Shown: piece after piece, positions 1-32,000 of the stretch | Position numbering within the stretch: position 1 is the first letter of the stretch | Layout of the letters: the number at the start of each line of letters is the position of its first letter | Source of the DNA: Gemmata obscuriglobus | Lineage (GTDB): Bacteria > Planctomycetota > Planctomycetia > Gemmatales > Gemmataceae | Direction of reading: 5' to 3' | Length of the DNA stretch: 32,000 bases | Assembly: GCF_008065095.1 (NCBI RefSeq) | Contig: NZ_CP042911.1 | Location: 1,680,001 to 1,712,000, forward strand | The notes under the pieces: model-generated | The model's input: only the letters and a program-made list of their open reading frames with translations | Database searches by the model: none | Told to the model about the DNA's origin: nothing | Program-made: the position numbers and the translations under genes

Positions 1-1069
1 CGATCTCGAGCGCCTGTTCGCACGCGTTTCGCAGGCCGGTGGGGGCACCCGACCGGGCCAGGGCGGGCCGGGCCCAGTCGCACGCCCGCGCGCGGCGGAA
101 GGCCGTGTTCAAATCCGAGTCGGGGTAGAGGGCCGAGCCGGTGAGCAGGAAGTACAGCACCGCGCCCAACCCAAACACGTCCGTACGCGCCGTGACCTCG
201 CCGCCCTGCGCCTGTTCCGGGGACAGGTAGCCGGGCGTTCCGGCGGGACCGCCGGGTAACCCGTCTTCCCCGGCCCACGCCGGTCGGAACCACGCCACCC
301 CGAAGTCGAGCAGTTTCGCCCCGCCCTGGCCGTCGACCATGATGTTGGCCGGCTTCACGTCCTGGTGGACCACGCCCGACCGGTGGGCGTGGTCCAGTGC
401 CGCGGCCACGTCGGCCACCATCGCGGCGATTCGGGCCGGGTCGGGGCGGGTGTCCAGGGCGTACCGGCTCAGCGGGCGCCCCTGAACGTACTCCGTTACG
501 ATGAACGGGCGCCCCTCGCACTCGCCCTGGTCGTAGATCCGGACGATGTGCGGGTGCTCCAGCCCCTTGAGGAGCTCGCCCTGACGGGCGAACCGCGCCC
601 GCCAGTCCGACCGGGCCGTTCGCTCGGCCCGCATCCACTTCACCACGACCAGGCCGCGCCAATCCGGGTGGTAGCAGAGGTACACGTCCGCCTCGCCGCT
701 CGCCGCAAGGTGGCTGTTGACGGGGTATCGGCCGATTTGTGCCGGGAGCGTCCGTTCCGCCGGAGGTTCGAGGCCGCCGTCCGTCGCGCCGGCGGGGGGC
801 GGTCCGTCCGGGTCGGCCAGGCCCGGAAACCGGTTGAGGTACGAGTGAACGCTCGGCACGGTGAGCTGGTTGGCGACGTGCCGCTGGACGTCGATGGCGA
901 TGAGCTCCTGGATCACGGCGCGGGCGAGGTGCGGCGGCGCCCGCCCGACCAGTTCGGCGATCCGGTCCCAGTTCGCCGGCCGCCAGTCTCCGTCAAACAA
1001 TTCCGCGAGCCGGTGGACCGCGAGTGCGTCGGCGGACGCGGCCGGCGCGGTCGAGGCAGAGTCGGTCAT
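1..1069 (-). CDS. Ser/Thr protein kinase, 5' part (3' end runs off the window start)
   Basis: Reverse-strand translation from the ATG at 1069..1067 is open to position 1. It contains kinase motifs read directly from the sequence: 'VVVKW' (VAIK-like Lys), '[14 protein letters not shown]' (catalytic loop, about 332-376), 'DFGVAW' (DFG) and '[10 protein letters not shown]' (APE-like). It is absent from the ORF track because it has no in-window stop. Confidence 0.85.
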
Positions 1070-1206
1070 CGTTCCCCCTTAGAACAACGGAACCGCCGCC
1101 AACCGCTGGCGCGGAGCGCCGCCCGACACTATCTCCCGAAAATGAAGCACAGTCAGTATAATCGGGGTCACAGTCATATCCAACACTCAACCTTAGCAGA
1201 GCGCCC

Positions 1207-1797
1207 GTGCAAAACGATGGCTCGGTCACAGACCTGTTGCTGCAACTCCGCTCGGAGGCCCCGGCGGTCCGGGACCGGGCCGCGGGGGAACTGCTCCAGC
1301 GCTACACCCCGGAACTGCTCGCGCTGATCGCCGGCCGGACGCAACCGCGGCCCCGACAGCGGGCGGACACCGAGGATGTGCTGCTGAGCTTCTACAACCG
1401 CCTCCGGCGCGGCACGTTCGACCTGGCGAACCGGGACCAGTTCCTGCACCTTGTCGTGAGCGTCGCCCTGAACACGGTGCGTGCGGCCGAGGGGCGTGAG
1501 CGGCAGCGGCGCGACGTGCGCCGGGGGCAACCGCTCGACGCACCTGAGGAAGGCGGCCGGGGGGTGGACCGGCCGGCCCCGGACGTCACTGCGGAGGTGG
1601 TGACCGAGGTCGCCGAGGAGATCGAGCGGCGGCTGACCGGGCTGCTACCGGAGTGCCGGGAGGTGCTGGTGCTGCGGCTCGACGGCCGCACGACGGAGGA
1701 TATCGCCCGGACGATCGACCGCACCCCACGCACCGTGGAGCGCCGGATGGAGTTGGTGCGGACGCTGTGGCGCGACGACATCCTGGAACCGAATTAG
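1207..1797 (+). CDS. ECF-type RNA polymerase sigma factor (Sigma70_ECF / PF07638-like)
   Basis: 196-aa ORF with a GTG start. The N-terminus 'VTDLLLQLRSE...AAGELLQRYTPELLALIA' and the C-terminal region-4 HTH 'REVLVLRLDGRTTEDIARTIDRTPRTVERRMELVR' fit the ECF family. It is divergent from the kinase at 1..1069. Confidence 0.8.
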   Translation: MQNDGSVTDLLLQLRSEAPAVRDRAAGELLQRYTPELLALIAGRTQPRPRQRADTEDVLLSFYNRLRRGTFDLANRDQFLHLVVSVALNTVRAAEGRERQRRDVRRGQPLDAPEEGGRGVDRPAPDVTAEVVTEVAEEIERRLTGLLPECREVLVLRLDGRTTEDIARTIDRTPRTVERRMELVRTLWRDDILEPN

Positions 1798-1987
1798 GCG
1801 GCAGCTCGCTCGACCGCGGTTGCGGGTTACCCGTTGCGGCCACCGGTCGCACAGGCGCATGGCGGGAGCGGTGCCCGGCCGGTGCGACCCGTCTTCTCGC
1901 ACCGTGCTGCGCGACGGCCGATTCGTGATAGCACATCGCGGAAGAGTGTGGTCATGCGTCTCGCGGTGACAACGGGGCGCACGGCGG

Positions 1988-2392
1988 TCAGGGGGGGAAG
2001 GCGGCCACGAGCAGCGCAGCGCCCAGCAGCGCGAGCGCGACGAGAACGAGTACCGGCCCCCAGGCCATACCGGGCCGCGCGCCGGTCCCATTCGGGGCCA
2101 CCGGCTCGGCGGGCGGACCCGGAGGAACATCGACGGTGTCTCCCGCCAGAACGTCGGGCACGGTCGGCGCGTCCGGCGCCGGCGAATCGGTTCGGGCGGG
2201 CGTCGAATCTGGCACGGGCCAGCCCAGTTCGTCCCACAGCCGTGCCACCGCGTCGGCCGGGTCGGGCATGCCATGTTGGCGCCAGGCCGCGTGGTGGGCG
2301 AGCCGAACGAGTTCGGTCAACGGGTCGTCCGGCCCGAACGGGACCGCGGCGGGCGACCCGCCCGGGTCCTGCTGCGTCCGTGAATCGCTCAT
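1988..2392 (-). CDS. membrane-anchored hypothetical protein; possible anti-sigma factor
   Basis: 134-aa ORF with a 'gagggg' RBS upstream of the ATG. It starts 33 nt downstream of the ECF sigma gene on the same strand. The C-terminal hydrophobic segment is 'WGPVLVLVALALLGAALLVAAF'. There is no canonical HxxxCxxC motif, so the function is inferred from position only. Confidence 0.5.
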   Translation of the reverse strand: MSDSRTQQDPGGSPAAVPFGPDDPLTELVRLAHHAAWRQHGMPDPADAVARLWDELGWPVPDSTPARTDSPAPDAPTVPDVLAGDTVDVPPGPPAEPVAPNGTGARPGMAWGPVLVLVALALLGAALLVAAFPP

Positions 2393-2425
2393 GTCCGTAC
2401 CCCTCGGTTCTTGGAGTGACCGCCT

Positions 2426-3043
2426 TCACGCTCCGGGCCACGTGTCGCGATCCGGGGCCTTTGGGCGACCGACCCGTTCGGCCAGTCCCGGCTTCATCCC
2501 GTCCAGGAGTTCGACGAGGCGGGCCCGCGCCTTCCACGCCCGCCACCGCGCCGTCTCCTCGGTGGTCCCCAGTTGTTCGGCGATCGTCCGGAACGCGAGC
2601 CCCCGGATCGCCGACAGGACGAGCACCTCCCGCAGTTCGGCGCTCAGCTCCGCCAGGCACAGACGCAGGACGGCGACGTTCTCGTTCCGCTCGGCCACGT
2701 CGGGCGGTTCGGGTTCCGGGGCGGGCACCTCAACGAGTCGCCCCCCGCCGTCCGGCCCCCGGTCGCGGCGCCGCGACCGCGCGTCCCCGAGCCAGGTGCG
2801 CCGCGTCGCCTCTCGCAGCCACGCCACGAGCGCCGGGACGTCGCGCGCGGTGCGGTAGGGGCCGCGGCGGCAGAACACCGCGAACACCTCCTGCGTCAGG
2901 TCCGACGAGCGGTGCGGGTCCCCCGACAGCACCCGGAACCAGTCCCATACGATCCCGTACAGCCGCGTGACGAGCCCGTTCAGCGCGTCTCGGTCGTCGC
3001 GCCGCGCCCGCTCGAGCAGTTCGTTGATTGCCGGCGTGCCCAC
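2426..3043 (-). CDS. ECF sigma-70 family RNA polymerase sigma factor
   Basis: 205-aa ORF with a GTG start preceded by 'ggagggg'. Region 2-like 'DLTQEVFAVFCRRG' and region 4 'LREVLVLSAIRGLAFRTIAEQLGTTEETARWRAWKARARL' are present. Confidence 0.8.
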   Translation of the reverse strand: MGTPAINELLERARRDDRDALNGLVTRLYGIVWDWFRVLSGDPHRSSDLTQEVFAVFCRRGPYRTARDVPALVAWLREATRRTWLGDARSRRRDRGPDGGGRLVEVPAPEPEPPDVAERNENVAVLRLCLAELSAELREVLVLSAIRGLAFRTIAEQLGTTEETARWRAWKARARLVELLDGMKPGLAERVGRPKAPDRDTWPGA

Positions 3044-3633
3044 CGAAACCCCTCCGCGAGTGGCGACGGGTACTCATGTCACGACCCGCCCCGGCGTTGT
3101 CCCGTGGTCGCACGCCCGCCCCATGTGGGCGTCGTGCCAGCGGACGGGCGTCGGGCTTTCCTCAATCAATGGCGCGGCACGGACGGCCGTTGGCGCTTTT
3201 TCGCCGGTTCGGGCCGCTTGGCCCCGTGGCGCTCGTTTCGCCCAACGAGCCGGCGTCGAGCGCCATGGTCTGATAGTGATTCGCGGGGGCGCTCGTCCCC
3301 GCACCCAGCCTCCAGAGGTTCCCACATGACGGTTGCACACGACACCGGGGCTGGCGACCGAGCCGGTTGGTCGGCGGGCGCGGCCGACGCACCCGCGCTG
3401 GGCCGGTGGCTGGACGACGGCGGCCGCGACGCCAACGAGCCGAACGACGCCGGCGCACCCGGACGAGACACACGGGCGCATCCCGCGGGAGTGACCGGTG
3501 GCCGGGCACAAAACTGACACGCGGCTTGCCCCGCGCCGGTCGTTCGAGGAATTGTCCGCGCCCCCCGCGCCTAGTTCCGCAATCGGTTCTGACAGATCTA
3601 ACCGCCTGTTATGACCTGCTTCCTCAGGATTCC

Positions 3634-3655
3634 GCCCGCACCACGTGGCGCGGGC
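3634..3655. promoter_or_regulatory. 22-nt near-perfect palindrome about 30 nt upstream of the parB-like start; candidate operator or parS-like site
   Basis: GCCCGCACCACGTGGCGCGGGC matches its own reverse complement at 20 of 22 positions, around a central CCACGTGG. Confidence 0.35.
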
Positions 3656-3684
3656 CGATCCCCTTGTTTGCCCGGAGGCCCCAT

Positions 3685-4512
3685 ATGAGCGAAACACCTT
3701 CCTGCCAGACACGAATGATCGTGCTAATCGCCGTTGCCCTGCTGCTCCCGCACGAAGACAACCCGCGCAAGCTCGACCAGTTGACGCCGGCCGAGAAGGC
3801 CGAGCTCCTCGACCTCGGCACGTCCATGGTCCAGGACGGGCAGAAGCAGCCGATCCGTGTCGTGAAGCGCGAGGACGACCGGTACACGGTGATTTCGGGC
3901 CACCGCCGCCTGCTGGCCGCACGGCTGGTCGGCATGCAGTCCCTCTCGGCCATCGTCCTGGACGGGATGCCTACTCGGACCGAACTGCTCGTCGACCAGT
4001 TGATTGAGAACGAGCAGCGCCGCGGGTTCAGCGAGATCGACCGGTGCGAGGCATACCAGGCGCTCATCCGGGAGAACAACTGGACCGCCAAGCAACTGGC
4101 CGAGGCGGTCCACGTTAGCGAGAGCAGCGTCACCAAGACGCTCACCCTGAAGCGGCTCTGCCCAGAGCTCCAGGGCGCAGTCCGGACGGGCTTGCTGAGG
4201 GGTTCGTCGGCGTACCACATCGCGCGGGTTGGCAACCCCGACAAGCAGAAGGAACTGGCTGCGGCGGGCCTCTCGCGCGACGCCCTGGAGGTCGCTGTGA
4301 AAGGGCTCCTGAAGGGCCAGCCAAAGGGCCGAAAACCCGGGACCGCACCTGTCGGCACGGTGCTGGAGAAAACGGCCGCCGGACTGGAGAAGGTCAAAAC
4401 TTGGGCCCGCGAGCTGGCCACCGAGATCGAACGGCTCAGCAAGCTCAACCTCGATGCTGCGGTGGTCGCCGAGACGGTCGCCCGGCGGTTCGGCGCGACG
4501 GCGGAGGTGTAA
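3685..4512 (+). CDS. ParB/Srx N-terminal domain protein (ParB-like nuclease / partition family)
   Basis: An internal ATG of ORF 3367..4512 is preceded by 'ggagg'. 'PIRVVKREDDRYTVISGHRRLLAARLVG' matches the ParB box (GxRR..AA). An HTH-like segment 'WTAKQLAEAVHVSESSVTKTLTLKRL' follows. Confidence 0.8.
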   Translation: MSETPSCQTRMIVLIAVALLLPHEDNPRKLDQLTPAEKAELLDLGTSMVQDGQKQPIRVVKREDDRYTVISGHRRLLAARLVGMQSLSAIVLDGMPTRTELLVDQLIENEQRRGFSEIDRCEAYQALIRENNWTAKQLAEAVHVSESSVTKTLTLKRLCPELQGAVRTGLLRGSSAYHIARVGNPDKQKELAAAGLSRDALEVAVKGLLKGQPKGRKPGTAPVGTVLEKTAAGLEKVKTWARELATEIERLSKLNLDAAVVAETVARRFGATAEV

Positions 4513-4550
4513 CCCCGCGAGCCACCCCGACCCTTTTTGGAGACCCATAA

Positions 4551-6134
4551 ATGTCGTTGCACCCCTACGCTTTTGGACCGCCCGACCCGCCGCCGGTCCC
4601 GATACCCATGGCCACCGGCGCGGGTTCGGATGAGGCCAACCTGGCGGTCCTCGTGATCATGCTGTTCCTGCTCGTGGTCGCCTATTTCGGCCGCCGCCGG
4701 CTGTCCCGCACCGCCCACGGGACCGCGGCATGGATGACCGAACGTGAGCTCCGGCGCTGGGGCCTTTACGGCCGGCGGGGGCTCGTGATCGGACGATCAC
4801 AAGCCGGAAGACTACTAAGAAATACAATATACGTACATACGTTAATTATAGGTGGAACGGGCAGCGGCAAGGGGATCGGTCTCATCCTACCGATCCTGCT
4901 GGAGTACCGCCGCGGCTCCGTGGTCGTGTTCGACACCAAGGGCGACCTGTACCAGATCACCGCCCGCCGGCGCCGTAGGCTCGGTCCGGTGGCCCGGCTC
5001 AACCCGTTCGGGACCGGGGCGCGGTGGAACCCGCTCGACACCATCCCCCCGGGCGACCCGCTGCTGATCGACAACGTGCGGAGCATGGCCTGCGGTCTCG
5101 TGGTCGCGAGTGTGAAGGCCGTGGATCCCCACTGGGACGGGAAGGCCACGCAGCTGGTGGCCGCGGTCCTGACCTTGGTCGCGATCAAGTTCCCCGCTGA
5201 CAGCCGGAACCTGAACAGCGTCTACGAGACCATCTGCGATCCGGAGCTGCTCCGCTCCGCCGCCGAGGCGCTCCGCGCGATGGGAGGCTTTCCGGGCAGC
5301 CAGGGCGCGGCCCTGGGGAGCTTGTTCGATCGCGGGGGAACTCTCACCAAAGAAGGGACTGGGGTGGTCTCCACCGCTCTGCGGCACCTGGACTTCCTCG
5401 CCAGCCCGGCGGTCGCCGCCTCGGTGGCGGCCAGCGACATCGACCCGCGTGAGTTCTTGCGCGCGGGGGGCACGCTGTACCTGACGATCCCCGAGAGCCA
5501 GCTCGCCGCGCAACAGGGGCTGCTGAGGCTTTGGACCTCGACGCTGATGCGCATCCGCGGCGGCGCGGACGGCGAGTGCCTCATGCTGCTCGATGAGGCC
5601 AGCGCCCTGGGCGCGCTCCCGGCCCTTGAGGAGGCCCTTGTGCGCGGCCGGTCTTCGGGGTTGCGGTTACTGCTGGCCTATCAATCGTGTGCGCAGGTTC
5701 AGGCCGCTTTCCCGGAGAAACCGACGCTCATCTTCGACAACACCTCGGCCCACATCTACCTCGGGGCCGCGAGCCTCGAGACCGCGGAACGGATCTCCAA
5801 GAGCCTCGGCAACTTCACGCAGGCGGTCAGCTCCTACGCGGACAACTGGAGCCGGACCGACCCCCAGGACGGGGCGGGGAGCACCACCTGGGGCGGTTCG
5901 GAGAACACGTCCGTGCTGGGTCGCCCGCTGCTCTACCCGGACGAGGTGCTCCGGCTGCCCGTGGACCTGCTTATCGCGTTCGTGGCGGGGCTGCCGGGCC
6001 CGATCCTCGCACGACGGATCCAGTATTACGCTGATCGACATTACCGAAGGATCCTACGGCCGTGGCGGGGGCCGGTGATCGCGCTCCTCGTCGCTGCCCT
6101 GGTCGTTGCCGCGGCGGTGCTGGCCGCCCGGTAG
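4551..6134 (+). CDS. type IV secretion coupling protein, VirD4/TraG family
   Basis: 527 aa with an N-terminal TM 'LAVLVIMLFLLVVAYF'. Walker A context 'LIIGGTGSGKGIGLILPILLEYRRGSVVVFDTKGDLYQIT' and Walker B context 'LMLLDEASALGALPALEEALVRGRSSGLRLLLAYQSCAQV' both follow the VirD4/TraG pattern. Confidence 0.85.
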   Translation: MSLHPYAFGPPDPPPVPIPMATGAGSDEANLAVLVIMLFLLVVAYFGRRRLSRTAHGTAAWMTERELRRWGLYGRRGLVIGRSQAGRLLRNTIYVHTLIIGGTGSGKGIGLILPILLEYRRGSVVVFDTKGDLYQITARRRRRLGPVARLNPFGTGARWNPLDTIPPGDPLLIDNVRSMACGLVVASVKAVDPHWDGKATQLVAAVLTLVAIKFPADSRNLNSVYETICDPELLRSAAEALRAMGGFPGSQGAALGSLFDRGGTLTKEGTGVVSTALRHLDFLASPAVAASVAASDIDPREFLRAGGTLYLTIPESQLAAQQGLLRLWTSTLMRIRGGADGECLMLLDEASALGALPALEEALVRGRSSGLRLLLAYQSCAQVQAAFPEKPTLIFDNTSAHIYLGAASLETAERISKSLGNFTQAVSSYADNWSRTDPQDGAGSTTWGGSENTSVLGRPLLYPDEVLRLPVDLLIAFVAGLPGPILARRIQYYADRHYRRILRPWRGPVIALLVAALVVAAAVLAAR

Positions 6135-6206
6135 TCCGCCCGCGGTGCCGCGGGACGTCCCCGCGGCAAGATGGCCCGAGCCGCGCGGGCCGAACGGAGG
6201 TGTGTG

Positions 6207-6653
6207 ATGGGTGCGAAGGAAGTCCTGGACAAGATCCGGGACGAGGTGGCTCCGGTGAAACAGGCTCTGGGGCAGGTCCTGGAAAAGCTGGAGCCGACGA
6301 GGCAGTTTCTCGGGAAGGCGTGGGACGTGGCCCAACCGGCCTTTGACCATGGACGCAGTGAGGCGGCGGCCGCGCTGTTCAGCGGCAGTGCCTACGTGAT
6401 GTACCAGCGCTCGGCGCCCGGACCGGAGGACGCCAAGGGGTTGACCCCTGAGGGGGTTGCTCCCGAGGGACTCACTTTCGAGGGCATCGCTACCGAAGCG
6501 AACGCTCCTGAAGGCATCACCTCCGAAGGGATCGCCCAGCCCCTTGTGAGCCCGGAGAAACCCATGGGCATGGACGAGCTGCGGGCCCTGGCACGCGAAG
6601 CCAAGGCCGCGCGGGGCATGGAGCCGGAATGCGACAACGAGTTGGAGCTGTGA
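6207..6653 (+). CDS. hypothetical protein with xxxEG pentapeptide repeats
   Basis: ATG preceded by 'ggagg'. Coding-like composition. Repeats read 'LTPEG VAPEG LTFEG IATEA NAPEG ITSEG'. Confidence 0.55.
   Translation: MGAKEVLDKIRDEVAPVKQALGQVLEKLEPTRQFLGKAWDVAQPAFDHGRSEAAAALFSGSAYVMYQRSAPGPEDAKGLTPEGVAPEGLTFEGIATEANAPEGITSEGIAQPLVSPEKPMGMDELRALAREAKAARGMEPECDNELEL
6441..6536 (+). repeat. 15-nt periodic coding repeat (xxxEG, about six units)
   Basis: Read directly from the translation of 6207..6653. Confidence 0.6.
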
Positions 6654-6734
6654 GCCGAGCCGCGGGGGCGTTCCCGCCCCCGCGCTGATTCGTTCACTGA
6701 GGGATCTGTCCCTTTCACCCGAGCGAGATGAGTC

Positions 6735-7676
6735 ATGAGTAGTGGGAAGCAAAGCCACTGGCTGAGCACGGCCTTCGGCGGCGCACTGCTGGCCGCAATG
6801 TTGGGCATGGCCGTCGGCGTGTATCTGGAGTTCTTCACCCCGCAGAAGCGCCAGGTCCGGGCCTGCCTGCGCGAGGCCGATGAGAAGTGCGAGGCGGCTA
6901 TCGAGCCGCGACTGCGGTCGGTGTCCGAAGTCCTCGCCAAGGGGCGCAAAGGGGCCAAGCCGTTCGCCGAAGACGCCCTGTCGATGCGCGGCAAATGGAA
7001 CGCGCTGGTGGGACTGTTCGACGGACGGTCGCATAAGGAGTACGTGACCGACGCGTTCACCCGGCACGTGTTCAGCTCGGACGAGCTGCGGGCCGCCATC
7101 GAGGGCGCGGTGCGCGGGTACCTGCTGGACATCGAGGGGATCGAGGCCGAGATGCTGGTGCGGCTCCGGGCGGACCTGGCGACGGGCGGGGCGGGGTTGC
7201 CGCACCTGGGCACCGACGAGGCCTTCGCCCAGGAGTACCAGCGGCTGTTGACGGCGGTAGCGACCGACCTCCAGACCGATCTGGGCCTGGACGTGGCCCG
7301 GTTGGTGGCCGGGGAGGTGGTGTCGAGGGTCGCCTCGCAGGCGCTCACCGCGGCCGCCACGCAAATGGGGATCAGCCTGACCGTGATGGGGAGCTCGACG
7401 GCCGCCACGCTGGGCGTCGGGGCGGTCGTGGGGATCATCGCCGACTACATCGTCGGGCTGGTGCTGGAGGCGCTCGGGTACGACGCGGCGGGCGAGGTGC
7501 AGAACCGCGTGGAGGCGTCACTGAATAAGGTGCAGACGGCCCTGCTTCAGGAACACAGCTTCCTCCCGTGGGAGAAGACGGGCACGCTGCGGGTGCGGCT
7601 GCAGCAGTTGCACGAGAGCCGGTCGCAGGTGCGGCGGGCGGCGGTTTACGAGTACCTGAAAGGGGGCGACAAGTGA
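6735..7676 (+). CDS. hypothetical membrane protein
   Basis: 313-aa ORF with an N-terminal TM 'WLSTAFGGALLAAMLGMAVGVYLEFF' and a later hydrophobic stretch 'ATLGVGAVVGIIADYIVGLVLEAL'. Its stop overlaps the next start (GTGA). Confidence 0.6.
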   Translation: MSSGKQSHWLSTAFGGALLAAMLGMAVGVYLEFFTPQKRQVRACLREADEKCEAAIEPRLRSVSEVLAKGRKGAKPFAEDALSMRGKWNALVGLFDGRSHKEYVTDAFTRHVFSSDELRAAIEGAVRGYLLDIEGIEAEMLVRLRADLATGGAGLPHLGTDEAFAQEYQRLLTAVATDLQTDLGLDVARLVAGEVVSRVASQALTAAATQMGISLTVMGSSTAATLGVGAVVGIIADYIVGLVLEALGYDAAGEVQNRVEASLNKVQTALLQEHSFLPWEKTGTLRVRLQQLHESRSQVRRAAVYEYLKGGDK

Positions 7677-8533
7677 AAGCGCTATTCGGAACGCTGATCG
7701 CTCTGGCGCTCGTGCCCGGGACGGGGCTCGCGCAGGGACGCGCGAAGGCGATACAGGAGGTGGCCGAACTGTTGGTCGCCCGCGGCGGGACGGCCGGGCG
7801 AAGCGTGCCGCACCTGGCCGGGAGGATCGAGGCCCTGGCGGCCCGACACGGGGACGAGGCGCTCGTCGCGCTCCGCCGGGGGGGCCCGGAAGGCGTCGCG
7901 CTCGTGGAGGCGGCCGGCCCGAACGGTGCCAAAGCCCTTCGGGTGCTCGCCGCGCACGGTGAGGAGGGGGCCGCGCGGGTGCTCTCCCGCCCCACGTCCA
8001 TGAAGCAGTTCCTGCAGCACGGGGACGAGGCCGCGTCGGTGCTAGTGCGGCACCCGGGGGTGGCCGAGCCGCTGATCGAAAGCGGCGGGGCGCACGCGGT
8101 GCGCGCCCTCGGAGCGGTCACCCCGCAAAACGGGCGGCGGGTGGCGATGCTCCTGAACGGTGAGCTGGCGGCGGGCGCCGCCCGGCACCCGGAGGTGCTC
8201 GGGGTGGTCGCCAAGCACGGGGATTCGGCCGTCGAGTTCCTGTGGCGTAACAAGGCCACGCTGGCCGGCGGGGCGGCGCTTACGGCGTTCCTGGCCGATC
8301 CCGAGCCGTTCCTCAGCGGGACCCGCGATCTCGCCGCGGTGGCCGGAGACTCGGTGGTCAAACCGGTGCTCGGCGGGGTGTTCACGCTGCTGAACGTCGC
8401 GCTGGTCGTGCTCGGGGTCGTGCTCCTGGCGGCGATCGGGCTGGTGTGCAAGTACGGGCTCCCGAGCGGGGAGGTCGTGCGCGCCGCGGTGGCCGTCCTC
8501 GGCCCCAAGCACCCGCCCCAACAGGGGGCGTAA
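7673..8533 (+). CDS. secreted or membrane-anchored helical-repeat protein (hypothetical)
   Basis: GTG start overlaps the upstream stop and is preceded by 'aggggg'. Signal-like 'KALFGTLIALALVPGTGLAQG'. The repeated motif 'HG[DE][ES]A..' occurs at least four times. C-terminal TM 'VFTLLNVALVVLGVVLLAAIGLV'. Confidence 0.55.
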   Translation: MKALFGTLIALALVPGTGLAQGRAKAIQEVAELLVARGGTAGRSVPHLAGRIEALAARHGDEALVALRRGGPEGVALVEAAGPNGAKALRVLAAHGEEGAARVLSRPTSMKQFLQHGDEAASVLVRHPGVAEPLIESGGAHAVRALGAVTPQNGRRVAMLLNGELAAGAARHPEVLGVVAKHGDSAVEFLWRNKATLAGGAALTAFLADPEPFLSGTRDLAAVAGDSVVKPVLGGVFTLLNVALVVLGVVLLAAIGLVCKYGLPSGEVVRAAVAVLGPKHPPQQGA

Positions 8534-8721
8534 TGAACGAGAGCCTGACCGAGGACGTGTGCGCCGCGAGCGCGGCGTACTGTCTCAACTGTGTGCTGCC
8601 GCGCCTCAATGCGCTGACGCCGAGCGAGCAGTTTGAACGGCTGAAGGCGTGCTTCGAGGCCGCCCTGGCCGCGTACCGGGACGGGGTACGCGGGTGGGTT
8701 TACGAACCGTCCGACAACTGA
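8533..8721 (+). CDS. small hypothetical protein (62 aa)
   Basis: Its ATG overlaps the upstream TAA (taATG), suggesting translational coupling. Same strand as the rest of the block. Confidence 0.45.
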   Translation: MNESLTEDVCAASAAYCLNCVLPRLNALTPSEQFERLKACFEAALAAYRDGVRGWVYEPSDN

Positions 8722-8727
8722 GGGGTT

Positions 8728-8907
8728 ATGGACATCATTGAAGGATGTTGGCTGTTCCTGTCGGTCATGGCACTGGTCTTCGTCTCCGCGTTCGTGCACG
8801 GGCAGCAGCTCCGGTGGCGGGTCGACCGCTACCGGCTGCGCTGGTGGCGCCACTACGACCGGGAGGAGCGGTTGCGGCGCACGGCGGCGAGTGTTTGGCA
8901 AAAGTAA
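8728..8907 (+). CDS. small membrane protein (59 aa, below the ORF-track cutoff)
   Basis: Own translation: MDIIEGCWLFLSVMALVFVSAFVHGQQLRWRVDRYRLRWWRHYDREERLRRTAASVWQK. A 'gagggg' RBS lies upstream. One clear TM followed by a basic tail. Confidence 0.45.
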   Translation: MDIIEGCWLFLSVMALVFVSAFVHGQQLRWRVDRYRLRWWRHYDREERLRRTAASVWQK

Positions 8908-8951
8908 TCGCACCGGGGCTACGGACGGCCCCTACTTTTGGGGAGCGTGAC

Positions 8952-9224
8952 GTGCTTACCGTGCGCGAGGCGGCGGAACGGGCCGCCGTGTCGGAGTCGC
9001 TGATTTATGCTTGGTGTGCCGACGGCACGCTGCCGCACATGCGCCTCGGCCGGAAGGGGAAGCGGGGCACGATCCGCATCCGCGTCGAGGACCTGGACGG
9101 GATGATGGCCGCGTTCAAGGTGTCGGGTCCTTCGGCTTCCGCCCCGGCTTCTTCGGGTTCACCGGCTTTGCCCTTTTCCGAGTTGAACTCTCAGCGGCTT
9201 GCGAAGGCATGGAGGCGGGGTTGA
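8952..9224 (+). CDS. excisionase/AlpA-like HTH (HTH_17-type) DNA-binding protein
   Basis: GTG start 5 nt after 'ggagc'. 'LTVREAAERAAVSESLIYAWCADGTLPHMRLGRKGKRGTIRIRVEDLDGMM' fits the excisionase-family HTH pattern. The last ~33 codons are antisense to the integrase-gene remnant, so they may be a fortuitous extension. Confidence 0.65.
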   Translation: MLTVREAAERAAVSESLIYAWCADGTLPHMRLGRKGKRGTIRIRVEDLDGMMAAFKVSGPSASAPASSGSPALPFSELNSQRLAKAWRRG

Positions 9225-9225
9225 T
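9115..9225 (-). pseudogene. displaced 3'-terminal fragment (last 36 codons plus stop) of a tyrosine-recombinase gene
   Basis: The reverse strand reads INPASMPSQAAESSTRKRAKPVNPKKPGRKPKDPTP*. The intact integrase C-terminus at 18647..18760 reads INGVSVPLQAVEGSTRKRAKPVNPKKPGPKPEDVPQL*. My hand nucleotide alignment gives about 81 of 100 identities, with a 46-nt core carrying one mismatch. Similarity stops abruptly at 9225/9226. Confidence 0.75.
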
Positions 9226-9330
9226 ATTATATGTATTAAATTTAATAAATTAAGATTACAAAATATGCTTGATACACGTCAAAAATATCTCATAATATCG
9301 TAGTTATTTTAAATATGCTTATTTAGATCG
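9226..9330. other. AT-rich non-coding junction block
   Basis: 'attatatgtattaaatttaataaattaagattacaaaatatgctt...' stands out against a ~70% GC background. It starts exactly where the integrase-remnant homology ends. Confidence 0.7.
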
Positions 9331-9333
9331 TTC

Positions 9334-9894
9334 GTGGAGGGCCTAAGCCGATCCTGCTCCTGCTGTTTGAATCCGGAGTGCCCGGGCTTCGGAAGCCTGA
9401 CGATCCCGGCACGATATGTGCTAAACGGGCCCCGCCTGCTCCGCTGTTCCACATGCCGGGCGCGGTTCTCCGAGCGTATGGACCCCTGCTGTACGGGCCG
9501 GTTGTCGGCTCCGAAGGTGGTCACGGTGCTGAGCCATGTGGCCGAAAGGATCGGAACACGGAAGACTGCCCGGTCGGCCGGGGTGCGTCGGGACACCGTC
9601 ACTTGACACACCTGAGCGGCCGGTGAACAGGCCCGCCACCACCATGAGTTCGTGGCTCTTTCCCCCTCGGACCAACAAGGTCTAATTCGATGAGAAGTAG
9701 TCGTTCGTGGACCGGAAGGAGAAGTACTGCGGATCCGAGGGCACCGCGGGGACTGTTGGGATCATGTGGCTCTGGACCCGGAGTGCCCGTTCCCGGAGCT
9801 CGTCCCGTTCCTCGGACGTGAAACGAGGCGCGCTCATGACTCGTTCTGCCCATCAGTTATGGCGAAACCGCACCGCGAATCTCTCACTCGATAG
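9334..9894 (+). pseudogene. IS1-like transposase gene, decayed (nonsense mutation plus frameshifts)
   Basis: The N-terminal zinc-ribbon/HTH part is intact: 'CSCCLNPECPGFG...RCSTCRARFSER...AERIGTRKTARSAGVRRDTV'. Downstream, 'FDEK*SFVDRKEKYC' has TAG where the DE(K)WSFV motif expects Trp. The next conserved piece, 'CWDHVALDPE', is in another frame. Confidence 0.6.
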
Positions 9895-9912
9895 AGCGAG
9901 AGACATTGCAAG

Positions 9913-9920
9913 CCGCGACG
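9913..9920. repeat. target-site duplication (left copy) CCGCGACG of the ISAs1-family IS
   Basis: An identical 8-mer directly abuts both inverted repeats (9913..9920 and 11173..11180). Confidence 0.7.
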
Positions 9921-11172
9921 CCAGGGCCGTTCCGTTATTCACTTTGAGGGATGCCGATAAGTTTGTGTGCGTACTCGGGGTGTAACTGGAGCCATTCGAG
10001 TGCTTCGGGTGTGCTGCGTGCCGGAACGTTACCCAGCAGGTGGATGGCGGCGTTGCGGAGCGCGGCGAGCACCTGCGGCGCGGCCCCCTTGCGGACCCGG
10101 CACGCATCCTCGCGCAGGGTCACATCCCGCACGTAATGGAGTTGGTTCTCGATGTGCCAGTGCGATCGAACCCAATCCAGAAGTGCTCGTGCGTCGGCCC
10201 GCTCGGGCGGTAAGCTGGTGATCCCGTGCACCACCTCCACCGTGGTCGCGCCGTTCGTGGTCCGGGTGCGGGTCATCCGGAACCCCTGCTTGAGCCCCTT
10301 CCACCGGTCGTGGGCGGTCACGATCGGGGTGGCCCGCAGGGTCCGCTTCTCGATCCGCCCGTGCCCCTTGTCCACCGTTGTCGCCTGGCGCCCCAGTTGC
10401 TCGGGCGTTGGGACCGGCTCGGGGGGAAGTAGCCGCCGCGATCCCTCGGGCGGCGTCCTCGAACCCGAGCCCGGCCTCGATGCTGGCCACCAGCCCCGGT
10501 TGGTTGTCCTTGGCCACCAGCACGTAATCCGCACCGCCGGCGATCACCGCCGCGGCCACGTCCCGCTGGCAGAACATCGCGTCCCCGGTGAGTACCGACC
10601 CGGCTACCGGTAGGATGCCCAGCAGCGCGAGGGCCGCCTTGTGCTCGTTGGTCTTGGCGTCCACCCGCACCTGGGCCAGCACCGCGTGGGCCGCCGGGGC
10701 GTACGCGGCCACCAGGTGCTGGCCCGGCACTTGGCCGTCCCGGCTGCCGCGCAACGTCTTGCCGTCCAAAGCGATGTGCGTCCGGGCCACGGGGCCGACG
10801 CGCCCGTCGAGCCATCGGGTCAGGGCCGCTTCGAGTTGCTGGGGATCGAACCGGCGCAGGGTCCGGGACAGGGTCGACGCGGCCGGGGTCTTGCCGCGTC
10901 GGAACCCGAGCGCGTGAGCCAGCGGGAACCCGTGCTGGCGCCCGAACCGAGCGATCCCCTGGAGGCTCGTGCGCCCCATCAGCAGGGCCAACGTGACCAA
11001 CCCGAGCACCGCCGGCAGCGGGTGAATCAGGCCCTGCAACCCGCGCGGGTCCGGGATCGTTGACAACTCCTCATACAGCGAGCGCGCGGGCATCGAGCAC
11101 CTCGGGCCGAAGGAGTTCCCCATCTATCTAACAAACCCGCTCGCGCCAAGATGAAATAAGGAACGGCCCTGG
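9921..11172 (-). mobile_element. ISAs1-family insertion sequence (about 1.25 kb)
   Basis: The left terminal inverted repeat is CCAGGGCCGTTCCGTTATTCA. The reverse complement of the right end is CCAGGGCCGTTCCTTATTTCA. The element is flanked by the 8-bp direct repeat CCGCGACG and encodes an ISAs1-type transposase. Confidence 0.8.
9935..11123 (-). pseudogene. ISAs1-family (H-repeat-associated type) transposase, frameshifted
   Basis: The N-terminal ORF 10029..11123 carries '...IPDPRGLQGLIHPLPAVLGLV...ALDGKTLRGS...DAKTNEHKAAL...TGDAMFCQRDVA...DYVLVAKDNQP'. The C-terminal ORF 9935..10534 carries 'DKGHGRIEKR...HWHIENQLHYVRDVTLREDACR'. The frames switch at a G6 run (10421..10426). Removing one G joins '...AATSP' to 'EPVPTPEQLGRQATTVDKGHGRIE'. 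Confidence 0.8.
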
Positions 11173-11180
11173 CCGCGACG
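11173..11180. repeat. target-site duplication (right copy) CCGCGACG
   Basis: See the left copy at 9913..9920. Confidence 0.7.
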
Positions 11181-11310
11181 CGACCTCCTCAACACGCTTC
11201 TTGCGGCTACCGGGTTGATCGGGTACAACATTACTACATGGAGATTCACTTTTCCGAGTGATCCGTTCTGCCTCGTTGGCCGAAGCTCGGTCTGGGGGCT
11301 GCTCGTTTCC

Positions 11311-12063
11311 ATGCCAGATTACCACTTCCGGGAGGTATCGTTGCGCTCGCTGCGTCACGCTCTGGTAGCGGTCGAATCGTTCTTCCTGCACGACTGGTTC
11401 GTGCCGTCGGCGGTCGAGGCCATCCCCAGTAACAAGCCATTGAGAGAACTGGTCGAACGCGACCTCCTATGGCCGCTGCGCCAAGACGTTGTGGGGCGAT
11501 TGTCTGCCAGGTTCTTGCTGGTCGGCCTGCTTACTGCCGGCCTGAGCGCAGCGTTGTCCCGGGGTGACTTGCTGACACATGTTTCGGGCAGCGAGTTGCT
11601 TATCCAAACGGCGACACTGGGAACCAGTGTCGCCGTGTGCCTCGTGACCTTAATCGCGCTGGGAGTTTTCGAACTCGTCGTTCCGACGCACGTGGGGCGG
11701 GCCTCCGTCCTCGGTTATTTCGACGGCTCGACTCGCAAAGGCAATCCGGTCGGAGACTGGCTGTACAACGCTCTGCTTTCTGTCAAGCTAGGTAACTTAG
11801 GGGCGGTGATACCGTACTACATTAACGCCTCACGGGAGCACTCGTTCAGCCCCGAGAGTAGGGATGAACTCAGACGAGTGGACGCTGCCGTCCGGAATGC
11901 AGTCGAAGGAATCCAAGCCGCACCAAAGTGGAACTCGAAAGTGTTCGCAGAGGTAGTCGGGGAGGTCACCTACTCGCGTTGCATGTGGCATTTGGTGATG
12001 TACCTGGCCGGAGTCGCGGCGAATCTTTTCACGGTTGCCGCATTCCGGTTGCCCCCGCACTGA
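11311..12063 (+). CDS. multi-pass membrane protein, unknown function (first gene of the low-GC cargo block)
   Basis: ORF 11215..12063; I prefer the first ATG at 11311 because the track start is TTG. Hydrophobic segments: 'ARFLLVGLLTAGLSAAL', 'LGTSVAVCLVTLIALGVFELVV', 'HLVMYLAGVAANLFTVAAF'. The start codon is uncertain. Confidence 0.5.
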   Translation: MPDYHFREVSLRSLRHALVAVESFFLHDWFVPSAVEAIPSNKPLRELVERDLLWPLRQDVVGRLSARFLLVGLLTAGLSAALSRGDLLTHVSGSELLIQTATLGTSVAVCLVTLIALGVFELVVPTHVGRASVLGYFDGSTRKGNPVGDWLYNALLSVKLGNLGAVIPYYINASREHSFSPESRDELRRVDAAVRNAVEGIQAAPKWNSKVFAEVVGEVTYSRCMWHLVMYLAGVAANLFTVAAFRLPPH

Positions 12064-12086
12064 TTACACGCCTGTGAGGCCGACAG

Positions 12087-13433
12087 ATGAAGAAGAACGC
12101 CCTGACTCTCCTGCTGCTGGCCGGCGTCGTGGCGCTCGGCGTGTGGTCCTGGACTTCGCGGGACGAAGCGAAACGCGCCGCAACAACCCGAGAACAGTAC
12201 GACCGCGAGGTCCAACAGTGGATGAGCGGGACGGTCGAAACGCTCCGCAAACAGGCCAGCTCACAGGCAGATACCAACCGCGTCTTGCTGGACTCGGTGC
12301 GGGCGCAGACGAAGCAGATCGACGACCTCCGCAAGCAGGTCGAAAGGCAACTTGTGCCGGCACAGGTCAGGAAGCAGATGATGGACAAGGGCGGCAACGG
12401 CCTGACCGAGGATGAGAGCAAGCAGATCAAGGACGACACTGACACCGCCAAAAAACACACCGCCGAGGTGGAAGACTCAGACGCACGCAAGAAGCTCGAC
12501 GACGCGATAAGGAAGGCTGATGAGATCGCCAAGAACCCGATAAAGTCGTTGGAGTCAAAAGACGCGCAGGACGCGTTGAAGAAGACGATAGACGAACTCA
12601 AAGCGGAAGAGGAGAAATCGAGAAAGCTGATCGAACAGCTCGGCAAGCAGCGACAAGAGCAAGAAAAACAAATCAAGGAGCTAAAGAAAAAGAAAGACCG
12701 TACGCCGGAGGAGGAGGAGCGGCTCAAAAAGCTCGAACAAGAGAAACAGGAGGTCGAGAAAAAGCTCGAGGCTGAGCGAAAGAAGAACGAAACCACCCGC
12801 CTCGTACTCACGCTCCTGAAGAACCTGCTAAACGCGGCAGCCCTCATCGCTTTCGCGAGCGGGAATCCTGAACTCGCCTTCGCGCTAATGACACTGGCGA
12901 ACGCCATACCGTCGGGTGGTGGTGAAGGGCCTGGTAGTGGCGACAAAGACGGCACCAAGGATGGAACCAAGGACGGCACCAAAGACGGCACCAAAGACGG
13001 GGATAAGGATGGCGACAAGGGTGACTATCCCGATCCGCCCAACCCGCCGTCTACAAGCCCGCCGCCCACGACCACGCCGCAAAAAGTTGAGAACCCGAAA
13101 CCGGACGAGAAACCGCAGCCCGCAAAGAACAGCGGCAATGTGGATGGCGGCGGTGGTGACTACGAACTGCTGCTGCAAGGCAAAGAACTTTCACGCCGGA
13201 AAGCAGGCGGCTCGGCCTGGGACTTCTTCATGCAGGTGGACGATAGCGGGGTCGAGAAACTCAAGACTGGGGTGGGAGTGGTCATCGCTATGACCGATGG
13301 TGACGGCATCCGTCGGGTCTATGTCGAGTCGCCAAAAGGCTCGAAGACATACTGGATGATCGAGGTGCGTGAGGAAGGCCGCGGCAAGATGACAATGCGG
13401 CCAATCAGTGCCAAGGACTTGCCTGAACGCTGA
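12087..13433 (+). CDS. TolA/TonB-like modular envelope protein (N-terminal TM anchor, K/E-rich coiled coil, Gly/Asp/Lys repeats, Pro-rich linker, small C-terminal domain)
   Basis: ATG 7 nt after 'gagg'. Anchor 'MKKNALTLLLLAGVVALGVWSW'. About 200 aa are charged helical sequence, for example 'EQEKQIKELKKKKDRTPEEEERLKKLEQEKQEVEKKLEAERKK'. The protein also has '(DGTK)4(DGDK)2', the Pro-rich 'YPDPPNPPSTSPPPTTTPQKVENPKPDEKPQP', and a ~95-aa C-terminal domain. The similarity to TolA/TonB is architectural only. The SHLS-type His motif is absent from the TM. Confidence 0.7.
   Translation: MKKNALTLLLLAGVVALGVWSWTSRDEAKRAATTREQYDREVQQWMSGTVETLRKQASSQADTNRVLLDSVRAQTKQIDDLRKQVERQLVPAQVRKQMMDKGGNGLTEDESKQIKDDTDTAKKHTAEVEDSDARKKLDDAIRKADEIAKNPIKSLESKDAQDALKKTIDELKAEEEKSRKLIEQLGKQRQEQEKQIKELKKKKDRTPEEEERLKKLEQEKQEVEKKLEAERKKNETTRLVLTLLKNLLNAAALIAFASGNPELAFALMTLANAIPSGGGEGPGSGDKDGTKDGTKDGTKDGTKDGDKDGDKGDYPDPPNPPSTSPPPTTTPQKVENPKPDEKPQPAKNSGNVDGGGGDYELLLQGKELSRRKAGGSAWDFFMQVDDSGVEKLKTGVGVVIAMTDGDGIRRVYVESPKGSKTYWMIEVREEGRGKMTMRPISAKDLPER
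12942..13025 (+). repeat. 12-nt tandem coding repeat (DGTK x4, DGDK x2 and flanking units)
   Basis: The repeat 'gac ggc acc aag/aaa' and its variants are read directly. On the opposite strand it produces the spurious SLVP-repeat ORF. Confidence 0.85.
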
Positions 13434-13475
13434 CCGGTGAACGACCGGCCCGCGCACCTCAGAGTAGACTGCCAC

Positions 13476-14309
13476 ATGGGACGGCCTCGCGAGATAAACG
13501 TGTTCTCGACGTCTTTCCTTGACCTGCTGTCGTGCGGGATGGGGGCGGTGATCATCCTGCTCATCATCTTCTTGAGTAGGCTGCGGATTGAGCCACGCGA
13601 CGCGGCCGCATTTGCGTCGGTCTCGTTCAGAGTCGATTACGGCGACATTCCAATTGTGGCCCACCGTGAGGTCTGGACCTTGGACGGCAAACCACTCCTC
13701 GCGATTCGACCAAGCGGCGATAGCGCCAAGCCGTTCGAGTATACGGTAGGTTCGGCTCCGACGTTCGTGGGGTTGGAGAGCGAGGCTGTGCCGAGGGTGG
13801 GGGGGGCTTCGAACCTGGACGGGGCCGACGTGACAAGCAACTTTTGGCGAGACCCGCTGGACGCGCCAAAGCTGACGTTTCCCGGCCGCGCGTCTGGAGG
13901 TGTGGTCTGCAGGCTCACGGACCACATGCCTACCGGACGGCGGCAGACATCAATATCCATCCGCGATTGGAACTCGCCGAGGGCTGTCACCTACTCTGTC
14001 CATCGGGGTTTGATCTCCGCATCTTCTGCGCATCACTTTGATGACAATCTCAACTTCGTAGGCGGTCCAGCTCCAAACGGTAGAGGGTGGGTGTCGCATA
14101 CCTACGCAGGTCGAGAAGAAGTTATATACACATTGCCAACTAGAGTGAGCGTGTCTATATACACAACAAACTCAGCCGTGTCATTCAACAGGGACATTTA
14201 CACGTACCAGTTCGTAAAATCGCCGAACGGCACATTTTCGATATCGATCATTCTAGATCCCGATGCAGAGCCGGGTACTGACCCGGTGAAGCAGGTGGGG
14301 TGGCCATGA
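13476..14309 (+). CDS. MotB/ExbD/TolR-type single-pass protein, paralog 1 (stator B-subunit-like TM with conserved Asp; novel ~230-aa periplasmic part)
   Basis: From the ATG at 13476 the protein reads 'MGRPREINVFSTSFLDLLSCGMGAVIILLIIFLS'. Compare E. coli ExbD 'DINVTPFIDVMLVLLIIF' and the MotB/PomB pattern 'TFADLMT'. The Asp sits in the TM helix. The remainder is beta-rich with no motif I recognise. Confidence 0.65.
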   Translation: MGRPREINVFSTSFLDLLSCGMGAVIILLIIFLSRLRIEPRDAAAFASVSFRVDYGDIPIVAHREVWTLDGKPLLAIRPSGDSAKPFEYTVGSAPTFVGLESEAVPRVGGASNLDGADVTSNFWRDPLDAPKLTFPGRASGGVVCRLTDHMPTGRRQTSISIRDWNSPRAVTYSVHRGLISASSAHHFDDNLNFVGGPAPNGRGWVSHTYAGREEVIYTLPTRVSVSIYTTNSAVSFNRDIYTYQFVKSPNGTFSISIILDPDAEPGTDPVKQVGWP

Positions 14310-14836
14310 GAACCCGAGAGATCACTGTCTTCAGCACCTCGTTCCTCGACCTACTCTCCTGTGGTCTGGGGGCTGTGATCCTGCTCTGCCTCGTTTTCGC
14401 CGCCTCGAAAATGTCTCAGGGTAGGGTGAAGGGCGAGACAACCCTAATTCGTGTTCGCGTCGTGCCGCACACGGGCAGCGCACCTCCGAAGCTCGGCGTT
14501 TACGTCGAACTCGGCGATGTCGGCTGCCGGCTGAGCGCGGGAGAGCCGCCGCTGGCTGTGGGGGGAGTGAAGTTGAGCATCATCCCACAAGATCTCGGCG
14601 CGAACGAGTATACCGTCGTGCTGACCGGAGAGCGATTCGACCGCACCCACCGCGTGGGTGTATACATCCACGACTACGCTGACGCCCCCCGCCAAGGGAT
14701 CGACGTGGAAGTCGAACGGTACGGGAAAGGTGCATCGACCAAGGACAAGGTGCAGTTGAAACCGGGTGAGGCGGCCCACCGAAGTTTCACGCTTGAGGGG
14801 GTCGAGTCAGATACCTACAGTTTCCGATGGGAATGA
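14306..14836 (+). CDS. MotB/ExbD/TolR-type single-pass protein, paralog 2
   Basis: The ATG overlaps the stop of the upstream gene (ATGA). 'MRTREITVFSTSFLDLLSCGLGAVILLCLVF' is nearly identical at protein level to the paralog 1 N-terminus but differs at many synonymous sites. The ~135-aa periplasmic part is unrelated to that of paralog 1. Confidence 0.65.
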   Translation: MRTREITVFSTSFLDLLSCGLGAVILLCLVFAASKMSQGRVKGETTLIRVRVVPHTGSAPPKLGVYVELGDVGCRLSAGEPPLAVGGVKLSIIPQDLGANEYTVVLTGERFDRTHRVGVYIHDYADAPRQGIDVEVERYGKGASTKDKVQLKPGEAAHRSFTLEGVESDTYSFRWE

Positions 14837-14843
14837 GAGCGTG

Positions 14844-15707
14844 ATGAGGCGTTGGAGGCGGACATTGACCTTCACTGGCGTCGTCCTCGCCGGGGCGACT
14901 GTCGTCGGTCCATTCACCGTTACCACGGCCCAGCCCCCAACCACAAGTAGTTCACAACTTGCCCAGCGTTTCACGACACTGAACGGGTACTTGGACCCCA
15001 AGGCCAAGCAACTCGGCTACTATTCGAGCATGTCTGACTTTCGGGTCTACCTGAGCGACGCGAACGATCAGGTCTGGCTAGAGTGGGGGCCGCGCTCCGA
15101 CTGTCAGCGGATCGACCCCGTCACAAGCCAGCAGTTCTGGAAAGACATGCTGAACAACACTTATCCGGGAGAATTGAGGCCGGCCCACAAGTACGCTTCG
15201 TTTCTCGATGTGGTGTCCAAATTCGGCCAAGGCGGGAAGCAGATCGGGTACCGTGAGTCGCAGGCGGCAGATGCCTTTTTCATCTTTCAGAAAGACACGC
15301 GTTCGGTATTAACCGCTCGTGTGGCCTCCCCGCTGCTTTCTCTGCCATACGACCTAGACGTGTTCGAGGACGGCATCGCCTCCGAAGCCCTGCAACCGCT
15401 ACTCACTCTCGTGGCGGCCGAGACGCACTCGGCCCGCTGGATCGGATTGGGCAGGGAGGGGGTAGCGTTCGCCACGGCGAGGGAGTACAGGATTGCCGAG
15501 TGGCGGTCGGGTGCACTGCGCCCGACCCGATCGCACCTTATTGCGCGCTGCGGACTTCCTGGTTGGGTCAGGACGCTCGGAGGAGTGGACCCAGCGGTGG
15601 CGGGCATGGATGCCGTCGCCGCGCTCGCAGTCACCTCGCCAGATGTGTGGCACTCACACCCTTACAGCTACCCGTCCGATCCGGATGTGTGGTTCTTCGG
15701 AGACTAA
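14844..15707 (+). CDS. secreted or periplasmic protein of unknown function
   Basis: ATG at 14844 (GTG at 14841 is also possible), 5-8 nt after the upstream stop. Signal-like 'MRRWRRTLTFTGVVLAGATVVGPFTVTTAQP'; the RR pair could be Tat-like, with low confidence. Confidence 0.6.
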   Translation: MRRWRRTLTFTGVVLAGATVVGPFTVTTAQPPTTSSSQLAQRFTTLNGYLDPKAKQLGYYSSMSDFRVYLSDANDQVWLEWGPRSDCQRIDPVTSQQFWKDMLNNTYPGELRPAHKYASFLDVVSKFGQGGKQIGYRESQAADAFFIFQKDTRSVLTARVASPLLSLPYDLDVFEDGIASEALQPLLTLVAAETHSARWIGLGREGVAFATAREYRIAEWRSGALRPTRSHLIARCGLPGWVRTLGGVDPAVAGMDAVAALAVTSPDVWHSHPYSYPSDPDVWFFGD

Positions 15708-15710
15708 CCT

Positions 15711-17780
15711 ATGTCAAGCGGAGTTGCGCAGTCCGGTGGCGGGGAGGACCCAACTGGCGAGCCGACTCGCAAAAGTCTTCGCGAGCGTTGGTCGCAAATC
15801 GTCGGCAAACTGAAGCGTCGTCCCACTACGCCCCCAGAATCCAATCTTCAGCCCCCGCCTCCACCAAACCGGGTGGTCAGAATGCTGACCGGGGGCAGCC
15901 TGCTCGGGCTATTGATCTTGTGCGTTGTCAGTTGGAGCCTCGCCTGGCTCACGTTTTTCGCTCTGGGGCTGATCTTCAATTCGACACTCTATTCAGACAT
16001 CCGCAGTTTCAAATCGTTTTCCCCAGCGGACAAACTAGAATGCTACGCACGAGCTATCGGTTATCCGCCGTCAGACCTAAAATCGTTCGCCGAACCGGCG
16101 TCAGCCACAGTCCTGAGTCGATCGGTGCTATCTCCGACGCTCACCAAAGAGGGCAGGGAAGAGTTGCAGAAGTTGGCGGTTATGCAACCGTACCGTGTGG
16201 TGGGACACACTCAACTGACCAGTGCTCGCGAAGGGAAGGAGCAGTGGCATAAGGTGGGCTCGGAAGTGGGGTTGCCACAGCCCGACGGCCCGTCTTTTGC
16301 CGTTGTTTGGCGGAGCGGTGATGGGCCGCCGGCAGGGGCCGCCGATGGCGACAAGCCAAAGCCGAACGCCAAGGTGGAAATGCCTCTGGTGTACGTCTTG
16401 GAGATTAAGGCAGTAGAGGTGGGGTTACAGTTCAAAATCGTTGCCCGGTATTTTCCCGTCATCGACGGCAAGGAGCAGCCGTCCGCGGTGAAGGAAGCTT
16501 TCGTCGTGCTCGACCGGCCAACGTACTGGTTCGCGGCGCTACAACCCTGTGCGGTCAACCACTCGGCCGGCGAGTTAGCGTCGCGCTTCGTCGATCAGAT
16601 GAAGGCTGATGTCCGAGGCCGGCCGAACCTGGTGAACATCGTTCTCAAGGATCGGGCGAAGGTGCAAGAGGTCGAGACGTTCATTCAACAAGTGATTCTC
16701 AGGAAACTGGGAAAGGAATTGCCATCAGGCGGCAGTGAGCAAGGGTTGCGGACTGACCGTGAATACGAAACGCTGGAGCAGCGAACGGCTTGGCCGCGCC
16801 GGCTTCAAGGTAGCGATGTTCTCGGCGTCATCCAGTTCCTGACGGTCGTTGCGTTCTGGGCGGCGGTCGTCATTTACTTCGCCCAATGGCGTGTCGTGGA
16901 GAACCAGCGCGACTACCTCGAGAGCGGTGAGCTGTTCCCGACGGACGACACTACGGTTGATCACGATCATGTCGAAGCGCGAGTCCGCAGCCTCGAAGCA
17001 TTGCGGCAGAAGTACCGCGAGGGCCAAGGCAGAGACAGCGTGATTGCCTGCATCCCGCTTGAGATCGCGTACAGTGGCTACTGCGGGCTGATCGCGGCGA
17101 ATATGCGCGCCGAAGGTGTGCCGGCCTTCGTCCAGACTCGCGTGTCGCTCTTCTTGGAGCGAGCCGGTAGCCGTCAGTGGCTGTTCCGGTTCTTGGTCTG
17201 GCTCATCCCCTCGATCGGGTTTGTCGGCACGGTCATTGGCATTGGAGACGCGCTTCTCGGCACAGGCGACGTGCTCTCTACCAACCCGCTACAGCAACAG
17301 TCCGCCATTCAAGCTATCGCGGGAAAGCTCGGCACAGCATTTGATACTACGTTTGTGGCGCTGATACTTAGCATCGTTACAATGTTCATGATTGGCTCGA
17401 TTCAGAAGAGCGAGGAGGAACTCATCCAACGTGCAGCCGAGCGGACGCTGAACTCGCTCATCGACCCGAACCAAGTTTCGGCGCCGCCCCATGCCTCATT
17501 ACAGCCGCTCCACCTGCAACCCGCCACGGCGGTCACCGCCGCACCGAACCCGTCTGCACCGCGCCGGCCGCAGCAACCGGTGGTACTTCGATTGCGTGAG
17601 ATAAGGCCGTTGCGTCGGCGTTACTCTGCCGACGCAATCGCGATTGTGGTCGGTATTACCATCACGTTAGGCAGTTTGACGATCTACTTCGGGAAGGACT
17701 CTGCCGCAGCTTTGGCGGTTGAGTCACAGATAAAAGCACAGTGGGCCAATTTGTCCAAGTATGCCAAACAACGCGAGTGA
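15711..17780 (+). CDS. MotA/TolQ/ExbB-family proton-channel protein with large N- and C-terminal extensions
   Basis: 689 aa. The family signature lies in the C-terminal half: 'WLFRFLVWLIPSIGFVGTVIGIGDALLG' (PxxGxxGTVxG helix) and 'KLGTAFDTTFVALILSIVTMFMIGSI' (A..TT..G/A helix). The preceding TM is 'VLGVIQFLTVVAFWAAVVIYF'. An extra N-terminal TM hairpin 'LLGLLILCVVSWSLAWLTFFALGLIF' is followed by a ~270-aa domain. There is also an extra C-terminal TM 'AIAIVVGITITLGSLTIYF'. Confidence 0.7.
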   Translation: MSSGVAQSGGGEDPTGEPTRKSLRERWSQIVGKLKRRPTTPPESNLQPPPPPNRVVRMLTGGSLLGLLILCVVSWSLAWLTFFALGLIFNSTLYSDIRSFKSFSPADKLECYARAIGYPPSDLKSFAEPASATVLSRSVLSPTLTKEGREELQKLAVMQPYRVVGHTQLTSAREGKEQWHKVGSEVGLPQPDGPSFAVVWRSGDGPPAGAADGDKPKPNAKVEMPLVYVLEIKAVEVGLQFKIVARYFPVIDGKEQPSAVKEAFVVLDRPTYWFAALQPCAVNHSAGELASRFVDQMKADVRGRPNLVNIVLKDRAKVQEVETFIQQVILRKLGKELPSGGSEQGLRTDREYETLEQRTAWPRRLQGSDVLGVIQFLTVVAFWAAVVIYFAQWRVVENQRDYLESGELFPTDDTTVDHDHVEARVRSLEALRQKYREGQGRDSVIACIPLEIAYSGYCGLIAANMRAEGVPAFVQTRVSLFLERAGSRQWLFRFLVWLIPSIGFVGTVIGIGDALLGTGDVLSTNPLQQQSAIQAIAGKLGTAFDTTFVALILSIVTMFMIGSIQKSEEELIQRAAERTLNSLIDPNQVSAPPHASLQPLHLQPATAVTAAPNPSAPRRPQQPVVLRLREIRPLRRRYSADAIAIVVGITITLGSLTIYFGKDSAAALAVESQIKAQWANLSKYAKQRE

Positions 17781-17815
17781 CTGGCCGAGGACTTCCGGTC
17801 ACCACCAGTCGCGAG

Positions 17816-18331
17816 TTACGGCCCTTTGAACTCGACTGTAATCTCCCGCTCGGGCGTGGAGTTCGGCTTGTCGGCCCCGTAAAACTTCAGCCGGAACTTC
17901 TTCAGCGTCTCGGGGGCGATCTTCTCTTTCGTCTTTTCGTCTGTCGTGGCCGGGCCGCAGAGGATACACCCGTCCGAGTGGTCCGGTTTGTTTCCGGCGT
18001 GGAACTGAATGAACTCCCACTTCTTCCCGCCGGCAGTGAACGTGTCCAGTTCGATCAGGAAGTCGCCCTTTTTGCTCAGGACGCCGCCCGGCCCCTGAAC
18101 GTGGTTTTTGCCGGACTCGTATCGAAGGTGAGCCTTGTAGGTGCCGGCCGGGACGTGCTTGTCAGCCCGCTCGTAAACCGTACCCACCGCCTCACCGTTC
18201 ACGGAGAGCTTTCCGACGATGAGTCCGTCCTTGGTCTCGCCCCTCGTCACCACCACCTTGAACGGGTCGGCGGCCGGGGCTGCGGAAGCAGCAAAGAGGA
18301 TGACCCACGCGGAGAGCGAGCACTTGCCCAT
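17816..18331 (-). CDS. secreted protein with a His...Ser-x-Gly-Cys motif (DUF5675 / YkuD-like, tentative)
   Basis: 171 aa. ATG preceded by 'aggggg'. Signal peptide 'MGKCSLSAWVILFAASAAPAA'. 'GKLSVNGEAVGTVYE...VPAGTYKAHLRYES...FIQFHAGNKPDHSDGCILCG' resembles the DUF5675 pattern and the L,D-transpeptidase H..S.GC motif. It is convergent with the cargo operon. Confidence 0.55.
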   Translation of the reverse strand: MGKCSLSAWVILFAASAAPAADPFKVVVTRGETKDGLIVGKLSVNGEAVGTVYERADKHVPAGTYKAHLRYESGKNHVQGPGGVLSKKGDFLIELDTFTAGGKKWEFIQFHAGNKPDHSDGCILCGPATTDEKTKEKIAPETLKKFRLKFYGADKPNSTPEREITVEFKGP

Positions 18332-18404
18332 GATGGCCCCCTGACTTGAGGTGGTAGCTGAAAGCGATCATACGGCGCGGGCGGGAAGAGTGAAGACGGG
18401 CGAC

Positions 18405-18495
18405 TCTTAATTGATTGCTTTATATACACTCTTAAATTTTTAATACACCACAATTATTGGAATTTCTATTGGTATTCTATATGTGTAAATTATCA
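18405..18495. other. AT-rich non-coding block (right junction of the low-GC region; probable promoter region for 17816..18331)
   Basis: 'ttaattgattgctttatatacactcttaaatttttaatacaccacaattattggaatttctattggtattctatatgtgtaaattatc'. Confidence 0.6.
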
Positions 18496-18646
18496 CGCAT
18501 TGAAAACGACGCGGCGGTTGCAACGCAATCGCGGTCGGCGTGCTCCCGCTGGTAAATAAAGAGTTAAGCGACCGATCTTATCGCAGTCGCGTCCGCCCTT
18601 TGCGGGTTGTGGCTTCGGCGTGAGGCTATTTCGCGTTTGACGTCGC

Positions 18647-19771
18647 TCAAAGTTGGGGTACATCCTCTGGCTTTGGTCCCGGCTTCTTTGGGTTCACCGG
18701 CTTTGCCCTTTTCCGAGTTGAACCCTCCACAGCTTGCAAAGGCACGGAAACCCCGTTGATCCTGTTCACCGCATCTTTCAGGTGCTGGTGCTGATCCGCG
18801 AGGTGCACGTACACCTTGGAAATCATCTCCTGCGACGTGTGCCCCATCAGTTCCGCCAATGTCTGGCCATCAACGCCCGCGAGAATCGCCCGGGTTCCAA
18901 ATCCGTGGCGGCACAAATAGGCACACACGTCCTTGGGCAGTTCCAACTTCCTCTTGATTCGCCATACCTGCAGCCGAAGGGCGTTCATCGTCCACGGCAG
19001 GCCTTCGGTGTTCAGGAAAACATGCGTGTGCCCGTTCCCTCGGAGCCGGCCGGTGATCTCCTTCAACGGCCCGGTTAGGTAGATCACGCGCGGCTTGCCC
19101 GACTTCTTCCCGGTCTTGTGCTCTATCAACACCCAGCGGTCCTCTTGAACCTGATCCCATGTCAGTTCCCGCACCTCCTTCGGCCGCGCGCCGGTAAGGT
19201 AGAGAGCGAGCAGCAAATCCTTCAACGGTCCGCCAGCGTTCTCGTGCATCTTCCAAAACTCGACGTCGGTGATCGCCCGCTGTCGGGGCCGCGGCTTCGG
19301 GTTCTTCATCCCATCGATCGGGTTCTCGGGCAGAAGTTTCCGTTCTGCTGCCCACGAGAACACCCTCCCTGCGGCCTTCCGCGCGTTGTAGACGGTTGTC
19401 TCGCCCCATTCCTCCGCCTCGACCTTGGGGTCGATCCAGCGGTCGATGTGGTATGGCTTCAGCTCGCGGGCGAGCACTTCGCCGCACGCCTCGGCGAAGA
19501 GCTGGCAGTAATACTTGTTCAGGCGGTGGGTGTCGGCAGCGAAGTGGACGCGGCTGTGATGGAGGAACGCCTCGATCACGTCGGCGGTTCGACTCCCCAC
19601 CGCTTCCGGAGCGGTGCGGCGGAGTTTCCGCAGCTCAATGTATTTCTCTTCCGCGAGGTGCCGGTGGTGGTCGTCGTTCGGCCCTTGCACGAGGCGGGTC
19701 TTCTCGCCCCCGAGGGTGATCATCCACCAGCCGATGTCGGACCTGTACCAAACCTTTGCCGGGCGTGCCAT
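18647..19771 (-). CDS. int: tyrosine recombinase / phage-type integrase
   Basis: 374 aa. ATG preceded by 'aggggg'. C-terminal catalytic motifs 'ALYLTGARPKEVRELTW', 'AYLCRHGFGTRAIL' and 'LAELMGHTSQEMISKVYVHL' give the R...HxxR...H...Y pattern. Confidence 0.85.
   Translation of the reverse strand: MARPAKVWYRSDIGWWMITLGGEKTRLVQGPNDDHHRHLAEEKYIELRKLRRTAPEAVGSRTADVIEAFLHHSRVHFAADTHRLNKYYCQLFAEACGEVLARELKPYHIDRWIDPKVEAEEWGETTVYNARKAAGRVFSWAAERKLLPENPIDGMKNPKPRPRQRAITDVEFWKMHENAGGPLKDLLLALYLTGARPKEVRELTWDQVQEDRWVLIEHKTGKKSGKPRVIYLTGPLKEITGRLRGNGHTHVFLNTEGLPWTMNALRLQVWRIKRKLELPKDVCAYLCRHGFGTRAILAGVDGQTLAELMGHTSQEMISKVYVHLADQHQHLKDAVNRINGVSVPLQAVEGSTRKRAKPVNPKKPGPKPEDVPQL
18661..18760. repeat. direct repeat partner of 9126..9225 (integrase 3' end)
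   Basis: Hand alignment gives about 81 of 100 identities, with a 46-nt core (9143..9188) carrying one mismatch. Both copies end in GTTGAT. Confidence 0.75.
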
Positions 19772-19846
19772 GGTGCCCCCTGGGAGTGTACCAAACCCGT
19801 ACTAAACCCATGCGGATCGTACCGAATTATGGGGGCTGTACCAATC
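19743..19846. promoter_or_regulatory. four copies of (T/C)GTACC(A/G)A(A/T) around the integrase start; candidate arm-type recombinase binding sites
   Basis: ctGTACCAAAcc (19743), gtGTACCAAAcc (19787), tcGTACCGAAtt (19818) and ctGTACCAATca (19837), all in the same orientation. Confidence 0.3.
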
Positions 19847-19894
19847 ATCAATGTGCGAAAAAGACTCATTTTCCAGCGATTGACTCCCTGAACC

Positions 19895-19941
19895 GCGGCC
19901 TCCGGAGCCGAAGGTTACAGGTTCAACTCCTGTCGGGCATA
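19895..19941 (+). tRNA. partial tRNA-Arg(CCG): anticodon arm to 3' acceptor strand only (att-site remnant, not a functional gene)
   Basis: The anticodon stem-loop gcggc-CTCCGGA-gccga gives anticodon CCG. It is followed by the variable loop aggtt, the T-arm acagg-TTCAACT-cctgt, the acceptor 3' strand cgggcat and discriminator a. No complementary 5' acceptor strand (atgcccg) or D-arm exists upstream. Confidence 0.55.
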
Positions 19942-19992
19942 CTGGAAAACAAAGGGTTTCGTGAAGGGTGCAGAGCAGAGTGCACCAAACCC

Positions 19993-20024
19993 AACGCCCC
20001 GGTTGTCACCGGGGCGTTTTCGTT
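19993..20024 (+). terminator. rho-independent terminator hairpin
   Basis: Perfect 10-bp stem aacgccccgg / ccggggcgtt with loop ttgtca, followed by ttcgtt. Confidence 0.65.
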
Positions 20025-21965
20025 GTGTGCCAGGCATGTTGCGTATGAGGAGGTGGAAGTCCTCCGCGGGCCGTGGTGAGCGGAACCGCAAGGCGAGGCA
20101 AGGGTGCCCGTCGCGAGGCGGAATCTGAAGGAAGCCGAAGCCCCCAGTCGGGAGCCGACGAACAGGAACCGGATATCAGGCCGGCGTGGCGGGGTCAGCG
20201 GGCAACGGACCGCGAAGCCCAATCTCACTCGGACGCACACGCGGGTAAATCCGGCGGTCGCTCGACGAAGCAACGCAACTTACCCTGGGAGATCTCCCGA
20301 TCCGCGAAGGCGATCTTCGCACCGCGACCGGTAACGGTGGGGGGATGGTTCGGGAGAAGTCAGCCGAGGCCGTAGTAACTCGTCCGTCCGGTGGAGCGAT
20401 CCACGGGGGAGGCACCCACACCTCGTAAGGACGAACGAAGGGCCGAACTTAATGTGCCAAGGAGCAGCCGGAGCCGACTCGATGGGCGTGAAGCGACCGC
20501 AAGGCCGGCCGGACCAACGGACCCTCTTCGAGGGCTCGGAGGCCGACCGGCGCCACGACACAACCGGCGAAGGCGGAACCGGAGCGGGTGTGGTCGAGGA
20601 GTCACAAGCGTCTGCGGCGTTGGAGCCGTCACGCGCCTTGACGGATCGTCTGATGGAGGAGGTGTGCCAGCGAGGCAATCTCAACCAAGCTTACTCTCGG
20701 GTGAAGGCGAACAAAGGGGCACCGGGAATCGACGGGATGACCGTCGAGGACTCGCTCCGCTGGATCGCCGAGCACAAGCAGGAACTGCTGTCGAGTCTGC
20801 TCGACGGGTCGTATCGTCCGAGTCCGGTGCGTGGGGTTTTGATCCCGAAGCCGGGCGGAGGCGAGCGGCAGTTAGGGATTCCGACGGTGGTGGATCGTCT
20901 GGTTCAGCAGGCGATTCTGCAAGTGCTGACGCGTTTGTTGGACCCGACCTTTTCGGAATCCAGCTACGGCTTCCGTCCCGGCAAGAGCGCTCACCAGGCG
21001 CTGTTGAAGGCGAAGGAGTACGTGGCGGATGGTCGAGCGATTGTGGTGGACGTGGACCTGGAGAAGTTTTTCGACCGGGTGAACCACGACATCCTGATGG
21101 CCCGGCTGGCGCGTCGTGTGTCGGACACGCGCTTGTTGCGGATCGTGCGTCGCTTCCTGGAAGCGGGGCTGATGCAAGACGGTGTGTGTGTCGCACGTCA
21201 CGAGGGGACGCCGCAAGGGGGTCCGCTGTCGCCGCTGCTGGCGAATCTGCTGTTGGACGACCTGGACCAGGAACTGGAGCGCCGGGGCCACACCTTCTGC
21301 CGGTACGCGGATGACTGCAACATTTACGTGCGGTCGGAGGCGGCCGGTCGTCGGGTGATGGCGTCGGTCGTGACGTTCCTGGAGGCGAAACTCAAGTTGC
21401 GCGTCAATCGTGAGAAGAGTGCGGTGGCACGGGTCGAGGAGCGGAAGTTCCTCGGCTATCGCCTCCTGAGCGACGGGCGGTTGGGGATCGCGCCGGCGAG
21501 TCTGGAGCGGGCCAAGGACCGCATCCGGGCGATCACCCGTCGGAATCGGGGCATCGGCCTCGAGCGGATGGTCAGGGAACTCAACTCGTTTCTGACCGGC
21601 TGGGTGACGTATTTTCGCCACGCGGCGATGAAAAATCACCTGACCGAGCTGGACGGCTGGGTTCGCCGGAAGCTGCGGTGCGTGCGGTTGAAGCAGTGCA
21701 AGCGAGTGAAGCCGATGGTAGATTTCTTCGCTCGGCAGGGCGTGTCGCTGCGTCAGGCGTGGTGTACCGCGTTGTCGGGGAAGGGCTGGTGGCGGAAGTC
21801 GGGGACGCCGGTGGCGAACCAGGCGATGCCATCCAGTTGGTGGGAGACGCTCGGATTGGTGAATCTCGTCGGTCGGTACGAGAAGTTGCAAACACGTTAG
21901 GAACCGCCGGATACGTAAGTACGTCCGGTGGTGTGGGAGGACGGCGGGGCAATCCCGCCTCCTAC
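20025..21965 (+). mobile_element. group II intron (bacterial class-C-like; 3' end +/- about 6 nt)
   Basis: The 5' end GTGTG lies immediately after the terminator hairpin. The RT/maturase ORF sits in domain IV. Domain V-like ccgccgga-tac-GTAA-gta-(cg bulge)-tccggtgg lies at 21904..21931 with a GNRA tetraloop. A domain VI-like hairpin at 21935..21963 is followed by ...AC. Confidence 0.75.
20452..21900 (+). CDS. ltrA: group II intron reverse transcriptase/maturase (no HNH endonuclease domain visible)
   Basis: 482 aa with 'KANKGAPGIDGMTVED', 'IPKPGGGERQLGIPTVVDRLVQQA', 'SYGFRPGKSAHQAL', 'TPQGGPLSPLLANLLL', 'FCRYADDCNIYV' (YADD) and a maturase X region 'LNSFLTGWVTYFRHA'. Confidence 0.9.
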   Translation: MCQGAAGADSMGVKRPQGRPDQRTLFEGSEADRRHDTTGEGGTGAGVVEESQASAALEPSRALTDRLMEEVCQRGNLNQAYSRVKANKGAPGIDGMTVEDSLRWIAEHKQELLSSLLDGSYRPSPVRGVLIPKPGGGERQLGIPTVVDRLVQQAILQVLTRLLDPTFSESSYGFRPGKSAHQALLKAKEYVADGRAIVVDVDLEKFFDRVNHDILMARLARRVSDTRLLRIVRRFLEAGLMQDGVCVARHEGTPQGGPLSPLLANLLLDDLDQELERRGHTFCRYADDCNIYVRSEAAGRRVMASVVTFLEAKLKLRVNREKSAVARVEERKFLGYRLLSDGRLGIAPASLERAKDRIRAITRRNRGIGLERMVRELNSFLTGWVTYFRHAAMKNHLTELDGWVRRKLRCVRLKQCKRVKPMVDFFARQGVSLRQAWCTALSGKGWWRKSGTPVANQAMPSSWWETLGLVNLVGRYEKLQTR

Positions 21966-22084
21966 CCGATCGATGACCCTTCACGCCGCTCGATTCCCAT
22001 CAAATCAGATCGACACGACCACTTTGAAGACAACCAACTGATGCCGAGTTGTCGCTGCCCAACCGTGAGTTCGACGGAGTGGCC

Positions 22085-22471
22085 ATGATCGATCTGCCCG
22101 TCACGAACCGCCGGCCGCTCGCCCAACTGGTGGTCTGCCAGGGGTGCTGCTGCGGGCGCACGGACCGCGGTCGGCCCGAGGTGCCCGTCGGGCGGCTCAA
22201 GGACGTGTGGAAGGGCGAGAAGCTGAACCGCTCGGTGCAGCTCACCGTCTCCGGGTGCCTGGGGCCGTGCGACCTGGCCAACGTCGCCCTGGTCATCACC
22301 CCGGGCGGGAACAACTGGTTCGGCGGACTGGCCGGGGACGCCGTGTACGAGGCCCTGATTGCCTGGGCACGGGAGTGCCACCACACGGGGCGTGTCGCCC
22401 CGCTGTCGGCCGGGTTCGACGGCCTCCGGTTCGAGCGGTTCGGGGCGAGCGAAGAGGGCGAGGTCGGGTGA
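22085..22471 (+). CDS. thioredoxin-like [2Fe-2S] ferredoxin-family protein
   Basis: ATG 6 nt after 'ggag' (the track start at 22049 is TTG). Cys motif 'VVCQGCCCGRTDRG ... VSGCLGPCDLANV'. Confidence 0.6.
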   Translation: MIDLPVTNRRPLAQLVVCQGCCCGRTDRGRPEVPVGRLKDVWKGEKLNRSVQLTVSGCLGPCDLANVALVITPGGNNWFGGLAGDAVYEALIAWARECHHTGRVAPLSAGFDGLRFERFGASEEGEVG

Positions 22472-22927
22472 CACGGGCCGACGGAACTGCGATTTCGGTC
22501 CGGTGGCGTTGTTCCGGAGAACCACTCCCCTCCCTCACAACCTGGATCGCACGTCCGCGATTATGGGTTACGGGAGGCGATTGAATAAGTGGTTTTGAAA
22601 AGTCGAGGGTGCAAGGAAACCGGATCGGGCTGCTCTCGAAGGCGCACACCCCGTCGCCGTTCAGCGCCGTCCGAACGGTAATAGGGTCAGACCGGCAGGC
22701 GTCGCCGCTCGCGGACGAGTTCCGGCGTGTAGCGGTTCTTCTCTTTTTGCGTGCCCAGGCCCAAGTCCGCGTGGATGATGCAACAACACACGTCGTCAGA
22801 GTCGGCACAACAGACCGTGTGAGACCGAGGAACCGTCCGGCCAAGACTTTTTCGCGTCGCTTGTGGGTGTCGTCGTAAACGCGTGGCCGTCCCCGCACAG
22901 AAAATCTATACCCGACCCCGCCGTCTG

Positions 22928-23947
22928 TTATCTCGACGGGCCGCTTGCAGCACTTCGGAAAGACGGCATCCCGGTGCCGTTTCGAGCCCAAACATAGGCT
23001 GTCGCGGCACTCCCAGACCGGCGGCTGAGACGGGTCTTCCCGACGTTCACCATCGACCCTTTGCAGCAAGCGCATTTTCCCCTGAGCTTCTTCGCCAAAG
23101 CCCGTCCTTCTGATGACGGGTGGCACACCTGCCCATCGCGGGTGGGGTTCACCAGCAGTCCATGCCGCTCCAGGTGCTGAACGCCCTCAATGTACGGTAT
23201 GGCGGCGTCCCCATCCCGTGAGCTCGTGATTTCGGTCATGTCGATCAAGACTGCGAAGCCCGCCTCCAACCCGACCCGAACAAAGAGGAGCATTTTGGTC
23301 CGCGAGTCGATCAGGCGGGTCAGGAACTCCACCTCCTCGGGCGTGGGCTCAAAGGCCGGCGGCTGCATGGTCGGGACGTGAGACGGAAGAAGGCCGACAT
23401 CGACCGCCTTCCCGATCCAGGTGAGGAGGAGACCGTCGAACGCCTCCCGTCGGACCGGCGTTCCCGTCGTCGCAAACGCGGACAGGCGGGCGACCAGGGC
23501 ATTCACGACGATCTCTCGCATCGGCGGTGAGCGGATGCCGAGTTGGCGGGCCTGGAAGTAGTGATCCAACTGGTGGGCGGCCTGGTGGATGAGCCCGCCG
23601 AGATCCAGATTGTGCGGGGCGGGAACCTGCACCCGCCCGTGCGCCCCCAAGTCGATTACGCCTTGCGACGCCGGCCCAATAGGGCGGATCTCGTACTCGT
23701 CGGCGGCTATCGACCTTTCGAGATCCTCAGCCCAGCTCTTCGTATCGGGGACGCTGATCTGGTTCTGGGACGACTTGACTTGCACGACCTTCCGGCGACC
23801 CGGATACTCCCAGAGGATGTCGACCGTGTCGGAAGACACGTCCGGCTCCAACGCCAGGGAGGACCAGTCGTGGTCGTTCGCCGGTGCGTCGAGCACGGAG
23901 ATCAACGCCTGAACCAGATAACCTCGCCCCCCGGCCTGCCCACTCAT
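22928..23947 (-). CDS. PD-(D/E)xK-type nuclease-like protein (Cap4/DUF4297-like N-terminus); 3' end uncertain
   Basis: ATG preceded by 'gagg'. The N-terminus 'GGRGYLVQALISVLDA...LALEPD...VDILWEYPGRRKVVQVKSSQ' fits the G..GY..Q ... E.D ... (Q)VK pattern. The last ~50 aa look like non-coding read-through. Confidence 0.45.
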   Translation of the reverse strand: MSGQAGGRGYLVQALISVLDAPANDHDWSSLALEPDVSSDTVDILWEYPGRRKVVQVKSSQNQISVPDTKSWAEDLERSIAADEYEIRPIGPASQGVIDLGAHGRVQVPAPHNLDLGGLIHQAAHQLDHYFQARQLGIRSPPMREIVVNALVARLSAFATTGTPVRREAFDGLLLTWIGKAVDVGLLPSHVPTMQPPAFEPTPEEVEFLTRLIDSRTKMLLFVRVGLEAGFAVLIDMTEITSSRDGDAAIPYIEGVQHLERHGLLVNPTRDGQVCHPSSEGRALAKKLRGKCACCKGSMVNVGKTRLSRRSGSAATAYVWARNGTGMPSFRSAASGPSR

Positions 23948-23998
23948 GGCGGCCTCGGTGTTGCAGCAACGAACAGGAAACGCTCCCGGATAATAACC

Positions 23999-24250
23999 TC
24001 ACCACGCACGCAGTACCCGGGTCGCCAGGGTGTGGCGCGCCGGCGACGGGAGAATGCTGGCGATGCTCGCCAGGTTAATGGTAACCTGAGCGACAACGGC
24101 CGCAAATACAGCGATCCGGGCACGCCATCGGGCGCGATCCGCGAGCAACTCACGCACCTTCGCCGTCGCCTCTTCCGTTCGTGCGTCTGCGTTCCTGTGC
24201 GGGCGGTACTCCGGCCACAGATCATTCGCCACGACCGACGGAGAGGTCAC
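23999..24250 (-). CDS. small hypothetical membrane protein (83 aa), upstream of the nuclease-like gene
   Basis: GTG start with a weak RBS. One TM 'IAVFAAVVAQVTINLASIASIL'. Same strand as the nuclease-like gene and 51 nt upstream of it. Confidence 0.3.
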   Translation of the reverse strand: MTSPSVVANDLWPEYRPHRNADARTEEATAKVRELLADRARWRARIAVFAAVVAQVTINLASIASILPSPARHTLATRVLRAW

Positions 24251-24417
24251 AATCGCTCTACTCGTCCGTGCCGCGTCCGGGTCTGGTTTTCTGGTTTCGT
24301 TGCACTCGCCTACTGACGCAGACAGGTGGCGAACACAGTCGGCAAAATGACCGAGTCCGTTGTTGCGTGTTGCGACTTCCTGACCGTTGGCCCCAAACTT
24401 CCGAGCGGAGCAGGCCC

Positions 24418-26469
24418 ATGTTCGCCGTCTTCGAGTGCGTGGCGCTAGCGGTCAAGGAGCACGGGGTGCATGGGCTGGCCGAACTGGTCCCCGGCGGGCA
24501 GTACGTGGCCAAGGTCGCCCAGCAGGCGTATGCGCTGTACTGCGAGCGGAAGAAGGCCGAGGCGTTCCGGGAGGAGATCGCGAAGGCCGCCGCCAGCAGC
24601 GCCGACGAGGCCAAGAAGGTCGCCGAACAGGTCGCGCGGCAGGTGGTGAACGAGGGCTCGATCGAGGACCGGCTCACCCTCGAACTGTACCTGACCCAAC
24701 TGCCGGGGGCGGTGCGGCAGTCGCTGAAGCGCGCCGACGACCCGACCGGGCAGACGGTCCCGCCGGACTTCGCGATCGGGGAGCCCGAGGACCTGGCGAA
24801 GCTCCTCCCGATGCGGGTGCCGCACTTCCGGCCCGGCGCGGACCTCCCCGGGCGCCCGGGGTGGAAGCTCGAAGAGTTGCTCGGCGCCGGCGGGTTCGGC
24901 GAGGTGTGGCTGGCGCGGCACGGCTTCCTCCCGCAGCCGCGGGCGGTGAAGTTCTGTACCGACGCGAAGGTGCGCGCGAAACTCACCTCGCACGAGGGCC
25001 GGGTGATCGCCCGCGTGATGGAGCAGGGGCCGCACCCGAACGTCGTCCCGCTCCTCGATGCGGTACTCGACGGCGAGGCCCCGTGGCTGATGTACGAGTA
25101 CGTGGGCGGCGGGAGCCTGATCGACCTCATCCACCGGTGGCAGGCGCTCCCGGAGGCGGAACGGGAAGCGGCGACGGCGCTCGCGATCGGGCAACTGGCC
25201 GGCGCGGTGGGCGCGTTTCACCGGCTCAGCCCCGCGATCGTTCACCGCGACCTGAAGCCGGCGAACATCCTATTTCACGTCGACGCGCGGCCGAGCGGCT
25301 CTGCCGCCGACGTGCGCCTTCGGATCACCGATTTCGGCATCGGCGGGGTGGCGGTCGATTACCTGCGAACGAACCCGGCCGGCCTGTCGATGATGACCGG
25401 CTGGCTCGAAACGTCGCTGCGCGGGTCGTACACGCCGCTGTACGCCAGCCCCCAGCAGGCCCGCGGCGCGAAACCGGACCCGCGCGACGACGTTCACGCG
25501 CTCGGGGTGATCGCGTTCCAAATGCTAACGGGCAAACTCGCCGAGGCGCCCGGGACGCGGTTCGAGCGCGAACTCAAACGCCGCAACGTGTCCGATGAAC
25601 TGATCGAGATCGTGGGCGACTGCGTGGACACCGAGCCGACCGGGCGGCCGAAGGACGCGGCCGAGCTGGCGGAGCGGTTGGGCAAGTTGCGCGGCGGGAA
25701 GAGCCCGGTCTCCGAACCGGCCCGGGTGGGTAGTCCGCCCGCTCCGGTCCCTGTTTCGGCCCCTGTCCCAGCGGCGAAGGATGAGAAGGTGCCCGCGGAA
25801 CCGAAACGGGCGGGCGGCTCGTCGGCAGTGAAGCCTGCGGTGCCGTCCGCACCCTCGCGAGAGGGGCGAGGGGCGGCGCTCCCGACCCCGTCGGGGCTCG
25901 AAGGCGGCTCGGCGCCGGTGTCGATCGTCGCGCAGGCGGTGCCGGCCGAACCCGAGAAGTGGCTGATCCCGCTGCGCGGGCAATGGTTCTCCCGGGCTAC
26001 CAACGGACTGGACGCTCAGTGGACGCCGGGTGGCGCAAAACTACCCGGTGAGGTGGTCGCGAAGCCCGGGGAAGTGTACCGCCTTTCCCTCAATCCCGAC
26101 ACAACCGGCGACGCCGAACTTGTCAAACTTAAGGCGCTTGCCGGTTTGCCGGGGCTCGAAGCCGTCGACCTGTCGGGCTGCGTTCGCGTCACAGACGCCG
26201 GGCTGATGCACCTCGCGAGCCTGCGCGGGCTGAAGGCCGTGGGGCTCGCCGACACCCAGGTCACCGATTCGGGCGTAACACTATTGCTGACACGCTTTCC
26301 TGACCTGGAAGCCGTCGGGCTGGCGAACACCGCTTACGTTTCGCCGACCGTGATCCCGTACCTCGCGAGGATGCGGAAGCTGAAACGGCTCGCGCTGCCC
26401 CCGCGGGCCGACACCATCGACGTGCGGGTCGAGTTTCAGAAGCGCCGGCCCGCGTGCCAGTTGGTGTAA
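24418..26469 (+). CDS. Ser/Thr protein kinase with C-terminal leucine-rich repeats
   Basis: The first ATG of ORF 24181..26469 gives 'MFAVFE...'. Kinase motifs: 'LGAGGFGEVWLARH', 'RAVKF', 'IVHRDLKPANILF', 'ITDFGIGG', 'YTPLYASPQQ'. A Pro/Ala-rich linker follows. The C-terminal LRRs read 'LPGLEAVDLSGCVRVTDAGLMHLASLRGLKAVGLADTQVTDSGVTLLLTRFPDLEAVGLANT'. Confidence 0.85.
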   Translation: MFAVFECVALAVKEHGVHGLAELVPGGQYVAKVAQQAYALYCERKKAEAFREEIAKAAASSADEAKKVAEQVARQVVNEGSIEDRLTLELYLTQLPGAVRQSLKRADDPTGQTVPPDFAIGEPEDLAKLLPMRVPHFRPGADLPGRPGWKLEELLGAGGFGEVWLARHGFLPQPRAVKFCTDAKVRAKLTSHEGRVIARVMEQGPHPNVVPLLDAVLDGEAPWLMYEYVGGGSLIDLIHRWQALPEAEREAATALAIGQLAGAVGAFHRLSPAIVHRDLKPANILFHVDARPSGSAADVRLRITDFGIGGVAVDYLRTNPAGLSMMTGWLETSLRGSYTPLYASPQQARGAKPDPRDDVHALGVIAFQMLTGKLAEAPGTRFERELKRRNVSDELIEIVGDCVDTEPTGRPKDAAELAERLGKLRGGKSPVSEPARVGSPPAPVPVSAPVPAAKDEKVPAEPKRAGGSSAVKPAVPSAPSREGRGAALPTPSGLEGGSAPVSIVAQAVPAEPEKWLIPLRGQWFSRATNGLDAQWTPGGAKLPGEVVAKPGEVYRLSLNPDTTGDAELVKLKALAGLPGLEAVDLSGCVRVTDAGLMHLASLRGLKAVGLADTQVTDSGVTLLLTRFPDLEAVGLANTAYVSPTVIPYLARMRKLKRLALPPRADTIDVRVEFQKRRPACQLV

Positions 26470-26508
26470 ACTGTTCGGAACTCACTTCCTGATATGGAGG
26501 TTAGTCCG

Positions 26509-27119
26509 ATGACCAAGACGCCGCTCGACGGCGAAGCGATCTTCACCATCACCGATTTCCTCACGCCGGAGGAATGCGCCCAGTTCATTGCCCAGAGCGA
26601 GGCCGTTGGGTTCGGAGACGCGCCGCTTGCCGGTGGCGAGGTGGTCAAGTCGTTCCGCGACAACGACCGGGCAACGCTCGACGACCCGGCCCTCGCGGCG
26701 CGCCTCTTCGAGCGCGCGAGGGCGTTCCTGCCATCAGTTATTGAGGGGCACGAGCTGGTCGATTTCAACGAGCGGTGGCGCTTCTACCGGTACGGCCCCG
26801 GGCAGACGTTCAAGCCGCACCACGACGGGGCCCACCACCGGTTCCGGCAGCTCCAGTCGAGCGAATTGACGTTCCTGATCTACCTGAACAACGACTTCAC
26901 CGGCGGGGGCACGAACTTCTTCCACAACCTCCTGACGCACTTTCAGTTTGGTGTGGGGCCGTGGCTGTGGTGAAGCCGGTGCGCGGCACGGCGCTGGTGT
27001 TCCGGCACCGACTGCTCCACGAGGGGGCGGTCGTGGAGAGCGGGCGAAAGTACGTGCTGCGCACCGACGTGATGTACGGGCGCCCCCGGGGCGTGAATGC
27101 GGCGGGGCGGTCTGGGTAA
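26509..27119 (+). pseudogene. 2OG-Fe(II) oxygenase (prolyl 4-hydroxylase-like), interrupted by a frameshift
   Basis: Frame 1 reads '...FYRYGPGQTFKPHHDG...LTFLIYLNNDFTGGGTNFF...FQFGVGPWLW*'. The conserved continuation 'AVAVVKPVRGTALVFRHRLLHEGAVVESGRKYVLRTDVMY' is in another frame. The switch lies at the ggggcc run near 26955-26960. 'ggagg' precedes the ATG at 26509. Confidence 0.7.
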
Positions 27120-27233
27120 CGTCCGGTTGTACGGATTCGCTTGTCCGTGCGGTTCGTTTCAACTCGGGCAGACTGCGCGGTCGATACCATCGTGCCTAAC
27201 GTGCCGGTGTTCCGGTTTCTGCACGGGTGCGAC

Positions 27234-30200
27234 ATGCACGGATCAGCACGCTGCCTGCCCTACATCGCCGGGTTCGCTCTCCTCGCCCTCATTGCGACAC
27301 CGGGCTGCTCGCGATTTCATTATCGCGAGCGGGCCGACAAGGATGTCGCCGGGGTGATCTCTCAAAAGAACATCTTCCCCGACTGGCAGGTGAAGAAGGA
27401 TTGGCACGTGTACCCCGACCCGCGGTCGCGGTTCGCGGACAACTCCAATCCGGACCGCCCGCCGTACCCGCCGGACGACTTCGCGGCCCGCGTCCTGTCC
27501 CCCCATCCGCAGCGCCCCACGAAGAAGTCCGGGGTCGGGCGGGTGGACGGGGACGGGTACGTGGCGATGCTCGAGCAGTGGGACGCAGAGAACCGCGCCG
27601 GAGAACCGCCACCACCGGCACGCGGGGTCGCGGAGCAGAGCCCCGGTTCGGCTCCGACGGTGAAGAAGGACGGGGGGACAACCTCTCAGTGGCCGACCAC
27701 GCCAGGGGCGCGGCCCGTAGAACGCACCGTGGCACAAAAGCCCGCCCCCCGGGCGGAAGCTGACGGAGCGAAACCGGCCCCCGACCGCCCCGCCGTGCGC
27801 CACAGCTTGCCGCCCGGTTTCCCCGGTGCGAGCCCGGTCGAGCCGCCCGCGGCGGTCGCGAAACAACCGGCGACCTCGTCGGGCACTGCCAAGGTCGCGC
27901 CGAACGCTCCCGCCAAGCCGGGCGAGTTCGGTCCGTGGACAGCAGCGAACCGCACGACGCCCACGCCGAATACGGAGCCGGGGCGCGCCAAGCTGGCGCC
28001 GCCGACCGTGGTCGTCGTTTCGGGCAAGGACGAGCCGAGTGGTGTTGCGGTTCCTGCGGTCGGTCGCGCGCCCGTCGTGGTGCCGGATCCGGTTTCGGCG
28101 CCCGACGTTGCCCCGGCGCAGCCGCTCCCGCTCCCCGTTCCGGAGACGAAACCACCCGAAACAAAGCTGCCCGACCCGAAGCCGTCTGAGACGAAGCCGT
28201 CGGGCGAGAGCCCGCTCGGGGCGATGTCCGACCTGTACCCGCCGGTGCTCGCCACCGGCGACCCTGCGTCGGACTACCTTAAAGCGCTGGAGTCCGCACA
28301 ATCCGGGTACCGCATCAAGCTCGATCAGGCCGTCGAGCTTGGGCTGTTCAACGCCCGCGAGTACCAGGACCGGCGCGAGGACCTGTACCTGAGTGCGTTG
28401 CCGGTCACGCTGGAGCGGTTCAATTTCGCGGCGCAAGCGTTCTTCACCGAGCAAGTGGTTCGCCGGTCCACCGGGCGCGAACTGGGGGGCGGCGAGCGCT
28501 GGAACATGAGCACCACGGCGGGCTTCAACAAACTGTTCCCGACCGGGGCACTGCTCGCCGTACAACTCGCAAACCAGGTGGTCATCGACCTGTCCGGCGA
28601 CCGGCCGCAGACCAGCATCAGCAACCTGACGCTGAGCCTGGCGCAGCCGTTCCTCCGCGGCGGCGGGTTCGCCGTCACGCTCGAAGGGCTGACGCAGGCG
28701 GAGCGCACGCTGCTGTACGCGATGCGCTCGTACGCGCGGTTCCGGAAGATCTTCTACGTGGCGATCGCGGGCGGCGGCGGGTACACGAACAACCCGTACG
28801 GGCTCCAGGGGCTGTCGACGAACCTGGGGCGCGGCATCGGCGGCAACCTCACCGCCCCGAGCACCGGGTTCATGCCGCTGCTGTACCAGTCGGCGGTCAT
28901 CAGCAACCAGCGCAAGAACGTGACCGCGCTGGAGCGGCTGTTGCGCCTGTACCAGGCGTTCCGCGAGGGCGGGCAGCAGTCCGACCTCCAGGTGGGGCAG
29001 GTGGAAGTGCAGTTGCTCAGCAGCCGCGGCCAGCTCCTCGGGCAGGTCGGGGGCGTGGCGGCGGGCGGCGGGGGCGGCGGGGGGAGCGGGATCCGCGGGT
29101 ACCTCGACGCGCTCGACAACTACAAGCTCCAGCTCGGGCTGCCGGTGACCGTCGCGCTGGACCTCGACGACACGCCGCTGCGGCCGATCCGGCAGCAGCT
29201 CGGTCGGTTCGAGGAGGTGTACGCGCAGGTGCAGCAGGTGGAACTGGAGGCCGCGAAGTACGACCCGGCGGTGCCGGTGGCGCAGTTCCGCGGCCGGTGG
29301 CGCGCCCTGCTCACGGAGTCGCCGCTGGCAAAGGGCACCGCGTTCGCGAAGAGCATCGGGGAGCGGTTCGACTCGTGGGCGCCGGCCAAACTGAACGACG
29401 ACCAGGCCGCCACCCGACTGGCCCTGCTCCGGGAGGAGCGGCGGAAGCTGCTCGACGCCCGCGCCGCGCTGCTCGCGAAGGGCCAGCCGGAGCCGCCCGC
29501 CGACACCCGCCGCGTCGCGCTGCTGGAGGACGAGATCGACCTGGGCGAGTTCGACCGGCTGGTGCGGGTGTACGAGTCGCAGCCGTGGACCAAGTTCACC
29601 GGCCCGGCCCGTGCGGCGGCCCAGGCCGGCGCGTTCCGGGACGTGTTCAGCGCGTTCTACCTGCTCATCCTGGAGGCCCGCAACGACCGGCTGGTGCTGG
29701 TCCGGAACCAGTGGCCCGAGCTGCCGCCGCTCCCCATCGGGGCGGGCCAGGAGGGGAGCACCGACGCGCTGGCGGCCCCGCTGGATGAGGCGTACACGGC
29801 CGCGATCCGGGCGGCCCTGTCGAACCGGCTCGACCTGATGAACGCCCGGGCACAGGTGGTGGACTCGTGGCGCCAGATCGCAATTCAGGCAAATTCGTTG
29901 CAGGGGGTCTTCGACGTCCGGTATGATTTAACGAGCAGCACCCCGGCCGGTCGGAACAATGGTCTCGCGTTTTCCGCCGACCGGAGCGACCACCGACTGA
30001 CTTTTAACGCGGAACTGCCTCTAATTCGCCGCGCCGAGCGTAATAATTACCGTGCCGCACTGGTCTCCTACCAGCGCTCGCGCCGCACGCTGATGGCGTT
30101 CGAGGACAACATCACCAACGACGTGCGCAGCGACCTCCGGGATTTGCGAACCTTCGCTCAGTTGTACCGCATCCAACAGCGGGTCGTGGAACTCGGGTAC

Positions 30201-30542
30201 TCGCAGGTGGACAACGCCCAGGCGATCCTGCTCGCGCCCCCGGCGCCCGGGGCCGGGAACGACGCGGGCAGCGCCGCCGCCCTCACCCAGCAGGTGCTCG
30301 ACGCCCAGAGCCGGCTGGTGGCCGGGCAGAACTCGCTGTACCAGATTTGGGTCGCCTACCAGACCAGCCGGATGCAGCTGTACCTCGACCTCGAACAGAT
30401 GACCCTCGACGACCGCGGGGTGTGGATCGATGAGTTCTTCAACCGAGCCGACAGTTCCCGTCGTTCACCCGAGCCCGCCGGCGACCGCCCCCGGCAGCCC
30501 GTCGGTGAACAGCTTCCTGCCCCCCGGCCATTCGGACGGTAA
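27234..30542 (+). CDS. TolC-family outer membrane efflux protein with a long Pro-rich N-terminal extension (lipoprotein-like signal)
   Basis: The internal ATG gives 'MHGSARCLPYIAGFALLALIATPGCS'. About 330 aa of Pro/Ala-rich sequence follow. OEP-type repeats include 'LDQAVELGLFNAREYQDRREDLYLSAL' and 'AIRAALSNRLDLMNARAQVVDSWRQIAIQANSLQ...NYRAALVSYQRSRRTL'. Confidence 0.8.
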   Translation: MHGSARCLPYIAGFALLALIATPGCSRFHYRERADKDVAGVISQKNIFPDWQVKKDWHVYPDPRSRFADNSNPDRPPYPPDDFAARVLSPHPQRPTKKSGVGRVDGDGYVAMLEQWDAENRAGEPPPPARGVAEQSPGSAPTVKKDGGTTSQWPTTPGARPVERTVAQKPAPRAEADGAKPAPDRPAVRHSLPPGFPGASPVEPPAAVAKQPATSSGTAKVAPNAPAKPGEFGPWTAANRTTPTPNTEPGRAKLAPPTVVVVSGKDEPSGVAVPAVGRAPVVVPDPVSAPDVAPAQPLPLPVPETKPPETKLPDPKPSETKPSGESPLGAMSDLYPPVLATGDPASDYLKALESAQSGYRIKLDQAVELGLFNAREYQDRREDLYLSALPVTLERFNFAAQAFFTEQVVRRSTGRELGGGERWNMSTTAGFNKLFPTGALLAVQLANQVVIDLSGDRPQTSISNLTLSLAQPFLRGGGFAVTLEGLTQAERTLLYAMRSYARFRKIFYVAIAGGGGYTNNPYGLQGLSTNLGRGIGGNLTAPSTGFMPLLYQSAVISNQRKNVTALERLLRLYQAFREGGQQSDLQVGQVEVQLLSSRGQLLGQVGGVAAGGGGGGGSGIRGYLDALDNYKLQLGLPVTVALDLDDTPLRPIRQQLGRFEEVYAQVQQVELEAAKYDPAVPVAQFRGRWRALLTESPLAKGTAFAKSIGERFDSWAPAKLNDDQAATRLALLREERRKLLDARAALLAKGQPEPPADTRRVALLEDEIDLGEFDRLVRVYESQPWTKFTGPARAAAQAGAFRDVFSAFYLLILEARNDRLVLVRNQWPELPPLPIGAGQEGSTDALAAPLDEAYTAAIRAALSNRLDLMNARAQVVDSWRQIAIQANSLQGVFDVRYDLTSSTPAGRNNGLAFSADRSDHRLTFNAELPLIRRAERNNYRAALVSYQRSRRTLMAFEDNITNDVRSDLRDLRTFAQLYRIQQRVVELGYSQVDNAQAILLAPPAPGAGNDAGSAAALTQQVLDAQSRLVAGQNSLYQIWVAYQTSRMQLYLDLEQMTLDDRGVWIDEFFNRADSSRRSPEPAGDRPRQPVGEQLPAPRPFGR

Positions 30543-32000
30543 GCCGCGGCAGCTTCCGTCCCGGGCCAAGGGGCGGAAACTGCTCCTGCCGCTTGCGCTG
30601 GGTGGGACGCTGGCGCTGGCGGCCGCCGCGATCGGCGGGTGGTACGCCTTCCGCCCGGTCCCGGTCCGCAACGACGTGCTGCTCCACACCGTCCGGCGTG
30701 AGCCATTGGTGGTCACGGTCGCGGAGAAGGGGACCCTCGAGTCGGCCGACAACCGCGACATCGTGTGTAAAGTGCGGGCCGGCTCGAAGGGGTTCGCCAG
30801 CACAATCAACTGGGTCATCGACGACGGCTCCCGGGTCAAGCCCGGTCAGCTTCTGATGATTCTCGATGACTCCGCCCTGAAGGACCAGGAGGAGGAGCAG
30901 CAGATCAAGGTTGACACAGCCTCGGCCAACAAAATCAAGGCCGAGAACGATTACGACATCGTGGTCAAGCAGAACGAGATCGCCGTCGAGACCGCAAAGA
31001 ACGCGCTGGCTCTGGCCGAGATCGATCTGGAGAAGTTCACCGGGCTGAACTACGACCCGACCCTCGGCGCGCTCGCGGTGGTCGGCGGCGGGATGGCGTC
31101 GCTGTCCGAGACCGGCTCGTTCCGCCAACTGGTGGACGATCAGACCGGGCAGGTGAAACTGGCCGAGAGCAACCTGGAACAGTACCGGGAGCGGGCCGCG
31201 TGGTCCGACCGGATGGTGAAGCTCTCGTACATGAGCGCCGCCCAGGCCCAGGCCGAGCGGTCGAAGATGGAGAGCGCCGTCGAGGACTTGCGGAGCAAGC
31301 GGGCCAAGCTCGCACAGATGCTCAGCTACGACCGCAAACAGCAGCTCACGGACTTCCGGAGCAAGCGGACGAGCGCACTGCTGGCCTACGAGCAGGCGGT
31401 GCTGCAAGCGGACGCGAACCTCGCTAAAGCACTGGCCGAGAAGAAACGGGCCACGTCCGAGTTCATCCAGCAGGACGAGAAACAGCGCGAGATCTCGCTC
31501 CAGCGCGCCGAGTGCAAGATCACGGCGCCGAGCGACATCGAGCCGGACTCGATGGTGGTGTATTTCCGGTCCGAGTCCAACCGGTTCGGCAGCAGCAGCA
31601 GCCAGGGGCTTATCGAGCAGGGGGCGCAGGTCAAGGAGGGGCAGAAGCTGCTCCGCATCCCGAACCTGCACCGGATGCAAGTGAACACCAAAGTCCACGA
31701 GGCGATGGTGGCCCGCATCCGCGGCGATGTGCGGGTGCCGACCCACCTCGTGGACGGGTTCCAGGCGGTGATGCTGCTGAACACCGACCCGTTCGGCCGT
31801 CTCGTGGGCCAGCGGAGCGACCTGATCGACCGGGTGCGTGAGAAGTTCCGCAACCAAGAGTACAAGAAGCTGGCTGACGGGCAGAGGGCCACGGTGCGGG
31901 TCGATGCGCTGCCGGACCGCCAGTTCGAGGGCCACGTGCGCACGGTGTCCGCGGTCGCCAGCCAGGCTGACTCGTGGATCTCGGACGTGAAGCTGTACCA
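30430..32000 (+). CDS. HlyD-family periplasmic adaptor (membrane fusion protein), partial; runs off the window end
   Basis: Own translation in the frame of 30430: 'MSSSTEP...KLLLPLALGGTLALAAAAIGGWY...VVTVAEKGTLESADNRDIVCKV...VIDDGSRVKPGQLLMILDD...' It continues through coiled-coil segments to '...ITAPSD...GAQVKEGQKLLRIPNL' with no stop before 32000. The start is uncertain; GTG at 30508 is an alternative. Confidence 0.75.
   Translation, partial: MSSSTEPTVPVVHPSPPATAPGSPSVNSFLPPGHSDGKPRQLPSRAKGRKLLLPLALGGTLALAAAAIGGWYAFRPVPVRNDVLLHTVRREPLVVTVAEKGTLESADNRDIVCKVRAGSKGFASTINWVIDDGSRVKPGQLLMILDDSALKDQEEEQQIKVDTASANKIKAENDYDIVVKQNEIAVETAKNALALAEIDLEKFTGLNYDPTLGALAVVGGGMASLSETGSFRQLVDDQTGQVKLAESNLEQYRERAAWSDRMVKLSYMSAAQAQAERSKMESAVEDLRSKRAKLAQMLSYDRKQQLTDFRSKRTSALLAYEQAVLQADANLAKALAEKKRATSEFIQQDEKQREISLQRAECKITAPSDIEPDSMVVYFRSESNRFGSSSSQGLIEQGAQVKEGQKLLRIPNLHRMQVNTKVHEAMVARIRGDVRVPTHLVDGFQAVMLLNTDPFGRLVGQRSDLIDRVREKFRNQEYKKLADGQRATVRVDALPDRQFEGHVRTVSAVASQADSWISDVKLY

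What the first reader, a model, noticed from the sequence alone, without database searches (positions are those of the whole stretch)
9115..18760. A ~9.4-kb segment bracketed by two diverged copies of the integrase-gene 3' end
The last 36 codons plus stop of an integrase gene are present twice in direct orientation. One copy is the real C-terminus of the intact int (18647..18760). The other is an orphan fragment at 9115..9225, still in frame, about 81% identical over 100 nt by hand alignment. Both copies end in the same GTTGAT, after which the orphan copy runs into AT-rich DNA. Two models fit. (a) An element inserted site-specifically into the int 3' end and brought a surrogate 3' end that keeps int intact, as tRNA-targeting islands do. 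The displaced original end then sits next to the excisionase-like gene. (b) Two related elements lay in tandem, and a deletion, possibly IS-mediated, removed most of the left integrase. Either way the MotA/MotB-like cargo lies inside the bracketed segment.
Basis: seen in the sequence. Interest (0 to 1): 0.7.

Follow-up and report, generated by a model that had tools for sequence, protein, structure and literature searches.

The report
Cargo splits overlapping integrase–excisionase gene pair
In a mobile element of Gemmata obscuriglobus, the integrase and excisionase genes normally share about 110 bases read on opposite strands, but here 9.4 kb of foreign DNA sits between them and the shared stretch exists twice so each gene keeps its own end, which is a neat though not revolutionary product of mobile-element rearrangement.

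Summary
The repeat is real: 98 nt at 83% identity (111/114 nt at about 80%), with a 34-nt identical core, far above chance. The left copy is not an orphan. On the + strand it is the working 3' end of the HTH_17 excisionase-like gene (8952-9224). The right copy is the 3' end of int on the - strand. In about 40 related planctomycete loci, int and xis converge and overlap tail-to-tail, mostly by 101-125 nt. The integrase's own target is a tRNA gene, with a tRNA 3' half at 19895-19943, not the overlap. The bracketed 9.4 kb has lower GC. It holds no recombinase, only one ISAs1 element with its own target duplication, and no terminal repeats. One unrelated metagenome locus (L057) shows the same stop-to-stop duplication around a 1-kb insert. 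Limnoglobus (L007) shows a tandem pair of int/xis modules with one int truncated. Best reading: two int/xis modules came to lie in tandem and each lost the redundant gene. Only the stretches that encode the surviving partner's tail remain. The cargo is a rare MotA/ExbB-type operon. Verdict: new variant of a known kind, moderate interest.

The parts
8952..9224 (+). Excisionase-like gene (xis), 90 aa. HTH_17 domain at aa 1-53, then a tail with the family motif PFSELNSQRLAKAW.
   Evidence: Pfam HTH_17 E=1.4e-10. Full-length alignment to relatives' 90-93 aa xis proteins.
9115..9225 (.). Left copy of the overlap (OV_L). The + strand encodes the last 37 codons of xis. The - strand holds a vestigial int tail (36 codons plus stop) with no int body attached.
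   Evidence: It is 85-90% identical to the single overlap of L003/L004/L007.
9155..9188 (.). 34-nt core identical to 18690-18723. It is the longest identical run shared by the two copies. Public short-read assemblies of the cargo end here.
   Evidence: Logan contigs end at 18719, inside the core.
9226..9330 (.). AT-rich left junction of the inserted DNA (about 25% GC in a 67-74% GC backbone). It contains a sigma-70-like promoter match at 9269-9298 (+).
   Evidence: No significant repeat shared with the right AT-rich block.
9920..11173 (-). ISAs1-family insertion sequence with 27-nt terminal inverted repeats and a frameshifted transposase (10029-11123 and 9935-10534). It is flanked by the direct repeat CGCGAC (9914-9919 and 11174-11179), so it is a simple insertion inside the cargo.
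   Evidence: I6. NCBIfam transpos_ISAs1 3.4e-40. Pfam DDE_Tnp_1. Flanks read.
11311..12063 (+). Cargo gene c1, 250 aa, three hydrophobic segments, no family match.
12087..13433 (+). Cargo gene c2, 448 aa, Lys/Glu-rich coiled-coil-like region plus KDGT repeats, no family match.
13437..14309 (+). Cargo gene c3. Single-pass protein whose N-terminal helix (REINVFSTSFLDLLSCGMGAVI) carries an Asp, resembling the ExbD/TolR/MotB transmembrane helix. Paralogue of c4.
   Evidence: Sequence. BLASTP c3 versus c4 1e-14. No Pfam match.
14306..14836 (+). Cargo gene c4, 176 aa, paralogue of c3. Only 7 homologues found in 5.8 billion proteins.
14844..15707 (+). Cargo gene c5, 287 aa, N-terminal hydrophobic segment, no family match.
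   Evidence: Homologue adjoins the c6 homologue in L039.
15711..17780 (+). Cargo gene c6, 689 aa, with a MotA/TolQ/ExbB proton-channel domain at aa 465-574 after a long N-terminal region.
   Evidence: Pfam MotA_ExbB 1.1e-8. Weak ZorA hits, E about 6e-4, in that domain only. One full-length homologue at 48%. 11 representatives at E<1e-30.
17816..18331 (-). Cargo gene c7, 171 aa, DUF5675, with a signal-peptide-like N-terminus.
   Evidence: Pfam DUF5675 6.4e-12. Sequence.
18400..18490 (.). AT-rich right block of the inserted DNA.
18491..18646 (.). GC-rich spacer of unknown origin. At 156 nt it is about the length of a xis body (163 nt). No detectable xis HTH remnant.
   Evidence: tblastn and a profile HMM of 21 xis proteins find only the tail (hmm 53-92). 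No DNA match in any fetched locus.
18647..18760 (.). Right copy of the overlap (OV_R). The - strand encodes the last 37 codons plus stop of int. The + strand (18607-18759) is a degraded xis tail (PFSELNPPQLAKARKPR).
   Evidence: It is 79-82% identical to relatives' overlap. It carries 17 lineage-specific substitutions versus 7 in OV_L.
18647..19771 (-). Tyrosine integrase, 374 aa, full length like its relatives.
   Evidence: Pfam Phage_integrase 3.7e-18. 89-92% identical to P0002/P0003 and the Limnoglobus int. Family-invariant residues present.
19895..19943 (+). 3' half of a tRNA gene (T-arm ACAGGTTCAACTCCTGT plus acceptor strand). This is the att site and right end of the conjugative element.
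   Evidence: Block conserved upstream of int in window, L003, L004, L006, L007 and L008. Full tRNA-Arg(TCG) at the same place in L011. ARAGORN finds no whole tRNA in the window. Single copy in the window.
3367..8721 (+). Conjugative-element backbone upstream of xis: ParB (3367-4512), type IV coupling protein (4551-6134), and hypothetical genes syntenic with L003.
   Evidence: Pfam. Synteny in L003 and L006. tblastn.

Best explanation
The window holds a tRNA-gene-targeting integrative conjugative element of Gemmata obscuriglobus. In this family the integrase gene (int) and the excisionase-like gene (xis) converge, and their last ~37 codons are the same ~110 nt read on opposite strands. Here two such int/xis modules came to lie in tandem. 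I favour accretion of a second, related, cargo-carrying island at the same tRNA att site. A segmental duplication inside one element is the alternative. The redundant halves were then lost reciprocally: the int body of the left module and the xis body of the right module. What survives of each dead gene is exactly the stretch that is still needed as the coding tail of the live gene on the other strand. That is why the repeat runs from stop codon to stop codon. The result is one composite element: backbone, xis, 9.4 kb of lower-GC cargo (a MotA/ExbB-type operon, DUF5675 and a later ISAs1 insertion), int, att. Each overlap copy is now free of one of its two reading-frame constraints. Shown: the ancestral overlap, the empty site, the duplication limits, the tRNA att, the absence of a recombinase in the insert, and the analogues L007 and L057. 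Inferred: the order of events and the accretion origin.
For: Overlap is ancestral. Convergent int/xis overlap of 47-128 nt (mostly 101-125) occurs in about 40 loci, including all the closest relatives. An exact empty site is present. Both tails are real coding sequence. The xis motif FSEL[ND]P.RLAKAW and the int motif RKRA.PVNPKKPG persist even where the genes do not overlap (L011). They also persist across ints only 56-59% identical to the window's. Dual constraint is visible. The overlap is 85-89% identical among L003/L004/L007, versus 79-83% for the int body and 66-71% for the xis body. Constraint has been released after the split. OV_R has dropped to int-body level (79-82%). It has 17 private substitutions versus 7 in OV_L (p=0.064). 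It has lost the xis motif on + (Q>P, R>Q, W>R), yet shows only synonymous changes inside the int basic motif. OV_L keeps the xis motif. Tandem modules occur in the family. L007 has int1/xis1, then IS fragments, then int2 truncated at aa 242 overlapping xis2, with IS-type domains at the junction. L055 has a second xis. L057 shows the end state independently: a 125-nt stop-to-stop repeat at 76% identity around 1045 nt, with a tail-only xis by int and a tail-only int by xis. Elements of this family share a tRNA att, which is the condition for tandem accretion (PMC5704250). int/xis modules are shuffled among different backbones.
Against: No middle att copy and no second-element backbone genes survive in the insert. 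Profile searches find no xis HTH remnant next to OV_R and no int-body remnant next to OV_L. The left junction lies exactly 1 nt after the xis stop, which chance deletion endpoints do not predict. In L057 the repeat starts at the same relative position. The two window copies share no private derived substitutions, and none places them in different known lineages, so their origin is unresolved. The rate difference between the copies is only suggestive (p=0.064).
Confidence: 0.55

Rival explanations
1. Local duplication first. A short tandem duplication covering little more than the overlap (slippage or microhomology) arose inside a single element. This separated the two stop codons and created the only neutral slot between xis and int. 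Foreign DNA (AT-rich blocks, cargo operon, IS) was later inserted there by illegitimate recombination.
For: In both the window and L057 the repeats are confined to the stop-to-stop interval within a few nt. The two L057 copies share private features (TCAATCCTTCTTCC, xis tail WKKD) that no other relative has, and an ATCAA|ATCAA junction. Neither locus has any remnant of a second int body or xis body.
Against: A duplication of almost exactly the overlap would have to occur twice independently. The window copies have no shared private substitutions and are 17-20% diverged. A 9.4-kb insertion must then land in a slot a few nt wide. L007 shows that whole modules do occur in tandem.
Confidence: 0.25
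2. A discrete mobile element inserted site-specifically, or by one homologous plus one illegitimate crossover, into the int 3' end. It brought a surrogate int tail (OV_R) and displaced the original tail (OV_L) next to xis.
For: An empty site exists. OV_L resembles the relatives' native copy (85-90%), while the int-linked OV_R is the odd one (79-82%). The junction at 9225/9226 is sharp and foreign AT-rich DNA starts immediately. A 10-nt T-arm-like word of the element's own tRNA att (GGTTCAACTC) lies inside the overlap.
Against: There is no integrase, serine recombinase or active transposase in 9226-18646. The only IS is internal and has its own target duplication. The segment ends carry no inverted or direct terminal repeats. 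There is no mosaic host/element pattern around the identical core. The family integrase targets a tRNA gene. OV_R is equally far from every known relative, which is a long branch rather than a foreign lineage.
Confidence: 0.12
3. Artefact or chance. The repeat is a misassembly at a repeated sequence, or a similarity produced only by high GC content and similar amino-acid composition.
For: Short-read (Logan) contigs of the cargo break inside the 34-nt core.
Against: Two independent assemblies, one of them a complete genome, show the same order. The alignment score is 46 standard deviations above shuffles. Both flanks align to the relatives' single site.
Confidence: 0.01

Closest known systems
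Composite islands made by tandem accretion and deletion at a shared att site (ICESt1/ICESt3-type ICE-CIME composites; reviewed in PMC5704250)
   Same: Related elements use the same tRNA att site. They lie in tandem, then lose recombination or transfer genes by deletion, leaving one working integrase for the composite. L007 shows such a tandem with a truncated second int.
   Different: No internal att copy survives here. The internal direct repeat is not an att site but the dual-coding 3' overlap of int and xis. Both modules lost complementary halves.
tRNA- or gene-3'-end-targeting islands that carry a surrogate 3' end of the target gene (P4-like islands, actinomycete elements such as SLP1; from my own knowledge, not tested here)
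   Same: A direct repeat of a gene's 3' end brackets inserted DNA and keeps the gene intact. An empty site is found in relatives.
   Different: The bracketed DNA has no recombinase. The repeat is diverged along its whole length, with no host/element mosaic. The integrase next to it targets a tRNA gene, not this site.
Duplication-degeneration-complementation (subfunctionalisation) of duplicated genes (general evolutionary model; from my own knowledge)
   Same: Two copies of a bifunctional sequence each keep one function and lose the other. Release of constraint shows as faster change in the frame no longer used.
   Different: The bifunctional unit is a 110-nt antisense dual-coding segment rather than a gene with two expression domains. 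The outcome also creates a cargo slot in a mobile element.
Variable-region hotspots of conjugative elements (for example SXT/R391 hotspots; from my own knowledge)
   Same: Cargo sits between conserved backbone genes without disturbing them.
   Different: Here the two flanking genes overlapped, so accommodating cargo required a duplication of coding sequence.
Zorya and MotAB/ExbBD/TolQR stator-type systems (for the cargo only)
   Same: c6 has a MotA_ExbB domain. c3 and c4 have a single transmembrane helix with an Asp, as in ExbD/TolR/MotB. A homologous trio lies beside CBASS-like genes in L090.
   Different: There are no ZorB/C/D/E matches, and ZorA models hit only weakly in the channel domain. 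The MotA domain is C-terminal. There are no peptidoglycan-binding or ExbD Pfam matches.

Membership tests
Site-specific integrative element bracketed by att repeats (gene-3'-end surrogate type) | Direct repeats at both ends of the inserted DNA | tested here: met
   98-114 nt repeat at 80-83% identity with a 34-nt identical core.
Site-specific integrative element bracketed by att repeats (gene-3'-end surrogate type) | Own recombinase encoded inside the bracketed segment | tested here: not met
   Pfam, NCBIfam and PADLOC scans of all ORFs in 9226-18646 find only a frameshifted ISAs1 transposase with its own target duplication.
Site-specific integrative element bracketed by att repeats (gene-3'-end surrogate type) | Empty site in relatives | tested here: met
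   L003, L004/L005, L006 and L007 have a single overlap copy that joins both flanks.
Site-specific integrative element bracketed by att repeats (gene-3'-end surrogate type) | Host/element mosaic around a crossover core | tested here: not met
   OV_R differs from relatives on both sides of the identical core, and OV_L is native-like on both sides.
Site-specific integrative element bracketed by att repeats (gene-3'-end surrogate type) | Excision of the bracketed segment as a circle | not testable with these tools
   Needs PCR or long reads.
Integrative conjugative element with tyrosine integrase at a tRNA gene | Tyrosine recombinase next to an att site derived from a tRNA gene | tested here: met
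   Phage_integrase domain. 48-nt tRNA 3' half at 19895-19943, conserved in relatives, with a full tRNA-Arg in L011.
Integrative conjugative element with tyrosine integrase at a tRNA gene | Excisionase-type small DNA-binding protein | tested here: met
   HTH_17, 1.4e-10. The excisionase function itself was not tested.
Integrative conjugative element with tyrosine integrase at a tRNA gene | Conjugation genes (coupling protein, relaxase, mating-pore genes) | tested here: inconclusive
   T4SS coupling protein and ParB are in the window. TrwC relaxase was seen only in the syntenic relatives L003 and L006. The left part of the element lies outside the window.
Integrative conjugative element with tyrosine integrase at a tRNA gene | Second att copy at the other end | not testable with these tools
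   The left end is outside the 32-kb window. There is only one att copy in the window.
Composite (IS-flanked) transposon | IS copies at both ends of the segment | tested here: not met
   There is a single internal ISAs1 copy (9920-11173) with the flanking repeat CGCGAC. No terminal repeats at the segment ends.
Tandem accretion composite (ICE/IME/CIME) | Two recombination modules or their remnants in direct orientation | tested here: met
   Left: xis plus int tail. Right: xis tail plus int.
Tandem accretion composite (ICE/IME/CIME) | Internal att site between the two elements | tested here: not met
   No second copy of the tRNA-derived att, allowing up to 3 mismatches.
Zorya anti-phage system (cargo) | ZorA and ZorB plus ZorC/D or ZorE | tested here: not met
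   Only weak ZorA-model hits (E 6e-4 to 6e-3) in the MotA domain of c6. No other PADLOC hit.
MotAB/ExbBD/TolQR-type ion-driven motor (cargo) | MotA/ExbB/TolQ channel subunit | tested here: met
   PF01618 E=1.1e-8, above the gathering score.
MotAB/ExbBD/TolQR-type ion-driven motor (cargo) | Single-pass partner with conserved transmembrane Asp (MotB/ExbD/TolR) | tested here: inconclusive
   c3 and c4 have the helix ...FLDLLSCG.GAVI... with an Asp. They have no Pfam, NCBIfam or PDB sequence match.

The most novel reading that the evidence does not exclude
The int/xis tail overlap could be a dedicated, recurrent cargo-acquisition site of this planctomycete element family. A defined mechanism would open the element exactly at the xis stop codon (TTGAT|) and duplicate the dual-coding stretch. 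One candidate is the element's own integrase acting on the T-arm-like word GGTTCAACTC inside the overlap. Under this reading the window and L057 are two products of one programmed process rather than of accidental duplication and decay.
Probability: 0.07. Interest if true: 0.75.

Novelty: new variant of a known kind. Interest (0 to 1): 0.45.

Why it matters
Three points make this worth recording.

1. It documents a long antisense, dual-coding overlap between an integrase and its excisionase-like partner. The overlap is mostly about 100-125 nt, is conserved in about 40 planctomycete loci, and carries conserved protein motifs in both frames. I found no description of it in the searchable literature.

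2. The window and L057 are natural "unzipped" versions of that overlap. They allow a direct comparison of how the same sequence evolves under two reading-frame constraints versus one. They also show how overlapping genes can be separated without losing either.

3. For annotation, an in-frame integrase fragment beside an excisionase gene in these genomes is not by itself evidence of a decayed integrase or of an island boundary.

The rare MotA/ExbB-type cargo, with a homologue next to CBASS-like genes, is a candidate for a new envelope or defence system carried by a conjugative element.

Tried and rejected
- Terminal repeats of the insert: local alignment of 9226-9345 against 18336-18646, direct and inverted, scored no better than composition-matched shuffles.
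- Remnants of a second int body after 9225, or of a xis HTH before 18647: tblastn with nine xis proteins extended at most 10-28 nt beyond the overlap, on weak grounds. A profile HMM of 21 xis proteins matched only positions 53-92. I therefore dropped the claim that a xis pseudogene body is detectable.
- Second att copy in the window: none with up to 3 mismatches.
- DNA matches of the junction regions (9226-9920, 11174-11320, 18332-18660) in any fetched locus or elsewhere in the window: none.
- L011 as a second repeat-bracketed case: int and xis are 3.8 kb apart, but their tails share no significant DNA similarity. The element there is a primase-type island. It counts only as a non-overlapping relative.
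- IS-mediated origin of the window's junctions: the ISAs1 copy is internal and has an intact flanking repeat.
- IS200/IS605-like TTGAT targeting was considered because both repeats end in TTGAT. It was rejected because no HUH transposase is present, and TTGAT is explained by the xis stop codon plus the int Ile-Asn codons, conserved in relatives.
- Function of the cargo: PADLOC, NCBIfam, Pfam and PDB sequence searches gave only the MotA_ExbB and DUF5675 domains.
- Literature searches for this overlap or for Gemmata conjugative elements found nothing relevant.

Full report
**Source and gene content.** The window is from Gemmata obscuriglobus. The integrase protein is encoded identically in ABGO01000004 and in the complete genome CP025958 at about 6.31-6.33 Mb, with the same gene order in both. 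Searches give the following gene content:
- ECF sigma factors, ParB (3367-4512) and a type IV coupling protein (4551-6134), followed by hypothetical genes.
- An HTH_17 excisionase-like gene (xis), 8952-9224 on the + strand.
- A block of lower GC (52-63%, against 67-74% to its left).
- A tyrosine integrase (int), 18647-19771 on the - strand.
- A group II intron to the right.

The direct repeat is 9128-9225 versus 18663-18760, 98 nt at 83% identity. Its local alignment score is 56, against 7.6 +/- 1.0 for shuffles. Counted from stop codon to stop codon, the copies are 9115-9225 and 18647-18760, about 80% identical. They share a 34-nt identical core at 9155-9188 = 18690-18723.

The two genes that use the repeat lie on opposite strands. 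The right copy is the last 37 codons of int, read on the - strand. The left copy is the last 37 codons of xis, read on the + strand. Each copy also carries the other gene's tail as a vestige. The left copy holds an int tail with a stop codon on the - strand. The right copy holds a xis tail on the + strand, at 18607-18759.

**Relatives explain the repeat.**
- In a metagenome contig with an int 89% identical (L003), int and an HTH_17 gene converge and overlap tail-to-tail by 110 nt.
- The same arrangement, with 113 nt of overlap, occurs in contigs with 92% int (L004, L005), in Frigoriglobus tundricola (L006, 75%) and in Limnoglobus roseus (L007, 91%).
- BLASTN maps window 8952-9228 and 18647-19961 onto L004 6635-6356 and 6472-5163. 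These two stretches overlap by 117 nt.
- A multiple alignment shows the relatives' single copy continuing into the xis body on one side and the int body on the other.
- A survey of 72 loci from the genome and metagenome scans found the convergent overlap in about 40 of them. It is mostly 101-125 nt long and is present even for integrases only 32-34% identical.

**Both frames are real coding sequence.** The xis tail motif FSEL[ND]P.RLAKAW and the int tail motif RKRA.PVNPKKPG are conserved across distant relatives. Both also persist where the genes do not overlap, as in L011. The antisense phase pairs int codon position 3 with xis position 2. No site is therefore silent in both frames; this follows directly from the sequence. 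Consistent with that, the overlap is 85-89% identical among L003, L004 and L007. The int body is only 79-83% identical and the xis body only 66-71%.

**Evolution of the two copies.**
- The left copy keeps the xis motif and remains 85-90% identical to the relatives' overlap.
- The right copy has fallen to 79-82%, the level of the int body. It is the most distant sequence from every relative.
- The right copy has lost the xis motif on the + strand (PPQLAKAR). Inside the int basic motif it shows only synonymous changes.
- Against three outgroups there are 17 private substitutions in the right copy, 7 in the left copy and none shared (p=0.064).
- This fits each copy being released from one of the two constraints. 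The statistics are only suggestive, and the origin of the two copies remains unresolved.

**The integrase does not target the overlap.** A 48-nt block just upstream of int (19895-19943) is the 3' half of a tRNA gene. It is conserved in the window and in L003, L004, L006, L007 and L008. L011 has a complete tRNA-Arg(TCG) at that position. The element is therefore a tRNA-targeting integrative conjugative element whose right end lies at about 19943. No second att copy exists in the window.

**The bracketed DNA does not look like a discrete mobile element.**
- It encodes no recombinase.
- Its AT-rich ends (9226-9330 and 18400-18490) share no significant direct or inverted repeat.
- Its one IS (ISAs1 family, 9920-11173) has 27-nt inverted repeats and a frameshifted transposase. 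It is internal and flanked by its own CGCGAC repeat.
- There is no host/element mosaic around the identical core.

**Two further loci show how such a structure can arise.**
- L007 has int1/xis1 in normal overlap, then IS fragments (DDE_5 and an HTH_21 fusion), then a second int truncated at residue 242 that overlaps a second intact xis. That is two modules in tandem, with one int partly deleted.
- L057 is an unrelated metagenome contig whose int is 56% identical to the window's. It has the same end state as the window. A 125-nt repeat (76% identity) runs from stop codon to stop codon around 1045 nt of unrelated DNA. A tail-only xis frame lies beside int, and an int tail (INPSSTPVPIASGSTRKSVRPANPKKPKPK) lies beside the intact HTH_17 xis.
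- Elements that share an att site are known to accrete in tandem and then decay (PMC5704250).
- In this family, int/xis modules are combined with different backbones. The window's int is 89% identical to L003's, but its coupling protein is only 35% identical to L003's. That coupling protein is 52% identical to L009's, whose int is only 59% identical.

**Best explanation (confidence 0.55).** Two int/xis modules lay in tandem. I favour accretion of a related cargo-carrying island at the same tRNA site, with segmental duplication as the alternative. They then lost the redundant int body and xis body reciprocally. The repeat runs from stop to stop because only that stretch of each dead gene is still under selection, as the tail of the live gene on the other strand.

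**Weak points of the best explanation.**
- No internal att site survives, and no body remnants are detectable.
- The left junction falls exactly one base after the xis stop.

**Rivals.**
- A short local duplication of the overlap, followed by insertion of foreign DNA (0.25). The private similarities between the two L057 copies favour this.
- An artefact (0.01). This is refuted.

**Cargo.**
- Six co-oriented genes (11311-17780) end in a 689-aa protein with a C-terminal MotA/ExbB/TolQ domain.
- Two of the genes (c3, c4) are paralogues with a single transmembrane helix that carries an Asp, as in ExbD, TolR and MotB.
- A convergent DUF5675 gene follows.
- Apart from weak ZorA-model hits confined to the channel domain, the cargo matches no defence-system model.
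- The family is very rare.
- A homologous trio lies next to a patatin plus E1/E2/JAB cluster in L090. The cargo's function remains open.

**Verdict.** This is a new variant of known mobile-element rearrangement. Its interest lies mainly in the conserved dual-coding int/xis overlap and its two naturally "unzipped" derivatives.

Noticed in passing
window 19993-21900: A group II intron lies immediately after a strong terminator-like hairpin (19993-20018) downstream of the displaced tRNA 3' half. Rfam D1-D4 hits are at 20107-20283 and 20320-20443, and the RT/maturase ORF is at 20452-21900. This placement is typical of terminator-targeting bacterial introns.
   Followed up: partly
window 18715-18724 (-) and 19920-19929 (+): The 10-mer GGTTCAACTC of the tRNA T-arm in the att site recurs inside the right overlap copy, and with one mismatch in the left copy. 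These are the only two exact matches in 32 kb, with 0.05 expected. In the overlap it encodes xis FSELN and int GSTRK and is conserved in most relatives. Whether it is a pseudo-att site is unknown.
   Followed up: partly
L007 10001-13300 (Limnoglobus roseus NZ_CP042425): Two int/xis modules lie in tandem. The first is intact. The second int is truncated at residue 242 and fused to IS-type HTH_21 sequence, with a DDE_5 fragment in between. A further 548-aa integrase lies upstream.
   Followed up: partly
L057 6664-7958 (metagenome contig Ga0105048_10021379): An independent second case of stop-to-stop duplication of the int/xis overlap (125 nt, 76% identity) around 1045 nt of unrelated DNA that holds one ~220-aa ORF with no family match.
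   Followed up: yes
L090 9183-18026 (metagenome contig ERZ25070591 ctg147136): Homologues of the cargo core (two c3/c4-like genes plus a 642-aa MotA_ExbB protein) sit beside a patatin + Prok-E2/ThiF/JAB (CBASS-like) cluster and an HTH_3/Peptidase_M78 pair. This hints at a defence-island context for this rare operon.
   Followed up: partly
window 4551-6134 versus L003 and L009: The recombination module and the conjugation backbone have different affinities. int is 89% and xis 78% identical to L003, but the coupling protein is 35% identical to L003 and 52% to L009, whose int is 59% identical. This indicates module shuffling among these elements.
   Followed up: partly
window 12939-13022: A 12-nt tandem repeat encodes (K/D)DGT units inside cargo gene c2 (families D1 and D2).
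   Followed up: no
window 9334-9606 (+): A Cys-rich 90-aa ORF (CCLNPECPGFG...CSTCRARF) lies just inside the left AT-rich junction. It looks like a zinc-ribbon/HTH transposase N-terminus but matches no Pfam family.
   Followed up: partly
L042-L044 (Logan assemblies of SRR5887367, SRR5887506, SRR5887639): Short-read contigs of the cargo all end at window position 18719, inside the 34-nt identical core. One starts at 11144, inside the IS inverted repeat. Such assemblies break at exactly these repeats.
   Followed up: yes
L011 9839-19673 (Gemmata sp. MAG): A more distant int (58%) lies next to a full tRNA-Arg, with a free (non-overlapping) tail. Next come a 601-aa thiol-cytolysin-like gene and a 277-aa gene, then xis 3.8 kb away and a 1026-aa AEP primase. 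This is a non-conjugative island using the same recombination module.
   Followed up: partly

What the first reader, a model, noticed from the sequence alone, without database searches (positions are those of the whole stretch)
11311..18331. Island-borne, non-canonical MotA/ExbB + 2x MotB/ExbD-like + TolA/TonB-like gene cluster: candidate undescribed proton-motive-force-driven envelope system
Six tightly packed same-strand genes (gaps of about 3-42 nt, one ATGA overlap) plus one convergent gene form a block with clearly lower GC than the flanks. The 689-aa protein carries the MotA/TolQ/ExbB channel helices ('IPSIGFVGTVIGIG', 'AFDTTFVALILSIV'). Two paralogs carry a MotB/ExbD/TolR-type TM with the invariant Asp ('VFSTSFLDLLSCG'). 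The 448-aa protein has a TolA/TonB-like layout: TM anchor, long charged helix, Pro-rich spacer and a small C-terminal domain. The cluster also encodes a secreted protein, a multi-pass membrane protein and a secreted H..S.GC-motif protein. The set fits none of the known contexts I can name. It lacks TolB/Pal, any TonB-dependent receptor, flagellar genes and gliding genes. Unlike Zorya, it has no ZorC/D/E-like nuclease or helicase genes, and the long helical tail is on a separate protein instead of on the MotA-like subunit. The cluster sits between IS elements and an integrase, so it looks like accessory cargo. Possible roles are phage or conjugation defence, or envelope sensing and remodelling. 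The function is inference.
Basis: partly seen in the sequence, partly recalled or inferred. Interest (0 to 1): 0.85.

Follow-up and report, generated by a model that had tools for sequence, protein, structure and literature searches.

The report
Rare TolQ-like proton motor gene cluster
A mobile island in the planctomycete Gemmata obscuriglobus carries a rare six-gene cluster that most likely builds a proton-driven membrane motor of the Tol/Ton/flagellar-stator kind with unusual partner proteins; what the motor does is still unknown.

Summary
Six co-directional, tightly packed genes (11311-17780) form a lower-GC block inside a mobile region of Gemmata obscuriglobus. The 689-aa product is a true MotA/TolQ/ExbB-family protein: Pfam scores above threshold, and the AlphaFold2 model matches TolQ/ExbB structures. 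It has an extra N-terminal helix, a new ~270-aa periplasmic domain and an extra C-terminal helix. Two neighbouring proteins share only an N-terminal membrane helix with an invariant Asp.

That helix motif occurs beside related TolQ-like genes in 57 of 80 genomes. About half of the sampled partners (18 of 36) carry VWA domains. This matches the "TPH-vWA + TolQ-like" motors predicted in silico in 2025 (PMC12204202).

The window cluster is a rare, divergent branch of that class. It has no VWA domain. It has a conserved periplasmic partner that is fused to the short Asp-helix protein in one relative. It also has a coiled-coil membrane protein and a multi-pass membrane protein. The gene order recurs at about ten sites with unrelated flanks.

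The 448-aa protein is only superficially TolA/TonB-like. The DUF5675 gene is not part of the set. No named defence system matches. The biological role, defence or envelope mechanics, is unresolved.

The parts
11311..12063 (+). g1: 250-aa multi-pass membrane protein (GobsT_14390) with 3 hydropathy peaks. It is an accessory member of the set.
   Evidence: ORF; hydropathy. No family hit. Homologs sit at the same position in L085 (phmmer E=3e-16) and, on profile iteration, in L090. Identified.
12087..13433 (+). g2: 448-aa protein. It has an N-terminal hydrophobic anchor (residues 5-23), a ~200-aa charged coiled coil, a hydrophobic helix-GNP-helix hairpin (~239-285), a Gly/Asp/Lys-rich repeat and Pro-rich linker, and a ~95-aa C-terminal domain.
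   Evidence: Tandem 12-nt repeats at 12939-13022. No TonB_C or TolA hit. BLASTP against E. coli TolA gives E=0.19, in the charged helix only. Positional and architectural equivalents occur in L085, L091, L097 and L004 (two copies), and as two split genes in L090.
13476..14309 (+). g3: the 'long' Asp-helix protein (277 aa; 290 aa from the GTG at 13437). It has an N-terminal transmembrane helix with Asp16 (codon 13521-13523) and a ~230-aa periplasmic domain with no VWA, OmpA or ExbD match.
14306..14836 (+). g4: the 'short' Asp-helix protein (176 aa). It has Asp15 (codon 14348-14350) and a ~130-aa periplasmic domain with alternating-hydrophobic, strand-like sequence. Its start overlaps the g3 stop (ATGA).
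   Evidence: Orthologs at the second position in L085, L087, L090, L091, L092, L097 and L004.
14844..15707 (+). g5: 287-aa protein with a signal-peptide-like N-terminus and no known domain. It is the conserved partner encoded just upstream of the motor gene, and in L085 it is fused to the C-terminus of the g4 ortholog.
   Evidence: The AF2 model was unusable (pLDDT 37.6). The profile finds no PDB relative.
15711..17780 (+). g6: 689-aa TolQ/ExbB-class A subunit (GobsT_14440). It has a basic cytoplasmic N-terminus and an extra helix TM0 (~64-88). A new periplasmic alpha/beta domain covers residues ~90-365 (nt 15978-16805). The TolQ-like core covers residues ~367-585 (nt 16809-17465). A Pro-rich basic tail and an extra C-terminal transmembrane helix (~642-660) follow.
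   Evidence: Pfam PF01618. AF2 model with pLDDT 82.4 and pTM 0.80. Foldseek top hits are TolQ and ExbB (prob 1.0). hhalign against E. coli TolQ aligns T507 with T145 and T547 with T178. Hydropathy. The periplasmic domain has no Pfam or PDB hit.
9128..9225 (.). Left copy of a 98-nt imperfect direct repeat (83% identity) that bounds the ~9.5-kb segment holding the IS element, g1-g6 and the DUF5675 gene.
18663..18760 (.). Right copy of the 98-nt direct repeat. It lies in the 3' end of the integrase gene (18647-19771, - strand).
   Evidence: integrase Pfam hit.

Best explanation
g1-g6 form an operon-like cluster encoding a variant ion-driven '5:2-type' membrane motor of the TolQ/ExbB class.

**Inferred assembly**
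- g6 forms the pentameric proton-channel ring. This is inferred from its family and fold.
- g3 and g4 take the place of ExbD/TolR/MotB as a heterologous pair. Their N-terminal helices, each with the invariant Asp, would sit in the g6 pore next to the conserved Thr507/Thr547 ring.
- Proton flow through this Asp/Thr site would drive rotation or conformational cycling of the g3/g4 pair.
- The output is periplasmic. It would pass through the non-VWA periplasmic domains of g3 and g4 and through g5, which is physically fused to g4 in one relative. The ~270-aa periplasmic domains of g6 would surround the emerging pair.
- g2 (anchor, coiled coil, membrane hairpin, small C-terminal domain) and g1 (multi-pass) are conserved accessory membrane components of unknown role.

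**Status of the claims**
- The cluster is a rare, horizontally moving accessory module. It is a divergent sister of the predicted 'TolQ-like + TPH-vWA' motors.
- Shown here: family and fold of g6, conservation of Asp and Thr, the gene-order family, the g4-g5 fusion, and the mobile context.
- Inferred: 5:2 stoichiometry, the heterodimer, proton coupling, topology, and the direction of force output.
- The biological task is not established.
For: **g6 is a TolQ/ExbB-class subunit**
- Pfam MotA_ExbB scores above the gathering threshold.
- The AF2 model (pLDDT 82.4) matches TolQ and ExbB cryo-EM chains first (prob 1.0, TM up to 0.62). PomA/MotA and ZorA rank lower.
- The TolQ pore threonines T145 and T178 align to the invariant T507 and T547.

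**g3 and g4 are the pore partners**
- No ExbD, TolR or MotB gene is in the cluster.
- g3 and g4 share a helix whose Asp is invariant in 36 of 36 sequences. MAFFT aligns it with TolR D23, ExbD D25 and MotB D32.
- An HMM of that helix finds 76 ORFs within 4 kb of related TolQ-like genes in 57 of 80 genomes. It finds only 3 in an equal amount of more distant DNA. Nineteen loci have two or more.
- 18 of the 36 partners carry VWA domains. This matches the TPH-vWA class of PMC12204202.

**The gene set is conserved**
- The order g(1)-g2-g3-g4-g5-g6 is kept in L085, L090, L091, L097 and L004. Parts of it are kept in L001, L087, L088, L089 and L092. The flanks are unrelated.
- Long and short Asp-helix proteins keep their positions.
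- g4 and g5 are fused in L085.

**The set is accessory**
- It lies in a low-GC block between an IS element and an integrase, inside 98-nt direct repeats.
- All ten relatives that were looked up are singletons.
- Only 12 proteins reach E<=1e-30 among 1.84 billion representatives.
Against: - No complex model could be run, so the pentamer, the heterodimer and the Asp/Thr geometry are unverified.
- The Asp-helix profile shows no detectable sequence similarity to E. coli ExbD, TolR or MotB. Pfam ExbD and MotB_plug do not hit.
- TolQ E173 is not conserved in position. The family has D545 three residues later instead.
- The folds of g3, g4, g5 and g2 are unknown. The g5 model failed.
- No target at the wall or outer membrane is identified.
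- Homology of g2 across loci rests mostly on architecture. Sequence evidence exists only for L090.
Confidence: 0.6

Rival explanations
1. The cluster is an anti-phage or anti-plasmid defence system. The motor's periplasmic domains sense envelope perturbation, as ZorAB is thought to do. The response is either membrane depolarisation through the unplugged channel or an effect mediated by g1/g2. No nuclease is involved.
For: - The setting is mobile, low-GC cargo.
- One relative (L090) lies 1.2 kb from a patatin gene with E1-E2/JAB and CapP genes, and next to a type I R-M system.
- Antitoxin genes lie near L091 and L097, and a caspase-like gene lies near L091.
- The family is very sparse and patchy, and flanks differ at every site.
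- g6 gives weak PADLOC ZorA hits at E~6e-4.
Against: - No PADLOC or NCBIfam defence model matches any gene above threshold.
- No nuclease, helicase or other recognisable effector is present.
- Flanks of L004, L085, L086, L092, L097 and L001 gave no defence hits.
- Only one clear defence-island neighbour was found.
- g6 is closer in fold to TolQ/ExbB than to ZorA.
Confidence: 0.25
2. The cluster is a divergent Ton- or Tol-like system. g2 acts as the TonB/TolA-type transducer that carries force to an outer-membrane receptor or wall-binding partner encoded elsewhere.
For: g6 has the TolQ/ExbB fold. g2 has an anchor, a long charged helix, a Pro-rich linker and a small C-terminal domain.
Against: - No His or SHLS-type motif appears in the g2 anchor or in its positional equivalents (sequences).
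- g2 gives no TonB_C or TolA hit, and BLASTP against TolA gives E=0.19.
- An extra hydrophobic hairpin interrupts the g2 layout.
- No TonB-dependent receptor, TolB or Pal is recognised in the window or in the related loci.
- The distribution is accessory, not core.
Confidence: 0.07
3. The cluster is part of the conjugative element's own machinery, for example energising mating-pair formation or surface exclusion.
For: A T4SS coupling protein (4551-6134), a ParB-like gene, an HTH_17 gene and an integrase lie in the same window.
Against: None of the related loci shows T4SS genes next to the cluster. The cluster sits in a separate insertion bounded by direct repeats together with an IS element.
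Confidence: 0.05

Closest known systems
TolQ-like motors with heterologous pairs of TPH-vWA proteins (predicted in silico; Mol Biol Evol 2025, msaf138, PMC12204202)
   Same: - The TolQ-like A subunit shares the GFxGTVxGI and GTAFDTTF motifs.
- No tolR or exbD gene is present.
- Two different neighbouring proteins have N-terminal helices carrying the same conserved motif (REIxVFSxSFLDL) and the invariant Asp.
- No function is known for either.
   Different: - g3 and g4 have no VWA domain.
- g6 carries an extra helix, a ~270-aa periplasmic domain and a C-terminal helix.
- Three further conserved genes (g1, g2, g5) are present.
- The family is very rare and island-borne.
ExbB-ExbD(-TonB) and TolQ-TolR(-TolA) motors
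   Same: - They are the best structural match for the g6 core.
- The pore threonines are conserved.
- The partner has a single-pass helix with an Asp near the cytoplasmic end, preceded by an [ED]-I-N-[VI] stretch.
   Different: - The partners are not detectable ExbD/TolR family members, and there are two different proteins.
- There is no SHLS-type transducer and no TolB, Pal or TonB-dependent receptor.
- TolQ E173 is not conserved in position.
- The cluster is accessory, not core.
Zorya ZorA-ZorB (anti-phage 5:2 motor)
   Same: A MotA-like subunit pairs with Asp-helix partners on mobile or defence DNA. g6 gives weak ZorA profile hits. Foldseek matches ZorA with prob 1.0 at E~0.06.
   Different: - There is no ZorC, ZorD or ZorE.
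- g6 has no long cytoplasmic tail. Its extension is N-terminal and periplasmic.
- The partners lack a peptidoglycan-binding domain and are heterologous.
- The NCBIfam ZorA score is 11.6 against a cutoff of 500.
MotA-MotB / PomA-PomB flagellar stators
   Same: They share the MotA_ExbB superfamily and the logic of an Asp-bearing partner helix.
   Different: - No MotB_plug or OmpA domain is present.
- No flagellar genes are recognised among the scanned ORFs.
- The fold match is weaker than to TolQ/ExbB.

Membership tests
MotA/TolQ/ExbB proton channel family (PF01618) | Profile HMM score above the curated threshold | tested here: met
   35.4 bits against a 22.9 cutoff, E=1.1e-8, residues 465-574. 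Precomputed Pfam agrees. NCBI names it a 'MotA/TolQ/ExbB proton channel family protein'.
MotA/TolQ/ExbB proton channel family (PF01618) | TolQ/ExbB-type fold: TM1, cytoplasmic helical bundle, TM2-TM3 hairpin | tested here: met
   The AF2 model has pLDDT 82.4. Foldseek top 40 hits are TolQ and ExbB chains with prob 1.0 and target TM-scores of 0.37-0.62.
MotA/TolQ/ExbB proton channel family (PF01618) | Conserved pore threonines (TolQ T145/T178, ExbB T148/T181) | tested here: met
   hhalign aligns T507 with TolQ T145 and T547 with T178. Both are invariant in the 12-member family.
MotA/TolQ/ExbB proton channel family (PF01618) | Pentameric ring around a dimer of partner helices (5:2) | not testable with these tools
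   No multimer prediction or experiment was available.
ExbD/TolR (PF02472) | Profile HMM match, including the periplasmic domain | tested here: not met
   g3 and g4 give no hit at E<=1. The helix HMM scores E. coli ExbD and TolR below zero bits.
ExbD/TolR/MotB (functional class) | Single N-terminal transmembrane helix with an essential, conserved Asp near the cytoplasmic end | tested here: met
   The Asp is invariant in 36 of 36 sequences and in 9 of 9 close relatives. It is aligned with TolR D23, ExbD D25 and MotB D32. Whether it is essential was not tested.
MotB (MotB_plug PF13677 + OmpA PF00691) | Plug helix and peptidoglycan-binding OmpA-like domain | tested here: not met
   No Pfam hit in g3 or g4.
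TolA/TonB force transducers | SHLS-type anchor motif with a conserved His | tested here: not met
   The g2 anchor is MKKNALTLLLLAGVVALGVWSW. It has no His, and none is conserved in the positional equivalents.
TolA/TonB force transducers | TonB_C or TolA C-terminal domain homology | tested here: not met
   No Pfam or NCBIfam hit. BLASTP against E. coli TolA gives E=0.19, in the charged helix only. The fold of the C-terminal domain was not predicted.
TPH-vWA + TolQ-like motors (PMC12204202) | TolQ-like gene next to Asp-helix (TPH) proteins, usually a heterologous pair, with no tolR or exbD | tested here: met
   g3 and g4 lie upstream of g6. The helix motif is shared with VWA-bearing partners in 57 of 80 related genome loci.
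TPH-vWA + TolQ-like motors (PMC12204202) | VWA (von Willebrand A) periplasmic domain on the TPH proteins | tested here: not met
   g3, g4 and the scanned close relatives give no VWA hit, while 18 of 36 of the wider set do. The periplasmic part of g4 (~130 aa) is too short for a VWA fold. g3 has no DxSxS motif (read from the sequence).
Zorya | ZorA and ZorB profiles at threshold, plus ZorC/ZorD or ZorE | tested here: not met
   PADLOC ZorA gives E=6e-4 over about 80 residues only. NCBIfam ZorA gives 11.6 bits against a cutoff of 500. No ZorB, C, D or E hits.

The most novel reading that the evidence does not exclude
g1-g6 are a new kind of mobile, proton-powered envelope machine. A caged TolQ-like ring turns a heterodimeric axle with novel periplasmic heads and a partner protein. 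The machine acts in conflict with phages or incoming plasmids without any nucleic-acid effector, for example by mechanically blocking entry or by controlled depolarisation.
Probability: 0.2. Interest if true: 0.85.

Novelty: new variant of a known kind. Interest (0 to 1): 0.62.

Why it matters
Only a few uses of 5:2 ion-driven motors are understood: flagella, Ton, Tol, gliding/T9SS and Zorya. This cluster adds a conserved architecture to that list. Its A subunit carries its own periplasmic domain. Its axle is made of two different proteins with new heads. A dedicated periplasmic partner is encoded alongside. It occurs in Gemmata obscuriglobus, a cultured planctomycete with several complete genome assemblies. 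It could therefore turn the purely in-silico "TolQ-like + Asp-helix pair" class into something testable, and it could show whether such motors serve defence or envelope mechanics.

Tried and rejected
**Approaches that failed or were blocked**
- The AF2 model of g5 from a 5-sequence alignment had pLDDT 37.6 and was unusable.
- Foldseek of the g6 model against viral structures found nothing significant.
- Profile searches of the g6 periplasmic domain and of the g5 family against PDB and Pfam found nothing significant.
- phmmer of g3, g4 and g7 against PDB found nothing.
- Megablast of the block against plasmids found no match.
- The viral-contig scan found no relatives.
- The metagenome scan with a family-specific pattern found one locus only, which looks like the same organism as L001.
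- Word-indexed protein searches returned only 2-3 proteins each.
- The promoter and terminator scan was uninformative.

**Ideas rejected**
- Membership of g3 and g4 in the ExbD, TolR or MotB families.
- g2 as a TolA or TonB homolog.
- g7 as a member of the system.
- Zorya membership.
- A phage origin.
Full report
**Observation**

The + strand carries six tightly packed ORFs:
- g1, 11311-12063, 250 aa
- g2, 12087-13433, 448 aa
- g3, 13476-14309, 277 aa (an alternative GTG start lies at 13437)
- g4, 14306-14836, 176 aa
- g5, 14844-15707, 287 aa
- g6, 15711-17780, 689 aa

A convergent gene, g7, lies at 17816-18331 on the - strand. The g3 stop and the g4 start overlap as ATGA. GC is 0.57-0.61 over the block and 0.69-0.74 in the outer flanks.

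**Source**

Exact-sequence look-ups place the genes in Gemmata obscuriglobus, as GobsT_14390 and GobsT_14410 to GobsT_14450 (the exact g2 sequence was not found in the collection). Public records call g6 a "MotA/TolQ/ExbB proton channel family protein", g7 a "DUF5675 family protein", and g1, g3, g4 and g5 "hypothetical". A 7.6-kb Logan contig equals window 11144-18719 except for one SNP, which gives T546A in g6.

**The motor subunit, g6**

- Pfam MotA_ExbB scores 35.4 bits against a cutoff of 22.9.
- An AlphaFold2 model built from 149 sequences has pLDDT 82.4 and pTM 0.80.
- Its best PDB matches are TolQ and ExbB chains (prob 1.0, target TM up to 0.62). PomA/MotA and ZorA follow at weaker E-values.
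- hhalign against E. coli TolQ aligns the pore threonines T145 and T178 with T507 and T547. Both are invariant in the family.
- Unlike TolQ/ExbB, g6 has several additions:
  - a basic N-terminus;
  - an extra helix at ~64-88;
  - a confidently modelled alpha/beta domain at ~90-365, which should be periplasmic by the TolQ topology;
  - a Pro-rich basic tail;
  - a further helix at ~642-660.
- The periplasmic domain has no Pfam or PDB relative.

**The Asp-helix pair, g3 and g4**

- The two proteins are alike only in their first 35-70 residues.
- Neither hits ExbD, MotB_plug, OmpA or VWA models.
- tblastn and an HMM of the shared helix show that the motif (REIxVFSxSFLDL...) lies beside related TolQ-like genes in many phyla. 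There are 76 hits within 4 kb in 57 of 80 genome loci. An equal amount of more distant DNA holds only 3 hits. Nineteen loci have two or more.
- The Asp is invariant in 36 of 36 sequences. MAFFT places it on TolR D23, ExbD D25 and MotB D32.
- The helix HMM does not detect those E. coli proteins. The likeness is therefore one of position and context, not of measurable sequence homology.
- 18 of the 36 partners carry VWA domains.
- This wider group matches a 2025 in-silico description of TolQ-like motors with heterologous pairs of "TPH-vWA" proteins and no tolR/exbD. Its function is unknown (PMC12204202).

**A rare conserved gene set**

- An exhaustive HMMER search of 1.84 billion representatives gave 2445 hits at E<=1e-3. 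Only 12 reached E<=1e-30, and those are the ones that share the N-terminal domain.
- The contigs of these relatives keep the same gene order:
  - L085: g1, a g2-like gene, g3, a g4-g5 fusion, g6
  - L090: g1, g2 split into two genes, g3, g4, an uncalled g5-like ORF, g6
  - L091, L097 and L004: g2-like (two copies in L004), g3, g4, g5, g6
  - L087, L088, L089, L092 and L001: partial sets cut by contig ends
- The long and short Asp-helix proteins keep their positions. This argues for a conserved heterologous pair.
- The L085 fusion links g5 physically to g4.
- In the eight further loci where the DNA downstream of the motor gene is present, no DUF5675 gene follows it, so g7 is a neighbour and not a member.
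- All ten relatives looked up are singletons in a collection of 15 billion proteins.

**g2 is not a TolA or TonB**

- g2 has an anchor, a ~200-aa charged helix, a linker and a small C-terminal domain.
- The anchor has no His or SHLS motif.
- Nothing hits TonB_C or TolA.
- A conserved hydrophobic helix-GNP-helix hairpin, followed by a Gly/Asp-rich stretch, sits in mid-protein. In L085 this region is two clear transmembrane helices.

**Context**

- An ISAs1/IS4-like element has inverted repeats at 9920-9946 and 11147-11173. Its transposase is split between two reading frames.
- A tyrosine integrase lies at 18647-19771.
- A 98-nt direct repeat (83% identity) at 9128-9225 and 18663-18760 brackets the IS element, g1-g6 and g7.
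- Farther out lie a T4SS coupling protein, a ParB-like gene and a group II intron.
- One relative (L090) sits beside a patatin gene, E1-E2/JAB and CapP genes and a type I R-M system. Antitoxin genes or integrase fragments lie near L091 and L097. Other flanks gave no defence hits apart from a caspase-like gene near L091.
- PADLOC and NCBIfam give only sub-threshold ZorA hits for g6.
- No relatives were found on viral contigs or plasmids.

**Interpretation**

The best-supported reading is a TolQ/ExbB-class ion-driven motor. An Asp-bearing heterologous pair (g3 and g4) replaces ExbD/TolR. Work is delivered in the periplasm through new domains and g5. The whole set is carried as an accessory, horizontally moving module.

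Stoichiometry, coupling and topology are inferred. The task of the motor is unknown. A defence role is possible but rests on one clear defence-island neighbour plus the mobile setting.

No paper describing this six-gene family was found.

Noticed in passing
window 9128-9225 and 18663-18760: A 98-nt imperfect direct repeat (83% identity) brackets a ~9.5-kb segment holding the IS element, g1-g6 and the DUF5675 gene. The right copy is the 3' end of the integrase gene. The left copy overlaps the 3' end of an HTH_17 (excisionase-like) gene. This looks like att-type scars of an insertion or of tandem elements.
   Followed up: partly
window 9226-9330: A ~105-nt stretch is strongly AT-rich in a genome that is otherwise ~70% GC. 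It contains a repeated AAATATGCTT and lies immediately after the left repeat copy. Its function is unknown.
   Followed up: no
window 9920-11173: An ISAs1/IS4-like element has 27-nt terminal inverted repeats (9920-9946 and 11147-11173). Its DDE transposase is split into two overlapping frames (10029-11123 and 9935-10534, - strand). This is either a frameshift or a pseudogene.
   Followed up: partly
window 17816-18331 (-): The secreted DUF5675 protein carries an H..S.GC motif and hits phrog_1501. A 2026 preprint (10.64898/2026.04.11.717860) groups DUF5675 structurally with C82 peptidases, which I take from memory to be the L,D-transpeptidase-type family. That suggests a peptidoglycan-acting protein. 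No DUF5675 gene follows the motor gene in the related loci where that flank is present.
   Followed up: partly
window 17346: This is the only difference between the window and the Logan contig from SRR5887612. The A/G change gives T546A inside the nearly invariant AFDTTF motif of g6 TM3.
   Followed up: partly
L085 5510-6895; L090 6162-7557: Two natural gene rearrangements occur within the family. In L085 the g4 and g5 orthologs are fused into one 461-aa protein. In L090 g2 is split into a coiled-coil gene and a gene for the hairpin, linker and C-terminal domain.
   Followed up: yes
window 20107-21900: A group II intron is present. Rfam D1-D4 domains match at 20107-20443, and a reverse transcriptase/maturase ORF lies at 20452-21900, just beyond the integrase.
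   Followed up: partly
window 3367-6134: A ParB-like gene (3367-4512) and a T4SS coupling protein of the TraG/VirD4 type (4551-6134) suggest that the wider region is a conjugative or integrative element.
   Followed up: no
window 12939-13022: Tandem 12-nt repeats encode a (K/T)DG-rich stretch (GTKD x4, then GDKD) in the g2 linker. Relatives have Gly/Asp-rich runs at the same place.
   Followed up: partly
L090 13088-21840: A defence-island-like stretch lies next to one relative of the cluster. It holds a patatin gene, a fused E2/E1/JAB protein, a 373-aa protein with LmuA/DRT-like hits, an HTH gene with a CapP-like M78 peptidase, and type I R-M methylase and specificity subunits.
   Followed up: partly
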